A DNA stretch of 64,000 bases from an uncultured SAR324 cluster bacterium (GTDB taxonomy: Bacteria; SAR324; NAC60-12), in assembly GCA_902564345.1 (NCBI GenBank), contig CACFAY010000002.1, positions 7,858-71,857 on the forward strand. Reading direction: 5' to 3'. Numbering within the stretch: position 1 is the stretch's first letter; each line of letters begins with the position of its first letter. Positions 1-64,000 of the stretch are shown here, piece after piece. Made by a program: the position numbers and the translations under genes. The notes beneath the pieces are model-generated. The model had not been told where the DNA came from. It did not search any database and saw nothing but the letters and a program-made list of their open reading frames with translations.

Positions 1-3000
1 CTTGATGAGACTACACAAAATTTGCTTCGAGTAAACGATGTCTTGGGTGCACTCGCTGAACAAGAAGAAGGACTACGTGAACATGTTGAAAAGGCAGAAA
101 AATATTTGGAAATTAGTAATAAATCTGAACTATTGGAGAAACGTCATCTCAGTTTAAGTTGGCATCAGGCTGGAGTCAACGAGCAAAAAACTCAGGATTT
201 GGTTAGTGGACATCAGCAACAGCAGCAAGATCTGCAAAACGAAAAATCTGTCGTAGAGACAGAAATGGAAAGTCTGAAGCTAGAACAGACTCAGCGGGAA
301 AAAACTTTAGGGGAACAACGTGAAAATCTTTTCCTAAAAGATCAAAATATCCAGGATGCTGAAAATAAAAGAGAACTTGAAAATCAAAATCTTCAAAATG
401 TGGGAGAACAACTTGAGAATTTTCAGACTGAACTTGAAGATCAAAGTCAGCGACTGCATGATAAGAAAAAGGAAAGGTCTGAAGTTGAGACAAAGCTGAG
501 TGATATTAACAAAAGCATGGTAGTAATGGAGTCTGAACTTGCCAGCATTGAAGAAAATCGTTCTGAAAAAAATATTGCTCTTCAAAAAGCGACAGAAGAA
601 TTTTCAACACTCCAAAAAAGACTTCTCAATGTGCACACTGAATTGACCAATCAAACTAATCAAAAGGCTTTCTTAGAAGAAAGCTTAGAAAATCTTTCAG
701 AGAGACAAAACCGGCTTCAAGACCAAGAACAGTTACATAAAAACCAACTAAACGAAGTTACTCTTCAGGTGACAGATTGTGAAGACCGTTTAGAAAGTAT
801 TGTCGATCACAAAAATAAATTATCAGTAAAGTTATCAGAACTTGAGAGTCATTCAAAGGAACTAAATTCAAGAATAATTGAAAGAGAGAAACACCTCGAA
901 GATCTACGTTATCAAAATAACACAGCACAATCACGAATAGAATCACTCCAACAAATTCAGTCACATTATGAAGGATTCAAAGACAGTGTGAAAATATTTA
1001 TGCAATTAATGCACGACAATCCTGAAAAAAAGAGAAAGTTTGGAGTGGCAGGGATTCTTGCAGATTATATTTCTATTTCATCAAAAGAATTGGAAAATTT
1101 GTCACAAGTAATGGCAGAAGTGCTAGACTGGGTCGTAATTGAGCGTGCTAAAATGTTACCTCAAATAGAATTATTTTGTTCTGAAAATGAGCTTGGACAA
1201 CTCAAATTTGTTGCACTGGACAGACCTGCATCTGAATCAAACACAACAAAAATTTCAGGAGTTTCTTTATCGAATATTCTGAAATTTGAGCGACCGCTAC
1301 AAGAGTGGGGTAAAAAGTTTTTTTCACGATTCTATTTGTTAGAAGAAGAAACTAATTTCTGGAAAGAATATGAAAATAATTGGCCTAATCGTCCTATAGA
1401 AATACTTTCTACGTCTGGAATTCGAATTTCTAATGATTCTATTAGTATGGGAACAGTTCAGTCTGGATCACTGGGCTTTTTACAGCGTCAGCAGGAAATA
1501 AGTGATATTGAGAAGTATACTTTTGAATTAAGTGAAAAAATTAAAAAATTAGAATTAGAACTAGATAGTCTTCAGAAAAAATATTCTTCCTTGAAAGAAG
1601 AACAAGAATTCAATGAGGAAGAATACAGAAAACTTGAATTTTCTTTACTTAGCGGAAACAAAGAACTTGAGCATCAACAATTGGAAGAACGACGGATGCA
1701 GCAATCAGTCTCACAGATTTCTCAGGATTCAAATAACATCCTTAAGGAAATTAATAATTCAAGTTTTAAAGAAAGTACAGCTGAGTCGCGGATTTCATCT
1801 CTTGGAAATGAAAGATCAGAACTTGAAACAAAAACTGAAGACTTACAGGAACAAATCAATGGGCTGCAATCTAAGTTAGATTCAACAGCTGAGAAATTAC
1901 TGACTCATCGTGTTTCCTTGACCGAAGCCACAGAGCAACAGAAAAATTTAATGGAAACTAATGGGCGATTGCAGCGTGATAGCTCAGAAACAAGTCAACG
2001 CATAGTGCAACTTGAATCTGCTATAGCTGAAAGTAATTTGAAGATAAAAAATAGCCAGAAAAATATTTTGAATATTGATCAATCTTTTGAAGATATGTTG
2101 GAAGAACGGTCAAAAATAAAAATGATACTAGATGAAGAAATATTACTTCACGAACAAAAAAACGAGCAACAAACTACACTTATTCAAAAAATTCAGGAAC
2201 GTCAACATCTAATTGATAATACATTAACTCAATCTCATCAGCACTCTATCAAACTTACCGAATTTAGAATTCAGCGAGAAAAATTTGAAGAGCAATTGAG
2301 TGAAATAACGGAGCAAAAACCTGAAGATATACTTGCAGAAATTAATATTGAATCAGCAGATCATAGTAAAATGGGGCAAGAACTTCGCTCACTTAAAGCT
2401 CGATTAAACTCAATGGGAGCAGTTAACCTTGCTGCACCTGAAGAGTATGAAGCACTCCAAGAAAGGATTAATTTTTTGCATACTCAATCTGAAGATCTCC
2501 AAAAAGCAATGGAGGATTTAAAAGCAACTATAAAGGATATAAACATTGAATCCCGCAGGAGATTCAAAGAAATGTTTGATCAGGTAAATGAAAATTTTAA
2601 AAGTGTTTTTACAACTTTATTTGAAGGAGGAGAAGCACAACTTTTGCTAACGGAATCTGAGGACCTTCTTAGCGCAGGCATTGAAATAATGGCGCAACCA
2701 CCTGGTAAAAAACTCCAAAACATTAATTTACTGTCAGGAGGGGAGAAGGCGTTGACGGCAATTTCAATGCTATTTGCAATTTTTCTAGTAAAACCAAGTC
2801 CCTTTTGCTTGCTTGACGAAGTTGATGCTCCACTTGATGATGTGAATGTAGTACGTTTCAACAGACTGATAAAAAGCTTAACACAGAACGCACAGTTCAT
2901 TCTTATAACCCACAACAAAAAAACTATGGAAATTGGGGACATATTGTATGGAGTTACGATGGAAGATCCAGGAATTTCCAAAACTGTTTCTGTGGAATTT

Positions 3001-3027
3001 CAAGAAGCAGGGCGTCTAATTGCTTAA
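1..3027 (+). CDS. smc: SMC chromosome-segregation ATPase, C-terminal ~1000 aa; 5' end cut by window edge
   Basis: The frame of the 22..3027 ORF stays open back to base 1 (LDETTQNLLRVNDVL...). Very long E/K/Q/L-rich coiled coil with a central non-coil hinge-like segment. C-terminal ABC signature LSGGEKALTAISMLFAIF, then Walker B CLLDEVDAPLDD and ILITHNKKTM. Confidence 0.9.
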   Translation, partial: LDETTQNLLRVNDVLGALAEQEEGLREHVEKAEKYLEISNKSELLEKRHLSLSWHQAGVNEQKTQDLVSGHQQQQQDLQNEKSVVETEMESLKLEQTQREKTLGEQRENLFLKDQNIQDAENKRELENQNLQNVGEQLENFQTELEDQSQRLHDKKKERSEVETKLSDINKSMVVMESELASIEENRSEKNIALQKATEEFSTLQKRLLNVHTELTNQTNQKAFLEESLENLSERQNRLQDQEQLHKNQLNEVTLQVTDCEDRLESIVDHKNKLSVKLSELESHSKELNSRIIEREKHLEDLRYQNNTAQSRIESLQQIQSHYEGFKDSVKIFMQLMHDNPEKKRKFGVAGILADYISISSKELENLSQVMAEVLDWVVIERAKMLPQIELFCSENELGQLKFVALDRPASESNTTKISGVSLSNILKFERPLQEWGKKFFSRFYLLEEETNFWKEYENNWPNRPIEILSTSGIRISNDSISMGTVQSGSLGFLQRQQEISDIEKYTFELSEKIKKLELELDSLQKKYSSLKEEQEFNEEEYRKLEFSLLSGNKELEHQQLEERRMQQSVSQISQDSNNILKEINNSSFKESTAESRISSLGNERSELETKTEDLQEQINGLQSKLDSTAEKLLTHRVSLTEATEQQKNLMETNGRLQRDSSETSQRIVQLESAIAESNLKIKNSQKNILNIDQSFEDMLEERSKIKMILDEEILLHEQKNEQQTTLIQKIQERQHLIDNTLTQSHQHSIKLTEFRIQREKFEEQLSEITEQKPEDILAEINIESADHSKMGQELRSLKARLNSMGAVNLAAPEEYEALQERINFLHTQSEDLQKAMEDLKATIKDINIESRRRFKEMFDQVNENFKSVFTTLFEGGEAQLLLTESEDLLSAGIEIMAQPPGKKLQNINLLSGGEKALTAISMLFAIFLVKPSPFCLLDEVDAPLDDVNVVRFNRLIKSLTQNAQFILITHNKKTMEIGDILYGVTMEDPGISKTVSVEFQEAGRLIA

Positions 3028-3116
3028 TTGTTCTATCTTCCCAATTATATTTTCTTTAAAAAGATCCTTCTTAAAATCTCTAAAATCAGAAAAAACTTTA
3101 AATTCACACCAATAAA

Positions 3117-4394
3117 ATGCAAGTCAAAATCTTCAATGGACTTAAATCTTTTTCAAATTCGATTGATGTTGGGGAGGATATTAAAGTTACGAGTAAAGTA
3201 CAGGAAATTTTAACAAAGGTGCGCAAAAATGGTGATGCTGCTTTGCGAGAATATACTGCCAAATTTGACAAGGTCATTCCTGATTTTTGGCTTGTTCCAG
3301 AAAACGCTCTGGAAGAAGCATTAGGAAATATTGAAGACGATCTTTTGCTTGTTCTGAAGCAAGCAGCAGATAATATAATGAGTTTTCACAAGCGTCAAAA
3401 AACTGATAGCCAACTAGATTTCAGTTCAGATGGTTCTGTTTTGGGCTGGAAAGTTACACCTGTTGATAGTGTAGGAATTTATATCCCGGGAGGTCGTGCT
3501 GCCTATCCATCAACCTTACTGATGAATGTAATTCCTGCTAAAATTGCTGGAGTAAATAGAATTGCTCTTGTTTCTCCACCTGGACCTTCTGGATTGCCGC
3601 ACCATTTGGTTATGGCCACCGCAGCTTTTATGGGTATAAACGAGCTTTATGCTGTTGGTGGAGCACAGTCAATTGGTGCGCTTGCTTATGGGACAGAATC
3701 CATTGAAAAAGTTGTCAAAATTACCGGCCCTGGCAATGCTTATGTTGCTGAAGCTAAAAGACAGGTCTATGGAAAGGTTGGAATTGACTCCCTTGCGGGA
3801 CCAAGTGAAATTATGATTGTCTCTGACCGTGAAGATATTCCTTTAGATTATCTTGTAAGAGACATGCTCTCACAGGCTGAACATGACCCTGATTCAGGAG
3901 CTTTTCTAGTAACAACATCAGATAAACAGGCAAAAAGAGTATCAGAACGCATAAAAGAACTGGTCCCCAAAATGCCTAGAAAAGAAATTATTGAAGCTTC
4001 ATTTAATAATCGTTCCGCAATAATTATTGTGAAGGATCTGAAAGAAATATTTGAAGTGGTAAATGAATTTGCACCAGAACACCTTGAAATCCTGACAAAA
4101 GACCCCTTTGATGATCTTTACCGGATTCGAAACGCAGGGGCAATTTTTCTTGGTCCAAATTCCCCTGAACCTGTAGGTGATTATTTTGCCGGACCAAATC
4201 ACACCTTGCCAACCTCAGGATGTGCAAAATTTTCTTCACCATTAGGGGTTCAGGACTTTATGAAAACAAGTTCTGTTATCAGTTATTCTGCTGAACGTCT
4301 TAAAAACCAAGGAGAGCAGATCATTCGTTTTGCAGAGGAAGAAAAACTTTTTTGCCATGCAGCATCAATCCAAGCTCGTCTTGATAATTTGTAA
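3117..4394 (+). CDS. hisD: Histidinol dehydrogenase
   Basis: 425 aa, typical length. Motifs IPGGRAAYPSTLLMNVIPAKIAGV, ITGPGNAYVAEAKRQVYGKVGIDSLAGPSE and SQAEHD. Confidence 0.9.
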   Translation: MQVKIFNGLKSFSNSIDVGEDIKVTSKVQEILTKVRKNGDAALREYTAKFDKVIPDFWLVPENALEEALGNIEDDLLLVLKQAADNIMSFHKRQKTDSQLDFSSDGSVLGWKVTPVDSVGIYIPGGRAAYPSTLLMNVIPAKIAGVNRIALVSPPGPSGLPHHLVMATAAFMGINELYAVGGAQSIGALAYGTESIEKVVKITGPGNAYVAEAKRQVYGKVGIDSLAGPSEIMIVSDREDIPLDYLVRDMLSQAEHDPDSGAFLVTTSDKQAKRVSERIKELVPKMPRKEIIEASFNNRSAIIIVKDLKEIFEVVNEFAPEHLEILTKDPFDDLYRIRNAGAIFLGPNSPEPVGDYFAGPNHTLPTSGCAKFSSPLGVQDFMKTSSVISYSAERLKNQGEQIIRFAEEEKLFCHAASIQARLDNL

Positions 4395-4446
4395 TATTTT
4401 ACAATTTTCAAATTCAATTCAAAAAATAATAACTTAATTATTACTG

Positions 4447-4560
4447 CTACTTAATTTCTACAGAATTGAGCCCATCTTTTTTACCAATACCATAAGCAAT
4501 ATATGCAGTTACTCCAACTACAACTCCTATAGCCACAATATGTAATGCTAAAAGCATCAT
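4447..4560 (-). CDS. Possible 37-aa single-pass membrane micro-ORF (MMLLALHIVAIGVVVGVTAYIAYGIGKKDGLNSVEIK), below the ORF-track length cut-off
   Basis: Hand translation of the minus strand. The ATG at 4560-4558 lies 1 nt after the YggT stop codon (4564-4562). There is one hydrophobic helix followed by a charged tail. No homology recognised. Confidence 0.2.
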   Translation of the reverse strand: MMLLALHIVAIGVVVGVTAYIAYGIGKKDGLNSVEIK

Positions 4561-4561
4561 C

Positions 4562-5188
4562 TTAATAAACGCAGATAGATACTGGAAATGAAAGATTACT
4601 TCCATAATAACTAATAGGTGAAATTATGGTTGAGCTTATAAAGTAGAATAGTATTACACCAACTAATGGTGACCAGTCTATCCTTGTACGAGGCAGATAT
4701 CGCTGAAGAGGAGTTATTAGGGGGTCGGCAAGTACATGAATGATGCGTACCAATGGGTTGCTTAAAGATGGATTTACCAACGTAAGACCAAACCATATTA
4801 TCAGCACAAACATGAAGAAAAACAGCAGGCTCTGCAAGACAATAGTAGTTCCCTGGATAAGGTGCCCTCCCGTCTGAAACAATAAGCCTTGTGTATCCGT
4901 GAGACCGTGAAACAACAAATTTAACGAACGTATTTCAGCAGGCAGAACAATTTGCGCAAATATCACAACTAGGATTGAGGCGTAAGCACTGAAATGTGCC
5001 ATCATAACCGGCATCCAGTTTTCGCACCAAACCCATAAAGGCTGTGTTATTCTACCAATCCACTGTACCAGCCTGTTGTGAGGATCTGCACTGACCCAAG
5101 TCAGCACTACAGCTGAAATGATGATCCATTTATACAAAAACAGCCCAAAGCAGCACGCATCAGCTAGCCATTCCAGAAACTGGGACAT
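4562..5188 (-). CDS. YggT/Ycf19-family integral membrane protein (two YggT-like repeats)
   Basis: Multi-TM protein. The C-terminal half carries the family-like motif NPLVRIIHVLADPLITPLQRYLPRTRIDWSPLVGVILF, and a weaker copy (SWV-type VLTWVSADPHNRLVQWIGRITQPL) sits in the N-terminal half. The ATG at 5188 is 3 nt after the upstream stop; the track's TTG at 5191 is an alternative start. Confidence 0.65.
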   Translation of the reverse strand: MSQFLEWLADACCFGLFLYKWIIISAVVLTWVSADPHNRLVQWIGRITQPLWVWCENWMPVMMAHFSAYASILVVIFAQIVLPAEIRSLNLLFHGLTDTQGLLFQTGGHLIQGTTIVLQSLLFFFMFVLIIWFGLTLVNPSLSNPLVRIIHVLADPLITPLQRYLPRTRIDWSPLVGVILFYFISSTIISPISYYGSNLSFPVSICVY

Positions 5189-5191
5189 CAA

Positions 5192-5578
5192 CTATCCGTT
5201 TCTTAGATCTCTTATTGGAGTAAAAGATTCACCACAACCACACTGATGTCCATTTATCAGTTGCTCAAAGATAAAGCCCTGCTCAACTAGGTTTTTATCT
5301 GAATAGTCAATTCTAACTGGTCCCAAAATTTCTGTGAGTTCTTCTCGATCCACAATTACCGAGACATTATTTGAAAGCATTTGAATATCATTTGGTCCAA
5401 TATCTTCTGGTGAGTTTGATTCTAGTTCATATTTCCAACCCGAGCACCCTCCTGGTTTAGCACCAATTCGCAAAAATGTTTTTTGTAAACTAAGTCCTTC
5501 AGCTTCACATGATTCTTTGAAAACCTGTGCTGCCCTCTCAGTAAGTATAATCGCAGGAAGTTCTTTCTCTTTGCCCAT
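5192..5578 (-). CDS. IscA/HesB-family iron-sulfur cluster insertion (A-type carrier) protein
   Basis: 128 aa. GGCSGWKYEL in the centre and C-terminal CGCGESF, which together give the three-Cys signature of A-type carriers. Confidence 0.85.
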   Translation of the reverse strand: MGKEKELPAIILTERAAQVFKESCEAEGLSLQKTFLRIGAKPGGCSGWKYELESNSPEDIGPNDIQMLSNNVSVIVDREELTEILGPVRIDYSDKNLVEQGFIFEQLINGHQCGCGESFTPIRDLRNG

Positions 5579-5610
5579 AATCAGCGAGCCTTTTTAAAAC
5601 AGATAAATTT

Positions 5611-6327
5611 TCAGTATTTTGGGATTGATGAGTCTACATTGCTTGACCAGCCACTAATACCATCTGATATATTATAAACTTGTTGGAAGCCCTGTGAAGT
5701 AAAATACTGAGCAGCTTGCCTGCTTCTTTGACCCAGATGACAGTAAAACATTAATGGTGACTCTGGGTCCCATGATCCTAGCATTTCCTCAACCATTTCC
5801 TGATCAAGTAATAAGGAATTTTCAATGCAAGCTCGCTCACGTTCCTCAGGACTTCTGACATCCAGCAGGCGAATATCTGGATTACTCTTTAAAATTTCTA
5901 CCGCTTCTATAGCTGGTATTTCCTGTACTTCAGCTGGTGGTGGTGGTGGATTAAATTCTTTGTCAGGAAATGCTTCCTTTAGTAAATCTCCAAGCTCTCC
6001 GTTGTTGGATATTTCATCCACGATATCAGAGCCACCAACAAATTCTTTATTAATATAAAGCTGAGGGATTGTAGGCCAGTTTGCGTAGTCTTTGATTCCT
6101 TGTCTGATGCTTTCGTCTGATAAGACATCAAATGACTGAAAAGGGACTTTCCATGATTTCAATATATCTGTTACTTTATATGAAAAACCACACTGAGGAG
6201 AATCGGGAGTCCCTTTCATAAATAAAAATACTGGGCTTCCTGTAAGCATTTGATCAATTCTTCCCTTTGGGTCAGAAGCTGAGTATTCAGTACTTTCGGT
6301 ATCTGAGGAGACAACTTTGAATTTCAT
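5611..6327 (-). CDS. Fusion protein: monothiol (CGFS) glutaredoxin domain + rhodanese sulfurtransferase domain
   Basis: The N-terminal half has KGTPDSPQCGFSYKV...WPTIPQLYINKEFVGGSDI (Grx4/GrxD type). A PPPPP linker follows. The C-terminal half has LLDVRSPEE...FYCHLGQRSRQAAQYF...GISGW (rhodanese active-site loop CHLGQRS). Confidence 0.85.
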   Translation of the reverse strand: MKFKVVSSDTESTEYSASDPKGRIDQMLTGSPVFLFMKGTPDSPQCGFSYKVTDILKSWKVPFQSFDVLSDESIRQGIKDYANWPTIPQLYINKEFVGGSDIVDEISNNGELGDLLKEAFPDKEFNPPPPPAEVQEIPAIEAVEILKSNPDIRLLDVRSPEERERACIENSLLLDQEMVEEMLGSWDPESPLMFYCHLGQRSRQAAQYFTSQGFQQVYNISDGISGWSSNVDSSIPKY

Positions 6328-6599
6328 TACTACACCTTATTTAGTTTTTAACAATCTATTTGTGCGCACACCATTCCGCGAGTTTACATCTGTCACTTTC
6401 CAACTGTAAACGTACAGCACGCCTTGAAACAGTACCAACTTAGTGCTGCATTGGATATCCTACTTTAAAATGTGATCAAAGTCAAATATAATTCTAACTC
6501 CATCATACTCCTTAAATTGTGCTATATGCTAACTAAGTACGAGTTTTGCAAAGCATACTAAGTTATTTTATTCGAATATTTTTTAACCATCACATAATT

Positions 6600-8219
6600 A
6601 TGGCTTCATCAACAATTGTTCCAATTTCAGGAGACCAATTCGAGGATTTTATGCTTTTGACAAATAATGAGCAGAAGTCCAAAAATATGAAACAAGCATG
6701 GCAAATTTTGCGTCAACAAATTCATACACATGTATCAGACACTAAAAAAATAGATTTAAACAGTATTTTTGTAGACATTGTCAGAATGGAACTATTGATT
6801 TTTCCAGTCGTAGAACACTGGAAAAGGCCCTTGACAAACGCTGAATGGGAACATTTAGACAGGGATTCAATGCATCTTGAGAAACAAATGGATCAGATGA
6901 AGAAAATGTCTGCATTACTTCGTAAAAAAGATCCCCGATTATTTCCTGAAATTGCACCATTATTCAACAAAATGTTTGATCATAATCGTGAATTGAGAAA
7001 TAACTGGGTTAATTTCAAAAAACTTTGGACAAACTATAAGAAAGAGTGGGAGTTATTCCAAATTAGAAAAAAACAGGCCCTAAAAAACAATCAAAAGTCT
7101 ATCAAACCGAAGCAAGATTCAACTAAGACAAATAATTCAGAAGAAAAAATTGAATCTCCTGAGTCCCCTCCTATGTTTTCGCGGGAAGCCTGGCATGCAC
7201 TTCGTGTCAGCACTAAAGCAATTGAGGTTGAAATACTTCGTCAATGTGAGCATTTTCGGGGAGGAAAAATAAACAGGGAGAATAATTATAATGTTGAAAC
7301 CCATGCTGGGGTAAAATTTCTTGTTGAAGAATTAAGAAAAATATACCTAAAAACGCATGGATTTGAATTAATTGAAAGAGTAAAGCTTGTACAGAAAAGA
7401 AATGATCAGCTAATGCAGGAATTGCAACCATATTTTCCCGAACCAATTATTTCAGAGGAAATAAAATTACAAACAAAGCCAACTTCAAAAAATCATGATA
7501 TTCATGATTTTAGAAAATATAAACAGGAAAAAACCTCCACCCAACGGTCACAAAAAATTTTACTAGCTGCTATTTTGTTTTCAAGTTTGGGGTTAATATT
7601 AATATTTATATCACAATATCAAGGTATTAAGCAAAATGAAGACATAATAAAACATCTTAAATTTGTGCCTACAAAAGAAACAATTTCCACAAACAGTCCT
7701 CCATCCAATGATTTGTCAGATATTAATATGGATGACATGCTAAATGGATTTGAATCAGATATACCAATCCTTGAATCAAATGAAAGACTTAAGAAGATGA
7801 TAACAGCCCCACCGGAAATATTAGAAAACATAGCAAACAATATCCTACAAGAAATAGGTAAAAATACTGTATTTGTTTTTTCAGAGGCAAAATCTTTGTT
7901 TCTTTTTTGGAAGGGCAATCTTGAAAAATTTGTTTCCATTGATGATTTGAACAAAAAACTCAGGCATTTGGAAAACAAATATAACGAAGTTAAATCTCTA
8001 TGGAATGTAATGGGGGACGACGCTCCGGAAAATGTAAAAGTAATTCCGGATATGTTAGACGGAGAGGCGACTTATGCTTTGGAAATACTAGACGAAAGAG
8101 GGAATCCAATGAAAGTTTATATGACTGAAGATGGAGTTATGATGCGTCTTAGCAATGGTGAACTTTTAGACAAACCCATTACTACAGAAGAAGTATCAAA
8201 GAAAATTACAAAATTATGA
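6600..8219 (+). CDS. Hypothetical bitopic membrane protein (ORFan). K/E-rich N-terminal ~320 aa, one TM (ILLAAILFSSLGLILIFISQY), ~190-aa C-terminal domain
   Basis: Long uninterrupted ORF. The first ATG is at 6600; the track start at 6546 is a non-ATG codon. No motif recognised. Confidence 0.5.
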   Translation: MASSTIVPISGDQFEDFMLLTNNEQKSKNMKQAWQILRQQIHTHVSDTKKIDLNSIFVDIVRMELLIFPVVEHWKRPLTNAEWEHLDRDSMHLEKQMDQMKKMSALLRKKDPRLFPEIAPLFNKMFDHNRELRNNWVNFKKLWTNYKKEWELFQIRKKQALKNNQKSIKPKQDSTKTNNSEEKIESPESPPMFSREAWHALRVSTKAIEVEILRQCEHFRGGKINRENNYNVETHAGVKFLVEELRKIYLKTHGFELIERVKLVQKRNDQLMQELQPYFPEPIISEEIKLQTKPTSKNHDIHDFRKYKQEKTSTQRSQKILLAAILFSSLGLILIFISQYQGIKQNEDIIKHLKFVPTKETISTNSPPSNDLSDINMDDMLNGFESDIPILESNERLKKMITAPPEILENIANNILQEIGKNTVFVFSEAKSLFLFWKGNLEKFVSIDDLNKKLRHLENKYNEVKSLWNVMGDDAPENVKVIPDMLDGEATYALEILDERGNPMKVYMTEDGVMMRLSNGELLDKPITTEEVSKKITKL

Positions 8220-8332
8220 ATCTAAATAGTGTTTTTTAATTCTAAAGGTTAATTTTTTTTAAACGTAATTAGTTGGGAAAAAAAGATCACCTGTTGTCAT
8301 AAATTTAGTTTTTCACAATTTCCTCAATAATA

Positions 8333-9193
8333 ATGAAATTTCTTAAATATCACGCGCTGGGAAACGATTATCTTGTTCTGGATTCTGGGAAAAATGATTC
8401 CCCAATGATTTCTCTTACTTCTGAAAAAGTTCGGAAAATATGTAATCGTAATTTCGGATTGGGTGCGGACGGAATTTTGGTTGGTACCAAATACGATTCT
8501 GAAAAACACTTCAATCTAAAAATATTTAATCCAGACGGAAGTATTGCTGAAAAAAGTGGTAATGGACTGCGAATTTTCGCACGGTTTCTCTGGGAGCAAA
8601 AGTATGTTAATGAGTCTCAATTTAATATAATTACATCGGGAGGACTTGCAACTGCAATTGTAGAGAATTCAGGATCAAATGTTTCAGTTGAGATGGGTAA
8701 AGTCAGTTTTCAAAGTGATCAAATTCCAGTTGCAGGCGAAAACAGAGAGGTGTTGAACGAAAAAATAGATATAGATGGTCAGCAACTAAAATTCTGCGCC
8801 CTAACAATAGGTAATCCTCACTGTGTCGTGCTGAATGGAGAACAAACTCCCGAGGAAGTCCGAAGAATTGGCCCCTTCATTGAAAACCACCAAAATTTCC
8901 CAAACCGAACAAATGTGCAGTTTCTTGAAGTAATAGACCGTGGTAAAATCCGAATAGAAATTTGGGAACGTGGTGCTGGTTATACACTTGCCTCTGGAAC
9001 CAGCAGTTGTGCTGCCGCAGCAGTTGCGCATAGGATTGGTTTATGTGAAAGAAATATTGTGGTTCTAATGCCTGGCGGGGAAATTGATATCAAAGTCAAT
9101 GAAGATTATAGTATCTCCATGAGAGGTCCAGTTACTCGTGTCGGAAGGATGACGCTTGATCCTGAATGTCTTGATCAAGAAACTTCTGGGTGA
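8333..9193 (+). CDS. Diaminopimelate-epimerase-fold protein (DapF family) with Ser at both positions that align to the catalytic cysteines
   Basis: 286 aa. YHALGNDYLVLD, FNPDGSIAEKSGNGLRIFARF, GNPHCVV and WERGAGYTLASGTSSCAAAAVA align by eye with E. coli/B. subtilis DapF blocks (GLGNDF, N.DGSE...CGNG.RC, GNPH, ERG.G.T.ACG[ST]GACAA). Confidence 0.75.
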   Translation: MKFLKYHALGNDYLVLDSGKNDSPMISLTSEKVRKICNRNFGLGADGILVGTKYDSEKHFNLKIFNPDGSIAEKSGNGLRIFARFLWEQKYVNESQFNIITSGGLATAIVENSGSNVSVEMGKVSFQSDQIPVAGENREVLNEKIDIDGQQLKFCALTIGNPHCVVLNGEQTPEEVRRIGPFIENHQNFPNRTNVQFLEVIDRGKIRIEIWERGAGYTLASGTSSCAAAAVAHRIGLCERNIVVLMPGGEIDIKVNEDYSISMRGPVTRVGRMTLDPECLDQETSG

Positions 9194-9828
9194 TTGAAAG
9201 TATTTGGGTAGTTTTTACAGCAGGGTTGCTGCTTGGAGCTCCATCGGGGTTTGCACCCGGACCTATGCTACTGCTGATCATTTCAGAGACTCTTCGTCAT
9301 GGCAAACATGCTGGTTTTAAAGTAGCATGCATTCCTTTTCTTACAGACGTTCCTATTGTGGTGACTTCGGGACTGCTTTTCACTAAAATTACCAACATGA
9401 ACATGCTTTTGGGTGGAATTTCCATAATTGGTTCTATTTTCCTATTATATTTGGGGATCAAAAGCATACGTGCCACCAATTCAGAATTCCACAATTGCAC
9501 TCCTCATCCGCTGCTATTAAAAGAAATAATATTTGCTAACCTCGCAAACCCAAATCCTTACCTATTTTGGTTTACTGTAGGGGGTCCCCTTATGGTAAGA
9601 TCATTTCAACAAAATTTAGGTACTGGTATCATTTTTCTTTTGAGTTTTTACCTTGGCCTAATAGGAGTGAAATTGATTGTCGCAATTGCCACTGGGGAAT
9701 CCAGAGATTTTATGCAAGGATATTTGTACCGACGCATCATGCAGTTGCTAAGCCTAATGCTTATGATCTTCGCAGGTTATCTTATGCTGGAAGGTCTAGT
9801 TTTCCTCGGTTTACTGCAAAATTGGTAA
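9190..9828 (+). CDS. LysE/RhtB-family amino acid exporter
   Basis: 212 aa with about 6 TM. N-terminal GPMLLLIISETLRHGKHAGFKV-type LysE motif. The GTG start overlaps the upstream TGA (GTGA at 9190-9193). Confidence 0.7.
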   Translation: MIESIWVVFTAGLLLGAPSGFAPGPMLLLIISETLRHGKHAGFKVACIPFLTDVPIVVTSGLLFTKITNMNMLLGGISIIGSIFLLYLGIKSIRATNSEFHNCTPHPLLLKEIIFANLANPNPYLFWFTVGGPLMVRSFQQNLGTGIIFLLSFYLGLIGVKLIVAIATGESRDFMQGYLYRRIMQLLSLMLMIFAGYLMLEGLVFLGLLQNW

Positions 9829-9912
9829 TTTAGTTCCAAGTTAAATCTTGATAAGATAGGAGTGCGCTAGTGAAAATTTGCAGTCTTACAAAAAGTGTTG
9901 ATTTAAAATAGA

Positions 9913-11520
9913 CTAATTCTTAGATTTAAAAATTTTCATTTCTGACTTCAGTTGTATGGAAATTCTAACTGCATGATCTTCTCTTAAAAGTAGTAATAAT
10001 AGTAGATAAATCAAAGTAGAACCAACCAATAAGCCTGCAAATACTATCCAGTTTTGAAGAAGAAACGGTCCCTGCTCCCATAATCCGAACTTTCCGAACT
10101 GCCATATGAAGATGGACATTCCTCCGGAAGCAAACAAAAAAAGGAGTGTTGAACGAAGAGGGATATAACTTTTGCGAAGTTCGGGTTGCCTCAGTAGAAA
10201 CAAACGCAACAGGAAAAATTGAAACCATGTACCAGCAACAAGCCCCAGACCAAGTCCAAAAATTTCCAAGGTCTGACTAAACCACCACCCTAATATTCCT
10301 GTCACCACAATACTAATAATTGAAATTTTAACCGGAGTAGAGCTGTCTTTGAGTGAAAAAAAGACTGATGTCTTTAGCCGAACTAGAGCAACCGCAGGGA
10401 TGCTCAAAGCTAAAGCCTGTAGAGTGAGTGCCGTATTTTGAACATCACTCCATTTATATTCTCCATGAAAATAGAGCATCGAGACAATAGGCTCTGCCGC
10501 AAATAAGAGTCCCATACTAGCAGGTATTACCACCAAAAAAGTCGTGGCCATAGTGAAGCAAATTGTGCTGCGTATTTTCTGCCAATTTGTATCAGAAGTG
10601 TGCTTGCTTAATTCAGGGAATGCTGCTGTAGTGATTGCAAAAGCAAACACTCCCAGAGTCAGTTCAGAAAGCCTGCTGGCATTATAATAATGTGTTACTT
10701 GTCCTGAGGGCAGGAAACTCGCAATGTTACGAAGTACTATAATATTAATCTGATATACAGCAACACCAATTAATGAGGGGCCTAGTAAGCGCAACAATCT
10801 TTGGATGTGCTGGTCATTGAAAAAATTTCTCGGAGTGATTGACTGACCCACCTGTATCAGAGATGGTATTTGAAGAAAAATTTGTATAATCCCTCCTAAA
10901 AGAACTCCAACTCCAATACCTATAATAGGTTTTTCCAGAAAAGGTGATATTACAAAAGCTGCTCCTATCATTCCAACATTCAAAAAAATCGGTGCTGCTG
11001 CTGGGGCGGCAAAACGCCCTTCAGCATTGAGAATACCCATAGACCATGCAACCAACGAAACCAAAATCAAGTAAGGGAACATTATCCGTGTCAGAATAAC
11101 TGTTAGTTGAAACTTTTCAGGACTTGATGCAAAACCTGCAGCAAAAAGAAAAACAAGTTGGGGACTGAATATCATGCCAAGACCCGTTAAAATCGTAGTC
11201 ATCCCAAGCACAAGTCCCAAAGTTTTTGAAGCAAATTTCTTTGCAGTATGGGGATCATTTTTTTCACGTATTTCGGTATAAAGAGGAAGGAAAGCCAGAG
11301 TCATTGATCCTTCTGCAGTAAGTCGCCTCAAAACATTCGGAATCGTGAATGCCTGCACAAAAGCATCAGTAATCCATCCAGCTCCAAAGACATGTGCAAT
11401 CACTAGGTCACGGACTGCACCCAATACTCGTGACAGAAAAGTGAAAAATGTAATAGTTCCTGCGCGTTTAAGTATGCGTCTGGAATCTTCAGAAGTATTT
11501 TTCAAAGGAATAGACTTCAA
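9913..11520 (-). CDS. murJ: Lipid II flippase MurJ (MviN)
   Basis: 535 aa polytopic protein. SRVLGAVRDLVIAHVFGAGWITDAFVQAFTIPNVLRRLTAEGSMTLAFLPLY is the characteristic MurJ N-terminus. The start is TTG as in the track. Confidence 0.9.
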   Translation of the reverse strand: MKSIPLKNTSEDSRRILKRAGTITFFTFLSRVLGAVRDLVIAHVFGAGWITDAFVQAFTIPNVLRRLTAEGSMTLAFLPLYTEIREKNDPHTAKKFASKTLGLVLGMTTILTGLGMIFSPQLVFLFAAGFASSPEKFQLTVILTRIMFPYLILVSLVAWSMGILNAEGRFAAPAAAPIFLNVGMIGAAFVISPFLEKPIIGIGVGVLLGGIIQIFLQIPSLIQVGQSITPRNFFNDQHIQRLLRLLGPSLIGVAVYQINIIVLRNIASFLPSGQVTHYYNASRLSELTLGVFAFAITTAAFPELSKHTSDTNWQKIRSTICFTMATTFLVVIPASMGLLFAAEPIVSMLYFHGEYKWSDVQNTALTLQALALSIPAVALVRLKTSVFFSLKDSSTPVKISIISIVVTGILGWWFSQTLEIFGLGLGLVAGTWFQFFLLRLFLLRQPELRKSYIPLRSTLLFLFASGGMSIFIWQFGKFGLWEQGPFLLQNWIVFAGLLVGSTLIYLLLLLLLREDHAVRISIQLKSEMKIFKSKN

Positions 11521-11574
11521 GAATAATTTCTCTGAATTTTAAGGAAGGCTTAAATTGTTTCAATGTTAAAAATA

Positions 11575-12840
11575 TCAGATACTAAAATTTGCTGATTCAC
11601 CTATTTCAGATTCAATCTCCAGCAAGCGGTTATATTTTGCAATACGTTCACTACGTGAAGCCGAACCTGTTTTGATCTGTCCACCTGCCATTGCAACAGC
11701 AAAGTCAGCCATAAATGTATCTTCAGTTTCTCCACTTCGATGTGAAATAATGTAATTCCATCCTGCTTTTTGGCAAAGCCGAATTGTAGCCAAAGTTTCT
11801 GAAACGGTTCCTATCTGATTAAGTTTAATTAGCACTGCATTGGCAGCTTTTTTACTTATACCCTTGCTAACAAAATCTGTATTAGTAACAAATAAGTCGT
11901 CTCCTACAATTTGAATCTTATCACCAAGTTTTTTTGTGATAGCAGAAAAACCCTCCCAGTCATTTTCATCCATGGGATCCTCTATTGATACTATTGGATA
12001 GTTTTCTACCAAGCTTCCGTAAAATTCCATCATATCTGTTGAGCTTTTTGTACCTGATCCGGATTTCTGAAAAATATAAGATCCTTGGTTACAAAATGAA
12101 GAAGCTGCTGCGTCAATTGCCATGAATATTTCTTTTCCTGGCTCATAACCTGCTAATTGAATTGCTTCGATAATAACTTCGCAAGCTTCTTCGTTACTTT
12201 CAAGATTTGGAGCAAAACCACCTTCATCTCCTACACTAGTTGCGTAACCTTTTGACTGCAAAATCTTTTTCAGTGCATGAAATGTTTCCGCACCATATCG
12301 AAGAGCTTCCCGGAAAGAGGACGCCCCAGATGGTATTATCATGAATTCCTGCAAATCAACACTGTTATCAGCATGTTCTCCCCCATTTATTATATTCATC
12401 ATAGGCACTGGCAGTCTAAGCTCTGAGACTCTTCCCAGATAAACGTAAAGAGGAACTTTTTGAGACATTGCAGCCGCTACCGAGGCGGCCATTGAGACAC
12501 TTAGAATAGCATTTGCTCCCAAGTTACTTTTTGTAGAAGTGTCGTCAAGCTCAAGCATCATCCTGTCAATTTCATCCTGCTTGTCAGGAGTCATTCCTAA
12601 AAGTTCCGGAGCAATTTTGCTATTCACGTTGTCAACTGCATTTAGCACTCCCTTTCCACCGTAACGCTTCTTGTCGCCATCACGAAGTTCAAGGGCCTCG
12701 TTTTCTCCAGTTGATGCTCCAGAAGGAACTGAAGAAACTCCACAAACACCGTTTTCCAAGCTTACCCTTGTTCGAATTGTAGGGTTCCCACGGGAATCCA
12801 ATATTTCCATCGCTTCAATTGAAATGATCTGATTTTTCAT
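11575..12840 (-). CDS. eno: Enolase
   Basis: 421 aa. [26 protein letters not shown] and [10 protein letters not shown] motifs. Confidence 0.95.
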
Positions 12841-13396
12841 AAGAGAGTCCTTTTCTAGTATTTCATATAGATAAGCTAAAATTTTTTATGATTATAGATA
12901 ACATTCATACTGTTTTGCTACAATCCAAAATAGGATTAATTGCATAATTACTTCAGCAGCCTATTACAATTCATTTTTTTATTTGATTATTTTTTAAATA
13001 AAACAACACAGTTGATCCAATATTCAAAAAAAGAAAAATTCACCTAAATTTATAATAAAGATTAAAGAATAAGTATGATTTAATTCCTAACTTTTTTCTC
13101 ACTTTTTTTTATTTAAAAGACATCAGGAATAAAATTTTCACTAAAATTAAGGATTAATATAAAAAAATGTCACATGAGTAGCAAAATAATTTTCTTTGTA
13201 TATACAGTATTTTAACTTTACTTCTTCCACATAAATTGAAAATTGCCAATACCTAATTTGAACATCAGGCAAAAATATTGCTACATATAACATAGTACGA
13301 AAAAAAAATTGCATCATTATTGAGAGAATATTACCAATTTTTGAAAGCTTTATTTTTTTCAAATTTTAATATTAAACAAAGTTTTATAGAAATTAA

Positions 13397-13636
13397 ATGA
13401 AGAAAGTTTTCTATCCTTTTACTGAACAACCAAAAGCTGAATTTAAGACAAAAGATGACGACTGGTTGATAGAAGAAAACTTCTTGAATCTTTGGGGATA
13501 CTTGCGAAGGAGGTATCCTAATGTTGACCTAGAGGATAAAAAATTCAATGATTTAATAGAATTAAAAACCTCCCTAGAAGGTCCCCGTGAATTAAGAGAA
13601 TGGAACGAAGCCATAGCATCTGTTCTCAAACACTGA
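13397..13636 (+). CDS. Hypothetical 79-aa protein (ORFan)
   Basis: ORF only. No obvious Shine-Dalgarno. An equally long antisense ORF exists, so coding status is uncertain. Confidence 0.35.
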   Translation: MKKVFYPFTEQPKAEFKTKDDDWLIEENFLNLWGYLRRRYPNVDLEDKKFNDLIELKTSLEGPRELREWNEAIASVLKH

Positions 13637-13675
13637 TTTCTGGTCGTTAAACAGACACTTCAAGGGAAAACAAAA

Positions 13676-15544
13676 ATGAAGTCCTTTGACAGCATAGAAA
13701 ATTTTTTAGAAGAGCGTCTAGATCATAAAAGACGCACAATCAGTGAATCTACGCTGAAGGAGTATGACAGGAAAAAAGAGCAATTAAATGCATCAAAAAT
13801 TTTCCAGATAGAATTTTCGGAATCAATTCCTGAAGAAATCAAATCTTATCTGTGTGGGAAACTAAAGAAAATTTTAGATTTTCCTGAAAAGTATGGAATG
13901 TATATTAATGCTAATGAACATTTACTGCGCTTTGTTGATAAGAAATCATACGAAGTCGAAGAAGGCACAAATTTGGCTGCAAATGTTTTACTCCCTGCAT
14001 CCAAAATAAAATATATCAGCACCTCACGTTCCTTCATAGTAATAATAATTCTTCCTCAAATAATTGACACTGCAGAAACTGTTATCAACATCACTCGCAA
14101 TTTGTTTTCAAAATTGTATGGGAATATTTTCTTAAATGAAAAAATACTGCCTATGGAGTTTTACCGACAAAACTCAAATTTAGGTCAAAAGACAACTGCA
14201 GCAATACCGGAAATACTAGATCTAGCTTCAAAACTCAATTTATCTTCTGAAACCTTTTATAACCATTGCGAAAAAATAGCAAAGTCTTACAGATTAACCG
14301 TTGAAGAAAAGGGGAATGAAATACGCAAGCAACTAATAAGTGAATGGAGAAAAAAGTGGCAGGAAAAACTGCTTACAAAGGAGGATGTTAAAATAATCGA
14401 CTTAATTTTTTCTGAATTTATGGATTCCATGAGTAAAAATCCTGAGAAAATAATTAACATAATGATAGAGCATGTTAAAAAACTTAACTCACAATTACAT
14501 TATATTTTACCACATGAGACAAGAGAATATGAGACTTTTGAAAAAAAATATAACAAACATTATTTACGCTCAGTGCAAAACAAATTTCAAGAAATTACTT
14601 CACTCACCGGTTTTATTGAGGAACTTTACACCGAGCTAAATAATTTTCAAGAAGACTCAGAACTCAAAGGAATAAGAAAAGAAATTCTTTCTAAAATGCA
14701 ACAATTGAGAAAAGAAAAAAAAATAATACAGTTTTACGTGCCTGAAATTGGCTGTGCAGAAGAACTAAAAGATTTACGAGAGACATTTCCCCTTATTCTT
14801 ATAAAAATGATTCCTAAAGGAACACCACTTAAATATTGGTCAAAAACTGTAAAAAAGATGGAAAAAAATTATTCCGAATCCATATATTCAAAAATATACT
14901 TAGCACTTCATAGCCTAAATTTATTGACACTTGATATTAATAACTCAAATAATGAATTTATTAATAAAAACGAGACAATAAAGCGACTTGAAAGAATTTT
15001 GAAAATTCTAAAATATCACAGCACAGAAATCAAAACCTCACAAAGCGTGCTTGGAATTATAGCTGACATGAGCGAACAAACAGTTTTCAATACCGAAGCG
15101 AATAAGGGTGAGCCAAGAATGATGATTCCCTTAAATGAATTTGAAAGAGCATGGAGCTATTTCATATCTTTCGTTTTGACCCTGATTTATTATCAGGATG
15201 ATGCAAATTCAACTGGTTTGACTCAAGGTTTCAATCCAGAAAACTATACAAAATCAATTTTGGGATACGTTGACAAACAGTGCGCCCTAGGTATAAATTA
15301 TTTTCACATCGTTAAGCTGCTTTGGTTAATTTATAAAAATAATATGAACCAAAATTCCATTAAATTCTTGCTTTTTTGTCTCGAAAATCCAAATACAATA
15401 TTGCGATTCATACTTCACCAGATAATGCGTCCCCAATCCGGGACTTTATCATTAGAAAGACGTCTAGAAAAACTTCTAAACTATGAAAAGGCTTGGGTTT
15501 CTGCCTTTCAAAACCGCTTGGATATCACTGACAATTATACATAA
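13676..15544 (+). CDS. Hypothetical 622-aa protein (ORFan), K/E/I/N-rich, probably all-alpha, no TM or signal peptide
   Basis: An uninterrupted 1.87-kb ORF in very AT-rich DNA is unlikely by chance. AAGGGA lies upstream of the ATG. No catalytic or nucleotide-binding motif recognised. Confidence 0.6.
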   Translation: MKSFDSIENFLEERLDHKRRTISESTLKEYDRKKEQLNASKIFQIEFSESIPEEIKSYLCGKLKKILDFPEKYGMYINANEHLLRFVDKKSYEVEEGTNLAANVLLPASKIKYISTSRSFIVIIILPQIIDTAETVINITRNLFSKLYGNIFLNEKILPMEFYRQNSNLGQKTTAAIPEILDLASKLNLSSETFYNHCEKIAKSYRLTVEEKGNEIRKQLISEWRKKWQEKLLTKEDVKIIDLIFSEFMDSMSKNPEKIINIMIEHVKKLNSQLHYILPHETREYETFEKKYNKHYLRSVQNKFQEITSLTGFIEELYTELNNFQEDSELKGIRKEILSKMQQLRKEKKIIQFYVPEIGCAEELKDLRETFPLILIKMIPKGTPLKYWSKTVKKMEKNYSESIYSKIYLALHSLNLLTLDINNSNNEFINKNETIKRLERILKILKYHSTEIKTSQSVLGIIADMSEQTVFNTEANKGEPRMMIPLNEFERAWSYFISFVLTLIYYQDDANSTGLTQGFNPENYTKSILGYVDKQCALGINYFHIVKLLWLIYKNNMNQNSIKFLLFCLENPNTILRFILHQIMRPQSGTLSLERRLEKLLNYEKAWVSAFQNRLDITDNYT

Positions 15545-15582
15545 TACTAATTAAGAAAATGAAGATATAACTTAGCAATAAT

Positions 15583-15598
15583 TGGCATGTTTTTCGCA
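15583..15598 (+). promoter_or_regulatory. Sigma-54-like -24/-12 element TGGCATG-N4-TCGCA
   Basis: TGGCATGTTTTTCGCA has the GG and GC dinucleotides at the canonical spacing (consensus TGGCACG-N4-TTGCW). It lies about 60 nt upstream of the ATG at 15659. Confidence 0.3.
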
Positions 15599-15658
15599 GG
15601 TTTATTATTATAGAATCAAGACAAAACTACATTTGAAAAATTTTTTAAAAGGAAAATC

Positions 15659-16126
15659 ATGAAATGGTTCAAATTCGAGCCGCATGAAGAAGAAATGCCA
15701 GAGACTGAGTCTTCTACAATGTTAGTATACTTGAGTCCTGAAGCACTTAAACAGGCGATAGTTGTAGATGATTTTGCTTCGTTCCAAGACAGTCCAGAAT
15801 GTATTCCCGGAGGAAGGCTTTTCGAGGTTAGCAGGCAATACAGTTACCGTTTAAGACAAGTTGCTGATTTGGTTGAGGAACCTCTAGAAGATCAAAAACC
15901 TCAAATAAATAATCCCCCGAAGCGAAATTTTCATGAGGTAATCCGTCCAGAAAAACGTATGGGGAATCAAATTGAAGATTTGATTTCAGAAAACTCTGAC
16001 ATTTCTAACAAATTGACACCCAACCTTGAAGAAAACAGTGAATCAGTAGAGGATATCCAAACACAACAAAAGTTAAGTCCAGAACAGGTACCCTTCAAGG
16101 ACCTTGAATCTCTTTTCGTAAAATAG
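15659..16126 (+). CDS. Hypothetical 155-aa acidic protein (ORFan), low-complexity C-terminal half
   Basis: ORF with AAAGGA 6-7 nt upstream of the ATG. No motif recognised. Confidence 0.5.
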   Translation: MKWFKFEPHEEEMPETESSTMLVYLSPEALKQAIVVDDFASFQDSPECIPGGRLFEVSRQYSYRLRQVADLVEEPLEDQKPQINNPPKRNFHEVIRPEKRMGNQIEDLISENSDISNKLTPNLEENSESVEDIQTQQKLSPEQVPFKDLESLFVK

Positions 16127-16180
16127 ATTAGACTGATCTTGTAGATTATTCAAAATAAGGTAAAAAAGAAAATATTTACC

Positions 16181-18562
16181 TCAATTTAGTGGTTGTATTT
16201 TTCCTCTGTTCAATGTCAATAAATGTATTTCTCTTATAGCTTCACCGCTATCATCAAAACTTAATTTTCCTGTTACGCCCTGAAAGCTTTTCATTTTAAT
16301 TAGTGCGTCCTTCAAATTCCGATGACTTTGATTGCTCTCATCATTTAAAAGTTGCATCAAAATTAATAGAGTGTCAAAGGCATGAGCAGTATATGAGCTT
16401 GGACCGATATAGTTTTGATGGCGATAAAGAATTTGTTCATGAATCCTTTTCAGTTGGCCAATCATCTTCGTTTTACTTCCAAGAAAAAAACTATCCACAA
16501 ATACTGGTTTTCTCACACCACTTACTCCTGGTGAAAAAGGAAGCGCTGAATCATTCCAGCCGCTGTCACCAAGAAAATTGATATTTCTCATTTTATATAC
16601 TGCACTATAAGGTAAAATGAGTCTTAAATTTTTTACTCCTCCTGCTCCTACAGCCACATACAAGGCATCAAAATTGTGAACAGGATCCTCTTTCTCTTTC
16701 AGCTCCTTTAAAATATTTTTATCTTTTGTTGCTAAACGTTTAATTTTTCCTGTAAAAGTATCAAACTCATTTACTAGGCTCTTTTGACCTTCATGTTTAA
16801 ATCCTTCAACTGCTAACACATCACATCCTTTTTGCTCTACTGCATTCCAAAAATGCCTCATTTTTTGACGTCCCTCACGCGTTTTTGCATAAAGTATCAA
16901 AAAACGACAAGCTTGCAGCTTATCAGTTGCATAATCTACCAATTTTTTTACTTCTTGCTTCCAGCTTTGATTATTACGGAAAATATATTCCCCATATTCG
17001 GGAATACTGTCAGTTAAAGATAGGGAAATTAATGGGACTCCTAACGCCTCTGCTTCAGTCGCCGCCGCTTCAGAGGTTTTCCTTGCTAGAGGACCAATTA
17101 TGGCAACTACCTTCTCAATTTGCACCAGTTCTCGAATAGCATTTTTTGTTTTCTCTGAATCCAGATGGGAGTCTCGAATTATAAGTTCCCATGAATCCAC
17201 CAACTGCTCAGACAAGCGATTATCAGATCCCTTGGCTGAATTTTCTGTGACTGTCTTTTCAAGGAAGGTTGAGTTTTGAAAACTATCGTTAAATGTATTT
17301 ATTTTGTTTGAATAAAGAGCCAACCGTAAACCATTCAAGGTCTCCTGAACTAAACGGACTATTTTTACGTTTGAACTACTCATTGGGAGAATAACTCCAA
17401 TCCGTCTAGGTTTTATATTCAAAGCTAAAACGAAGCTTTCCTGTATTTTCTTTAGCCTCTTATATTGGCTTTCATCACCAATTTCGCGGGCTAAATTAAG
17501 TCTTTGATCTAATATTACTAAGCCCTCAATGTAACGACGTTGCTTTGAAAATAGATCAAATTCAATATCAAATATTTGCTCTCTAAGCCATTTTGAATCT
17601 GGATAATTCAATAACAATATTCTTAACTGTTCTGGCGACTGAATTGACTTTATCAAAAAGGATATCTTATCCAGATCTACTTCATCTGAAGTTTCTGAAT
17701 TACTTAACAATTCAAGTCGATATTGTATAGCATTTAGAATTTCTCCCTTTGACTCTGCTTCCCTACTAAACATGAGAACTAACTCAATTCGTTGCTTGGC
17801 ACTCAATTCACTAAGTGCACGATCACGCAAAATGTTATCCTGATTTAAAGTCTTTTTCTGAGAATGAAGCGATTTATTTAAATAATAAAATATAAATGGT
17901 ACTACGGAGCTTCTGGGGCGCTCTTTCAAAAAAGCAATTGCTAGTTTTTCTGCAGAAGCCCATTTATTAAGTTGATAGAGCAGTTGAACTTTCAATCTAA
18001 CTCTGTCCTCAATTTTTAACCAGTCTTCATATTCCAAATATTTTTCCCTTGCAGCTTTAGGATCTGAAAATATCATTTCTTCAATTTCAGCCACGGGTTT
18101 TTTATTAAAATTAATAACTTCATTATTTTTCCAATCTCGACCTTGCTGATGTAAATCAACTTCTAAGTCTATAGTGTTTTTTTCAATTCTGGTATCCCAT
18201 GGAAATATTGGATTTGATAGCGATGCTAAAGTTTCGTATGTCAAATCATCCGTTTGCATTTGAGTTAAAGACCGTATAGGTGGTAATTCTATTGGGAATA
18301 ATAATTCCATTTTTTCAAATGTAACTGGACTGGAAACGGATTTATTAGGAATTGAAGGAGCTTTTATCATTTTAAGGAATCTAGAAAAAGTATTTTTTTC
18401 ACTAAAATCTTTTGCAATTAAGTATTTTATATTCTCTTCCAACCATACTCGGTCACTTAAAAGGCTTTGGGAAAAAGCTAATCCTTTAACTCCAAAGGAG
18501 TACCAAAAAACAAACAATAAAATCAGCAAAATTTTAAATACCTTGACTGGATCAAATAGCAT
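16181..18562 (-). CDS. Exported helical-repeat + type-I periplasmic-binding-fold protein, LpoA (penicillin-binding protein activator)-like architecture
   Basis: N-terminal signal-like helix and about 380 aa of helical/TPR-like sequence. Then RRIGVILPMSSS..., VVAIIGPLARKTSEAAATEAEALGVPLISLS and GVTGKLSFDDSGE, typical of Leu/Ile/Val-binding-protein-fold (LppC/LpoA) domains. Confidence 0.5.
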   Translation of the reverse strand: MLFDPVKVFKILLILLFVFWYSFGVKGLAFSQSLLSDRVWLEENIKYLIAKDFSEKNTFSRFLKMIKAPSIPNKSVSSPVTFEKMELLFPIELPPIRSLTQMQTDDLTYETLASLSNPIFPWDTRIEKNTIDLEVDLHQQGRDWKNNEVINFNKKPVAEIEEMIFSDPKAAREKYLEYEDWLKIEDRVRLKVQLLYQLNKWASAEKLAIAFLKERPRSSVVPFIFYYLNKSLHSQKKTLNQDNILRDRALSELSAKQRIELVLMFSREAESKGEILNAIQYRLELLSNSETSDEVDLDKISFLIKSIQSPEQLRILLLNYPDSKWLREQIFDIEFDLFSKQRRYIEGLVILDQRLNLAREIGDESQYKRLKKIQESFVLALNIKPRRIGVILPMSSSNVKIVRLVQETLNGLRLALYSNKINTFNDSFQNSTFLEKTVTENSAKGSDNRLSEQLVDSWELIIRDSHLDSEKTKNAIRELVQIEKVVAIIGPLARKTSEAAATEAEALGVPLISLSLTDSIPEYGEYIFRNNQSWKQEVKKLVDYATDKLQACRFLILYAKTREGRQKMRHFWNAVEQKGCDVLAVEGFKHEGQKSLVNEFDTFTGKIKRLATKDKNILKELKEKEDPVHNFDALYVAVGAGGVKNLRLILPYSAVYKMRNINFLGDSGWNDSALPFSPGVSGVRKPVFVDSFFLGSKTKMIGQLKRIHEQILYRHQNYIGPSSYTAHAFDTLLILMQLLNDESNQSHRNLKDALIKMKSFQGVTGKLSFDDSGEAIREIHLLTLNRGKIQPLN

Positions 18563-18570
18563 TTTGCAAC

Positions 18571-20529
18571 CTAATTTTCTAAATCAAATATTTTTCCTGC
18601 AACACGGATATTATCTTTACGAATTGTAAATTTTTGGGTATCAAAATACTCCAACAAATCAATTGCATATTTTCTTGAAACTTTTATTAATTCTTTAAAC
18701 TGGATAACATTTATATCTGGGTTTTTCTCAAAAAATTCCCGTAGGATTGTCAAAATTCTTTGAATTTGTTCTGGCTTGTAGTATAAATCCTCAGATATAC
18801 GTACAAGTTTTTTGGTATGAGTGGCGAATTTAAGCAATTCTATTCCATCCTTCTCATACACCCCCATTTCTTCTAGTAATCTGGTTTTTCGCATTGGTTG
18901 AAATCCACCATTTTTGATGATTTGAAGACACTTTACCAAACTTTCTTGAAGGATTTGAGAAATTTTTACCTGATGATATTCCAGAAAAAAATACTTACCC
19001 TTATTTAATATAATGCCTGAATCACACAAATATATTAACAAATTTTCTATTTCTTTTTCTGTAAAAATCAAAGACATTTTCCCTGATAGCTCAGCATGTG
19101 TAATTCCTTCGCGTTCTGGAAATTTTTGATGATGATTTTTTAAAACTTTGCTAATAAATTTTCCAATTCGCTTTATATGATCTATGTGCAAATAGCGGCC
19201 TGAGACCGAGTCTATACAAAGAACCTGACCTTTTTCTTGCAGGATCTGTAAAATTTTTAAACTATCTTTTTCTGAAAGACCTGTACGAACCTGAAATTCT
19301 GAATGAAAAACTCCTCGAACTGACCGCAAATATATTACTTCTTCAGAGCGTACATATTCATCACCATCCATCAATCGCCCGAGCCTCACTGAAAGATCCT
19401 GCTGCATTCTTCGGGATTTACTTGGAGAAGGGTCAATTATAATTCCTCCTCCAATGGTGTTCATTGGCGAGAAACTTCTTATGATAAATCTGTCACCGTA
19501 TTTGCCACTTAAAATTCTTTCAGCACGAAACTGAACCATTACAGTTTCTCCTGGCAACAAAGATTTTCCTTCCAAAAGTATAATCCTGCCTATAAGCTCC
19601 TGAGTACCAAGATGAAGTCTTACTCGTGTCCTGTTTTTCAAAGGAGTTGAAGCATCTTTCAATAAAGACAATGATGCATTTATCATATATCCAGAAAGCA
19701 ATGATTCAGGATCTGCCAGCTGATTACCACGGAATACTTCTTCCTTGGTAATTCCGGTTAAATTAAGTGCAACCCTTTGCCCTGCTTTAACCTCTTTTAC
19801 CTCAGTTCCATGAGACTGCATTCCTCTAATGCGGATTTCACGGACCTGCGGATACTGAACAAGCCTCCGGTTATGGCTTAAAAACCCCGTCAATACAGTT
19901 CCAGTTACAACTGTTCCAAAACCTTTTAATGTGAAAGAACGGTCAACATACAGTCTAAAAGGCTTTTCTATTTCTGGATTAACAATTTTTTTTGCAAGTT
20001 TTGCAATTTCATCACGAAGTTTCTTCAAGCCTTCACCTGTTAGTGCTGAAACAGTAATTACTGGGGCGGATTCCATAAAAGTTCCCTCAAGTAAAGTAAA
20101 AACTTCCTCTTTGCATATTTCAAGAATTTCTCTGTCTTCAAGCAGATCTATTCGTGTGAGGGCGACAATGCCAGATTTAATATTTAAAAGATTGCATATA
20201 TTCACATGTTCTCTGGTTTGCGGCATAACGCCTTCATCTGCGGCCACCACTAGTAAAACAGCATCCATTCCTGTAGCCCCTGCTAGCATATTGTGAACAA
20301 ATTTTTCGTGACCTGGGACGTCAACTATGGCTATGGTATTACCATCTTCGTCTTCATAATGAGCAAATCCTAAGTCAATGGTTATTCCGCGCATTTTTTC
20401 TTCAGCAAAACGATCAGTATCAACTCCTGTAAGAGCTTTTACTAATGAAGTTTTTCCATGATCGATATGACCGCTAGTACCTATTACGAATGGATTTGAA
20501 GATGGAATTTCTTCTTTGACACCTGACAT
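18571..20529 (-). CDS. selB: Selenocysteine-specific translation elongation factor SelB
   Basis: 652 aa. [48 protein letters not shown] and TRID G-domain motifs, plus the long C-terminal extension (winged-helix region) that distinguishes SelB from EF-Tu. Confidence 0.9.
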
Positions 20530-20652
20530 TATATTGACATGAGAGAAAGTAGGTTTAAAAAATTAAGATTTTGTTTTTACTTTACTATTAAAATCAAATC
20601 TATATTCTAAATTAACCTTCGCAGGACACAAGCTACTCTGAGAAAATTTCAC

Positions 20653-20681
20653 TGACTTAAGTTAACTAGTTTGCTATAATG
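20653..20681 (+). promoter_or_regulatory. Putative sigma-70 promoter with extended -10 (CTGACT-N17-TATAAT, preceded by TGc)
   Basis: CTGACT at 20653-20658, TGC at 20673-20675 and TATAAT at 20676-20681, 57 nt upstream of the ATG at 20738. Confidence 0.4.
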
Positions 20682-20737
20682 CTAAAAAATATTTTACTGA
20701 TTTATTTCATATAAATTTTTATTTATCGAAATTTTCA

Positions 20738-21475
20738 ATGAATAAGCTTAAAAACAAGATTTTGTTTTTTTACTCAGCAATTACGCTGCTAACATTTGTT
20801 TATCCTGCCAGAGCCGTTGAAATATTCTCAAGAGACTCTGAACACAGGGGTGTTGTAGAGTTTGCACCATACCTTATTTATCCAGAAAATAGGATTGGCA
20901 ACGGGATTTATCTTGAAAAAAAACTTTTGGGTTCCCATCCACAGAGGGTCATTATTAACATTGTAAACGTAAATGGTACTGACAACCATATATATCTTTA
21001 TCGTGGATTGAAGGGGGTTTTTGGGCTTGATATTGTAAAAAATAATACAGGAGAAGATGTAAGATTTTGGCAGGTAGATCCTGAATTTTATCAGTATTCA
21101 AACAGGACTTCGGGGACAAGAAGAGTGTTCAGGATTTTTAAAGATAGAATAATACCCTTGCTGCCCAATCTTCGTACTGGGTCGGGTGTAACTACATCTA
21201 AAACTCACGCAGTTTTTTACCACATCTCAAATTCAAAAAATGTAACCAGCGTCAATCAGAATGGACAGGAATCAACAAACAGAATTTATACTTTTAGGCT
21301 GCATGTGATCAAACGTGATTTGGAAGGTTTAGTAAGTCTTTATGACATACCAATTAAGGATGCCAATTACTTGCTAAAGCTTGATTGGGAAAACAAACAT
21401 TCTGTGAGCTATAAACTTAGTAATAGCAAAAAGTATACTATCGATCTAAGGAAACATGCTCCAAGCCTCTTTTGA
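20738..21475 (+). CDS. Hypothetical secreted protein (245 aa)
   Basis: N-terminal signal peptide (ILFFYSAITLLTFVYPARA/VE). No family recognised. Confidence 0.55.
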   Translation: MNKLKNKILFFYSAITLLTFVYPARAVEIFSRDSEHRGVVEFAPYLIYPENRIGNGIYLEKKLLGSHPQRVIINIVNVNGTDNHIYLYRGLKGVFGLDIVKNNTGEDVRFWQVDPEFYQYSNRTSGTRRVFRIFKDRIIPLLPNLRTGSGVTTSKTHAVFYHISNSKNVTSVNQNGQESTNRIYTFRLHVIKRDLEGLVSLYDIPIKDANYLLKLDWENKHSVSYKLSNSKKYTIDLRKHAPSLF

Positions 21476-21544
21476 GTTTTGTTTTTCAAAATTAAATAGT
21501 AATTTTTTTATCTTTTCCGGTTAAAAATTCATCTTTAGGAAAAA

Positions 21545-22219
21545 ATGAATCACAAAATTTCATGCTTAATCTATGATATGGATGGATTACTCTTGGATAC
21601 TGAAAAAATTTATACTGAAGTCACTCAAGAAATTGTTGGTGAATATGGGAAAGTTTTCGACTTGTCGTTAAAGCAGTCAATAATCGGGAGACCCTCATCT
21701 GATGCAGCAAAAATAATTGTAGATAGTCTTGATTTACCAATTACAGCACAAGATTACCTTGATTCTAGAAAGGATACTTTAATCGAGAAATTTAAAAATA
21801 CCCAGCCGATGCCCGGTGCAAAAGAAATGACATCCCATTTTTTTAGCCATGGTATTCCACAAGCAATTGCTACAAGTTCATCTTCTCCTATCTATGATGC
21901 AAAATACACAAAACACAAAAAATGGTTTTCACAATTCGATAAAATTATCCGTGGAGATGACCCTGAATTAAAACTTGGTAAACCAGCTCCAGATATTTTT
22001 CTACTTGCTGCAAAACGTATAGGAATTGAACCTGAAGAATGTTTGGTTTTTGAAGACGCACCAGCTGGAAGTGAAGCTGCAATAGCCGCAGGAATGTCGG
22101 TGGTAGTTGTGCCACATTCAGAAATGGGACATAACCTCTTTAAAAATCCCAGCCAAATTCTAGCATCATTAAAAGATTTCGATCCTCAATTTTGGGGGTT
22201 GCCAAAATTTCCTGAATAA
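21545..22219 (+). CDS. HAD-superfamily hydrolase, subfamily IA (beta-phosphoglucomutase/sugar-phosphatase-like)
   Basis: Motif I IYDMDGLLLDTE, motif II ATSS, and motifs III/IV GKPAPDIF ... FEDAPAG. Confidence 0.8.
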   Translation: MNHKISCLIYDMDGLLLDTEKIYTEVTQEIVGEYGKVFDLSLKQSIIGRPSSDAAKIIVDSLDLPITAQDYLDSRKDTLIEKFKNTQPMPGAKEMTSHFFSHGIPQAIATSSSSPIYDAKYTKHKKWFSQFDKIIRGDDPELKLGKPAPDIFLLAAKRIGIEPEECLVFEDAPAGSEAAIAAGMSVVVVPHSEMGHNLFKNPSQILASLKDFDPQFWGLPKFPE

Positions 22220-22372
22220 TTTTGAAATAAAATGGAGCAATGTAGATTGGATAAGAATGAATCATGATAAAAGATATGTTACTGCAATTTAAGACTTTAA
22301 AATTTCAGATTCTTTTCGAATTAGAAATTTTAATAGACACAATTTAAATAACACTAGATATATTTATAAAAT

Positions 22373-23371
22373 ATGAATGAAAATATTTTTAAAGCTTTAG
22401 TAGTAAGTGAAAATGATGATCAGACTTTCACTCGAGAAGTGGCTGATCGTTTTTTGGAAGATCTTCCTGAGGGAGAAGTTCTTATCCGTGTGCATTATTC
22501 ATCACTGAATTACAAGGATGGACTTTCCAGCATAGGTAATCGAGGAGTGACTCGAAATTATCCACACACTCCCGGGATAGATGCTTCAGGCGAGGTTGCT
22601 GAGAGCTCAGACTCAAAATTTATGCCTGGAGACCGAGTTCTTGTAACCGGTTATGATTTGGGAATGAATACTTCTGGAGGATTTGGACAATACATTCGCG
22701 TTCCTGCTGATTGGGTAGTACCTTTACCGGAAGGATTGACGCTTAAAGAGTCGATGATATTTGGAACCGCAGGCTTCACTGCAGCACTTTCCGTTAATGC
22801 ATTGCAAAATCATGGTATTACTCCAGAACAAGGAGAAATAGTTGTAACTGGTTCAACAGGAGGAGTTGGAAGCATTTCTGTATTGCTTCTTTCAAATTTA
22901 GGCTATGATGTAGTGGCTTCAACAGGGAAATCTTCAGAAACTGATTTCCTTAAAGGATTAGGAGCTAAAGAAATTATTGCTCGTGATGTAGTCAATGATG
23001 AATCAAAAAAACCTTTACTTAAACAGCGTTGGGCAGCTGGGATAGACACTGTAGGTGACACAACCTTAGCTACCCTACTTAAATCAACAAAACAAAGAGG
23101 TGCTGTGGCAACCACAGGAAATGTTGCTTCAGCTAATTTACCTATAACAGTTTATCCATTTATTTTACGGGGAGTAAGTCTGCTCGGAATAGATTCTGGC
23201 CAAACCCCCATGAATCTAAGATGCCAGATATGGAATAAACTTGCTTCTGAATGGAAATTCCCCCAATTTAAAAAACTCTCAACAGATTGTGATTTGGATA
23301 ATCTAGAACCCGAAATCGAAAAGATTATTGCTGGCCATCAAAGAGGACGTGTAGTAGTAAATCTTCAGTAA
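22373..23371 (+). CDS. YhdH/AcuI-type NADPH:quinone / acrylyl-CoA reductase (MDR superfamily)
   Basis: 332 aa. VHYSSLNYKDGLS...NYPHTPGIDASGEV and VTGSTGGVGS match the YhdH subfamily pattern. Confidence 0.8.
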   Translation: MNENIFKALVVSENDDQTFTREVADRFLEDLPEGEVLIRVHYSSLNYKDGLSSIGNRGVTRNYPHTPGIDASGEVAESSDSKFMPGDRVLVTGYDLGMNTSGGFGQYIRVPADWVVPLPEGLTLKESMIFGTAGFTAALSVNALQNHGITPEQGEIVVTGSTGGVGSISVLLLSNLGYDVVASTGKSSETDFLKGLGAKEIIARDVVNDESKKPLLKQRWAAGIDTVGDTTLATLLKSTKQRGAVATTGNVASANLPITVYPFILRGVSLLGIDSGQTPMNLRCQIWNKLASEWKFPQFKKLSTDCDLDNLEPEIEKIIAGHQRGRVVVNLQ

Positions 23372-23404
23372 AAAAAGTTTATTTAACCTAAACAGGAGAA
23401 CATA

Positions 23405-24769
23405 ATGAGTGATACAGTTAAATACATATTACCCGAGTCAGAAATTCCGAAAAACTGGTACAACATTACAGCAGATCTTCCAAAAGCGCCTCCCCCAGTT
23501 ATACATCCAGGCACTGGAGAGCCTATAGGTCCTGATGATTTAGCCCCTCTTTTCCCAATGGATCTAATTTTACAGGAAGTGAGTTCTGAACGTTATATAG
23601 ACATTCCTGAACCTGTAAGAGAAATTTATAAACAGTGGCGGCCAAGCCCTCTTTATCGTGCAAGAAGATTGGAGAAAGCACTCGATACGCCTGCAAAAAT
23701 TTACTACAAGTATGAAGGCGTCAGCCCTACGGGTAGCCATAAGCCAAATACTGCGGTTGCTCAGGCTTTTTATAACAAAGAGGCTGGTGTAAAGAAAATC
23801 TCAACTGAAACTGGAGCCGGCCAGTGGGGCTCTTCATTAGCATTTGCCGGTTCAATTTTTGGATTGGAAATTCAGGTTTATATGGTAAAAGTAAGTTTTC
23901 AGCAAAAACCTTATCGAAAAGCAATGATGGAATCCTTCGGCGCGACGTGCATAGCTTCACCATCAGACACAACCAAGTTTGGTAAGGCATACCTTGCCAA
24001 AAATCCAGATTCTACAGGGAGTCTTGGGATTGCCATCTCGGAAGCAGTTGAAGTTGCAGCAACTAATGATGATGTTAAATATTCTCTTGGAAGTGTACTC
24101 AACCATGTGCTTATGCATCAGACAATTGTGGGTTCAGAAGCACTGAAGCAAATGGAAATGGCCGGGGACTATCCTGATGTAATAGTTGGCTGTACAGGCG
24201 GAGGTTCAAATTTTGCTGGACTTATGTTTCCATTCCTCGGAGAAAAACTTCGTGGTGGTTCTAATGTGAGGGTAGTCGCAGTCGAACCTGCAGCATGTCC
24301 CTCCCTAACAAGAGGTAAATATGCTTATGATTTCGGTGATACTGGAAATATGACTCCATTAACTAAAATGCATACACTTGGCTCCACTTTTGTTCCGTCT
24401 GGGTTCCATGCTGGAGGTCTGCGATACCACGGAATGGCACCCTTGATAAGCCACCTTAAGGAATTAGATTTGTTGGAGGCATATGCATTTCATCAGAACG
24501 CATGTTTCGAGGCTGGTGTAACTTTTGGGCGGGAGGAAGGAATTATTCCGGCTCCAGAGGCAAACCATGCAGTGAAGGGTGCAATAGAAGAAGCTCTTCG
24601 TTGCAAGCGTGATGGTAAATCAGAGACTATTCTCTTCAATCTATGTGGACATGGACATTTTGATATGCAGGCATACACTGAGTATTTCAGTGGTAATCTT
24701 GAAGATCGAAATTATGATGAGCAGGAACTTGCTATGGCTCTTTCAGGTCTCCCATCGGTTGGAAACTGA
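23405..24769 (+). CDS. TrpB2-type tryptophan synthase beta-like PLP enzyme
   Basis: 454 aa, longer than TrpB1. N-terminal IPKNWYNITADLP...LFP, YKYEGVSPTGSHKPNTAVAQA (PLP lysine) and GCTGGGSNFAG. Confidence 0.85.
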   Translation: MSDTVKYILPESEIPKNWYNITADLPKAPPPVIHPGTGEPIGPDDLAPLFPMDLILQEVSSERYIDIPEPVREIYKQWRPSPLYRARRLEKALDTPAKIYYKYEGVSPTGSHKPNTAVAQAFYNKEAGVKKISTETGAGQWGSSLAFAGSIFGLEIQVYMVKVSFQQKPYRKAMMESFGATCIASPSDTTKFGKAYLAKNPDSTGSLGIAISEAVEVAATNDDVKYSLGSVLNHVLMHQTIVGSEALKQMEMAGDYPDVIVGCTGGGSNFAGLMFPFLGEKLRGGSNVRVVAVEPAACPSLTRGKYAYDFGDTGNMTPLTKMHTLGSTFVPSGFHAGGLRYHGMAPLISHLKELDLLEAYAFHQNACFEAGVTFGREEGIIPAPEANHAVKGAIEEALRCKRDGKSETILFNLCGHGHFDMQAYTEYFSGNLEDRNYDEQELAMALSGLPSVGN

Positions 24770-25062
24770 GTAGTTGACTGAAAAAGATGAATTTTTAACG
24801 CTTTTTTCAGCTGTCCTAAGTGAATTAAAACCAAAATGCACAATTATTTTTAATGTAAGTGCAAGTATGTAATTAAATTTATTTTATTAGGATAATTTTG
24901 CTGTATTAAATCAATGTGATAAAAAAATCTAATCAACAAGCATACCTCTTTAAATATCCATAAGAATAAATCTTATCTGCACAAAAATACTTTAAAGTCT
25001 CCTTCAAAGTTTAATTGCTTATCAAAAAGCTGCCATATGAAACATGAATATTTCATTCTTAA

Positions 25063-26172
25063 ATGAGAATAACTGTATTGAGAGTTCAAAAACTTCTGAC
25101 TGCCTTGTTAAGCCTGTGGATTTTTTTAATCCCCTTGGCAAATGCCTCAGAACCTGCCTTTGTGAGAGAAAGTCTGCGAGCCCGTGGAATGGGCAATGCT
25201 TTTACAGCGGTTGCGAATGATGAAATGCTATTTTTTTATAACCCTGCAGGGTTACGATCAGTTATTTATAACATTTATGAGATCGTTAGTTTTAATTTTA
25301 CAGTAAATGAAAACACTCTTAGTATGAGTAATTCTAGTAACAGCAGCTCTACCCTAGGGAGTCTATCGGGGAAAAAACTTTATGTTGAGTACAATGTTGG
25401 TCTATTGAGTCATATTAATTCAAGATTTGGATGGTCATTATTTCAAAATACATTGATTGACATTCAGGTAAGGAATCCAGTTTTTCCATATTTGGAAACA
25501 AGATCATTTGTGCAGGCTGGTCTCGCGGGTGGGATGGCATGGAGTTTTCTTGACTATCAGCTTGATGTTGGACTTGGTGCCAAGCTTGTTCAAAGAGCTG
25601 GAATAGACACAAAATTCCACGTGTTTGACGAGGCAATTATTGAACTCACGGAAGAAAATAAATATACCAAACTTGCAAATAAATTTGAGAATAAAACCGC
25701 TATTGCCCCTGATGCCGGGATAGTATATCACTTTGACGGAGTACACAACCTGTATCCAAAAGTTGCAATAAGTCTGCAAAATATAGGTGGTCTAGACTTC
25801 AATAATGCGGGAGAAGTACCTATGACAATGAACTTAGGAGTTAGCACTGAATCTGAACTTGGGGGTTTTGATTTAATACTTGCCGCAGATTATCTAGACT
25901 TAACCGATGGACAAAACCTGGTTTCTACAGGGAATTCAATCACTGAAAGAAACATTAAGTTTGGAGCTGAAATTGGCTGGAAAAAGTTATTTAATGGACA
26001 TCATCTTTTTTCTATTAGGGCTGGAAGAAATGGGCCATATAATAGTGCAGGATGGACCCTGAACTTATTTGGTTTTAAAATTGATGTTGCAAAATACGCT
26101 CAAGAAATTGGTGGCTACTCTGGTGAAATGATGGACCAAAGGACCAGTCTTCAAATTTCAACGATTTTTTAG
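25063..26172 (+). CDS. Outer-membrane beta-barrel protein (resembles PorV / TraF_2 / FadL-like barrels)
   Basis: Signal peptide ending LANA/SEP. N-terminal MGNAFTAVANDEMLFFYNPAGL motif. Gly/aromatic-rich sequence with an aromatic C-terminus ...LQISTIF, typical of BAM substrates. Confidence 0.65.
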   Translation: MRITVLRVQKLLTALLSLWIFLIPLANASEPAFVRESLRARGMGNAFTAVANDEMLFFYNPAGLRSVIYNIYEIVSFNFTVNENTLSMSNSSNSSSTLGSLSGKKLYVEYNVGLLSHINSRFGWSLFQNTLIDIQVRNPVFPYLETRSFVQAGLAGGMAWSFLDYQLDVGLGAKLVQRAGIDTKFHVFDEAIIELTEENKYTKLANKFENKTAIAPDAGIVYHFDGVHNLYPKVAISLQNIGGLDFNNAGEVPMTMNLGVSTESELGGFDLILAADYLDLTDGQNLVSTGNSITERNIKFGAEIGWKKLFNGHHLFSIRAGRNGPYNSAGWTLNLFGFKIDVAKYAQEIGGYSGEMMDQRTSLQISTIF

Positions 26173-26200
26173 ATGCATTTATAACAAAACTGTAAATACG

Positions 26201-27784
26201 ATGTCTTATAGTTCACTCTTTATTTTAGCAGTAATTTTAATCTGTTTTAGTGGATGCACAACTCAGGGTAGATTGACTTATCTGAAATTCGAAAAAAGCG
26301 ACAACTATCAAGATTTAAACTCCTCTATGGAGAAACTAAAAAATCAGTATGACAGCTCTATTCAAAATCAACGGAGTGCTTTAAGAGAGATACGATATAT
26401 TTCAAAGCATATGAAGGAGCCGGGCAAGCGTGAAATGGCACTGAGTGCTTTGACATTTTTTACATTCATGAGTGACGACGGAGATATTCGAGACAAAAGT
26501 CTTTCACGACTTAATAATGTGCTAGATGAACCTGAGTGGCCAAAACATTTAAAATTAAACATAATTGACAGCATTGTTGATCTTGTTACAGGCAGATTGG
26601 GTTTCCAAGAAAAACATGATGGAATGATGATGATTTTCGGTGTGGCCCCAGAAGTACGCGAAGATGCTTTAATGTACCTGCTTAACAAATTTGAAGGACT
26701 TGAACCGCAACTTCAGTACCATACTGTAAGTTCATTTCTCAGACTATTACTTACAAAGCCAACCTTGGTAAACTGTCCGGAGAATATTTGCGACGAAGAT
26801 ATCAGAAAAAATCAGGAAGAATGGGATCTTGGAGTAGAAATAAAAGCTAGTATACCTGATAACGCAGATCCCAAAGCAGTTGAAGCAGGAGCATATGGTC
26901 CTTTGACCAAACGTGAACCGCTTGAAGAACGGGAAGAGTGGAATGAAGAAATGGACGAACTCAAATTGATACTTTGGGAATGGATTGAAGATGCCCTTGA
27001 TGATCAAGATGTTTCTTATCTGATTCAAGGTCGATTGATTAGATTTGCAGGAGAAATAGAGCTTTTCTCACTACAAGAGGAAACGTCAAACGAGTTTATT
27101 GAACAAATATCTGAATGGGCAGAGAATGAGGATATTTCAGTTGATTTAAGAAAATTGCTTGGTGCCTCAAGGGAAAAGGTGAAAATTTACGGGTTCCCTT
27201 CAACAAAATCACCTCAGCTATCTGAAAAAGCTTTTGAAGGAATAAAAAAAAGACCCATAGATTTTTTGGAAACCCACATAGACGCAATTTTGCATCAACA
27301 GTTTGAACGTCAGAAAAGTGGCTTTGATCCGGGTGAACCTGATGCTCTAGGCCTGGCTTTTACTTCGTTCAATGAAACGGATGAAGGAGATCTAAGGAGA
27401 GAAATAATCCTTGAAAATGTAACTACAGCATTGCAAAAAGGATTGCTGGGAGACATTTCGTATATAGCAGAACGCGCCTTGAAATCAATTGAAAATACTC
27501 GTTCTGATGTAGACCTAGAACCTTTATTGAATCTTGTCAGTGCTTTGTATCCTTCACTGAAAGCACAAAAACGAAGTCCCAAGCCATTATTCGAAACTTT
27601 GTTAGAAAAAGTGGAGTCAGCCGAAACACTATTTGAGCGTAGATTATATCTCAATGCAATTCTTGCAGGGGCAACAGTTTTTCCGATGGAGACTAACCTA
27701 ATCCTAGCAAGTACTAGCGACCAGGACGTAGTTACAAGTCACCAAATTAATTCAGTAATACAGAAATTAGATGAAAATTTTTAA
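26201..27784 (+). CDS. Hypothetical lipoprotein (527 aa), acidic, helical-repeat-like
   Basis: Signal peptide with lipobox-like ICFSG/C. Starts 28 nt after the OMP stop. No family recognised and no haem motif. Confidence 0.6.
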   Translation: MSYSSLFILAVILICFSGCTTQGRLTYLKFEKSDNYQDLNSSMEKLKNQYDSSIQNQRSALREIRYISKHMKEPGKREMALSALTFFTFMSDDGDIRDKSLSRLNNVLDEPEWPKHLKLNIIDSIVDLVTGRLGFQEKHDGMMMIFGVAPEVREDALMYLLNKFEGLEPQLQYHTVSSFLRLLLTKPTLVNCPENICDEDIRKNQEEWDLGVEIKASIPDNADPKAVEAGAYGPLTKREPLEEREEWNEEMDELKLILWEWIEDALDDQDVSYLIQGRLIRFAGEIELFSLQEETSNEFIEQISEWAENEDISVDLRKLLGASREKVKIYGFPSTKSPQLSEKAFEGIKKRPIDFLETHIDAILHQQFERQKSGFDPGEPDALGLAFTSFNETDEGDLRREIILENVTTALQKGLLGDISYIAERALKSIENTRSDVDLEPLLNLVSALYPSLKAQKRSPKPLFETLLEKVESAETLFERRLYLNAILAGATVFPMETNLILASTSDQDVVTSHQINSVIQKLDENF

Positions 27785-27834
27785 TTGTAAACTGAGTACA
27801 TAACAAATTTGATCAGTTTAACAAAATTTTTTTT

Positions 27835-29139
27835 ATGAATTCCATTATCAAAATATTAACCTTTTTTATAATGCTTTTGACATTATTTTCCTGTGCCGAC
27901 ACACAGAATTCTGGGCAAAGTTGCGAGGTCAAGCTTGATGAGCAAAAGTATCAATCTGTTGCAGAAAACACCAATTGCTCAGATTATGAAAGGGGCAGTG
28001 GCTACTTGGGACAAGCTGGCGTATCTTTCAGTAACTTTCTCCAAACTGGAGCTGCAGACAATATGACTAAAACTCTGGGAATTGAAAAACTAAGCTCTCC
28101 CACAGACTACACAACAGGCAATAGGGGTTACATAACAAATGCACTATGTTTAATTGGTGCAAATTCATTCGTAACATCGAGCCGATGCAATGGAAGTTCA
28201 AGGACGCGAACCACTGATGAACTTGAAATATCAATGTTTGCCAATATAGCTGATTTTCTCTATCTAAACTATGGTATTCTTGATAATGATACCGACGGTA
28301 CAATTACCTCAGAAGAAAGCGCAGCTTTCACTAAACTAAAGACGGAAGGAATAAGTGTCGCTGGATTGGGCACAGGGCTTTCTGCATATAATCGATACGA
28401 AGTTGTAGCAGGTAGCTCAAATTATATCGCAAATCAGGATCTTTCTAAATGTGTTGCATATGATGGAAACTACACAGACGACCCATCAAGTGGAGATTCA
28501 ACATGTGCAACACTCCAAGCTTCTGGTAGCGTTACTGAGATAAGACCTATCTACAAATTGGACTCCATGGAGGATATTACAGCTGACGGAGATCTGCTGA
28601 CTTTAGTTTCAATGGTAAGCGAACTTACGATGATTTCTACTGCTCTTTCTTCAGATTTTGAAGAGCTTGGAATAAGCTCTGATAACAGTATAAGAAAAAG
28701 TCTTACTGAAGCACTCGACAAAATAGATAATGGAGCAAAAGATAATAATCCTACGGCTGACCAAACATGCTTAGCAGTGATTTTATTTGATGTCATGTTT
28801 TTACTTGTTCAAAACGCCTCAGACAACAGCACTACTTCAACAGAGTTAAAAAGTGGAAACTTGATCAGCACATCAGATTTGTTAACTGCTGTAGACAATA
28901 CCCTTAGTCTTTACCCATCTGATGCAATTGAGGCTGCACTTGGATCACTTCCGATTCAATCTGCCAGAATTGTTTACGCAACAGACAGTCCGGCCACAAC
29001 ATACACTGATTCATACGAATCCGCAGAAAACTCATTATATTCAGCAATAGCCAACACACGCAGCCTTGGCACGGAAGACAGTGAAAAAAGTGATGGGAAA
29101 GTAACATTCCGAGAATTAATTTGTGTTGCAGAAAACTAA
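27835..29139 (+). CDS. Hypothetical lipoprotein (434 aa) with a canonical EF-hand Ca-binding loop
   Basis: Lipobox LTLFS/C. DNDTDGTITSEE at 28282-28317 fits the 12-residue EF-hand loop at every constrained position. S/T/D-rich. Confidence 0.6.
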   Translation: MNSIIKILTFFIMLLTLFSCADTQNSGQSCEVKLDEQKYQSVAENTNCSDYERGSGYLGQAGVSFSNFLQTGAADNMTKTLGIEKLSSPTDYTTGNRGYITNALCLIGANSFVTSSRCNGSSRTRTTDELEISMFANIADFLYLNYGILDNDTDGTITSEESAAFTKLKTEGISVAGLGTGLSAYNRYEVVAGSSNYIANQDLSKCVAYDGNYTDDPSSGDSTCATLQASGSVTEIRPIYKLDSMEDITADGDLLTLVSMVSELTMISTALSSDFEELGISSDNSIRKSLTEALDKIDNGAKDNNPTADQTCLAVILFDVMFLLVQNASDNSTTSTELKSGNLISTSDLLTAVDNTLSLYPSDAIEAALGSLPIQSARIVYATDSPATTYTDSYESAENSLYSAIANTRSLGTEDSEKSDGKVTFRELICVAEN

Positions 29140-29140
29140 T

Positions 29141-30493
29141 ATGCAATTGATTGTCGCATTTACTTTCATGAGTTTTGTGATTTTTCCAACATTTACGTTT
29201 GCACAAAATCCAATTTTGTTTTTTTCAGGTGACTTACGGGGAGAAATAAAACCATGCGGTTGTGCAGAAGAAGGCGACATGGGAGGTCTCTTACGAAGAT
29301 TGACTTATATTAAACAGAACAATTCAGTTAATAGGATTATTTATTTTGATCTAGGTAATAATTTCCCTGTACCCTCACAGCAGGGCGATCTTAAAATACC
29401 GCTGATTCATTCCGCACTAGAAAAAATGAATCCGGAAGTTGTTCTGGTTGGTCCTAATGAATGGCAAAACGGATTGCATTGGCTTGATTCAAAAGTCCCA
29501 TATCTTCTTAGCAATCAAAGCAAAAAACTTAATTTTTTGAATTTAAAAATTATCAATCATGAAAACCACCAAATAATAGTACTTGGTTATTTATCACCAA
29601 CTCTCGTTTATCAGAATAAGAATGATTCTCCAATTATATTCCCGATTAATCAGGAATTATTAACAAGTTGGAGTGACAAAATTCAAAAAAATATAGCTCA
29701 GTTTCGAATACTATTATTTCGAGGGAATGAACACGAATTAAATTTATTTGAAAAGTCAAACATGTTTGATCTTATTGTTGCAGGAAGCAACAATAATGAT
29801 GAGCTAAATCAAGTTTTGAAAATGGAGGTGGACACTAGAGATATTCCCATGATACCAACCAAAGGACAGGGGATCTTATCAGTGGAGTTGGATGTAAATG
29901 AAAAGATTATTCTGGCTAACCAAGAAAACGATTCGGGGAGTTTATCTGTTTCTTGGCTAGGAAGAAATATAGAAGATGATCCTGAACTTTTAGAATCATT
30001 CATGAGTTATGATGACGCTGTTAAAAAATTATTTTTCAGAAATTTGGAACTAAAGAAAGAGCATTTGAAAGACTCTCCGTTTATTGGTAATCAAGTTTGC
30101 GCTGCTTGCCATCCTAAAAGCATGGACATTTGGAAAAAGAGTCGACATGCAAACGCTTTTGCCACACTAGAAAAACTAGGTAAGCATTTTGATCCTGAAT
30201 GCCTAGAATGTCATGTGGTCGGCCTAAAACCATGGACCACAACAGAAAGTTCTTCAGAGGCAATAAGGAAATTTGAGGGAAAAAGAGGATTCCTTAGTAT
30301 GGAATTAACACCACATTTAGCGAATGTGCAGTGTGAAAACTGTCACGGACCTGCTTTAGATCACTTAGCCAATAGTAAAATTAAACCAGCTATGCACAAT
30401 CCTGATTCAGTTTGTGTCGAGTGTCATCAAGGAAGTCACTCTCCATTATTTGACTATAAAAAATACTGGCAAAAGATAAAACATGGACCATAA
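29141..30493 (+). CDS. Secreted two-domain protein: degenerate metallophosphoesterase/5'-nucleotidase-like N-domain with PCGC motif + C-terminal tetrahaem c-type cytochrome module (c554/NrfB-like spacing)
   Basis: The ATG at 29141 lies 1 nt after the upstream stop, and the signal peptide ends TFTFA/QN. Four CXXCH motifs: CAACH 30098-30112, CLECH 30200-30214, CENCH 30332-30346 and CVECH 30413-30427. The N-domain blocks FFSGDLRGE, GGLLRRLTYI, FDLGNN and VGPNEW parallel the DxHG, GG.AR.AT.I, GD and GNHE blocks of 5'-nucleotidases. Confidence 0.8.
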   Translation: MQLIVAFTFMSFVIFPTFTFAQNPILFFSGDLRGEIKPCGCAEEGDMGGLLRRLTYIKQNNSVNRIIYFDLGNNFPVPSQQGDLKIPLIHSALEKMNPEVVLVGPNEWQNGLHWLDSKVPYLLSNQSKKLNFLNLKIINHENHQIIVLGYLSPTLVYQNKNDSPIIFPINQELLTSWSDKIQKNIAQFRILLFRGNEHELNLFEKSNMFDLIVAGSNNNDELNQVLKMEVDTRDIPMIPTKGQGILSVELDVNEKIILANQENDSGSLSVSWLGRNIEDDPELLESFMSYDDAVKKLFFRNLELKKEHLKDSPFIGNQVCAACHPKSMDIWKKSRHANAFATLEKLGKHFDPECLECHVVGLKPWTTTESSSEAIRKFEGKRGFLSMELTPHLANVQCENCHGPALDHLANSKIKPAMHNPDSVCVECHQGSHSPLFDYKKYWQKIKHGP

Positions 30494-30503
30494 ATTTCAA
30501 GTT

Positions 30504-31376
30504 TTATAACATCCAACGATCACGCGCAGTTTTTGAAAGAGCTAGAAGTTCGACTAATTTTTTTTTATCATTATTTTTAATTTTTTCCTCAAGCGAAGAT
30601 AAGACTTTTTTAAAGGCAACAACTCTAGGAAGGAGTTTTTCTTGGTTTTCAAGAAAGATATCTGCCCACATTTCGGGACTTGAAGAAGCAATGCGTGAAA
30701 AATCCTTAAGTCCAGCACCAGAATGTCCCAAAGCTTCATGAGAGTCTGTATTTGAAATTGCCTGTATACAAGCGTAAGCAAGAATATGAGGTAAATGACT
30801 TACTGAAGCAAACATCTGATCATGAGATTCTGGATCCATTTCAGATACTTTAGCACCCATTGATTCCCAAAATCGTCTAACTATTAGAATCGATTCCTTA
30901 TCAGTTTTTTCTTTAGGAGTAATTATGCAGCGCTTACCAAAAAACAAATTATTTTGTGCTGCAGATGGTCCAAAATTTTCTGATCCTGCTATGGGATGTC
31001 CTCCCAAAAAACGAATTTTCTCATAATCATGAGAACACATCATTTTCAAAAGAGGAGATTTTACGCTGCCAGTGTCAGTTAAAATTGCTGTCGAAGAAAT
31101 ATTTGGAAGAATTAAAGGAAGGATATCTTTAAATGATTTCACAGGAACAGCCAACAAAACTAACTCTGCTTGAGCAAGTTTTTTGTCAGGCATGTTTGAA
31201 AGGTAATCAGCTAATTTTTCTGATTTGATCTCCTTGTGATATTCCTCGTTGTTATCATATCCAAGAATTTTTCGCGCCAGTCCTAAACGCCTAACATCTT
31301 TTGCAACCGAACCTCCAATAAGGCCAAGACCTACAATTGCTATTGCTTCAAACGGTTGGAATCCTGAAGCATTCAT
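30504..31376 (-). CDS. tyrA: Prephenate dehydrogenase
   Basis: 290 aa. Rossmann motif IAIVGLGLIGGS. Also GSVK and GGHPIAGSE motifs. Confidence 0.85.
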   Translation of the reverse strand: MNASGFQPFEAIAIVGLGLIGGSVAKDVRRLGLARKILGYDNNEEYHKEIKSEKLADYLSNMPDKKLAQAELVLLAVPVKSFKDILPLILPNISSTAILTDTGSVKSPLLKMMCSHDYEKIRFLGGHPIAGSENFGPSAAQNNLFFGKRCIITPKEKTDKESILIVRRFWESMGAKVSEMDPESHDQMFASVSHLPHILAYACIQAISNTDSHEALGHSGAGLKDFSRIASSSPEMWADIFLENQEKLLPRVVAFKKVLSSLEEKIKNNDKKKLVELLALSKTARDRWML

Positions 31377-31384
31377 CTATAAAC

Positions 31385-32317
31385 TCAACTTGCCGCAGTT
31401 GATGTTCCGCTGGCGGGAACTAATTTAGTTAAAAACAACGACACAGGACTTGCAACATAAATAGATGAATAAGTACCGACAAGCACTCCTAAAAGCAATG
31501 CAAAAGAGAAATCATGAATTATTTCACCACCCAATATAAATAGAGCCAAAACAACCAGCAATGTGGTTCCAGAAGTAATTAACGTCCTGCTCAATGTTTC
31601 CGTAATACTTAAATTTATTGTTTCTTCAGGTGATTTCTTACGATATTTCCCCACATTTTCTCTAATACGGTCAAAAACAACAATGGTATCATTCAGAGAA
31701 TATCCCACCACAGTAAGTAATGCTGCAACTACCGTTAGAGTAAATTCTTTATCCAAGATGGAAAAAATTCCTACTATAATTAATACGTCATGAACTAAGG
31801 CAATTATTGCACTAACTCCCTGTCTCCACTGAAAGCGGATGGTGATGTAAAGCAAAACAAGCCCCAAGGCTATAAGTATAGCCTGTACAGCACTGATTTT
31901 AAGTTCATCACCAACTTTCGGCCCAATTGATTCGATTCGTCGTATTTCTAATTTCGGATGCTGATTCAGAAGTATATTCCCTAATTCTCTAGTTAAATTC
32001 TCGCCTGTTCCCAATGGGCTATCAATAGGAAGACCTAGAAGTATTTCCTTATCAATAATGTCACCAAATGTTTGAAGCACAACATTTTGCATGCCTCGCT
32101 CAGCAAACAACTTCCGAAGCTGGTCTAAGTTGGGTTGACTTTCAAATTTAATCTGTACATTAGTTCCTCCTCTAAAATCAATACCATATTTTAGACCCTT
32201 TTGTACTGTTACCGAACCTATTCCTGCTAGTAAAAGAATAGCTGAAATAATTGAAGCAATACGGCGATAAGCGAGAAAATTTATAAATTGTCCTTCTTTA
32301 AAATTAAGAAACTGCAT
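31385..32317 (-). CDS. secF: Protein translocase subunit SecF
   Basis: 310 aa with 6 TM. GIDFRGGT, VHDVLI and SLNDTIVVFDRIREN motifs. Confidence 0.9.
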   Translation of the reverse strand: MQFLNFKEGQFINFLAYRRIASIISAILLLAGIGSVTVQKGLKYGIDFRGGTNVQIKFESQPNLDQLRKLFAERGMQNVVLQTFGDIIDKEILLGLPIDSPLGTGENLTRELGNILLNQHPKLEIRRIESIGPKVGDELKISAVQAILIALGLVLLYITIRFQWRQGVSAIIALVHDVLIIVGIFSILDKEFTLTVVAALLTVVGYSLNDTIVVFDRIRENVGKYRKKSPEETINLSITETLSRTLITSGTTLLVVLALFILGGEIIHDFSFALLLGVLVGTYSSIYVASPVSLFLTKLVPASGTSTAAS

Positions 32318-32354
32318 TGTCTAAAATCAAATTGAAGAAAAATATTTTTATTAA

Positions 32355-33923
32355 TTAAATGCTTACAGAACGTAATTTTGTTCTTCTCAAATAAACAAAA
32401 TCGAAAAAGAATCGTGTAACCATTATTGCTGTAAACATGCTTGCAATTATACCTATTGAGAGGGTTACAGCAAAACCTTTGATAGGACCTGTACCAAATT
32501 GTAGCAGAGCAAGAGCGGCAAAAAGTGTGGTAACATTTGCATCCAAAATTGTTCGGAAAGCTTTTGCAAATCCTTCCTGTATTGCAGCTCTTGGGTTTTC
32601 TGTTCTTTTAATTTCTTCCCTTATACGCTGAAAAATTAATACATTTGCATCAACTGCCATACCTATAGTCAAAACAATCCCTGCCATACCCGGTAAGGTT
32701 AATGTTGCTCCAAAGGCTCCAAGAACGGATATAATTAAAATTACATTGAAAATCAGTGCTACTGCAGCAAAAACTCCTGCCAAGCGATAATAAACGAGCA
32801 TGAAAACTAAAACTAGCACGCTGCCAATCATCAATGAATTAAGACCCTGATTTACAGAATCTTCTCCAAGACTGGCTCCAACCGTACGCTCCTCCCTGAT
32901 TTCTATTGGAGCCGGTAATGATCCAGAACGTAGTACAATTTTAAGAGTATCTGCTTCCTCAACAGTGAACTGTCCAGATATTGATGCTTCTCCCCCAGTG
33001 ATTGCTTCACGAATTACCGGAGCAGACTGAACTTTATCGTCTAGTACAATTGCCATGTTTCTACCCACATTGCGACGAGTGATTTTTGCAAACTTATCTG
33101 CACCGATTGAATCGAATGAAAGCGAAACATAGGGCCTGTTATCCTGAGAATCGATCCTGACTCGAGCATCTCTGATAAATTCTCCAGTCATCAGTATCTT
33201 TTTCTCAAGCACATAAGGCCGTTTTGAGATAAGTTTATTTGTTACTTTATCCCATATTTCTTCATATTTTACTACTTCAGTCAGTCTGTTATAACTGTCT
33301 GGAGTGGCATTATTGTTGACAAGTTGAAACTGCAAAACTGCCTGTGGTCCTATCAATTCTATTGCACGATCTCTGTCTTTTAGTCCTGGTAGCTGAATAA
33401 CAATATTGTTGATACCCTGCTGTTGTAAAGAAGGTTCACTTATACCAAGACTATCAATACGGTTACGCAATACTTCCAGAGCCTGACTAACAGCATTTTT
33501 CTTAATGAGTTCCGCCTCTTCTGACTTTAGCTTAAGGTAAGTAAGATCACCTTGATCATTCTGATCAAACTGTACAAGGAAACGATCGTATGGAGCCTGA
33601 TCCAGTTGAACTTTTCTTCCTGGTTCCATCTCAACAATCAGAGAATCTGAAGTTTGGCGGACTTCAACAAAATCAACCTGCTCATCAATCATTAGGTCCT
33701 CTAGTTCCTCCGCAGTCCTACGAAGAATTTCTTTAACTGCATCGTCAGCTTTTATTTCTATGTCTAGGTACATTCCCCCCTGTAAATCAAGTCCAAGATT
33801 GACTTTATTTTCAATAGTCTGCGGATCGACTCCCGGCTGATATGCCCTGTATGTCGGGAATGCATAATAAAGAGCTCCAAGCAGCACTATCAGAATGATG
33901 GCACCTTTTAGCTTAATATCCAT
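32355..33923 (-). CDS. secD: Protein translocase subunit SecD
   Basis: 522 aa. N-terminal TM, large periplasmic domain (LGLDLQGG), and C-terminal 5-TM block with GMAVDANVLIFQRIREE. Confidence 0.9.
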   Translation of the reverse strand: MDIKLKGAIILIVLLGALYYAFPTYRAYQPGVDPQTIENKVNLGLDLQGGMYLDIEIKADDAVKEILRRTAEELEDLMIDEQVDFVEVRQTSDSLIVEMEPGRKVQLDQAPYDRFLVQFDQNDQGDLTYLKLKSEEAELIKKNAVSQALEVLRNRIDSLGISEPSLQQQGINNIVIQLPGLKDRDRAIELIGPQAVLQFQLVNNNATPDSYNRLTEVVKYEEIWDKVTNKLISKRPYVLEKKILMTGEFIRDARVRIDSQDNRPYVSLSFDSIGADKFAKITRRNVGRNMAIVLDDKVQSAPVIREAITGGEASISGQFTVEEADTLKIVLRSGSLPAPIEIREERTVGASLGEDSVNQGLNSLMIGSVLVLVFMLVYYRLAGVFAAVALIFNVILIISVLGAFGATLTLPGMAGIVLTIGMAVDANVLIFQRIREEIKRTENPRAAIQEGFAKAFRTILDANVTTLFAALALLQFGTGPIKGFAVTLSIGIIASMFTAIMVTRFFFDFVYLRRTKLRSVSI

Positions 33924-34066
33924 GATTTTTTATTTTAAAATATAGTCAATACCAAATTGGACAGGAAATAAAATATATAAAATAGAGGAATCTTAGTAAA
34001 AAAATTCAGCCAATAAAGCAATACTTTTTCATATAATTTTGATTTTTATTAGCTATTATTTTATTC

Positions 34067-34507
34067 TCATTTTTTGGATTTCTTTTCCTTTTTCTCTTCT
34101 ATCTCTTCTTTTTCCTCATCAGCATCATCTTTGTTTACTCCAGTTTTTTTATCCATTCGAGAAACTTGGTGACGCTCTAACTGAATTTGGATTTTGCTGG
34201 CAATCTCCAAAGTTAACCTATCATCTCCAACCTTGACAATAGTTCCAAATATTCCACCGTTTGTGACAACCTTGTCGCCCTTTCGCAGACTGTCCACCAT
34301 TCTCTGATGTTCCTTCTGCTTTTTTTGTTGAGGACGAATTATCAAAAACCAGAATACTCCTAAGATTAAAATTAGAGGTATAAATTGAAAAAAAGCACTT
34401 CCTGATGCTGATTCAGCAGATTGGGCATATGCGACTGAAAAAAAAGGAAACATTAAATTAGCTCCAGTTAAGGTTAATAAGATAGTTAAGCCGTAAAAGC
34501 TTATCAT
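34067..34507 (-). CDS. yajC: Preprotein translocase subunit YajC (with extended K/E-rich C-terminal tail)
   Basis: FIPLILILGVFWFLIIRPQQKKQKEHQRMVDSLRKGDKVVTNGGIFGTIVKV is the YajC core. It lies immediately upstream of secD on the same strand. Confidence 0.8.
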   Translation of the reverse strand: MISFYGLTILLTLTGANLMFPFFSVAYAQSAESASGSAFFQFIPLILILGVFWFLIIRPQQKKQKEHQRMVDSLRKGDKVVTNGGIFGTIVKVGDDRLTLEIASKIQIQLERHQVSRMDKKTGVNKDDADEEKEEIEEKKEKKSKK

Positions 34508-34669
34508 TACATTTGAAAAAGTTCACGTCAAAATAATTCCTAAATCATTTTTTTTATTAATCAGCAAATCATTTTTTTAGCCCTACTGATATTTTACAAA
34601 TATTCCGAGCTACTCTGAATTCTTATGAATTTGTATATTAAAATTATTACTTAATTTTTTTGAAACTTT

Positions 34670-35365
34670 TCAGACCTTACGGGGACGCAGGTGTGCATAC
34701 CAGCGGAATTCAAGTTTTTTGAAAAGAGAGACGATTATGAAAGTTAAACAAAAGTAGAAAAAACCTGCAGTGATAAAAGATTCGAATGGTACAAAATGGC
34801 GTGAATTTACTACTTTTGCTGCACCAAACAGATCAACAATTGTAACCACGCCAGCAAGTGCACTGCCATGGAGCATGAAGATAGTTTCGTTTCCATACGC
34901 CGGAAGTGCCCTGCGAAAAGTTCCAGGTAGAATAATTCGCCTATACATAGTTGATTTCGACATCCCACATGCACGTGCTGCCTCAAAGTCACCAAATGGG
35001 GTCTGCTCTATGGTTCCACGCAGGATTTCTGCTGTATATCCTGCAGTATTGAGTGCAAAGGCAATTAATGCACACCAGTAAGCTTCCTTGAACACAATCC
35101 AAATAACACTCTCACGAACAAACTCAAACTGTCCCATTCCGTGATAAATCAAGAACATCTGCACCAGTAGCGGAGTCCCCCGGAAAAAATAGATATAAGT
35201 TTTAGGAAAAATTTGAATCCATGGTGACCTGCAAATAGCCAGAAGCGCTATTGGGAGAGCTAGTACAAAACCACATACGAGAGACAGGAACACCAGTTGA
35301 ATTGTAACCCAAAGACCCTCAATGTAAAGGTGAATATTAGTAAAGATAACTTCGTAGTCCATCAA
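34670..35365 (-). CDS. Polar amino acid ABC transporter permease (HisM/OccM-like)
   Basis: 231 aa with 5 TM. EAA-type loop EAARACGMSKSTMYRRIILP. Overlaps the upstream permease by 4 nt. Confidence 0.85.
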   Translation of the reverse strand: MMDYEVIFTNIHLYIEGLWVTIQLVFLSLVCGFVLALPIALLAICRSPWIQIFPKTYIYFFRGTPLLVQMFLIYHGMGQFEFVRESVIWIVFKEAYWCALIAFALNTAGYTAEILRGTIEQTPFGDFEAARACGMSKSTMYRRIILPGTFRRALPAYGNETIFMLHGSALAGVVTIVDLFGAAKVVNSRHFVPFESFITAGFFYFCLTFIIVSLFKKLEFRWYAHLRPRKV

Positions 35366-36048
35366 GCCCTCCTCACACCTACACTAAAGCGGCGGTTAGC
35401 CCAACGAAGCCCAAAATCAGAAACACCTGTTATTACCAAAAACAACATGGCTACTACAAGGTAAAATGTAAATGGCTGGCGAGTAGCTCCACCAGCTACA
35501 CCTGCATTGTAAACCATGTCATGTAGCCCAATCACTGAAACAAGTGCAGTTGATTTTGAAAGTACCATCCAGTTGTTACCAAAACCTGGTAATGAATGTC
35601 TTACCATAAGAGGCATAGTTATTCGCACAAATACTTTCCAACGATTCATTCCGAAGGCATGTGCCGCTTCTATTTCCCCTTTTGAAACAGCAAGTATTCC
35701 TCCACGAAAAGTCTCGGTCATATATGCACCAAAGATAAAACCTATAGTCAGAGTTCCTGCTATAAAAGGACTTATATCTATATAGTCCCATCCAAAGTAA
35801 TCTCCAATGTTGTTGAGCTGGATTTGGCCACCATAATAAATTATTGTCATAAGCACCAAATCAGGAATCCCTCTGATCAAAGTGGTGTAAATATTTGCAC
35901 TGCTGCGAGCAATTTGTGATTTAGATAGCTTGGATAAAGCACCAATCAGACCAAGAATTATTGCTATTAAAAGGGAAAGCAAGGCCACTTCTATAGTTAG
36001 TATCATTCCCTGCAAAATCATCGGGAAATAGCCATGAAGATCAAACAT
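35362..36048 (-). CDS. Polar amino acid ABC transporter permease (HisQ/OccQ-like)
   Basis: 228 aa. EAAHAFGMNRWKVFVRITMP loop. Confidence 0.85.
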   Translation of the reverse strand: MFDLHGYFPMILQGMILTIEVALLSLLIAIILGLIGALSKLSKSQIARSSANIYTTLIRGIPDLVLMTIIYYGGQIQLNNIGDYFGWDYIDISPFIAGTLTIGFIFGAYMTETFRGGILAVSKGEIEAAHAFGMNRWKVFVRITMPLMVRHSLPGFGNNWMVLSKSTALVSVIGLHDMVYNAGVAGGATRQPFTFYLVVAMLFLVITGVSDFGLRWANRRFSVGVRRA

Positions 36049-36178
36049 GCCTTATATTCGTGAGAGTAAAAAGAGTAAGCCACGAAATCCTGAAATTCCG
36101 TGGCTTACTAATAGAATAATTAGGAGTTTTTTTGAGGCTTATTTAATATATTATTTTAAACCTCAACCAAGACAAATC

Positions 36179-36949
36179 TTAGTAAACATCAAATGCGAAA
36201 TATTTTCCATTGATACGGTGATAAACACCATTAGCACGAATAACTTTAATAGCTAGACTGAAAAGTTTTGCTAATTCACGATCATTCTTTCGCACCGCGA
36301 TACCAGCACCAACACCAAAATATTTTGGGTCGGAATAGCCTGGTCCTACAAACTCCCAACCTTTTCCTTTATCTGTTTTCAGGAAACCCTCATCCATTGC
36401 AATTGAATCTGCAAGCAACAAGTCAATTCGTCCAGCAATCGCATCAAGATAAGCTTCATCCTGGGTCCCATATCTCTTAATATTAACGCTATCACCAAAC
36501 TCAGCGGTAATGAAATTGTCGTGAATAGTTGCACGCTGAACCCCAACAGTTTTACCTTTCATACCTGCCTTTGAAATTATAATTCCAGATCCTTTTTTTC
36601 GAGCGAACTTAGCTGGAGTGTTATAGTACTTTTCAGAAAAAGCGACTTTCTTTTTACGTTCTTCCGTGATTGACATAGAAGCTATGATAGCATCATATTT
36701 GCGGGCCAGCAGCGCTGGGATAATGCCATCCCAGTCCTGCGGTACCAGTACACATTCAGCACCAATTTCCTCACAAAGCGCCCTTGCGATATCAATGTCA
36801 AATCCTTTAAGTGTCCCGTCTTTTTCAATCGAGCTAAAAGGAGGGTATGCTCCCTCAACACCGATACGAATTTTGTCCCATTCATTTGCTGAAACATTCG
36901 AAGTAAGTGTAAAAAGAACCAGCAGAGTCAGAGTAATTAATTTTTTCAT
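36179..36949 (-). CDS. Periplasmic substrate-binding protein, family 3 (Lys/Arg/Orn/His/octopine-binding type)
   Basis: 256 aa with a signal peptide. IRIGVEGAYPPFS, GFDIDIA and DAIIASMSIT motifs. Confidence 0.85.
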   Translation of the reverse strand: MKKLITLTLLVLFTLTSNVSANEWDKIRIGVEGAYPPFSSIEKDGTLKGFDIDIARALCEEIGAECVLVPQDWDGIIPALLARKYDAIIASMSITEERKKKVAFSEKYYNTPAKFARKKGSGIIISKAGMKGKTVGVQRATIHDNFITAEFGDSVNIKRYGTQDEAYLDAIAGRIDLLLADSIAMDEGFLKTDKGKGWEFVGPGYSDPKYFGVGAGIAVRKNDRELAKLFSLAIKVIRANGVYHRINGKYFAFDVY

Positions 36950-37025
36950 AGTATTTCTCCATTTTAATTTTTTAATTAATGAGATATGAAAATAATATCT
37001 CAGTTTGAAGCCCTTATGACTTGCT

Positions 37026-37805
37026 TTAAATTTCGACTTTCTTGGAAATAAACTGTCGAAATCGATCTGAGGAGGGGTTTTTGAAAATTTCAGAAGGCGT
37101 ACCCTCCTCCTCTATGCTGCCTTCATGCAGAAAAACAACTCTTGAAGAGACATCTTGTGCAAATCCAATCTCATGCGTAACAACAATCATTGTTCGCCCT
37201 TCTTCAGCGAGATTTTGCATCACCTGTAAAACTTCTCCCACTAGTTCTGGATCAAGTGCTGAGGTAGGCTCGTCAAAAAGCAACATATCCGGTTCCATTG
37301 CTAGTGCCCTTGCAATTGCTACTCGCTGCTGTTGACCTCCAGAAAGATGAGCTGGGTGGTAATGCTTTCTGTCATGAATCCCAACCTTATGCAAAAGGGA
37401 TTCTGCACGCTCAATAGCCTCATTTTTTGGTATTTTAAGAACATGTATGGGAGCCTCAATTATATTTTCCAATACCGTCATGTGGGACCATAGATTGAAC
37501 TGCTGAAAAACCATTCCAAGCCGAGTCCTGATGCGCTCCACCTGTTTAATGTCTTCCGGCACAATAGTTCCGTTGTGGTCCTGCTTCATTCGAATCAACT
37601 CACCACGTACATATATTTTGCCACTAGTGAGAGTTTCCAGCATATTGATGCAGCGCAGAAAGGTACTTTTGCCTGAGCCACTAGCTCCCATCATTACAAT
37701 AACATCACCTTCATGTGCTTGCAGTGAAATACCTTTCAGAACTTCATCACTGCCAAAGTACTTATGCAGATCATCCACAATTAGTGTTGCGTTAATATTA
37801 TCCAA
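37026..37805 (-). CDS. Polar amino acid ABC transporter ATP-binding protein (HisP-like)
   Basis: Walker [10 protein letters not shown], signature [15 protein letters not shown] and Walker [15 protein letters not shown] start as in the track. Confidence 0.9.
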
Positions 37806-38115
37806 TTTATTCCCAGATGGTGCAATTCTTTAGTTCCTAAGTGCTAAACCGAATTTTTGGCTTTACCCTTTTTCCGGTAGGAATGGAAAGGGGCTCTACA
37901 ATTTGCGTACAGTTATTCTCTAAAAAATAAAAAAAGTAAAGTAAATTATTAACTTATGCGAAAATAGACAGTACTATTCAAATATCAAAAATAATTTATC
38001 AGTATTAAACTTATTTGAATAATATCTATTTTTTATAAAATGAATCAGAACCAGTATACGATTAACTGGTTTCAAGATTAGGAAATTTTTTTCTGGTTGA
38101 GGATAGGTTTAAGAT

Positions 38116-39342
38116 TTAGGCCCCTGCACTAGCAATTACAGAGTTGAGCAGAACATCTGCGCCTGCAGAAACGTGTTCGGGGGTTGTATTTTCTGCTTCA
38201 TCATGACTTAGTCCCCCTTCACAGGGTATAAATATCATCCCAGTTGGCGCAACGTGATTCACTTGGCAAGCATCATGTCCTGCTCCGGATACAATATCTC
38301 GATGACTGTATCCGAGAGAATCAGCAGAATGGCGTACAGTTGCAACACAGTCCTGATTAAACTCAACTGTGGGATTAATTGATATATTTTTAAATTCACT
38401 CTCAAGCCCTTCTGATGAACAAACAGATTTTACTACATATTTTAAATCCTGATTGATTTGCATAAGGATTTCTTCATTTGGATGTCTAGTATCAACAGTA
38501 AAGAAAACACTGCCAGGAATAGTATTAATGGAAGCAGGATAAGTCTCTAACCGTCCAACCGTCCCTACCGCTTCAGAATGGTTTCGAATAATTTCACGCA
38601 TTTCAGTTATTATTCTTGATGCTCCCATCATCGGGTCCCTGCGATATTTCATTGGAGTCGTACCAGCATGGGCCCCTTGACCGAAAAGAGTAATGTGAGT
38701 CCAGACTGAACCCTGACCCCCTGTTACAACACCAATACATGTGTTTTCATTTTCCAGTACTGGTCCCTGTTCAATGTGCAATTCATAATAAGCCTTGATA
38801 GGAAATAATTTGCAGGGGACATCTCCAAGCTGACCAGTTCGTAGCAATTCGTCCTCAACAGTTATACCTCCAGTATCTTGATTTTTATAAATTTCATCCT
38901 GTTCTAAAATTCCAGTAAACACTCCAGAACCCATCATAGATGGTGGGAAACGCGCACCTTCTTCGTTTGTCCATACAACAATTTCAAAAGGAGATACTGT
39001 TTCGATTCCATGATCATTTAACGACCTAACTACTTCCAACCCACCAAGTACACCAAGTATACCATCAAATCTTCCTCCTGCAGGCTGAGTATCAAGATGA
39101 CTTCCAGACAAAACAGGATCCTTATCCTGATTTTTACCATCCCTCCGTGCGAATATATTACCCATTGTATCCCTCCGGATAGTACACCCAGCCTCAGATG
39201 CCCATTTTTGAAAGAGTGTTCGCCCCTCAATATCTTCATCAGTAAGTGCCAGTCTGCAGTTTCCACCATGTTTTCCCGGGCCAATCTTTGCCATTTCCAT
39301 AAGTGAGTGCCAAAGTCGGTCTCCATCTGCTCTAATTTCCAT
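38116..39342 (-). CDS. M20-family Zn amidase of the allantoate amidohydrolase / N-carbamoyl-L-amino-acid hydrolase / beta-ureidopropionase group
   Basis: 408 aa. GSHLDTQPAGGRFDGILGV, WTNEEGARF and HAGTTPM motifs typical of the hydantoinase/carbamoylase-family amidases. Confidence 0.8.
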   Translation of the reverse strand: MEIRADGDRLWHSLMEMAKIGPGKHGGNCRLALTDEDIEGRTLFQKWASEAGCTIRRDTMGNIFARRDGKNQDKDPVLSGSHLDTQPAGGRFDGILGVLGGLEVVRSLNDHGIETVSPFEIVVWTNEEGARFPPSMMGSGVFTGILEQDEIYKNQDTGGITVEDELLRTGQLGDVPCKLFPIKAYYELHIEQGPVLENENTCIGVVTGGQGSVWTHITLFGQGAHAGTTPMKYRRDPMMGASRIITEMREIIRNHSEAVGTVGRLETYPASINTIPGSVFFTVDTRHPNEEILMQINQDLKYVVKSVCSSEGLESEFKNISINPTVEFNQDCVATVRHSADSLGYSHRDIVSGAGHDACQVNHVAPTGMIFIPCEGGLSHDEAENTTPEHVSAGADVLLNSVIASAGA

Positions 39343-39391
39343 ATAAATCTTAGACTTTAATCTATTTTTTTAATTATATTTATACTTTATC

Positions 39392-40126
39392 TCAATTATT
39401 TACCCAGAATGCCTGCTTCAAATCTGTAAACTCTGAAGATGGTCCTTCAAATTTATTGCGACCTAATTCGAGAACATAAACGTAATCTGCTATTTTAAGA
39501 GCCTGTCGAATTTCCTGATCGACTATTAAAATACTTAGATTTTCTTTACTCGTAAGCATCGTAAGCATTTCGTAGACTTCTTCTGCTAACATTTTAGAAA
39601 GACCTGCTGTAGGTTCATCTATAAGCAAAACTTTCGGTTCAACCATTAAGGTTCTACTAATCTCAACCATACGTTGTTGTCCACCTGAAAGTTCACCTGT
39701 AATTTGCTTTCGTTTTTCTTTGAGAATAGGGAATCTATTATAATTAGCTTCTATCTTTTCTTTTACCATTTTCTTATCATTACGAAATGTCCATCCCCCC
39801 AGTTCAAGGTTTTCTTCAACTGTCATATCTTTAAACACTCCAGGTTGCTGAGGGATGTAAGCCATACCTTTCAAAATAAGTTTATGTGCTGGAATATGCA
39901 GAACACTTGAACCCTCCAGCAAAATATCTCCTGAATTAGGTTTTAGAAAACCAAAAATTGCTTTCAGGGCTGTTGATTTTCCTACTCCATTTGCACCTAG
40001 GATAGTTGTGATTTGATTGTAACGAACCTTTATGTTGACGTCCTGTATTATATTCAAATCCTTGTAGTAACCTACATACAGATTCTTAATTTCTAAAACA
40101 ACTGGTGTATCTTTTTTCTCTGTCAT
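39392..40126 (-). CDS. livF: HAAT-family (Liv-type) ABC transporter ATP-binding protein, LivF-like
   Basis: GANGVGKST, LSGGQQRMVEISR and LLIDEPTAGL. Confidence 0.85.
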   Translation of the reverse strand: MTEKKDTPVVLEIKNLYVGYYKDLNIIQDVNIKVRYNQITTILGANGVGKSTALKAIFGFLKPNSGDILLEGSSVLHIPAHKLILKGMAYIPQQPGVFKDMTVEENLELGGWTFRNDKKMVKEKIEANYNRFPILKEKRKQITGELSGGQQRMVEISRTLMVEPKVLLIDEPTAGLSKMLAEEVYEMLTMLTSKENLSILIVDQEIRQALKIADYVYVLELGRNKFEGPSSEFTDLKQAFWVNN

Positions 40127-40129
40127 AAA

Positions 40130-40921
40130 TTATGTAGAATTTTGTTTTATATCATTAGTTGACTTAGAATCTTCATCATCATCTTTTCCAAGATATGCGT
40201 CAACTACGACTGGGTCATGCTTAACATCTTCAGGTTCTCCATCAGCTATCAAGTCGCCATAATTCAAAACTAGAAGTCTTTTACAAAGCGAAAAAATAGA
40301 GTCCATTTGGTGACTGATAAGAACTATGGCTTTGCCTTCTGCATTCACTTTACGAATGTATTCGTAAATGATTTCCATTAGTTTTGGGTGAACTCCAGCA
40401 AATGGTTCGTCTAAAATAATGATATCAGGATCAAGCATTAGTAGTCTCCCCAATTCTAAGAGCTTTTGTTGTCCACCTGATAATGCTTGGGCATATTCAT
40501 TACGCAAGTGATCCATAGTCAGAAAATCTAAAACTTCCAACGCTCTTCTCATCACCTCTGATTTGTCTACAGCCACATGTTTTGCGAGGGCTGGAACATA
40601 CAGATTTTCCAAAACGGTCATCCTCCTAAAAGAGCGTGTAACTTGAAAAGTTCTTCCCAAACCAACTTTAGCAACCTCGAATGGAGGCAATTGATCAATT
40701 CTTTGACCATTTAAATAAACGGTCCCACTGCTAGGTTTGATTGCCCCATCAAGGATGTTAGTTAAGGTAGTTTTTCCCGCACCATTTGGCCCTATAAGCC
40801 CTACAAGTTCAGGCCCTTTTATGCCAAAGGTAAGATTTTTAAGCACATGCAATCCACCGAATTTTTTATTCAAATTTTTAACCTCTAGTTCTAACATACT
40901 TTTTTTCTGATTATTCAACAT
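40130..40921 (-). CDS. livG: HAAT-family ABC transporter ATP-binding protein, LivG-like
   Basis: GPNGAGKTT, LSGGQQKLLELGR and IILDEPFAG. The start is placed at the internal ATG (MLNNQKK...). The track start at 40990 would overlap the upstream permease by 80 nt. 40897 is another possible start. Confidence 0.8.
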   Translation of the reverse strand: MLNNQKKSMLELEVKNLNKKFGGLHVLKNLTFGIKGPELVGLIGPNGAGKTTLTNILDGAIKPSSGTVYLNGQRIDQLPPFEVAKVGLGRTFQVTRSFRRMTVLENLYVPALAKHVAVDKSEVMRRALEVLDFLTMDHLRNEYAQALSGGQQKLLELGRLLMLDPDIIILDEPFAGVHPKLMEIIYEYIRKVNAEGKAIVLISHQMDSIFSLCKRLLVLNYGDLIADGEPEDVKHDPVVVDAYLGKDDDEDSKSTNDIKQNST

Positions 40922-42119
40922 CTTCTGTTTTTTGAAAGCCTCTTTTCTCAACAGTTTCTGAGGCAACATGAGCTCGAGTAAAAAACTCAATTATTGGTGT
41001 GATAAGTCCGTTTCTATAAAAACGTAATGTGATCATAAGAACAGCTCCAAAAAATACTAGTCTCCAAAGAGTCATATCCACTTCTACCCCACCGATCACA
41101 AAACTCTCCCTCAATAATTCAAGCAGGAATTGAATTATAATCGCACCAATAGCGGCCGCGGCAAAATTTTCTAATCCCCCAATGACGGCCATAGCCACAA
41201 CCAAACTCATTTGCAAAATCATCAGATTATTTGGAGTAATAATTCCAATATAATGTGCCTGTACAGCCCCAGCTAAGGCTGCCATCGTAGAAGTAATAAC
41301 AAACACCATTATTTTGAACCTAACTGTATTTACTCCTAGTGCAGCTGCTGCATCTTCGTCCTCTCGAAGTGCTCGAACAAAAAGACCAAACCTAGACTTA
41401 GCTAACCATGCCAAAACAGCCATGCATGCAAGCAGCAAAAATAACATTACGTAATACGGAGGGATTTTATCTGTCTTACTGAATTCATGACCAAATATGG
41501 ATATACCGTTTTCAAAGAGGTATGGCAATTCAATACCGGCTTGTCCCCTCGTGATCTTAATTTCTGCACTGATGGTAGCCCGTAGAATCTCTGAAAAACC
41601 AAGTGTAAAAAGCGCTAGATAAGCCGCCCTTAATCTTAAAACAAGCATTCCTATCAACAAACCAAATATACCACCAAGTAGAGCTCCCAAAATAATTCCA
41701 ATCCAAATGGGCATTGGCGTAATCTGGATACTACCATCCCAAACTGCTAACGCTTTTGTGAGGCAATCCTGATCAAGAGTACTTGAAGTTACACCAACTG
41801 CATTCTTGATGATGAAATACTGATCGCCAATTTCAAATTCAGTACATAAATTGGTAGGTACAGGAGAAAGATAAAAATAATGACTAAAAAGAGCAGTCCC
41901 ATATGCTCCAAGCCCCATGAAAGCCATGTGTCCAAAAGAAAATTGTCCTGCATAACCAGCCAGCATGGACCAGCTTGAAGCCAAAATGGCATAAAAGAAT
42001 CCTGTGATACAAACATGCATGATGTAATCATAATCTTTTCTTCCATATAAGAAGGGAAATGCTATGAAAAAAACAATTATCAGAATACTGATAAGCCAAA
42101 GAGTCTGCTGTCGATTCAT
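40911..42119 (-). CDS. livM: HAAT-family ABC transporter permease, LivM-like
   Basis: 402 aa polytopic protein. GYAGQFSFGHMAFMGLGAY motif. 4-nt overlap with the upstream permease. Confidence 0.85.
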   Translation of the reverse strand: MNRQQTLWLISILIIVFFIAFPFLYGRKDYDYIMHVCITGFFYAILASSWSMLAGYAGQFSFGHMAFMGLGAYGTALFSHYFYLSPVPTNLCTEFEIGDQYFIIKNAVGVTSSTLDQDCLTKALAVWDGSIQITPMPIWIGIILGALLGGIFGLLIGMLVLRLRAAYLALFTLGFSEILRATISAEIKITRGQAGIELPYLFENGISIFGHEFSKTDKIPPYYVMLFLLLACMAVLAWLAKSRFGLFVRALREDEDAAAALGVNTVRFKIMVFVITSTMAALAGAVQAHYIGIITPNNLMILQMSLVVAMAVIGGLENFAAAAIGAIIIQFLLELLRESFVIGGVEVDMTLWRLVFFGAVLMITLRFYRNGLITPIIEFFTRAHVASETVEKRGFQKTEDVE

Positions 42120-43384
42120 AATTTACCGTGTGTTCCACTCGCGAACCTACGCCCTAGCAAACCCGTGGGTCTAAGCAAAAGCATGAGCGTGAGTACTATC
42201 ATTCCGTAAGCAGGTATATAGGAAGACGCTTTTTGAGGATCCGGGACACAGCCAGTTCCTGCCGCCTCTACTAGTCCAATGATTATTCCACCAATAAAAG
42301 CTCCAGGAAGAGATCCTAAACCTCCTAAAACAACAATTACAAATGAACGCATAGCCGGAATCATACCTACCTGTGGAAGCCATGAAAAAGCTTGAACCAA
42401 AGTTGCTCCTGATAGAGCAGCTATCATTCCACCCAATGCAAAGGCTAACATGTTCATATGATGTGGGTTTATACCAGCTATGGTCGCTGCATCTCTATCT
42501 TGACTTACTGCTCGTAACGCCTTACCTGTCCATGTTCTATAGAGAAAATACAAAAGACCTAGTAAGACCAAAATTGAAATAACTGATGCAACAAAACGTG
42601 GATTTGAAATAGAAACAGTATCGAATAGCTCCATATTCCCACGGCTTGTTTTGATCAGCCAAGGATCTTCTTTATCAGGTAGTCTAATTCTAGGAAAATC
42701 AAAAAATCGTTTGGCTTTAACTGGGTTAGATCCGCCAATAGCCTGAACAAAATATTGCAATGTAAAAGCAAGTCCAAATGTAATAAGAATTCCATATTCT
42801 ACAGGACGATCAATTCTGCCATCATAAAGGGGAGTAAGGAATAACCTTTCAAAAATTGCTCCTAACAAGAATGTAAGCAGACAGGCAATCAGCACTCCAA
42901 TTACAGGGTGCAATCCAGGAAACCACACAACTGTTGAGTAATAAACTATCATGCCACCAATCATATAAAACTCACCATGAGAGAAGCTGACAATACCCAA
43001 AATTGAAAAAATTAGCGTCAATCCAAGAGCCATTAAACCATAAATAATGCCGATGATAAGACCATTTGTAATTTGGGAGGCAACAAAAGATCCATTTGAA
43101 ACACAGTTATTTTCAGGATCAGCCAGTGCGAAGGCTAACATAATTATTCCAAGGGCAACAAACCCGGGAATGAGGATCAATTTTCTGCTTATTTCAGGAG
43201 TTTTAATCCACATAGGGACCAATCCTATTGGTCCAAATGCAGCTCCAACCATTGCACCAACTAGGATCGAGTTAGATGTGTCAAGATCTTTTCGTAAATA
43301 AACTCGGCGTGTAAAGATACTGCCAACAACTCCCCAAAAAATCAACCAGAGTGCCGTCCACCAAAATATGGCAGAATATTCCAT
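42116..43384 (-). CDS. livH: HAAT-family ABC transporter permease, LivH-like, with ~100-aa N-terminal membrane extension
   Basis: The canonical LivH core starts near QITNGLIIGIIYGLMALGLTLIF. It is preceded by about 100 aa containing 2-3 extra hydrophobic helices. Confidence 0.8.
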   Translation of the reverse strand: MEYSAIFWWTALWLIFWGVVGSIFTRRVYLRKDLDTSNSILVGAMVGAAFGPIGLVPMWIKTPEISRKLILIPGFVALGIIMLAFALADPENNCVSNGSFVASQITNGLIIGIIYGLMALGLTLIFSILGIVSFSHGEFYMIGGMIVYYSTVVWFPGLHPVIGVLIACLLTFLLGAIFERLFLTPLYDGRIDRPVEYGILITFGLAFTLQYFVQAIGGSNPVKAKRFFDFPRIRLPDKEDPWLIKTSRGNMELFDTVSISNPRFVASVISILVLLGLLYFLYRTWTGKALRAVSQDRDAATIAGINPHHMNMLAFALGGMIAALSGATLVQAFSWLPQVGMIPAMRSFVIVVLGGLGSLPGAFIGGIIIGLVEAAGTGCVPDPQKASSYIPAYGMIVLTLMLLLRPTGLLGRRFASGTHGKL

Positions 43385-43495
43385 ACAGTAGCTATTATTA
43401 CAGATTGATTATTATAATACGTATGCTTAATTGATTTGGATATCGCAAGCTCTTCCCATAAAGGCTGAAGCTTTGAGCACTAAAGGGGCTCCTCA

Positions 43496-43530
43496 AACAT
43501 TCCCACGCATGCGCGGGAATGTTTTTTTAT
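43496..43530. terminator. GC-rich stem-loop AACATTCCC-N10-GGGAATGTT followed (on +) by a T-run; intercistronic between the SBP gene and the first permease gene
   Basis: Perfect 9-bp arms at 43496-43504 and 43515-43523, with the inner CGCATGCG also self-complementary. TTTTTTT follows on the + strand and an A-run precedes it on the transcribed (-) strand. Confidence 0.4.
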
Positions 43531-43552
43531 TTATTAGTTTAAATAAAGAGGA

Positions 43553-44794
43553 TTAATCCACATAAATTGGATCTCCTGTTTTATAAACTTCAGGATACAC
43601 AATGGTCATTGTATTGGAAGGCTCACCTTCTTTCTGGTATTGAACCATGGTGATTGCTGGGTCTGGCCATTGATGCCACCATTCTGAGCCCTTACCGTCT
43701 TCGCTAGGAGATTTTTTTGAACCATATGGAAAATAGATTCTACCCAAAACTCCATCATGAGAAATGTTCTCAAGAGCAGTTACAATGGCATCTCCATCAG
43801 TCGAGCCTGCTTCGTTTATTGCTTGAGCAATAACTCCGATAGAGTCATAGGCTTCCAAAGCGTAACTTTCAATTCCATCCTTACCAGTATTAGCTTTGTA
43901 ATCTGCAGCGAGTTTCAAAGCGCTTTCATTGTACATGGTCTCTGGAACTCCTATTCGAGCCATAAAAGCTAAATTGCCATCAGGAACGTTCTCCCACCAA
44001 GCCTTACTTTCAAGTCCAGCCTGGTTTGCATGAAACATTATATCCTGCGGACCAATGCCAGCATCTGCAGCCTGCTGGGTATAATTATAACCTGCTTCTC
44101 CTGTCAACAAAACAATTGTGTAGTCCGGCCTCTCAGCCTTAACTCTCTCAACAATACCAGCAAAATCCTGTGTCCCAATATCAACACCAAATGTAACCGA
44201 TGAGATTCCTTTTGAACTCAATCCCTTTGCACATTCTTCAGCTGCGGGGATACCATAGTCTGTATTTTCTGTGACAATTACAACTGATTTTACCCCTGGA
44301 GCTTGAGCAGCAAACTTCCATATTACTCCTGAAGCCCATGAACTTAAAGGTGCAATCCTGAAAATATACTTCTGCATGTCCCCAGTGATAGTATCATTCC
44401 ATGTTTCAGCAAAAACAACCGGAATACCTCTTGAATTTGCAACATCTTTTGAAGCAACTCCAACAGAACTATGATAACCACCTCCAACGGCAACTACACC
44501 ATCTTGAGTGATAAGCTTCTGCATCATTGCTGCAGCTTTTTCCGGAAGACCTTCTGTATCGGTAATGACAACATCGATATCACAACCCAGAACACCCCCT
44601 TTTGCATTTATATCTCGCTCAGCAAGAAGCATGGCCTCTCGCATAGCTTCTCCGCCAGTCACTGAGCCTGGAGCCGAAAGCGGAGCCAATCCACCAATTT
44701 TAATCGGACAATTAGCAGCATAAGCCTGGATTGATACAAAAATAACCAGGATGGTGATTAAAATTCTGGGAATATTAATTTTTATTTTACCCAT
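43553..44794 (-). CDS. HAAT-family periplasmic substrate-binding protein (LivK/LivJ fold)
   Basis: 413 aa with a signal peptide (...IQAYA/AN). IKIGGLAPLSAPGSVTGGEAMREAMLLAERDINAKGGVLG and VVAVGGGYHSSVG are typical of type-I PBPs of the Liv family. Confidence 0.85.
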   Translation of the reverse strand: MGKIKINIPRILITILVIFVSIQAYAANCPIKIGGLAPLSAPGSVTGGEAMREAMLLAERDINAKGGVLGCDIDVVITDTEGLPEKAAAMMQKLITQDGVVAVGGGYHSSVGVASKDVANSRGIPVVFAETWNDTITGDMQKYIFRIAPLSSWASGVIWKFAAQAPGVKSVVIVTENTDYGIPAAEECAKGLSSKGISSVTFGVDIGTQDFAGIVERVKAERPDYTIVLLTGEAGYNYTQQAADAGIGPQDIMFHANQAGLESKAWWENVPDGNLAFMARIGVPETMYNESALKLAADYKANTGKDGIESYALEAYDSIGVIAQAINEAGSTDGDAIVTALENISHDGVLGRIYFPYGSKKSPSEDGKGSEWWHQWPDPAITMVQYQKEGEPSNTMTIVYPEVYKTGDPIYVD

Positions 44795-45212
44795 ATTTCT
44801 CCTTTTTAAGGAATTTTACAGAATTAGAATCAACTTCTTTCGAAAAATAAGAAACTAAGAAAATGACTCCGCTAATGTACCTAAAGGTACCCCAAAAGAG
44901 CCCAAAAAAACTATGAACTCAATAAAACCTCTTTTGAGGAAGCTCAATTAAAGGTTTTTGTCAAACGAAGCTAACATTGATTTATGTTCTTGGCAAGCAT
45001 AAATATGAATAAGTATCATTGAATAACAACCATGAAACGATCTCAAATGAATTGAACGTAAATAACCGGTAATATTTAATCCTTATTTTAGATAATGTAG
45101 GCTATTATTCTACATTCATAAAATTGATTAAATTTAAAGTATTTTTAATAAGTTTAACTGCTTTGCAATCTAAAGAATTAGAGCCAGATTAGTCCAAATA
45201 TGTTAGATCAAT

Positions 45213-46925
45213 TTAAGTAGAAGTTATTGACAAGATTTCCTCAACCGTGGTTAAACCATAAAGAATTTTGTTAACGCCATCTCTGCGAAGAGAAACCATG
45301 TTTTCTTTAAGGCACTGTTTTTTAACTGAAGCATCATCACTTTTTTCTAAAATCGTTTTTTTAATTTCCTCACTCATTACCAACAATTCATGAACACCAA
45401 TTCGTCCTCGATATCCAGTATTGCGGCATTTTTCGCACCCTTCACCTCTAAAGAATTTTTTATTGATCTTTCGAAAGCTTTGGGTGTTAATCCCTAGTTC
45501 CCTTAGTTGTTCAGGATGAGGTTCATAACTTATTTTGCATTCTGTACAAATTCTGCGAACTAACCGCTGTGCAAGAACACCAATTATTGTTGAGGAAACA
45601 AGAAATGGTTCAATTCCCATGTCAATCAGGCGGGTGATCGTTGCAGGAGCACTGTTGGTGTGAACCGTACTGAAAACAAGATGTCCTGTCAAAGCAGACT
45701 GTATAGCTATTTGTGCAGTTTCTGGGTCACGCATCTCTCCAACCATAATAACATCTGGGTCCTGTCTCAACACTGATCTTAATGCGTTTGCGAAATTCAA
45801 TCCCAATTTTGGTTTAATTTCGATCTGACTGTAGCCAGGGAGTTTGTATTCAACTGGGTCTTCTATAGTAATAACATTATGTGACTCGTTGTCGATTTCA
45901 GCTAGAGATGCATAGAGTGTTGTGGTTTTTCCACTGCCTGTGGGACCAGTAACGAGAATTATTCCACCACTGCTGTGAACCATGTTTTCATATGGGTTTA
46001 GAATATATTTTGCTAGGCCCAGTTGGCGCAGACGCATTAAATTTTCGTCCTGATAAAGCAATCGCATGACTATTTTTTCGCCATGAACAGTTGGTGCTGT
46101 TGAAACTCTGATATCAATTTTTCTTCCTGCAATTACTACCATTGAGCGACCATCTTGTGGCAGTCCTTTTTGTGCGATATCAAGACGTGACATAACTTTA
46201 ACTCTGTTTACTACAGTCACATGTACCAGTCGGGGAAAAACAGTTACTTGCTGCAGAATTCCATCAATACGATATCTTACTATAGAATCTCTTGGCGTTG
46301 GATCTATGTGTACATCGCTAGCCTCACCTTTTGCAGCTTGCCAAAGAAGACTGTTTACTAAGCGTTTAATTGGTTCCTCATCAGTAGCATCCAATAAATC
46401 TTCAGGTTCCTCAACTGCCATTATATTTTCAAACGTTTCCTCAGAATCCAGCTGATCAACAGCTTCTTCAGTTGTTCCAGAAGATTCGTCATACGCACGA
46501 TTAATCAAATCCAAAACTGCTTGCTTATGAGAAAGTATTGGTTGAATGTGACACTTGAAATGTCTAGCAAGATCGTCCAAAGGCTGAGAAAGGGAGGGGT
46601 TTTCAATGGCAACTTCCAATGTATTTTTCTCTTTTTTAAGTGGAAAAAATATATTTTTTTTAGCATAACGAATTGGGATGAATTGAGTGAATTCCCTTAC
46701 AACCGGGGAATCATTAAAATTATCCCTGTATTCCAGCTCAAAATATGAGGCTAATGCCTGTTGAAATTTTTCTTCGCTTGTAACTTTATGTTTGATAAAT
46801 ACTTCTTTCAGTCCATCAGTATTTTCTCGGTAAGCAAGCATCTGTTCATGAAGGGATTCCAAGATATCAGGGGAGGTACCGTATCTTCTAACTAAAATTT
46901 CAACAACGGGGTGATAGTTGTCCAT
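45213..46925 (-). CDS. GspE/PilB-family type II secretion / type IV pilus assembly ATPase
   Basis: 570 aa with an N-terminal T2SSE_N-like domain. Walker A GPTGSGKTTT, LRQDPDVIMVGEMRD, TGHLVFSTVHTN and a tetracysteine cluster CTEC...CEKC. Confidence 0.9.
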   Translation of the reverse strand: MDNYHPVVEILVRRYGTSPDILESLHEQMLAYRENTDGLKEVFIKHKVTSEEKFQQALASYFELEYRDNFNDSPVVREFTQFIPIRYAKKNIFFPLKKEKNTLEVAIENPSLSQPLDDLARHFKCHIQPILSHKQAVLDLINRAYDESSGTTEEAVDQLDSEETFENIMAVEEPEDLLDATDEEPIKRLVNSLLWQAAKGEASDVHIDPTPRDSIVRYRIDGILQQVTVFPRLVHVTVVNRVKVMSRLDIAQKGLPQDGRSMVVIAGRKIDIRVSTAPTVHGEKIVMRLLYQDENLMRLRQLGLAKYILNPYENMVHSSGGIILVTGPTGSGKTTTLYASLAEIDNESHNVITIEDPVEYKLPGYSQIEIKPKLGLNFANALRSVLRQDPDVIMVGEMRDPETAQIAIQSALTGHLVFSTVHTNSAPATITRLIDMGIEPFLVSSTIIGVLAQRLVRRICTECKISYEPHPEQLRELGINTQSFRKINKKFFRGEGCEKCRNTGYRGRIGVHELLVMSEEIKKTILEKSDDASVKKQCLKENMVSLRRDGVNKILYGLTTVEEILSITST

Positions 46926-47032
46926 AAAATGCTCTAGCTTAGGATCAGTTTTGCAGTTTAAATATTAAAACTGATTCTCAGTTAATTGATGAGTTTTTGA
47001 AAAAACATGCCTTTGTTTAAAATAATTTTTTC

Positions 47033-48109
47033 TTAAATGGGATCTCTCATCATTAATCGATTTCGATAAAATATAATTACAGACAGAAACAATAGGAGCA
47101 GAATTATTACTGCAATACCTATATATTCAAAGGAATTTATTGGGATATTGATAATTTTTAATTCAAGTATATTAGAATCAGTAGCCTTAGCCTTCCACAC
47201 CAAAAAATCTATTTCTTGTATGTTTTGCTTTCCAGAAAAAATAAGCTGGGCAGATTTTATTTTCAATTGTCCTGAAGGAGTGAAGACACTCACTTTATCC
47301 AGTGAATGATTAAATTCCCTTTGGATTTGCAAACTCCCATATAAGGACTCTAGATTGTAATTAAAAATAATTTGTGTATTACCTGGTGGAAAAACACTTT
47401 TAATGATTAACATTCTATCATCAATTTGATGTTCAATATCAGGGCCAGAGTTACTTTGAATCATTTTAAAATTGTACAAACCCTTGGGAAGAGAATAATC
47501 TATTGAGTGGTCTCTTGTATCAATTCTGTCAGGTGATGAATTATAAAATGATATTACTTCTGTTAAAGTGACTGAGCTTAATCCAGATTCAATCACGAGT
47601 GACACCTGACTTATTTCAAGTTTGTTTATATCCGTGGATGATACTGGGATTTTAATATCTTTTTGATACTGATTCTTGCCGGCTTTGAAAAAGAAAACTT
47701 TTGTACTGTATAATTTACCAGCAACACGTGTCCCAAGCTGATATGCTGCCCGATAATCAGGATTCACTCTTAAAAACTGGAAATTACCCCTATTATCAGC
47801 TAGTACCCTGCCCTGTGGGCCTACTGGTGTTACCTGACCTTCTGCATTAAGTACTAATTTCAGCAAAACCACATTCAATCCTTCTTTTGGAACCAATTCC
47901 CCTGCCGGTAAAATAATTCTCCCTTTAACCGTAATTTCAGTTTGTGGAAGGTTTTCTGAAAAAACCTTATCAGAAGATCCTAAAGCAAAAAAAATATAAA
48001 TAGAGAAAAGGCATAAAAATATTTTGCTATAGGTTTTTCTCTTAACAAAAAAATATGAGGGAAAAACGATTTTGATAGTTTCCTTTATCATATTTAAAAA
48101 ATATCTCAT
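47033..48109 (-). CDS. Hypothetical bitopic protein: N-terminal signal/anchor, carboxypeptidase-regulatory-like beta-sandwich, beta-rich region, C-terminal TM anchor
   Basis: TVKGRIILPAGELVPKEGLNVVLLKL...ADNRGNFQFLRVNPDYRAAYQLG resembles CarboxypepD_reg-type domains. C-terminal helix IGIAVIILLLLFLSVIIFY. ATGA start/stop overlap with the upstream TPR gene. Confidence 0.5.
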   Translation of the reverse strand: MRYFLNMIKETIKIVFPSYFFVKRKTYSKIFLCLFSIYIFFALGSSDKVFSENLPQTEITVKGRIILPAGELVPKEGLNVVLLKLVLNAEGQVTPVGPQGRVLADNRGNFQFLRVNPDYRAAYQLGTRVAGKLYSTKVFFFKAGKNQYQKDIKIPVSSTDINKLEISQVSLVIESGLSSVTLTEVISFYNSSPDRIDTRDHSIDYSLPKGLYNFKMIQSNSGPDIEHQIDDRMLIIKSVFPPGNTQIIFNYNLESLYGSLQIQREFNHSLDKVSVFTPSGQLKIKSAQLIFSGKQNIQEIDFLVWKAKATDSNILELKIINIPINSFEYIGIAVIILLLLFLSVIIFYRNRLMMRDPI

Positions 48110-51100
48110 CCTTGGGCAGCTTTGATCGATTTAAGATAATCTGCAATCTCCTTAGCATTTTCTTGAGCCGCTGTTTGAATTTTTTTAAATTCTTCAGGAG
48201 CCCTCGCCTTAGCAACAAAACGATAGTGTCTTAGGGCTGAATCCCAGTTTTCCTTAAGATGAAACAATGTCCCTAGTTCAAAGTGTATCTGCACATAAAG
48301 AGCAGATATATTTGAAATTTTTCGACCTGACAATTCTTTTAATCTTTTTAGTGCCATTTCTGGCTTTTTCGCCAACTGATCGAGTTTAGCGACCCAGTAT
48401 GCAGACTGTAATTCCTGCGCTGAAGATCCTCCTCCATCTGAACGAAGCAACCAAATCCTTGCATTTTTGTTTTGTTTAAGATGAAAAAATTTATGGTAAC
48501 CAATTAAATATGCGTAAGTTCGAAGCTCTTTCTTAGACCTTGAAGCCTTTTTGAGAGAAGCATAGGCTCTCTCGTATATTTGGACAAGTGACTTATAATC
48601 TTTTGTACGTTCGTAAAGTCTTTTCAGTTCAGCAACTAGTTGTAGAATCAAATCAACATTTTCATCAGGTGCCTTTTTAAGAGCTCTGCTATAATAAATT
48701 TTAGCACGTTTATACCCGCCTAATTTTTCAGCTGCGTAGCCTTGGTCTATCTGTGATTCTAAAGAGAGAGTCTTTTGTTTATCATATTTTTCAAGAAGAA
48801 CATAAGCATCAAGGATTCCATTGTATTTTGCTCTACCTATTTTTTGATTTTCAGCAAATATAAGAAGCTTAAAATTTTCATCATCCAGTATACGTTTATT
48901 TTCTTTTACTTCTTCGTGAATAGCCTCGGTAACTTTTGACCATTCTTCCTTGTCAATCCATTTTTGGAAAGTCCTATTTGCCAAAAATTGTTTAATCTCA
49001 TTCTGCTTCGCCCGCTCTTCTTCATTTAACGGTTCAGCTTCTACAGCTTGTTGATAATAACTGAGTGAAAGCTCTGATTGCCCAATGTTTTCTGAAGCTT
49101 TGGCTTGGTCTATCAATGCTACGATTGTCACAGAAAGTGCAGGGTTATAAATTTTCAATAATTCATATGCATTCAAGATTCCTGACCAGTTACCAATTTT
49201 TTTTTCTGCAAATAGCAATTGATTAAAACTCTGTTCTTCCAGCTGGATTCGACCTTCTTGAACCTCTGACCGAATAAAGGAAGATAGTCCCCTCCAGTTT
49301 TCCTCTTCGGTCAACTTTTGAATTCTACTTTCAATTATGAATATTTGTAGGTTATCCAAATTTTCTTGGTCTTCAGGAAATGATTTTTTCCAGCGATCAA
49401 AAATTATTTTTATTCTCTCAAGTCTTTGAGAATCATTGCGTCGCTGAGCTGCAAATATCCAAAGTTTGTAATGATCGATTGTCATTTTTGGTGATTTCCT
49501 TTTAAAAACATCTTGCAGCTCCCAGGTTATTGACTTCCAGTCTTCAAGTTGTTTGTGTGCCTCAAGTAGCATGCTTACAGATTGCTTTCTATATTTGTCA
49601 TTTTGCCTAACTTCTCGTAAATCCGTACGAGCTTTAATCCAGTTTTGAGCCTTAAAATGACAACTGCCTCTCAAATAAATAAAATGATACCACCTATCAA
49701 GATTTGACTTTTTGGAGTATTGCAAAAATACAGGATTTTTTTTCAACTCAGAAATAAACTTCCCACAATTTTTCTGATCATGATATTTTAGAAACAATTG
49801 AGTTTGAAATTCGTGTCGATCTTTTTTCGACAATTTTGAATCCACAGATACTTCTTTCATAAATTTGATATATTTAGCCTCAGATTCCGTTTCCCGGTAA
49901 AGTACTTCTAGAGTTTGCAAAAGTTCAACATTTTGTTGATATTGTGGGTACTGACGTGCATTTTCAAATGCTTTTAAAGCAAGAACGGGCTTGTTTGTTT
50001 CTAGATAAAGTGACCCGAGACTGAGCTGTGTGATAGCTGAATGCTCTTTAACTTCTCCAGCCAGATATTTTTCATAGACTTCTATAGCTTTTCGAGGCTG
50101 TTTAGTTTTAATATATAAAATCCCTAATTGATATTGCACCTCATCTATATTAGCTTTGTATCCCATAGACAAATATTCTTCAAAGCTATTTATCGCATTT
50201 TTGTGATGTTTTATTTCAATATATAAGTATCCTAGCTGATAGAGAACTTCATTTAGATACGTAGCATCTCTAGTTGAAAGGTATTCGTTGAATGCTGAGA
50301 TAGATTTATTTGAATGGAAAGGTCTCTGTAGAACGCCAATACGATAATAAGCTAGAGAAAGATGCTCTTTATCATTCTTATCTATATATTTTTGGTAGTG
50401 TTTGACCATTCCTTTAACAGAATTAAAATCAAATGCTGAATCTTTTTCATACTTGACTGCTTTTGCATATGCCATTTCAGCCCGCCAAAAAGTCGAAGAA
50501 GTAGCTATTTCAGACTCTGGGTGGTCTTTTGTAATTCTGGCATACCATTTTTCAGCATGTGCATAATTTTTTTCCTTCTGAAAACCTGTGGCTAACTTAA
50601 ATTTAAGATTTAATTCCTCTTCCTTACTTATGGAATTTGAAGAGTAGAAGTATTTTTCCCATGCTTCTGCTGCTTGAACAATATCTTCCAGAAACCACCA
50701 AGCTCGTCCTAACAAATTTAAGCGTTCCAACTGCTGACTCTGGCTCAATGATTTTGGATTTAATTTAGCAAAATACATTGTAGAAGCTTTGAATTCTGGC
50801 AAAGCCATCTTTTTTCTTTTTAAACGCAGCGATTCAGCATGATATGAAGTGGCATATCCCAACCAGTAATAAGCTGCATCACTGTGACTAGAGTCAGGGA
50901 ATTTAGATAGAAAAATTTTTAATGAATTCATTGATTCAGCATATTTATCAATGCGAGCCTGTGAAACACCTTTATAAAACATTACTTTTTCAAGATATTC
51001 ATTGCTTGATGGGAAACTTATCATAAGTTCATCATAGCCTATAACTGCATCGTTAAGTTTTCCAATATTGCGAAATGATTCCGCTTTCAGAAACATCATT

Positions 51101-51327
51101 TCTTCCCTTGAATTACCTGTAGGGAATTCATCAAGATAACATCTTGCCGCCTCTATTGATTCTGCAAACAATTGAGTTTCAAATGTCTCTCGAGCAACAG
51201 CCAACTGTTCATCTTCCCCAAGATCACTTGTCCAACACTGTGCTAATGCGCAAGCTGTCCAGAAATATAAAATAATACTTATCAGAAGAGCATTTATGTT
51301 TATGAATTTTAATTTTGACATAGACAT
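48106..51327 (-). CDS. Large exported TPR-repeat protein (1073 aa)
   Basis: Signal peptide (...CALA/QC). Many 34-residue A/Y/L-pattern repeats (e.g. YQLGYLYIEIKHHKNAINSFEEYL / YQLGILYIKTKQPRKAIEVYEKYL). Internal ~100-aa duplication. Confidence 0.75.
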   Translation of the reverse strand: MSMSKLKFININALLISIILYFWTACALAQCWTSDLGEDEQLAVARETFETQLFAESIEAARCYLDEFPTGNSREEMMFLKAESFRNIGKLNDAVIGYDELMISFPSSNEYLEKVMFYKGVSQARIDKYAESMNSLKIFLSKFPDSSHSDAAYYWLGYATSYHAESLRLKRKKMALPEFKASTMYFAKLNPKSLSQSQQLERLNLLGRAWWFLEDIVQAAEAWEKYFYSSNSISKEEELNLKFKLATGFQKEKNYAHAEKWYARITKDHPESEIATSSTFWRAEMAYAKAVKYEKDSAFDFNSVKGMVKHYQKYIDKNDKEHLSLAYYRIGVLQRPFHSNKSISAFNEYLSTRDATYLNEVLYQLGYLYIEIKHHKNAINSFEEYLSMGYKANIDEVQYQLGILYIKTKQPRKAIEVYEKYLAGEVKEHSAITQLSLGSLYLETNKPVLALKAFENARQYPQYQQNVELLQTLEVLYRETESEAKYIKFMKEVSVDSKLSKKDRHEFQTQLFLKYHDQKNCGKFISELKKNPVFLQYSKKSNLDRWYHFIYLRGSCHFKAQNWIKARTDLREVRQNDKYRKQSVSMLLEAHKQLEDWKSITWELQDVFKRKSPKMTIDHYKLWIFAAQRRNDSQRLERIKIIFDRWKKSFPEDQENLDNLQIFIIESRIQKLTEEENWRGLSSFIRSEVQEGRIQLEEQSFNQLLFAEKKIGNWSGILNAYELLKIYNPALSVTIVALIDQAKASENIGQSELSLSYYQQAVEAEPLNEEERAKQNEIKQFLANRTFQKWIDKEEWSKVTEAIHEEVKENKRILDDENFKLLIFAENQKIGRAKYNGILDAYVLLEKYDKQKTLSLESQIDQGYAAEKLGGYKRAKIYYSRALKKAPDENVDLILQLVAELKRLYERTKDYKSLVQIYERAYASLKKASRSKKELRTYAYLIGYHKFFHLKQNKNARIWLLRSDGGGSSAQELQSAYWVAKLDQLAKKPEMALKRLKELSGRKISNISALYVQIHFELGTLFHLKENWDSALRHYRFVAKARAPEEFKKIQTAAQENAKEIADYLKSIKAAQG

Positions 51328-51707
51328 TTAAATTTTAATTCTTGTTATAAATTCTGAAGGGTATTGATGAAAATTTTCTAAAAATGATATAAAGTTTCGG
51401 GTAATCAGAAATTGTTATTCAAAAATTACAGAAAAATTAAGTTAATATTATCTATTCGCTTTTTTTATGCAGGAATTGTGGCAGCACATGAACTTTTACA
51501 CTCTTTATTACAAGTAAGACCTTAAAGTTTAAGCTGCGTAATTCCGCAGATATTAGAAAGTGAAATAAAATTTTATTCTCAATTACATACGGAAAATTGA
51601 TCATTTATCTGATATTCTTTTTTTTCTTTGCATATTTCGTTAGTCTTCGTATCTTAATTAACTATTAATTATAGCGTTTCAACCAAAAAAAACCAATCCA
51701 GAAGCAG

Positions 51708-52337
51708 ATGAAACCAAGCAAATCAATGCGAACACAAATTAAAATATGTGGCCTTACAAAACCTGAGCAAGCACTTTCTTGTTTTAACATGGGCGCAGAT
51801 TTAATTGGGCTAAATTGCTGGAGTGGATCATCGCGTTATATTATTCCAGAAATTATAAGTGAGATCGTTTCTGAACTTCCTAAATCAGCTAAGACTGTAG
51901 GGGTATTTGTAAATGCATCTCCAGATTCAATAAATGATTTGATGAATTTAACAGGTATGGACTGGGTGCAACTGCATGGTGATGAAGAATTGGTAACTTG
52001 TGAAAAATTGGAATTCCCTTGGTTTAAAGCATTTCGCGTATCTCCTAAATTCAAATTTTCCCTTATAAAGCATTACAAACAGGAAACATTTCTAATTGAT
52101 GCGTTTAGTAAGTATCATTTTGGTGGTTCAGGACTAAAAGTTGATATTGAACTTGCAAATAAGGCTTCAGGCTTTGGTAAGATGATCCTTGCGGGAGGGC
52201 TAACCCCAGAAAATGTTGAAGAGGCAATTGAGAAGGTTAAACCTTGGGCAGTAGATGTTTGTAGCGGAGTAGAAAAAAAACCTGGAATAAAAGACATGAG
52301 GTTAGTTGAAAAATTTATTAGTAAAATCATTAAATAA
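51708..52337 (+). CDS. trpF: Phosphoribosylanthranilate isomerase
   Basis: 209 aa. IKICGLT...ADLIGLN, VQLHGDE and AGGL.PENV motifs. Confidence 0.85.
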   Translation: MKPSKSMRTQIKICGLTKPEQALSCFNMGADLIGLNCWSGSSRYIIPEIISEIVSELPKSAKTVGVFVNASPDSINDLMNLTGMDWVQLHGDEELVTCEKLEFPWFKAFRVSPKFKFSLIKHYKQETFLIDAFSKYHFGGSGLKVDIELANKASGFGKMILAGGLTPENVEEAIEKVKPWAVDVCSGVEKKPGIKDMRLVEKFISKIIK

Positions 52338-52369
52338 TTTTTTTCAATATGAATAATCTGTATTAAGCA

Positions 52370-54538
52370 ATGAAAAATTCAAATTTCACAACTCAGGGAG
52401 GAATCAAAATAGAAAAGACTATCACTCCACTAGATGCAGATTCAGCATTGAACAAAATATATCAATATATTGATACACATAAGGGTGCTCTTTTTGTGAG
52501 TAATTATGAGGTACCAGACCGCTATTCGCGATGGGATCTCGGATTCATAAATCCGGCATTGGAGTTGATTACAAAAAAACGTAACTTTGAAATCAATGCA
52601 CTCAATCCAAACGGATCACTTATTCTCAAAGTAATTGAACCTGAAATAATGAAACATCCTCATCTTGAAGTATTAAATTCATTATCAGAAAAAGATAATG
52701 TTATGGGAACGATTTCTGGAACTGTTAATGTAATGAGTGAGTTCTTCCTTGAAGAAGAAAGGAGCCGCCAACCAAGCGTATTTTCTGTAATCAGAGCAAT
52801 CTTTGAACTATTTAGAAGTAATGATCCTTATCTAGGACTATATGGTGCATTTGGCTACGATCTGGTTTTTCAATTTGAAACAATTCAAACGAAACACGAA
52901 AGGGATGATGATCATTCAGACCTGCACCTCTTCCTTCCAGTAGAAATGGTAGTCGTTGACCGACAGAAGGAAGAGGCCAATAAAATTGAATTTAATATAC
53001 ATACACCTGCTGGTATTACAGAAAGCTGGTGGAATACAGGCAGTGAGTTCTCAGTTGCCGCAGGGAATTCAGATGGGCAAGTTCATTGTGACCACAAGAT
53101 TGGTGAATTTGAAAAAAAAGTATCAAAAATTAAAAATAGTTGTAGAAGAGGAGATTTTTTTGAAGTAGTACTTTCCCAAACTTTTTCTACAGGTTTCAAC
53201 GATAATCCCTCTAAATTGTTTGGTAGAATCTGTGATCAAAATCCAAGCCCTTACAGTTTTCTTATCAATATGGGAAAGGAACAGCTTGTTGGAGCATCTC
53301 CTGAGATGTATGTAAGAATAAAAGAAAATCGATTTGAAACGAGTCCAATATCAGGAACTGTTCCTGTAGGTAAAGACCCCATGGAAACTGCCGAACTTAT
53401 AAAAACACTTATTTCTTCAGAAAAAGAAGAATCAGAACTTACTATGTGTACGGATGTGGACAGGAATGACATGGCAAGAATTTGCATTCCAGGAAGTGTA
53501 AGATTAATTGGCCGTCGCTTGCTTGAAAGATATTCTAAACTAATTCATACAGTAGATCACCTTGAGGGAATTTTAAATAATGACAGGGACGCTGTGGATG
53601 CCATTTTGACTCACATGTGGGCTTGTACAGTAACAGGTTCACCAAAACCAACTGCGATGCAAACAATTGAAAATTTTGAAAATTCACCACGAGGATGGTA
53701 CAGCGGCTGTATTGGATTTTTGTGGTTTAATGGTTTTGTAAGCACAGGAATGACATTACGTACTGTGCATCTAAAAAATGGAAGAGCCTCAGTTCGAGCT
53801 GGAGCAACACTACTGTATGATTCTGAACCTTCGAAAGAGGAAAAGGAAACACAAATCAAAGCATCAGCTTTCCTAGCTGCTACACTAGGCAATAAATCTT
53901 CCGATACCGAGGAAATTGATTTACCAAAGTCAGGTGAAGAAAAAACAGTTTTGTTTGTTGATAATCATGACAGCTTTGTACATATATTGGCTAGTTATGT
54001 CCGAGAAACTGGAGCAAAAGTAGTGACACTCCGCTCTGGATTTCCTTATAGAATGTTCGATGAAATTTTTCCTGATTTACTCTTTGTCTCTCCGGGACCT
54101 GGATACCCTAAAGAACATAATGTCTCTGAGGTTGTAGGTGAAGCTCTCGAGAGAAAAATTCCAGTTTTTGGAGTTTGTCTGGGGCACCAAGGAATTGCAG
54201 AACACTTTGGAGGGAAGTTATATACCCTAGAACATCCGATTCACGGCAAGTCATCAAAAATATTTCACAATGAAAAATCTATCTTTAAAGGTCTGCCAAA
54301 TCCTTTCATTGCAGGTCGCTATCATAGTTTATACGTGGATAGAGCTACACTCCCTGAATGTTTCGAAATAACTGCTAAAACAGAAAATGGTCTCATAATG
54401 GGAATTCAGCATAAAACCCTCCCTGTTGCCTCTGTACAGTTCCATCCGGAATCGATTCTAACTCTGAAAGATAAATTCGGTCTTCGCTTAATTAACAAAG
54501 TTATGACCGAACTTACTGGTATTTCTGAACAAAAATAA
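52370..54538 (+). CDS. trpEG: Fused anthranilate synthase TrpE(G): component I + glutamine amidotransferase component II
   Basis: 722 aa. N-terminal GALFVSNYEVPDRYSRWDLGF (Rhizobium-type fused enzyme). Chorismate-binding block GASPEMYVR...GWYSG. C-terminal GATase with GVCLGHQ and FHPES. Confidence 0.9.
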   Translation: MKNSNFTTQGGIKIEKTITPLDADSALNKIYQYIDTHKGALFVSNYEVPDRYSRWDLGFINPALELITKKRNFEINALNPNGSLILKVIEPEIMKHPHLEVLNSLSEKDNVMGTISGTVNVMSEFFLEEERSRQPSVFSVIRAIFELFRSNDPYLGLYGAFGYDLVFQFETIQTKHERDDDHSDLHLFLPVEMVVVDRQKEEANKIEFNIHTPAGITESWWNTGSEFSVAAGNSDGQVHCDHKIGEFEKKVSKIKNSCRRGDFFEVVLSQTFSTGFNDNPSKLFGRICDQNPSPYSFLINMGKEQLVGASPEMYVRIKENRFETSPISGTVPVGKDPMETAELIKTLISSEKEESELTMCTDVDRNDMARICIPGSVRLIGRRLLERYSKLIHTVDHLEGILNNDRDAVDAILTHMWACTVTGSPKPTAMQTIENFENSPRGWYSGCIGFLWFNGFVSTGMTLRTVHLKNGRASVRAGATLLYDSEPSKEEKETQIKASAFLAATLGNKSSDTEEIDLPKSGEEKTVLFVDNHDSFVHILASYVRETGAKVVTLRSGFPYRMFDEIFPDLLFVSPGPGYPKEHNVSEVVGEALERKIPVFGVCLGHQGIAEHFGGKLYTLEHPIHGKSSKIFHNEKSIFKGLPNPFIAGRYHSLYVDRATLPECFEITAKTENGLIMGIQHKTLPVASVQFHPESILTLKDKFGLRLINKVMTELTGISEQK

Positions 54539-54800
54539 CTGCAATAGCGGCAAAAAATATTACACTAGACAAATAGAGTTTGCTACGGGAATTGTCTAAG
54601 ATCAAATGATGGATGGTCCCTTAATATATATTAGATCTCTGGTGAATCCACATTTACTGTGGCAGTATAAAAATCAACAATAATCAAAGGCTGTAAAGCC
54701 TCTCAAATTGTTTCAGAAGGAAAAATTGACTGGGAGGTTATGAAACTGATTTGAACAGAAAATATTTTTTTAAATTATTATTTGATTAGCACAAAAAATT

Positions 54801-55154
54801 TCAAAGATTGCATTTGTATTTACCAGGCGGCAGATTAACTTCTGAATCTTTGCTGATTAAAAATGAACGGTCGTTATTAAAATAGACAATAGTTCTATCA
54901 TGTCCTACTATCAGCAAATCTGGGGTTGATTTCGTCCAAGACTGATGAGGAGAAGTTACATCGTGATATGGCAACCTGCAAAGATAATTTACCTGCATAT
55001 CTTTTTCAGAAGGATATAAATATTGGGGATGATCGAAGGAACTACAACCTAGTAAAAAATTCAATAAAAATATTATCAACGTTAAATAATTGATAATACT
55101 AATATTTTTGAAAATAAGAAATTGATAAACCGTAAACACCAAAACAGCTCCCAA
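54801..55154 (-). CDS. Small hypothetical lipoprotein (117 aa)
   Basis: Hydrophobic N-terminus with lipobox FLLG/C. TTG start 12 nt after the upstream stop. Confidence 0.45.
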   Translation of the reverse strand: MGAVLVFTVYQFLIFKNISIINYLTLIIFLLNFLLGCSSFDHPQYLYPSEKDMQVNYLCRLPYHDVTSPHQSWTKSTPDLLIVGHDRTIVYFNNDRSFLISKDSEVNLPPGKYKCNL

Positions 55155-55165
55155 GGAAACTAAAC

Positions 55166-55894
55166 TTAAGAAACTGTTTCTTCCTCTGAAACTGGGAAAT
55201 AAAGAATACGTTTACAATGAGGACAATTTTTATGTGAATTGGGATTAGACATCAATTCATTAATTAACTGCGGCAACAAAACCATATGGCAACCACTGCA
55301 GCTCTTATCAACTATAGCGCAGATAGGTGTGGTAATCCCACTATTCTGACACCGCTCATAAAAACGTTGAATATTTTTTGGAATTTTTTGCAGTAAACTA
55401 GTCCTGCGTGGAGCAAGTATGGCGATTTGTTTTTCTGCTTTTTTTTGCTCTTTCAATAGTCCTGAGGTCTCCTGTTTAAATTCTGTATTAGACTCATTTA
55501 GTTTGATATTAATTTTTTCCATCTCTTTATCTAGGTCTTCTTTATTAATATCAATTTCAAGTAGATTTTCTTCTAAAACACCAAGGTTCTTGCGTGCCTC
55601 TTCAAGCTGGCTTTTACTTGCGGCAAATTCCTTTTCGTTCCGAATCTTTGGAACTTGTTCATTCAAATGAGTAATAAGCTGCTCCTGGATCTGAATATTT
55701 TTTTTTATTTCTTCAGATTCATTTACCAAAGCTTTCAGCTCACTATTTTTTACTTCAATATTTTTTTTATGATGATTAACAACCGAACTCGCTGTATCAA
55801 TTTCTTTTTCTAATTGAGACTTTGAATGAATGAAAGTTTGTAATTCAAGGTCTGTGTGGGCGAGGTCGATTAATGGTTGTATAGATAAATTCAT
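55166..55894 (-). CDS. Coiled-coil + C4 zinc-ribbon protein (COG1579 / HP0958-like family)
   Basis: About 190 aa of coiled coil followed by CSGCHMVL...CPHCKRILY. Confidence 0.75.
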   Translation of the reverse strand: MNLSIQPLIDLAHTDLELQTFIHSKSQLEKEIDTASSVVNHHKKNIEVKNSELKALVNESEEIKKNIQIQEQLITHLNEQVPKIRNEKEFAASKSQLEEARKNLGVLEENLLEIDINKEDLDKEMEKINIKLNESNTEFKQETSGLLKEQKKAEKQIAILAPRRTSLLQKIPKNIQRFYERCQNSGITTPICAIVDKSCSGCHMVLLPQLINELMSNPNSHKNCPHCKRILYFPVSEEETVS

Positions 55895-56020
55895 GGTAGG
55901 CTTCTAAATGTTATATATTTGCATTTTCAAGTGCCAACAAATCATACCAAAACAAGTTTGTTCCTACAAGCCTAATTTAAGTTTTATCCCCTATAGTTAT
56001 GTTAATTAGAGGTATATTAC

Positions 56021-56039
56021 TTAAGAAATAATTTCTTAA
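56021..56039. repeat. Perfect 8-bp inverted repeat TTAAGAAA-taa-TTTCTTAA in the intergenic region
   Basis: Read directly. About 125 nt upstream of the COG1579 start and about 170 nt downstream of the GspL-like stop. Confidence 0.3.
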
Positions 56040-56209
56040 AAAATGGGGATTTTTAGTAATTTTAAGAAAAATTTTTTACTAAAGTGGATTTAAGCGTTTG
56101 TAAGGAAAAAATTAATGCTACAAATGAAATATAATTTTAGATGAAAATATTCAAAGATAATTCTTAGTGGATTTTTTGAAAAATTATACATATGAAAAAT
56201 AGTATTGCG

Positions 56210-58171
56210 TCAGTTTAAATTGATGGTAATTCTGTATATTATTCCATCTGGACTTTTTCGGTTACTTTCAACAATGTTTTGACTTTTAAATTCTTCAATT
56301 GATTGCAAATTTGTTTTAAGTATTTGCAGTCGATCATAACTGTCAATTGTACCACTTAGAGAGAATCTCTCTGGCCCATATTCAAGACTGTCTACTCGGA
56401 ATGGAGCATCCTCGCTAAGAAGAGAGGAAACAGTTTTAAGGAAGTTTAAATTATCATATTCACGACTTTCAAATTTTTTGCTTTTTTCAATATAAGTTTT
56501 TCTAAGTTCAATACTTTTTTTCAACTCTAAAATCAATAACTTCAAGTCTGAATTCGATGTCTTTGGTAATGCGCGAAGAAGTTCTGTTTGTATCAAAAGA
56601 TTCCCCTCTTTTATTTTATGTTTAAGCAAGTCAATCGTTGTATTTGTTTGCCAGAGGAACCCAACCAGAATAATGAAAATCAACACAGCTGAAAATGACA
56701 ATGCAATTTGATTCCTACCCAAATATCGTTTCCACGGAGTGCTCTCATGATAGAGACTCAACTGATGGAATTCAATAAAGTCTTCAGCCTGATTTCTTAA
56801 CTCTCCAAGAACACCCCAATGCTTCCGCTCAAGCAATGAAAGCATTGAAGATTTAGGATTAACAGAAGTCATTTGACTTGATAAATTATTATCTTTATGT
56901 TCAATTTCTGATGATTTAAATTTTGTTTCATGCTCGTCAATTAATGTTTTTTCTTCTGATTCTTCAGTATGATTTGTCTCTTCCTTCAATTCCTCAAGTT
57001 TTCGAATATACATCAAGGGGGTAAGCAGTTTCTCAATAATTGATAAATTTGCATCTGATTTTTCCCGATGCTTCGCTTCTTCCATTAATTCTTCAAGCGT
57101 GTCAGGTGTCTTAACATCAGTTTTCGAAAATACATTAATTGGGAGTGATGAGTCTTCATTAAGTTTTTCTTCACCTGATCTTTCAGCAAATGCTTCAGAC
57201 TCATGGAAAGGAAAGGATCTTAATTTAAAAACGACACCGTCCCATTTTATCATTGGCCCAAAAATACCGTGAATTTCAATTTGACTTTCTGAAACGTAAT
57301 TTTTAATACGCAAATGGAGAGTCAGTTGTGAGCATAGCCAGTTTAATTCATGTTTTAAATTAGTATATGTTTTTTTTAATTCAATATTACCCTCTTCTAA
57401 ATCCCCATCTTCTTGATATTTGATAAAATTATTCAGAAATGCAGAAAGAGAATTTCCAACTAACAAAAGGTGTTTCTTAAGAATTACTGGAATCCTGTTA
57501 GGAAAGATTTTTACTTGATCTAAACGACCGTCACTTATTGTGTTCACAAATGCTTCATCACCACCAAGGTAAATTTGGAATACATCACCTGTCCTAGAAA
57601 TTTTTTTATCATCGTTCATTAAGGACCTGTAAAGGGCGTAAGCAGAACAATCTACATTACGAATTAATAAATTTCTTTCCAGACAAAGTTTTTTTAACTG
57701 ATTTAGTCTTTCCTTTCCAACTAAAAACACCAGTGCTTCAGAATTTTGTTCTGACATTGTGAAAACCTGAGAACTGTAAGTACATGCAGACAAATCACTC
57801 ATTATTTCTTCTTCTAATTCATAAGGGAGTGCTTGTTCAACTTTTTTTCTTTCCTGAAAAGGAAAAGCAATTTTACGAAATGATACATCTTCGGCTGGCA
57901 ATAAAAAAGAAATAGAATGATCCTTCCACTGATGTTGGTCAAGGAATTCAGCTATCATTTCAGCCCATTCTAAGTGCTCTGCTAAAAAATTTTCTTCAAA
58001 ACCACTATTCTTTGAAGAAGCAAAACCAATTGGTTCACCAGTAATAAGACGATTTCGACTTTTTTTAGTTAGTCGGATGCCTTCAATGCAAAAGGTATGA
58101 GCAGAAATAAGGTAAAAAATATTTTCCATGAAATTGAATGTACTGCTGAGAAGGTGAGCAGAAATATTCAA
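56210..58171 (-). CDS. GspL/PilM-like bitopic assembly-platform protein with long acidic insert and PilN/GspM-like periplasmic domain
   Basis: The N-terminal block RKIAFPFQERKKVEQALPYELEEEIMSDL resembles the GspL/PilM cytoplasmic domain signature. There is a single TM (IALSFSAVLIFIILVGFLW) at about residue 490, followed by a coiled coil and a small alpha/beta domain (FRVDSLEYGPERFSLSGTIDSYDRLQILKTNL). The start may be the internal ATG at 58129. Confidence 0.45.
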   Translation of the reverse strand: MNISAHLLSSTFNFMENIFYLISAHTFCIEGIRLTKKSRNRLITGEPIGFASSKNSGFEENFLAEHLEWAEMIAEFLDQHQWKDHSISFLLPAEDVSFRKIAFPFQERKKVEQALPYELEEEIMSDLSACTYSSQVFTMSEQNSEALVFLVGKERLNQLKKLCLERNLLIRNVDCSAYALYRSLMNDDKKISRTGDVFQIYLGGDEAFVNTISDGRLDQVKIFPNRIPVILKKHLLLVGNSLSAFLNNFIKYQEDGDLEEGNIELKKTYTNLKHELNWLCSQLTLHLRIKNYVSESQIEIHGIFGPMIKWDGVVFKLRSFPFHESEAFAERSGEEKLNEDSSLPINVFSKTDVKTPDTLEELMEEAKHREKSDANLSIIEKLLTPLMYIRKLEELKEETNHTEESEEKTLIDEHETKFKSSEIEHKDNNLSSQMTSVNPKSSMLSLLERKHWGVLGELRNQAEDFIEFHQLSLYHESTPWKRYLGRNQIALSFSAVLIFIILVGFLWQTNTTIDLLKHKIKEGNLLIQTELLRALPKTSNSDLKLLILELKKSIELRKTYIEKSKKFESREYDNLNFLKTVSSLLSEDAPFRVDSLEYGPERFSLSGTIDSYDRLQILKTNLQSIEEFKSQNIVESNRKSPDGIIYRITINLN

Positions 58172-58308
58172 ATGATCTTATCAGAAGCAATCAAATTACT
58201 CAAAGAATTGAGATTAGCTTCCATTTCAGCTTGTACATGATTTAAAATCTAACCAAAATCGCCAAAGTATTTTTTATGTAAAATTTATAAGAATAAAGGA
58301 GAATTAAT

Positions 58309-58500
58309 ATGGCTAAAATGGAGTTGGAAGTCGGGACCTGTCCCACTGGGATTTTGCTAGCACTGAAATCAGTTGATGGCAGGATGCATCAGGTCACAGC
58401 AATTGAAATGACAAACGACGAAGCGCTGGAAATTTCTAATCTGATTCAGAAGAGAGTTAAAGAGAACATGGATGCGCCCAATCCCTCTGAAGTAAATTGA
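58309..58500 (+). CDS. Hypothetical 63-aa protein
   Basis: ORF preceded by a strong AAAGGAG Shine-Dalgarno 7-8 nt upstream of the ATG. No family recognised. Confidence 0.45.
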   Translation: MAKMELEVGTCPTGILLALKSVDGRMHQVTAIEMTNDEALEISNLIQKRVKENMDAPNPSEVN

Positions 58501-58528
58501 TTATTTCACACACCTAAATTAAAAAAAA

Positions 58529-59806
58529 ATGACGCAGGAAAATAAAGCAGTATGGAGTTGGACAATGTACGACTGGGCAAACTCTGCGTTTGCGACCACT
58601 GTCATGGCAGGGTTTTTCCCTCTTTTCTTCAAAGCATATTGGGCTGATCCAGATTATCCCCTAGAGAGTACTTTTTATCTTGGTATGGCAAACTCAATTG
58701 CATCCATAATTGTGGCTTTGTTTGCACCTTTTCTAGGTGCAATAGCTGATCAAGGGAGTGCAAAAAAAAAGTTCCTTTTTATCTTTGCTTACATTGGAAT
58801 TATTATGACAGGAGGACTATGGTTTGTTGATAAAGGTTACTGGCAGATGGCTATATTGTTTTATGTTTTGGCCGCATTAGGATTTTCAGGCAGTAATATT
58901 TTTTATGATTCTATCCTTCCCAGTGTTGCTTCAGAAAAAAAAGTTGATTATGTCTCATCTCTAGGATTTGGAATGGGATATATAGGTGGAGGAATTCTTT
59001 TCATGGTCAATGTTGTTATGTATCTAAAACCTGATTTTTTTGGAATACCGGATGGAGCAACGGCAATTCGTCTTTCATTTGTAACAGTTGCTGTATGGTG
59101 GGCGATATTTTCAATACCAGTAGCAATATGGGTGAAGGAACCAGTAATAAACGAAAGAGTGGGAATTGTTTCTGCATTCCTTTTAGGTTGGAATCAAATT
59201 AGGAAAACATTTAAAGATATACGTCATATGAAGGTGGTAGGGATATTTCTTATTGCTTACTGGTTTTATATTGACGGTGTCGACACAATTGTAAAAATGG
59301 CAGTCGATTATGGTGTCTCATTAAATTTTCCTGACAGCGCCCTAATTACTGCATTGCTGATGGTTCAATTCATCGCTTTCCCAAGTGCACTCTTTTTTAA
59401 TTTGCTGTCCACAAAAATAGGTGTAAAACAATCCATAATGACTGGTATTATCGGTTACGGAACTATTACATTACTGGCTTACTTCATGTCTCAGATTTGG
59501 CATATGTACATGCTCGCTGCTTTGGTGGGATTATTTCAGGGCGGAATACAGGCGCTCAGTCGCAGTCTGTATACACGAATAATTCCTAAGGATAAATCTG
59601 CTGAATTTTTTGGTTTTTATAATATGCTAGGAAAATTTGCAGCTGTTATAGGACCTGCGATGATGGGCACAATTACTTTACTTACTGGGAATATTCGCTA
59701 TGGGATTCTTTCAATACTGCTGCTTTTCATTTTAGGAGGCTTTTTCTTGCTGAAAGTTAATATTCAAGAAGGATCAAAAATTGCGAATGATTACCTTTCA
59801 AAATAG
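58529..59806 (+). CDS. MFS transporter, UMF1 (Atg22-like, COG2270) family
   Basis: 425 aa with about 12 TM. The N-terminal WSWTMYDWANSAFATTVMAGFFPLFFK is characteristic of UMF1 transporters. Confidence 0.8.
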   Translation: MTQENKAVWSWTMYDWANSAFATTVMAGFFPLFFKAYWADPDYPLESTFYLGMANSIASIIVALFAPFLGAIADQGSAKKKFLFIFAYIGIIMTGGLWFVDKGYWQMAILFYVLAALGFSGSNIFYDSILPSVASEKKVDYVSSLGFGMGYIGGGILFMVNVVMYLKPDFFGIPDGATAIRLSFVTVAVWWAIFSIPVAIWVKEPVINERVGIVSAFLLGWNQIRKTFKDIRHMKVVGIFLIAYWFYIDGVDTIVKMAVDYGVSLNFPDSALITALLMVQFIAFPSALFFNLLSTKIGVKQSIMTGIIGYGTITLLAYFMSQIWHMYMLAALVGLFQGGIQALSRSLYTRIIPKDKSAEFFGFYNMLGKFAAVIGPAMMGTITLLTGNIRYGILSILLLFILGGFFLLKVNIQEGSKIANDYLSK

Positions 59807-59935
59807 GTTTCTTAACAATGTAAGTTCCACCCTATTTATATTAAAAAAAGACTCTCAACTTAATTAATTTATATTTAAAATAATTTTTGAAGTGATAAAA
59901 TTTTTTTAGATAATTCGGTTTTAATCCCATAAAGG

Positions 59936-60328
59936 CTAAAAAGGTAAATCATCTGTTTCATCATTATCCAGCCAACCCGGTTTCTCTTCATGAATAGGTG
60001 CTGACTTACCGCTGTCTTGAATAACTTGAGATGGAGTTTTCGCAACTTCCTTCTCAGCAACAAGTTTCCACGCCTGAAGAGAATTAAAATATTTCACTTG
60101 TCCTTGTGGACTTGTCCATTCTCTTCCCCTTAAATCAAAGTGAACTTCAACTTCCTGTCCTTCATGGAATTCGTCAAGTAATTCACAGCGGTCCTGAACC
60201 AATTCTAACTGAATTGGCTGAGGATATTCCGGATTACTCGAATATTCCAAAACAAATTCACGCTTGCGAAAGCGATCTGAAATTTGAACTGTTTCTAATA
60301 TTTTTTTTATCACACCTTTGATTTCCAT
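59936..60328 (-). CDS. DUF3127-family (OB-fold-like) protein with SSB-type acidic C-terminal tip
   Basis: MEIKGVIKKILETVQISDRFRKREFVLEY...QLELVQDRCELLDEF.EGQEVEVHFDLRGREW......YFNSLQAWKL matches my recollection of the DUF3127 pattern. The protein ends ...DNDETDDLPF. Confidence 0.65.
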   Translation of the reverse strand: MEIKGVIKKILETVQISDRFRKREFVLEYSSNPEYPQPIQLELVQDRCELLDEFHEGQEVEVHFDLRGREWTSPQGQVKYFNSLQAWKLVAEKEVAKTPSQVIQDSGKSAPIHEEKPGWLDNDETDDLPF

Positions 60329-60359
60329 AATTATTTATTATTACTTAAGGATCTTATAT

Positions 60360-61526
60360 TTACTGAAGTTGGTTTTCAACTAGCGTTGCCCAATAAGCTG
60401 CCCCAATCGGTAGGACATCGTCGTTAAAATCATATTTAGAACTGTGCAGAATACAACCATTTTCACTCTCTCCAAGACCAATTCCCAACCAAACATAGCA
60501 ACCGGGACAAGCCTGCAACATATACGAGAAATCTTCTGAAGCCATACTTGGGGTCGGATTTAGAACAACCTTATCCTTTCCTACCAAATCAACTGCGGCC
60601 TTTGCAGAAATATCTGTCTCAGTTACTGAGTTAACAGTTGCTGGATAACCATAAATGTAGTTAAGTTCACAGGAAGCTCCCATTGCATTACAAACACCTT
60701 CTGATATCTTTAACATTTTTGAAGGTATTTCTTGTCGAGTTTCGGGAAGGAAAGTTCTAACTGTTCCATGCATCCTAACACTATCAGGAATTATATTGTA
60801 GGCATCTCCTGAATGAATTTGAGTTACACTTATCACTAACGAATCTACGGGATGAGTACTGCGACTTGAAATACTTTGCAAGGCACTCAAAACATGGGAA
60901 GAAACTATAATAGGGTCAATGCATTGATGTGGCATGGCTGCATGCCCCCCTTTACCATGTATAATCAAATCAAAAGTGTCAGCTGCAGCCATAATAGGTC
61001 CAGATTTTATTCCAAAATGACCAGCTTCCAGTCCAGTCCAGTTGTGCATTCCATAAACCGAGTCAACCGGAAATTTTTCAAATAAACCTTCCTTAACCAT
61101 AATATCACCACCACTGCCACCTTCTTCTGCTGGCTGGAAAATGAAATGAACTGTACCTTGGAAATTTTTGCTATCTGCCAAATACTTAGCTGCTCCAAGC
61201 AGCATTGCGGTATGTCCATCGTGTCCACAAGCATGCATTTTACCTGGATTTATAGAAACATGTTCAAAGGTATTTTTTTCCTCTAGCGGTAACGCATCTA
61301 AATCGGCCCGTAAACCTATTGATCGTCCATCACCATTTCTGATGGTTCCAACGACCCCAGTTTTTGCAAGACCCCGATGGATCTCAATTCCAAATTCTTT
61401 CAATTTTTCTGTTACAAAATCTGAGGTCCGCTTTTCCTCAAAAGCTAATTCTGGATGCCTATGAATGTCCCTACGCCAAATGGTCATTTCATCATGAAAT
61501 TTTTCAATCTCTTTGATCACTTTCAT
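60360..61526 (-). CDS. M20D-family amidohydrolase (N-acyl-amino acid / hippurate hydrolase type)
   Basis: 388 aa. RRDIHRHPEL, MHACGHDGH and FQPAEEGGSGG motifs. Confidence 0.85.
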   Translation of the reverse strand: MKVIKEIEKFHDEMTIWRRDIHRHPELAFEEKRTSDFVTEKLKEFGIEIHRGLAKTGVVGTIRNGDGRSIGLRADLDALPLEEKNTFEHVSINPGKMHACGHDGHTAMLLGAAKYLADSKNFQGTVHFIFQPAEEGGSGGDIMVKEGLFEKFPVDSVYGMHNWTGLEAGHFGIKSGPIMAAADTFDLIIHGKGGHAAMPHQCIDPIIVSSHVLSALQSISSRSTHPVDSLVISVTQIHSGDAYNIIPDSVRMHGTVRTFLPETRQEIPSKMLKISEGVCNAMGASCELNYIYGYPATVNSVTETDISAKAAVDLVGKDKVVLNPTPSMASEDFSYMLQACPGCYVWLGIGLGESENGCILHSSKYDFNDDVLPIGAAYWATLVENQLQ

Positions 61527-62066
61527 TTTAATCCTTAGAATATTATTTTGTTTAAATAACTAAATACCATTTTTTATTAAAAAAATGATTCTTGCGATCA
61601 ACCCTCATTTATAGACGATATATGCATGATAGTCGATTGTTTCATGCAGAAGTTTTACATCTCAATTATCTAACTTTTTTTGAAAAATCCTTTAAATCCT
61701 TAAATTTTAGCAACCCAAAAAAATTTTCTGGAATCCACCAGAAAACTAATATTATCTATTAAAATTCAGATCCCATTGAAAGTAAGTCCTGCTGATTGAA
61801 GTGCAATCATTTAATTTAGTTGTATTAATTTTAAAAAATTATCCTTTTAATAAATGATTGTATATACTAATCTCCCCTTGATAAACTTGGCAAGACAGTT
61901 GTGTTTGGGGCCGAAAAGTTTAAAAAGAATGAGGAGTATCTATTTCCAGATTTGGGGGAATAAAAATATTTAGTTTTAAGCTTTGAGAAAAAAATTTTAA
62001 TTATTTATTAATTTGAATATGCACCAAAATTTAAAAGCTTATCCATATATGTGCTAAGGAGATTTT

Positions 62067-63701
62067 TTGAAAAATAAAACTACAATTTATCAAGCTAAGA
62101 TAATTATCACTATGAACAGTTATCTCCCTAAAGCAACTCATGTTGCCGTACGTGAAGGTAAAATCCTTGGGGTAGGGAATCTGGACCAGCTTTCCGGATG
62201 GGGAGAACATTCTCTCAACACTCGTTTTGCAGATAAAGTATTGATGCCCGGATTTGTGGAGGGTCACTGTCATGCTCCTGAAGGTCAAATATGGGACCAT
62301 ACTTACCTTGGCTACTTCGAACGCTATGACCCTGAGGGAAAATTACACCCTAAACTCGAAAACATGGATAATGTGCTAGAACGACTTAGGCGTGTGGATG
62401 AAAATATGGATGACAATGATGCACCACTTTTTGCCTGGGGCTTTGACCCCATCTATTATAACTCTGAACGAATGACAGTTAAAGACCTAGACTCAGTTTC
62501 AAAAACTCGCTGTATAATAATAATGCATACCAGCGGACACCTTTTAAACGTCAATAGCCTTGTTCTGGAAAGGGCAGGAATAGATTCCTCTACAGACGTT
62601 CATGGAATATTCAAGGATGAGGAAGGTAAACCTACAGGTGAATTGATCTCGATGGCTACTCATTACATTATTCAGAAAGTTGCTGGGATGCCTTTTTTCA
62701 ATTCGATGGACTCCAGAGGATTATGGCGTTTTTCAGCAATTGCGAGAAGAGCGGGTGTAACAACTGCTACCGACCTTGCAGCACGCTTTGACAGAGACAC
62801 CCTTGCTGCTTATCGAGAAGTAACTTCTAAAAAGGAATTTCCTCTGCGAATCGTTCCAGCAATGAGGATTCAAGAAATGCCAATTAAAGAAGGAATAAAA
62901 AAGATAAAAGAATTAGTGCAAAGTAATTCAGAAAAACTGCATTTTGGACTTTGCAAAATAATTGCTGATGGATCAATTCAGGGTTACACTGCAAGACTAA
63001 AATGGCCAGGATACTTCAAAAGCAGCCATGAAGGTGCTTGGTATGTCCCTCCTGAAACCCTCACAAAAATGATTGATGCATACCATTCAGAAAGTATTCA
63101 AATGCACATTCATACCAACGGAGATGAAGCAACAGAAGTAACCATAGGTGCCATAGAATCAGCACTTTCAAATAAACCTCATTACGATCATCGCCATACT
63201 CTTCAGCACTGCCAGATGGCTGAGGAAGCTCACTTTAGGCGCATGGCCAAGCTGGGCATTTGCGCAAACCTCTTTGCCAACCATATTTTCTACTGGGGAG
63301 ACCAGCACCTAGAACAGACAATGGGTCCTGATCGCGCTGTCCGCATGGATGCTACAGCTACAGCAAAACGGAATGGAGTCAATTTTTCAATTCACTCTGA
63401 CGCACCTGTAACTCCTCTAGGTCCTCTTTTTACTGCTTGGTGTGCCGTAAATCGACAAACTGCTTCCGGCAGAATTCTTGGGGAACATGAAAAAATTTCC
63501 GTTGAAGACGCGCTTCGAGCAATAACAATTGGCGCGGCATACACTCTCAAACTTGATCACCTTTTAGGAAGCATAGAATCTGGAAAGTTTGCCGACTTTG
63601 CAGTTCTTGAAGAAAATCCTTATGAAATACCTCAGGAATACCTTAAAGATGTTAAAGTATGGGGTACTATACATAGTGGGATTCCATATCCTGCAGAGTG
63701 A
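62067..63701 (+). CDS. Amidohydrolase-3 (YtcJ-like) metal-dependent hydrolase
   Basis: 544 aa. PGFVEGHCH, HIHTNGDEA, HCQ and SIHSDAPV metal-ligand blocks. TTG start with AAGGAG 7 nt upstream. Confidence 0.8.
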   Translation: MKNKTTIYQAKIIITMNSYLPKATHVAVREGKILGVGNLDQLSGWGEHSLNTRFADKVLMPGFVEGHCHAPEGQIWDHTYLGYFERYDPEGKLHPKLENMDNVLERLRRVDENMDDNDAPLFAWGFDPIYYNSERMTVKDLDSVSKTRCIIIMHTSGHLLNVNSLVLERAGIDSSTDVHGIFKDEEGKPTGELISMATHYIIQKVAGMPFFNSMDSRGLWRFSAIARRAGVTTATDLAARFDRDTLAAYREVTSKKEFPLRIVPAMRIQEMPIKEGIKKIKELVQSNSEKLHFGLCKIIADGSIQGYTARLKWPGYFKSSHEGAWYVPPETLTKMIDAYHSESIQMHIHTNGDEATEVTIGAIESALSNKPHYDHRHTLQHCQMAEEAHFRRMAKLGICANLFANHIFYWGDQHLEQTMGPDRAVRMDATATAKRNGVNFSIHSDAPVTPLGPLFTAWCAVNRQTASGRILGEHEKISVEDALRAITIGAAYTLKLDHLLGSIESGKFADFAVLEENPYEIPQEYLKDVKVWGTIHSGIPYPAE

Positions 63702-63730
63702 TTAGAATAACAGAATAATATATCTGAATT

Positions 63731-64000
63731 GATGAAAATACCAGTACCCTTCACAGTGATAGGAGGGTTTCTAGGAGCTGGTAAAACAACCCTCCTAAAT
63801 CACATCCTAACTCAGGCTGCTGGAATTCGCTGTGCGGTTCTGGTCAACGATTTTGGTGATCTAAAAATTGATGAATCACTTATTTCATCTCACGAAGGAA
63901 AGACCATTTCACTCACAAATGGCTGCGTATGTTGCAGCATTTCCAACGATTTCAACGAAACTTTGATCAACCTTTTAAATAGTATCGATGACTTTGACCA
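63731..64000 (+). CDS. COG0523 (CobW/YjiA/ZigA-type) G3E-family metallochaperone GTPase, N-terminal 90 aa; 3' end cut by window edge
   Basis: Hand translation: MKIPVPFTVIGGFLGAGKTTLLNHIL (Walker A) ... VNDFG ... GCVCCS (CxCC metal motif). The ORF is open to the window end. Confidence 0.8.

Follow-up and report, generated by a model that had tools for sequence, protein, structure and literature searches.

A run of four same-strand genes (g1 to g4) in an uncultured SAR324 cluster bacterium raises the question of whether their exported products form one envelope redox complex or are held together for some other reason. The window, the whole stretch of 64,000 nucleotides that we analyzed, had previously been interpreted without database searches. 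That sequence-only reading saw in the barrel, the two lipoproteins and the periplasmic multihaem protein the organizational logic of the porin-cytochrome conduits, while noting that the haem count and the haem-free lipoproteins do not fit those systems. Our literature search found no published description of the g1-g4 cluster.

Layout and conservation of the cluster

Gaps of 28, 50 and 1 nt separate the four genes; none of them contains a terminator-like site, and the single terminator-like match on the plus strand falls within g1. The AT-rich spacer ahead of g1 (Table 1) is presumably the site of the promoter; a sigma-70 search upstream of g1 gave no outstanding match. A 79-aa ORF precedes g1 in most relatives (about 45 related loci) and left no trace in the spacer here. 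At the other end lies tyrA, which is convergent with the cluster at a stop-to-stop distance of 10 nt from g4 and is the downstream boundary, outside the cluster, while the locus L088 carries different genes 3' of the cluster. None of the neighboring genes points to a substrate. The g3-g4 junction is tight, with the same 1-nt gap in L001 and overlapping genes in L007 and L088; an alternative in-frame GTG start for g4 lies at 29123. Export signals can be read directly on all four products, as signal peptides on g1 and g4 and lipoboxes on g2 and g3, and g4 holds exactly four CXXCH motifs while g1, g2 and g3 hold none. In gene layout, boundaries, export and haem motifs, the earlier description was thus confirmed from the sequence.

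Table 1. Features of the g1-g4 cluster and its borders, in window coordinates
Feature	Position	Strand	Details
Spacer 5' of g1	24770..25062	.	293 nt, 24.9% GC vs 36.5% for the window
g1	25063-26172	+	369 aa
g1 conserved N-terminal segment R39-L64	25177..25254	+	RARGMGNAFTAVANDEMLFFYNPAGL; alignments A1, A2
g2	26201-27784	+	527 aa
g2 Cys19 (lipidation) and mature N-terminus	26255..26290	+	C-TTQGRLTYLKF; alignment A7
g3	27835-29139	+	434 aa
g3 candidate EF-hand calcium-binding loop D150-E161	28282..28317	+	DNDTDGTITSEE; Pfam EF-hand_1 0.018, below cutoff
g4	29141-30493	+	450 aa counted from ATG
g4 motif P38-C39-G40-C41	29252..29263	+	Cys form of the family PCGU (CxU) redox motif
g4 haem motif CAACH	30098-30112	+	residue 320
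g4 haem motif CLECH	30200-30214	+	residue 354
g4 haem motif CENCH	30332-30346	+	residue 398
g4 haem motif CVECH	30413-30427	+	residue 425
tyrA, prephenate dehydrogenase	30504-31376	-	PDH_N 4.5e-34, PDH_C 2.1e-26

We find the same arrangement in dozens of independent contigs, from marine metagenomes and MAGs, over which the identity of g2 falls from 87% to 38%, and the four-gene order is kept within marine SAR324. The expectation that the exported proteins are encoded in a conserved and closely packed cluster therefore held up in relatives, and g1-g4 is a genuine operon that uncultured marine bacteria of the SAR324 type have conserved. In every locus with room to see it, g1 lies directly upstream of g2 (52/52 loci, identity range 28-87%), and the two are also adjacent in the distant relative L008 at 42% (g1) and 28% (g2) identity. 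Likewise, g4 comes after g1-g2 in 23 of 23 loci with room, a lineage without g3 included, and both g3 and g4 do so in 21 of 23.

The idea of four obligate partners did not survive this comparison. One lineage is missing g3, L008 has g1-g2-g3 without g4, and in five sister-clade loci (L003-L006 and L089) a solo g4 sits next to rsmB with no g1-g3 found within 8-10 kb. The clustered g4 genes are monophyletic and the solo genes are their sister clade. Judged by gene order across these loci, g4 is separable from g1-g3. Its long retention beside g1-g2 could reflect a closer functional tie than that of a "captured neighbor", and could equally be neutral.

The barrel and its lipoproteins

The g1 product carries a signal peptide at residues 1-28 (MRITVLRVQKLLTALLSLWIFLIPLANA, followed by SEP), leaving a mature protein of 341 aa whose C-terminus (...QISTIF) ends in F. 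It matches NF033709 PorV_fam (1.5e-8) over residues 39-343 and profile positions 14-305 of 326, with a score of 34.7 bits that is below the curated cutoff of 90. PorQ (NF033711) scores 20.8 bits against a cutoff of 220 and the PorV equivalog NF033710 does not match; with every curated score below its cutoff, we rejected g1 as a curated T9SS PorV or PorQ. A Pfam search with g1 itself returned no match, Toluene_X (PF03349) included. All 51 g1 relatives sampled match PorV_fam (best 9.7e-19). Toluene_X is matched by 10 of the 51 (best 1.6e-5), FadL-type FilD weakly by 10 and BamG (NF053685) weakly by 7 (best 1.6e-4), and some also match TraF_2 and UPF0164; the L088 orthologue has a weak precomputed Toluene_X match. 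Overall, g1 homologues comprise 622 representative clusters at E<=1e-3. The conserved N-terminal segment, with M43, G44, N60, P61 and A62 as invariant columns in both alignments, contains an NPA that we take to be the FadL-type plug ("hatch") motif.

By these profile matches, g1 is a divergent branch of the FadL/TodX/PorV superfamily, 14-stranded outer-membrane barrels that include E. coli FadL, PorV and PorQ of the T9SS and BamG of the Bacteroidota. It shares with them the near-full-length PorV/PorQ profile match, the NPA segment, a similar size and the terminal F, and, from profile coverage and homology, should have about 14 strands. Like PorV and BamG, g1 is genetically tied to lipoproteins (PMC12578637). 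However, it differs from the T9SS and BAM barrels in that its host is not a member of the Bacteroidota, the g1 neighborhood lacks T9SS and BAM genes (no T9SS parts were recognized among the ORFs of the partly annotated 64-kb window), and g2 and g3 have no relationship to BamH-K or to the cargo of the T9SS.

Pfam and NCBIfam searches with g2, whose lipobox is FSG-C19, found no family, and the gene is restricted to the lineage of this cluster. Its AF2 model, of moderate confidence (pLDDT 60.6), is made up entirely of helices, and Foldseek retrieved generic ARM/HEAT repeats alone (TM 0.2-0.29), suggesting an all-alpha, ARM/HEAT-like solenoid lipoprotein. At the mature N-terminus, C19, Q22, R24, T26, L28 and F30 are invariant in alignment A7, which includes L008 with an overall identity of 28%. 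We propose that this segment, the first 12 residues of the mature protein, would dock on the g1 barrel.

The g3 product is a Ser/Thr-rich lipoprotein with the lipobox LFS-C20 and 9 cysteines. No curated family was found in Pfam and NCBIfam searches, and Foldseek with its AF2 model, which is unusable (pLDDT 47.5), found nothing. The sub-cutoff EF-hand_1 match spans residues 149-161, in which D150, N151, G155 and E161 are invariant in alignment A4, and DSNLNGTITAAE is kept at this loop in the g3 of L008; g3 is probably calcium-binding. Comparison by hhalign of the mature sequences of g3 and a family of barrel-adjacent lipoproteins (alignment A5) gave a probability of 73.7% (E 2.9e-5), with controls at 0.2%. 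Across alignments the values ranged over 55-84%, with 83% when signal peptides were kept and 55-74% for mature sequences (E 2.9e-5 to 1.2e-4). The region of homology is limited to some 125-150 N-terminal residues, and both sides have the same motif order of lipid Cys, helix, "AYxGxxG", "RT" and D-x-D-G-x-I. The N-terminal ~150 residues of g3 are thus probably a remote homologue of this unnamed family. The earlier statement that neither lipoprotein could be placed holds for curated Pfam and NCBIfam families; among the four proteins, profile HMM searches gave sub-cutoff matches of g1 to PorV_fam and g4 to NF041198, and no curated family for g2 or g3.

An A5-type lipoprotein is encoded directly upstream of all 12 barrels scoring >=340 bits, which are the most g1-like, and of 30/81 barrels overall. 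This pairing of a lipoprotein with a PorV-like barrel occurs in Desulfobacterota, Nitrospirota, Nitrospinota and Bdellovibrionota and corresponds to no curated family. The cluster studied here resembles it in having a homologous barrel (23-29% identity) with a lipoprotein gene adjoining on the same strand. It differs in that the A5 lipoproteins are 230-350 aa long and lie upstream of the barrel whereas the longer g3 lies two genes downstream, with g2 between barrel and g3, and g4 appended.

These patterns bear on the possibility that g1 is a stand-alone FadL-type channel that takes up a hydrophobic nutrient (fatty acids or hydrocarbons, for example) and that the lipoproteins and g4 are untied neighbors. 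FadL channels are able to work without partners, and both the NPA motif of g1 and the Toluene_X matches among its relatives and in the L088 orthologue would fit such a role. However, the unfailing presence of g2 after g1 down to 28% identity, the lipoprotein of a single family directly upstream of each of the barrels in other phyla that most resemble g1, and the short intergenic gaps with no terminator-like site argue against it, and we consider this explanation unlikely.

By analogy, g1 with its lipoproteins might instead be an envelope-biogenesis device that helps its neighboring lipoproteins to fold, flip or reach display on the cell surface, as BamG does for BamH in the BAM of Bacteroidota, with g2 and g3 as its cargo and g4 unrelated. 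Slam barrels serve lipoproteins encoded beside them, and here too the lipoprotein genes always adjoin the barrel. The weak BamG and FilD matches among g1 relatives point the same way, as does the precedent of BamG and PorV (PMC12578637). Yet the BamG matches are very weak even at their best, genes for BamA, BamD or other biogenesis factors are absent from the neighborhood, and there is no DUF560/Slam signature, which leaves a device of this kind decidedly unlikely.

The tetrahaem protein and the electron-conduit question

The g4 product begins with a hydrophobic leader ending in TFTFA ahead of QNP, and matches NF041198 "UshA-like (seleno)protein" at 5.7e-55. Its score of 186.9 bits is below the equivalog cutoff of 275 so g4 is a homologue rather than a curated member. 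Both halves match this one model, with the N-terminal half alone (1.8e-16) aligning residues 22-226 to model positions 22-244 and the C-terminal 150 residues (1e-34) covering model positions 397-519; 36/36 g4 relatives also match it (best 7.1e-60). Pfam Cytochrome_C554 is found in g4 at 2.7e-12, and a PDB search with the profile of the g4 family (A6) retrieved 5'-nucleotidases (1.9e-5) and cytochrome c554 (1.7e-14). The haem motifs all fall within the last ~130 residues; their eight Cys and four His are all invariant in A6. By homology, g4 is predicted to be a periplasmic protein in which a 5'-nucleotidase/UshA-like fold at the N-terminus is followed by a tetrahaem c554-like domain at the C-terminus.

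"UshA-like (seleno)protein", the PCGU family, is listed among prokaryotic selenoprotein families (PMC13188914, PMC9312934) and is characterized by a CxU motif (PMC13188914). Similar to the family, g4 has P-C-G-[U/C], four CXXCH motifs and a periplasmic location; it differs in having Cys for Sec and 450 aa vs 519 model positions. The family name allows Cys forms, and PCGC is present in 45/45 g4 homologues of the fetched loci with TGA in 0/45. Judged by these matches, the 5'-nucleotidase-like and tetrahaem fusion is the standard architecture of the already catalogued NF041198. Since the members of NF041198 are functionally uncharacterized, the match assigns g4 no activity.

Could the four products nevertheless assemble into a single redox complex of the envelope and carry electrons through the outer membrane, in the manner of MtrCAB of Shewanella or Pcc of Geobacter? 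The resemblance lies in the idea of the gene order, in that one operon encodes an outer-membrane barrel, lipoproteins and a multihaem protein of the periplasm. It gains from the export of all four products, the constant place of g4 after g1-g2 even where g3 is lacking, the 1-nt g3-g4 gap, and a weak local similarity of the g4 haem domain to MtrC domain IV (4.8e-5). However, the MtrCAB and Pcc porins are large, about 20-26 strands, and of the MtrB/PioB or OmbB type, whereas g1 belongs to another class and size. We rejected g1 as an MtrB/Pcc-type porin given its 341 mature residues, the full-length PorV/PorQ profile match and no MtrB_PioB match at E<=1. The periplasmic cytochrome of these conduits has >=8 haems (eight to ten) and spans the porin, whereas g4 has four, fused to an enzyme-like domain; the conduits have an extracellular multihaem lipoprotein cytochrome, whereas g2 and g3 have lipoboxes and no haem motifs. 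Finally, in relatives the barrel and cytochrome genes can occur apart, as the solo g4 genes and L008 indicate. The barrel would be too small and, with its conserved plug motif, too plugged for a cytochrome and therefore the cluster is most likely not a trans-outer-membrane electron conduit, an explanation that we regard as highly improbable. The porin-cytochrome logic of the sequence-only reading thus gives way to a small FadL/PorV-type barrel and an NF041198-type protein.

A barrel-lipoprotein module and a captured enzyme

We favor an explanation, at roughly even odds of being correct, in which the cluster is a barrel-lipoprotein module A (g1 and g2, usually with g3) co-transcribed with a separately evolved enzyme module B (g4) that was captured once. 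Module A would be an outer-membrane assembly of the small plugged barrel g1, the solenoid g2, docked through its invariant mature N-terminus, and the Cys-rich g3. FadL channels provide lateral passage for hydrophobic molecules. By analogy with these channels, PorV and BamG, the most likely task of module A at the outer membrane is to capture a ligand or to present one; BamG-BamH and PorV are precedents for FadL-type barrels that bind lipoproteins or cargo (PMC12578637).

In module B, a degenerate 5'-nucleotidase fold with a Cys-x-Cys center (Cys-x-Sec in relatives) would be wired to four c-type haems. The most likely activity of the protein is the oxidation or reduction of a small substrate, perhaps of the chalcogen type, together with electron exchange with the cytochrome pool of the periplasm, and in other lineages the protein would work alone. 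We suggest that g4 came to lie 3' of module A in a single event, in the marine clade's ancestor, and that it has been translationally coupled ever since; it would therefore share its expression with module A and may act on whatever that module supplies.

A broader reading, which we think quite unlikely as a whole, is that an ancient undescribed module of a FadL/PorV-like barrel and a dedicated lipoprotein, common to SAR324, Desulfobacterota, Nitrospirota, Nitrospinota and Bdellovibrionota, gained a solenoid lipoprotein in marine SAR324 and became coupled there to a periplasmic oxidoreductase of the Cys/haem kind, providing a route by which a poorly soluble substrate would be imported and oxidized (or reduced). 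If such a route exists, hydrophobic sulfur or selenium species are examples of what it might handle, and it would operate in a host group, SAR324, that is among the most abundant deep-ocean bacteria.

Layout and gene order of the cluster

The sequence-only reading had described four exported-protein genes on one strand, and its account was borne out in every detail by the ORF list and by direct sequence reading. An outer-membrane barrel (g1), two lipoproteins (g2 and g3) and a haem enzyme (g4) are separated by gaps of 28, 50 and 1 nt. g1 has a signal peptide and a terminal Phe, g2 and g3 carry the lipoboxes FSG-C19 and LFS-C20, and g4 has a leader and four CXXCH motifs, a motif absent from g1, g2 and g3. 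A 293-nt spacer precedes g1 (24.9% GC, compared to 36.5% for the window), and the stop codon of g4 lies 10 nt from that of the convergent prephenate dehydrogenase gene, tyrA. A Rfam scan of the window gave zero matches, and a promoter and terminator scan gave none exceeding shuffled expectation.

We also observed an ORF of ~79 aa directly 5' of g1, on the same strand, that is conserved in about 45 related loci and has neither a signal peptide nor a Pfam family. Neither the window nor the loci most closely related to it (L001, L090, L093, L094 and others) have this ORF; the AT-rich 293-nt spacer takes its place there, and no remnant of the ORF was detectable in the window spacer (24770-25062). 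This ORF may be a fifth, cytoplasmic cluster member since lost by the window's sub-lineage.

Features of the window and of related loci (L-numbers; genome or metagenome contigs), with g1 to g4 taken from the ORF list
Feature	Position	Strand	Remarks
g1	25063-26172	+	369 aa
g2	26201-27784	+	527 aa
g3	27835-29139	+	434 aa
g4	29141-30493	+	450 aa counted from ATG; alternative in-frame GTG 29123
SelB (selenocysteine-specific elongation factor)	18571-20529	-	GTP_EFTU, SelB beta-barrel and winged-helix domains; complete
245-aa ORF	20738-21475	+	signal peptide, no Pfam family; between selB and HAD hydrolase gene
Envelope pair, first gene	48106-51327	-	1073 aa, TPR-rich, exported; uncharacterised
Envelope pair, second gene	47033-48109	-	358 aa, without family; uncharacterised
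79-aa ORF, examples	L087:5000-5239, L088:3631-3870, L007:9705-9929	same as g1	
L088 downstream genes	L088:9341-16573		rhodanese, phosphate-binding-type protein, two-component system, cbb3 oxidase genes
Bdellovibrio barrel paralogues	L029, L031, L037, L041, L049, about 5600-11100 each		lipoproteins of ~240 aa (opposite strand) and ~340 aa (same strand)
Oligoflexales barrel loci	L020, L026, L032, L036, about 9900-13500 each		

HMMs of all four proteins were run across all ORFs of 168 loci, drawn from species-representative genomes scanned with the barrel (as a 17-sequence alignment), metagenome contigs found with g2, and contigs encoding g4 homologues. Marine metagenomes supply the great majority of the related contigs. 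Proteins nearly identical to those of the cluster were found in Tara samples and in marine MAGs bearing the label 'Deltaproteobacteria bacterium'; g4 homologues at a greater distance (42-47% identity) bear the label 'SAR324 cluster bacterium'. Judging by these labels, the window probably belongs to a marine SAR324-type bacterium. g1 lies directly 5' of g2 in 52/52 loci with room for it. Where a contig extends 3 kb or more beyond g2 (23 loci), g3 and then g4 follow in 21 cases, so the synteny in relatives that the sequence-only reading had called for is present within marine SAR324. In the other two (L087 and L161) g3 is absent and g4 comes straight after g2, a junction also seen in the shorter contigs L148 and L149. 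The most distant locus, L008, from an unclassified bacterium (identity 42% for g1 and 28% for g2), has g1-g2-g3 followed by unrelated convergent genes and lacks g4. Five g4 homologues (L003-L006 and L089, identity 45-49%) are single genes, divergent from rsmB in four of these (L004-L006 and L089), and a search within 8-10 kb of them found no g1, g2 or g3. The SAR324 genomes with such solo genes include GCA_028281495.1, GCA_015231825.1 and GCA_015231885.1. Given these solitary g4 genes and the loci lacking g3 or g4, an obligate partnership of all four is unsupported. In a neighbour-joining tree, the clustered g4 genes form one clade and the solo genes its sister clade, a topology that fits a single joining event followed by retention through deep divergence.

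One locus, L088, of a SAR324 lineage, has all four genes with downstream neighbours other than tyrA-secFD, and therefore tyrA/secDF do not hold the cluster together. The neighbours in L088 have a sulfur/respiratory flavour, which could be coincidence.

The barrel and its lipoproteins

While g1 itself has no Pfam match, it aligns with the NCBIfam PorV/PorQ family profile (1.5e-8, residues 39-343, profile positions 14-305 of 326) far under the curated cutoff. An exhaustive HMMER search found homologues in 622 representative clusters at E<=1e-3, and all 51 sampled relatives match PorV_fam (best 9.7e-19), with further matches to PorVQ2 (47), FadL-type FilD (10) and BamG (7) in NCBIfam and to TraF_2 (22), Toluene_X (FadL/TodX; 10) and UPF0164 (3) in Pfam. 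The family alignment ends in Phe and has an invariant N-terminal segment, GMG..A..V...D.....NPAGL, which we take to be the FadL plug ('hatch') with its NPA motif. Against PDB sequences, the profile of g1 relatives gave marginal matches only (FadL-like CymD, 0.012; 3dwo, 0.29). The profile matches indicate that g1 is a divergent barrel of the FadL/TodX/PorV superfamily with a predicted 341 mature residues. An MtrB/PioB-type porin was rejected on this family assignment, and a genuine T9SS PorV because the cutoffs are unmet and the phylum is wrong. That g1 is a lone FadL-type channel, with no tie to the genes around it, would agree with the superfamily assignment; given the invariant g1-g2 order, we consider this unlikely.

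The most striking feature of g2 is its invariant mature N-terminus, C-TTQGRLTxLxF, which is kept even at 28% overall identity. Its AF2 model (pLDDT 60.6) has helices throughout, and no specific fold is assigned, as Foldseek returned generic ARM/HEAT solenoids alone (TM 0.2-0.29). The AF2 model of g3 was unusable (pLDDT 47.5) and gave no Foldseek match at E<=0.001. Several g3 cysteines are invariant. Its canonical EF-hand loop reads DNDTDGTITSEE, and even the most distant homologue keeps it, as DSNLNGTITAAE. Pfam and NCBIfam searches with g2, g3 and ten neighbour lipoproteins gave sub-threshold noise only (a BamD N-terminal resemblance, EF-hand), in keeping with the earlier statement that neither g2 nor g3 could be placed in a family.

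Outside SAR324, the barrels nearest g1 (26-29% identity) belong to Desulfobacterota, Nitrospirota and Nitrospinota. A lipoprotein of one family (230-350 aa) lies directly 5' on the same strand in 12/12 barrels scoring at least 340 bits, and a partner of this family accompanies 30 of all 81 barrels examined. The N-terminal ~150 residues of g3 align with this family in profile-profile comparison (hhalign, mature sequences, probability 73.7%, E 2.9e-5; reversed-sequence and g2 controls, both 0.2%), suggesting that g3 is a remote member of this unnamed lipoprotein family; g2 is unrelated to it (probability 0.2-0.6%). Bdellovibrio has three tandem paralogues of a PorV-like barrel, with two lipoprotein families interleaved, just 5' of AddAB-like helicase-nuclease genes; in Bdellovibrio bacteriovorus the homologous lipoprotein-barrel pair spans L037:8943-11083. 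The partner set differs for the same barrel family in Oligoflexales, where a divergent TetR-like gene precedes the barrel and two genes come after it. The first encodes a secreted protein of ~246 aa with a terminal Phe, perhaps itself a small barrel, and the second a ~520-aa beta-rich lipoprotein. None of the partner proteins in these other phyla matched a curated family. Pairing with lipoproteins is a general trait of g1's branch of the superfamily.

The haem enzyme

g4 matches NF041198, the 'UshA-like (seleno)protein' family, at 5.7e-55 and 186.9 bits (cutoff 275), and also Pfam Cytochrome_C554. Its N-terminal 300 residues alone match NF041198 positions 22-244 (1.8e-16) and its C-terminal 150 residues alone match positions 397-519 (1e-34). 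Since both halves match this single model, the supposed tetrahaem/phosphoesterase-like fusion is the normal architecture of the family: the two-part make-up stands and the novel domain fusion is rejected. Compared with solved structures, a profile of 36 g4 relatives matched cytochrome c554 (1.7e-14) as well as 5'-nucleotidases from both eukaryotes and bacteria (1.9e-5); the top PDB match, 6i5b ('Uncharacterized protein'), was set aside as multihaem similarity only. By these matches, g4 is a putative member, scoring below the threshold, of an enzyme family that is already catalogued.

The NF041198 motif P-C-G-U reads P-C-G-C in g4 and all 45 homologues from the fetched loci, among which no Sec (TGA) form was found. 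The gene for a complete SelB lies 5 kb upstream of the cluster, and the organism can therefore make selenoproteins. Despite SelB, g4 uses Cys in every homologue seen of this (seleno)protein family. Two prokaryotic selenoproteome reviews have 'UshA-like protein', with a CxU motif, as a bare catalogue entry without function. Members of NF041198 with Sec occur in Desulfobulbus and Geobacter relatives.

Proposed working and relation to known systems

We propose that g1 binds g2 via the invariant lipid-proximal segment, and usually g3 too, and that the resulting outer-membrane complex would handle a ligand there, by analogy with FadL channels, PorV and BamG. Of these, PorV and BamG are homologous to FadL and hold either cargo or a lipoprotein at the surface (PMC12578637). 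A device for lipoprotein display or biogenesis would also accord with this analogy and with the constant g1-g2 pair; we consider it quite improbable. In our preferred, ligand-handling reading, g4 would work in the periplasm as an oxidoreductase: its degenerate metallophosphatase fold would bear a Cys-x-Cys centre that exchanges electrons in either direction with the four haems. Presumably co-expressed in the marine clade, g4 may act on what the barrel complex imports. We give this composite about an even chance of being correct.

The sequence-only reading had likened the cluster to porin-cytochrome conduits (MtrCAB, Geobacter Pcc). Although a barrel, lipoproteins and a multihaem protein do occur together here, the cluster has none (0/3) of the three defining features of these conduits, so the conduit-like organisation falls and a trans-membrane redox complex is very improbable. 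No new kind of extracellular electron conduit is revealed, and the most exciting reading is unsupported.

A literature search found neither the cluster nor the barrel-lipoprotein pair described, and nothing functional on SAR324 with FadL or multihaem proteins or on UshA-like proteins with multihaem. FadL/PorV-type barrel-lipoprotein assemblies are the known kind here and the cluster is not categorically new; its parts include a new branch of a known barrel superfamily and, in g2, one lineage-restricted lipoprotein. No member of SAR324, a group abundant in the dark ocean, has been cultured, which makes its conserved exported-protein operons rare handles on its envelope physiology. The cluster offers a divergent FadL/PorV barrel branch always accompanied by lipoproteins, and points to an unnamed lipoprotein family pairing with such barrels in several phyla. 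It also gives the uncharacterised 'UshA-like (seleno)protein' family a genomic partner, and with that the first hint from gene context at a possible substrate of this Cys/Sec-haem enzyme. Elsewhere in the window, a 245-aa ORF and an envelope gene pair were also recorded (table).

Follow-up and report, generated by a model that had tools for sequence, protein, structure and literature searches.

The window, a stretch of 64,000 nucleotides from an uncultured SAR324 cluster bacterium, encodes a secreted protein of 450 aa. Its 5'-nucleotidase-type domain no longer has a metal site and carries an invariant Cys-Gly-Cys pair, and is followed by a four-haem cytochrome module (Table 1). This pair is probably redox-active and wired to the haems. 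The protein belongs to the catalogued 'UshA-like (seleno)protein' family, in a divergent branch that has Cys throughout, and is not a new kind of protein. In the reading that we develop here, at a probability of roughly 0.4, it would be a thiol(selenol):haem oxidoreductase that generates disulfides with DsbA-type partners, possibly a soluble DsbA oxidase. The question bears on the source of periplasmic disulfides in bacteria that have no DsbB, VKOR or MauE.

Table 1. Position and basis of the gene, its parts and its upstream neighbours, numbered from the first nucleotide of the window.
Feature	Position	Strand	Basis
Outer-membrane barrel, 369 aa, first gene of the SAR324-specific cluster	25063..26172	+	weakly PorV/PorQ-like
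Lipoprotein, 527 aa, same SAR324-specific cluster	26201..27784	+	ORF list, context comparison
Lipoprotein, 434 aa, 8 Cys beyond the lipobox, lineage-specific operon partner	27835..29139	+	ORF list
Complete gene for a secreted UshA-like CGC / tetrahaem protein of 450 aa	29141..30493	+	ORF and translation
Signal peptide, residues 1-21, predicted cleavage between ...TFTFA and QN	29141..29203	+	sequence
Metal-less 5'-nucleotidase-type N-domain, residues ~22-280	29204..29980	+	Foldseek, profile vs PDB
Block I GDLRG, residues 30-34, in place of DxHG	29228..29242	+	alignment to 3ivd NDLHA
PCGC, residues 38-41, putative redox Cys pair	29252..29263	+	family conservation, Sec/Cys exchange
GGLLR, residues 48-52, GGxxR helix-start motif	29282..29296	+	invariant; common to 5'-nucleotidases
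DLGNN, residues 70-74, bridging Asp of GD replaced by Asn73	29348..29362	+	profile alignment
GPNEW, residues 104-108, for GNHE; ligand Asn replaced by Pro105, catalytic His by Asn106	29450..29464	+	profile alignment
Arg194 at a metal-ligand His position	29720..29722	+	profile alignment
Asn217 at a metal-ligand His position	29789..29791	+	profile alignment
Long linker helix, residues 281-311	29981..30073	+	DSSP on AF2 model
Tetrahaem cytochrome c554-type module, residues 312-450	30074..30490	+	Pfam PF13435 (2.7e-12); PDB 1bvb (1e-21)
CXXCH 1, CAACH, residues 320-324	30098..30112	+	sequence
CXXCH 2, CLECH, residues 354-358	30200..30214	+	sequence
CXXCH 3, CENCH, residues 398-402	30332..30346	+	sequence
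CXXCH 4, CVECH, residues 425-429	30413..30427	+	sequence

A 5'-nucleotidase fold without its metal site, joined to a tetrahaem module

Translation was taken to start at the ATG at 29141; a GTG at 29123 is an alternative, but homologue N-termini (MQxIVA...) favour the ATG. A helix at residues 2-14 of the structure model falls within the signal peptide. The three blocks that the first-pass annotation had picked out as degenerate (FFSGDLRGE, FDLGNN and VGPNEW) are all present in the translation, as are its PCGC directly after the first block and its four C-terminal CXXCH motifs. Apart from the haem-binding cysteines, the protein has no Cys other than C39 and C41.

The same annotation had read the N-terminal part as phosphoesterase-like with the block order preserved, and structural and profile comparisons bore this out. 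Foldseek matched CD73 (E 3.6e-15), UshA (1e-11) and SoxB (1.3e-11) with a probability of 1.0 over ~315 columns, and the family profile, compared with the PDB, matched 5'-nucleotidases at 1.5e-9. With Foldseek E values of 4e-15 to 1e-11 and this profile match, the resemblance in fold is above chance. When the profile was aligned to solved 5'-nucleotidases, GDLRG fell on NDLHA (DxH), DLGNN on DAGD and GPNEW on GNHEF. Replacements were found at six of the seven metal or catalytic positions (D, H, D, N, H, H, H), namely R33, N73, P105, N106, R194 and N217. The last two stand at further metal-ligand His columns, which we take to be those of His220 and His243 in CD73 numbering, and D31 is therefore the sole survivor of the seven.

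Loss of the His ligands is family-wide. Among 78 diverse members, the block I His position is R in 62 and the Asn73 column is N in 65; the column of R194 is S in 48, so that Arg is not kept there across the family. A Pfam search with the window protein returned no Metallophos or 5_nucleotid_C match at E up to 1. As far as sequence can tell, the phosphoesterase site is dead across the whole family. What the protein has in common with UshA, CD73 and SoxB is the fold of the N-domain, the order of the blocks and the GGxxR motif, and its long linker helix is presumably the one that lies between the two domains of 5'-nucleotidases. It differs from them in keeping only one of the seven metal or catalytic residues, in having gained a Cys/Sec pair in the beta1-alpha1 loop, and in carrying a tetrahaem module where the C-terminal substrate- or nucleotide-binding domain stood.

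This module scored 47.9 bits against Pfam Cytochrome_C554 (cutoff 20.8), and the family profile also matched the solved cytochrome c554. The first three CXXCH motifs agree in spacing and flanking sequence with those of cytochrome c554 of Nitrosomonas (1bvb/1ft5), OcwA (6i5b) and MtrC modules, and the conserved distal His are shared as well; unlike c554, the present version is the C-terminal module of a larger enzyme. OcwA of Thermincola (6i5b) was the best PDB match of the family profile, but it was rejected as a relative of the whole protein, being matched via its haem modules only. Candidate distal His residues occur at 336, 408, 433 and 448 and are invariant in the family alignment. These four conserved extra His suggest that the four haems are probably all bis-His. 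In c554 one haem is five-coordinate, and haems of the c554 type can be low-potential.

The Cys/Sec pair and the family that carries it

The PCGC motif, whose conservation the first-pass annotation had considered central, was kept in 110 of 120 close homologues, the remaining 10 being start-call artefacts or fragments. Six homologues that start with 'MGGL...' were considered as Sec forms cut at a TGA; this was rejected because their upstream DNA encodes PCGC, and the starts are therefore start-codon artefacts. In the set of 78 diverse members, the invariant residues of the N-domain are C39-G40-C41 (78/78), G48-G49, R52 and G72. The conservation of PCGC and the phosphoesterase-like fold of the N-domain are the two points on which the first-pass annotation had staked its claim, and both hold. 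In this alignment the Cys/Sec pair is the sole invariant feature of the N-domain that is specific to the family.

Of 80 loci in reference genomes, 21 have an in-frame TGA (Sec) in place of the second Cys, in the same column as C41 of the window protein, and at most of these a SECIS-like hairpin follows downstream. About six Sec/Cys switches are needed on the family tree, including between sister Blastocatellia clades. Such repeated switching indicates that the second Cys is a catalytic redox residue, and the interchange strongly backs the earlier proposal of a redox enzyme rather than a phosphatase. The CGC loop has a pLDDT of 68-69 in the AF2 model, a lower confidence that is expected for a mobile shuttle loop.

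Homologues consisting of the N-domain only, with the same degenerate 5'-nucleotidase domain and the Cys/Sec site after block I, lack the haem module and its CXXCH motifs and yet retain PCG[U/C]. Therefore, the motif works without haem, and the chemistry does not depend on the haem module, a point against the disulfide-generating reading with haems as the sink. On this comparison the module is an add-on to an autonomous Cys/Sec domain. A second family ('family 2', 262 aa), which has a CxxU motif, is matched by the window protein at only 5.9e-5.

The family itself was recorded as 'COG0737 UshA-like', with a CxU motif, in the GOS selenoproteome (Zhang & Gladyshev 2008, PMC2398784; reviews PMC9312934, PMC13188914). 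From 2008 onwards it has figured among the selenoproteins, without an assigned function. Thus the remodelled, haem-linked enzyme of phosphoesterase fold that had been proposed stands as an architecture, but it belongs to a family already catalogued under the UshA-like name. Against the NCBIfam equivalog NF041198 (UshA_like_PCGU) the window protein scored 186.9 bits (E 5.7e-55), below the 275-bit cutoff, which is passed only by a core clade of Acidobacteriota, Desulfobacterota and archaea. Core-clade proteins L095, L103 and L119 scored 348-380 bits and other Cys forms 200-243. Positions 22-244 and 357-519 of this 519-position profile were both matched in one frame, and its PCG[U/C] directly after the first block is present as PCGC. 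The window protein and the NF041198 family share the signal peptide, the metal-less N-domain, PCG[U/C] followed by GGxxR, the linker and the four CXXCH motifs. The window protein differs from the core in having Cys, not Sec, and in belonging to a separate all-Cys clade on the tree; its clade has GDLRG and two Arg (R33 and R194) where metal-binding His once stood, and the gene lies in a barrel-lipoprotein operon specific to SAR324.

The family comprises 234 clusters at 50% identity (E ≤ 1e-30), and 510 loci were confirmed in species-representative genomes. The gene was found in 66 of 88 SAR324 genomes. In Acidobacteriota the NF041198 profile also matches ordinary 5'-nucleotidases and c554-like cytochromes; presence calls there are unreliable, and this phylum was left out as a second test of co-occurrence.

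Gene neighbourhood and the known DsbA oxidases

The stop codon of the 434-aa lipoprotein lies 1 nt before the ATG of the target gene. This lipoprotein had no family match in Pfam or NCBIfam, and the 369-aa barrel reached only 34.7 bits against NF033709 (cutoff 90). The barrel-lipoprotein operon was rejected as a family-wide context, since it is confined to the SAR324 family of the window. No neighbour is conserved across the whole family; the largest cluster after the target, the response regulators, occurs at 13 of 81 loci. Housekeeping genes (tyrA, secDF, yajC, plsX and dciA) are found among the neighbours, and such neighbourhoods fit a role in envelope maintenance.

Secreted DsbA-family genes were the sole recurrent operon partner that is functionally suggestive; they turned up at 6 of 72 loci, with each of the three major clades represented. 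Altogether 53 operon-like neighbours were examined, among which the other redox partners were one thioredoxin (CGPC), two mono-haem cytochromes c and one cytochrome b561; DsbA and these other redox genes overlap the target or are separated from it by 14-23 bp. The DsbA partners scored above the Pfam cutoff, several of them with a CPHC motif. However, the linkage is limited to these 6 loci and does not occur in the window's own clade, both of which count against the DsbA-oxidase reading.

We also examined the distribution of the gene relative to the known oxidases of DsbA. DsbA-family genes are present in all 88 SAR324 genomes. The target gene is carried by 20 of the 21 SAR324 genomes without DsbB, VKOR and MauE, compared with 44 of 66 others (Fisher p about 0.01, with kinship ignored and the genomes being MAGs), and no DsbB, VKOR or MauE was detected in four of the six DsbA-linked genomes. 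However, VKOR occurs alongside the gene in 16 of 17 genomes of the window's genus, and DsbB does so in two gammaproteobacterial carriers, Motiliproteus and Pseudohongiella. A simple replacement of DsbB or VKOR was therefore rejected: the gene can stand side by side with a known oxidase, and what remains is a partial complementarity. Pfam and NCBIfam searches with the window protein found no homology to DsbB (PF02600), VKOR (PF07884) or MauE (PF07291).

Proposed function and alternative explanations

We propose a periplasmic enzyme of two redox modules. The metal-free N-domain would hold CGC (CG-Sec in relatives) on a flexible loop past block I, and behind the linker helix the c554-type four-haem cytochrome would take the place of the nucleotide-binding C-domain. 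CGC would alternate between a dithiol and a disulfide in an 11-membered ring (a selenylsulfide in Sec forms), exchanging with periplasmic protein thiols, most likely those of DsbA-type thioredoxin-fold proteins. The two electrons would leave singly through haems lying near the pair, pass to soluble cytochromes c and reach the respiratory chain. On this view the protein would do the work of DsbB, VKOR or MauE as a soluble enzyme linked to haems, or would parallel the mitochondrial relay from Mia40 (CPC) through Erv1 to cytochrome c (PMC4307334). MauE, in which a periplasmic CGC active site oxidises DsbA, provides an experimental precedent. The functional likeness proposed to MauE, DsbB, VKOR, the Mia40-Erv1-cytochrome c relay and the shuttle disulfide of Erv2 would lie in three traits: a flexible loop in the periplasm that bears a redox-active CXC (CGC in MauE), an electron sink tied to respiration and, in some genomes, an adjoining DsbA-type partner. 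There is no homology to any of these systems. The window protein differs in being soluble, not membrane-embedded, and its sink would be covalent haems instead of quinone or FAD. To our knowledge, direct transfer between a dithiol/disulfide and a bis-His haem without flavin, quinone or Fe-S has no close precedent, and this counts against the disulfide-generating reading. Haem enzymes that form S-S bonds, such as SoxAX and TsdA, use a Cys-ligated haem.

New in the present analysis are the DsbA operon linkage, the complementarity in SAR324 (20/21) and the MauE CGC parallel; the linkage and the MauE precedent together give this family of unknown function a directly testable hypothesis. It is rather unlikely that the UshA-like CG(C/U) tetrahaem proteins form a fourth class of disulfide-generating enzymes in bacteria, a soluble one that would re-oxidise DsbA-type proteins with a CGC/CGU shuttle loop and pass electrons directly to c-type haems and not to quinone. 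Such a class would fill part of the gap left by bacteria that have DsbA but lack DsbB, VKOR and MauE. It would give bacteria a counterpart of the Mia40-Erv1-cytochrome c relay, made from a 5'-nucleotidase fold stripped of its original site, and would show plainly that an enzyme fold can be taken over for chemistry of a wholly different kind.

Other explanations of the CGC-tetrahaem arrangement were weighed against the same evidence. That the protein is still a phosphoesterase or nucleotidase, fused by chance to a cytochrome, is close to refuted: although the fold and the metal ligand D31 survive, the metal and catalytic positions are replaced here and family-wide, and the protein has neither a Metallophos match in Pfam nor the 5'-nucleotidase C-domain that binds the nucleotide. 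It also seems very improbable that CGC has a non-redox part, as a metal site, an axial haem ligand or the contracted attachment site of a fifth haem. Metal chelation is within the reach of CxC motifs, some sulfur cytochromes have His/Cys-ligated haems, and the PCGCH or PCGUH of some relatives resembles a contracted CXCH haem motif; however, the window protein reads PCGCA, with no His, its four conserved candidate distal His match four haems, and catalytic redox residues are where Sec and Cys typically replace each other again and again. The retention of PCG[U/C] by N-domain-only homologues makes a fifth haem or a ligand role unlikely as well.

Two further alternatives keep the redox activity of the pair and change its direction or its substrate, and we regard each as improbable. 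In one, the haems would feed electrons to a CGC disulfide, selenylsulfide or sulfenate, and the protein would be a periplasmic reductase or peroxidase that repairs oxidised protein thiols, keeps a DsbA- or Trx-like partner reduced, or reduces peroxide. Enzymes that use Sec are typically reductases or peroxidases, the Sec forms lie mostly in anaerobe-rich lineages (Desulfatiglans, Thermodesulfobacteriota, Acidobacteriota), one locus has the thioredoxin partner, the haems could be of low potential, and co-occurrence with VKOR or DsbB would pose no problem. However, most of the partners are of the DsbA type and have CPHC, an oxidising motif, and the gene is enriched in genomes without known DsbA oxidases; since Sec-containing DsbA-like proteins of the oxidant type exist, Sec does not fix the direction. 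In the other, the Cys/Sec pair would act on a small inorganic species (polysulfide, thiosulfate, sulfite, selenite or arsenite), with the haems carrying the electrons. The fold is common to SoxB, whose model (TIGR04486) is matched by core-clade N-domains at 1e-29, short of its cutoff; sulfur oxidisers are numerous among the hosts (Chromatiales, Ectothiorhodospiraceae, Thiohalomonadales, Sedimenticola, SAR324), and R33 and R194 of the SAR324 clade, at metal-His positions, could bind an oxyanion. Against this, the R194 column is mostly S in the family, Acidobacteriota, Eisenbacteria and Myxococcota are frequent carriers too, and the gene contexts are housekeeping, not catabolic, with no sox, dsr, apr or arsenic genes among the neighbours at 72 loci. 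The window protein gave no TIGR04486 match (cutoff 550 bits), and the analogy with SoxB drawn in the first-pass annotation found no support. A separate SoxB-like gene, much closer to SoxB, lies elsewhere in the same genome (contig C69, 422 bits).

A remodelled 5'-nucleotidase fold joined to four haems

The UshA-like tetrahaem protein encoded in the window begins with a hydrophobic signal peptide and, beside its eight haem-binding Cys, has only two others, C39 and C41. The first-pass annotation had described it as a degenerate 5'-nucleotidase-like domain fused to a tetrahaem module, and the motifs it named (FFSGDLRGE, PCGC, FDLGNN, VGPNEW and four CXXCH) are all present in the ORF. Pfam recognizes only Cytochrome_C554 in the protein (47.9 bits vs. 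a cutoff of 20.8), with no match to Metallophos. An AlphaFold2 model (52 homologues; mean pLDDT 81, pTM 0.77) superposes by Foldseek, over ~315 columns, on the N-domain found in UshA, SoxB, CD73 and the 5'-nucleotidases of snake venom and bacteria (E 3.6e-15 to 1e-11, probability 1.0), and a profile built from 78 varied members of the family matches PDB 5'-nucleotidases by sequence (1.5e-9), in agreement with the proposed phosphoesterase-like N-domain. In the model, a 31-residue helix (281-311) links the two modules at the position corresponding to the inter-domain helix of 5'-nucleotidases; the tetrahaem module therefore takes the place of the nucleotide-binding C-domain.

Residue-level alignments to 5'-nucleotidases bear out the claimed loss of metal and catalytic residues. 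GDLRG retains the Asp of NDLHA (DxH) but has Arg33 for the His, DLGNN has Asn73 for the bridging Asp of DAGD, GPNEW has Pro105 and Asn106 for the ligand Asn and catalytic His of GNHEF, and R194 and N217 replace the next and the last metal His, leaving one of seven positions. Across the 78 family sequences (26-58% identity to the target), the corresponding columns hold Arg in 62 (Arg33), Asn in 65 (Asn73) and Ser in 48 (R194), the others being variable. Because the loss is family-wide, the N-domain is remodelled rather than the product of gene decay. The CGC lies in the beta1-alpha1 loop, after the DxH block and before the invariant GGxxR motif that starts a helix, and this loop is the least confident part of the modelled N-domain (pLDDT 68-69, vs. 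84 and 92 for the flanking blocks).

Features of the target gene and its surroundings in the window
Feature	Position	Strand	Remarks
Target ORF	29141 (ATG) to 30493	+	450 aa; in-frame GTG at 29123
PCGC	29252-29263 (residues 38-41)	+	follows FFSGDLRGE block
Four CXXCH motifs	residues 320, 354, 398, 425	+	C-terminal part of target
SAR324-specific exported cluster	25063-29139	+	barrel and two lipoproteins
Weakly PorV/PorQ-like barrel	25063-26172	+	369 aa; no Cys; C-terminal Phe
selB (selenocysteine-specific elongation factor)	18571-20529	-	TIGR00475 377 bits; SelB winged-helix domains

The Cys pair and its exchange with selenocysteine

Both halves of the target align to NCBIfam NF041198 ('UshA_like_PCGU, UshA-like (seleno)protein'), with E 5.7e-55 and 186.9 bits, below the family's cutoff of 275. 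Among ten relatives scored, only a core clade (Acidobacteriota, Desulfatiglans and one Thermoplasmata MAG) passed, at 348-380 bits, while other Sec forms reached 239-273 and Cys forms 200-243. By these scores the target is a divergent Cys-form member of an already catalogued selenoprotein family, outside the curated equivalog. 'COG0737 UshA-like' was recorded as a CxU selenoprotein, with 76 Sec and 92 Cys forms in GOS data (PMC2398784), and recurs in two reviews (PMC9312934, PMC13188914) that list NF041198 alongside a further family, NF049981; neither these reviews nor PMC2398784 give a function for it.

The conservation of PCGC, which the first-pass annotation had marked for checking, holds in 110 of 120 close homologues; the remainder are fragments or start-call artefacts, the latter with upstream DNA still encoding PCGC. 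In the 78 members, the invariant columns of the N-domain are C39, G40, C41, G48, G49, R52 and G72; outside it, the haem motifs and His 336, 408 and 448 do not vary (His433 in 71/78). From these four additional His we infer that all four haems are bis-His and serve electron transfer. An exhaustive representative search gave 234 clusters at 50% identity (E ≤ 1e-30), and 510 family loci were confirmed among species-representative genomes. Among the best 80 of these 510, CGC is encoded in 54, and in 21 an in-frame TGA stands precisely where the second Cys would be. Each of these 21 codons was checked; after most of them, at a distance of 17-25 nt, comes a G/C-rich hairpin whose small loop contains G, as in bacterial SECIS elements, though with modest fold z-scores. 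In a maximum-likelihood tree of 82 sequences, group A (SAR324, including the window's protein, Lambdaproteobacteria, Oligoflexales and Nitrospinota) and group B (Gammaproteobacteria) are all Cys, and group C (Acidobacteriota, Eisenbacteria, Desulfobacterota and Nitrospirota) holds 21 Sec and 14 Cys forms. Some six changes between Sec and Cys are needed on the tree, and well-supported branches, sister Blastocatellia clades among them, impose two or more of these. Repeated Cys/Sec exchange at a single position is what typically marks a residue as catalytic and redox-active, and the pair is, on this evidence, the functional core of the protein.

In some relatives (loci L088, L090, L101, L111, L115 and L117) a His follows the pair (PCGCH or PCGUH), giving what looks like a shortened CXCH haem motif, a feature that the window's protein lacks.

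Possible roles of a haem-linked Cys/Sec pair

The general mechanism, in which a Cys/Sec pair does redox work on an inactivated 5'-nucleotidase scaffold and is connected to four haems, is well supported (probability about 0.8), and both the first-pass observation and its cautious interpretation as a redox enzyme stand. Metal or haem ligation by the pair is unlikely. Acidobacteriota encode secreted N-domain-only relatives (~280-320 aa) that keep PCGU (L125, G160:C124; L126, G181:C1) or PCGC (L127, G104:C16) without any CXXCH, which argues against a haem ligand or fifth haem attachment site. These proteins show catalysis to reside in the Cys/Sec domain, with the tetrahaem module an add-on that supplies or removes electrons. 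A reductase or peroxidase direction is a rival, as is chemistry on inorganic sulfur or selenium. Among neighbours at 72 loci, no sox, dsr or arsenic genes were found. The window's genome has a separate SoxB-like gene on another contig (L002, C69:948-2558; TIGR04486 422 bits against a cutoff of 550, model positions 103-554), so a thiosulfohydrolase-type enzyme of its own is probable for the organism.

The best current hypothesis, still a tentative one, is a soluble haem-linked enzyme generating disulfides for DsbA-type partners. A 2026 preprint shows by experiment that MauE can stand in for DsbB, with its active-site CGC borne on a flexible loop in the periplasm, and Mia40 passes electrons from a CPC motif via Erv1 to cytochrome c (PMC4307334). 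DsbA-family genes occur in 88/88 SAR324 genomes, DsbB in 6, VKOR in 60 and MauE above cutoff in 14. The family gene is present in 20 of the 21 genomes without these three oxidases (about a dozen of the 20 at least 90% complete) and in 44/66 others, a difference with a nominal Fisher p of ~0.01 that ignores phylogeny. Among 53 same-strand ORFs adjoining the family gene, the recurrent families are DsbA and DciA, with six ORFs each (those of DciA from a Blastocatellia-centred group), and of the two DsbA alone is functionally suggestive; the other ORFs include a thioredoxin, a cytochrome b561 and two mono-haem cytochromes c. The linked DsbA genes encode secreted proteins (active sites CPHC, CGSC, CHTC or CSHC), lie 14-23 bp from the family gene or overlap it, and occur in all three major tree clades. 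No DsbB, VKOR or MauE was detected in four of the six genomes with this pair; a fifth has both DsbB and MauE, and the last, a near-complete Pseudohongiella, has DsbB. Simple replacement of known oxidases was rejected, since within the window's genus 16/17 genomes carry VKOR together with the family gene, and DsbB is present in Motiliproteus. Overall, the DsbA-oxidase idea is supported as a lead, not established.

In the gammaproteobacterial MAG G214, with no DsbB, VKOR or MauE detected, the family gene (L076) overlaps by 13 bp a gene for a 402-aa DsbA-domain protein with a weak PPIase-like region. Directly downstream of two gammaproteobacterial family genes (L063:9372-9695 and L065:9385-9705) lies a ~107-aa mono-haem cytochrome c (CxxCH at residue 54), a candidate electron acceptor or donor.

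Genomic setting and selenoprotein capacity

Upstream of the target, the barrel is followed by two lipoproteins that match no Pfam or NCBIfam family, the first of 527 aa and the second of 434 aa with eight Cys; the stop codon of the second ends one base before the target ATG. After the target, tyrA, secF, secD and yajC lie on the opposite strand. The cluster order is kept in relatives (L041, L013-L030), and the barrel-lipoprotein linkage is kept within the window's SAR324 family, down to ~46-50% target identity, and was not detected beyond it. No family-wide conserved neighbour was found.

The window's selB lies ~9 kb from the Cys-form target; selA and selD were not found in its genome, a 52%-complete MAG. 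Judging from selB and TGA-bearing DsbA-like frames in SAR324, the organism is able to make selenoproteins. All 66 SAR324 copies of the family gene are nevertheless uninterrupted. Many SAR324 DsbA-family frames (in genomes G003, G007, G020, G027 and others) contain exactly one in-frame TGA, and these probably encode Sec-containing DsbA-like selenoproteins common across the phylum.
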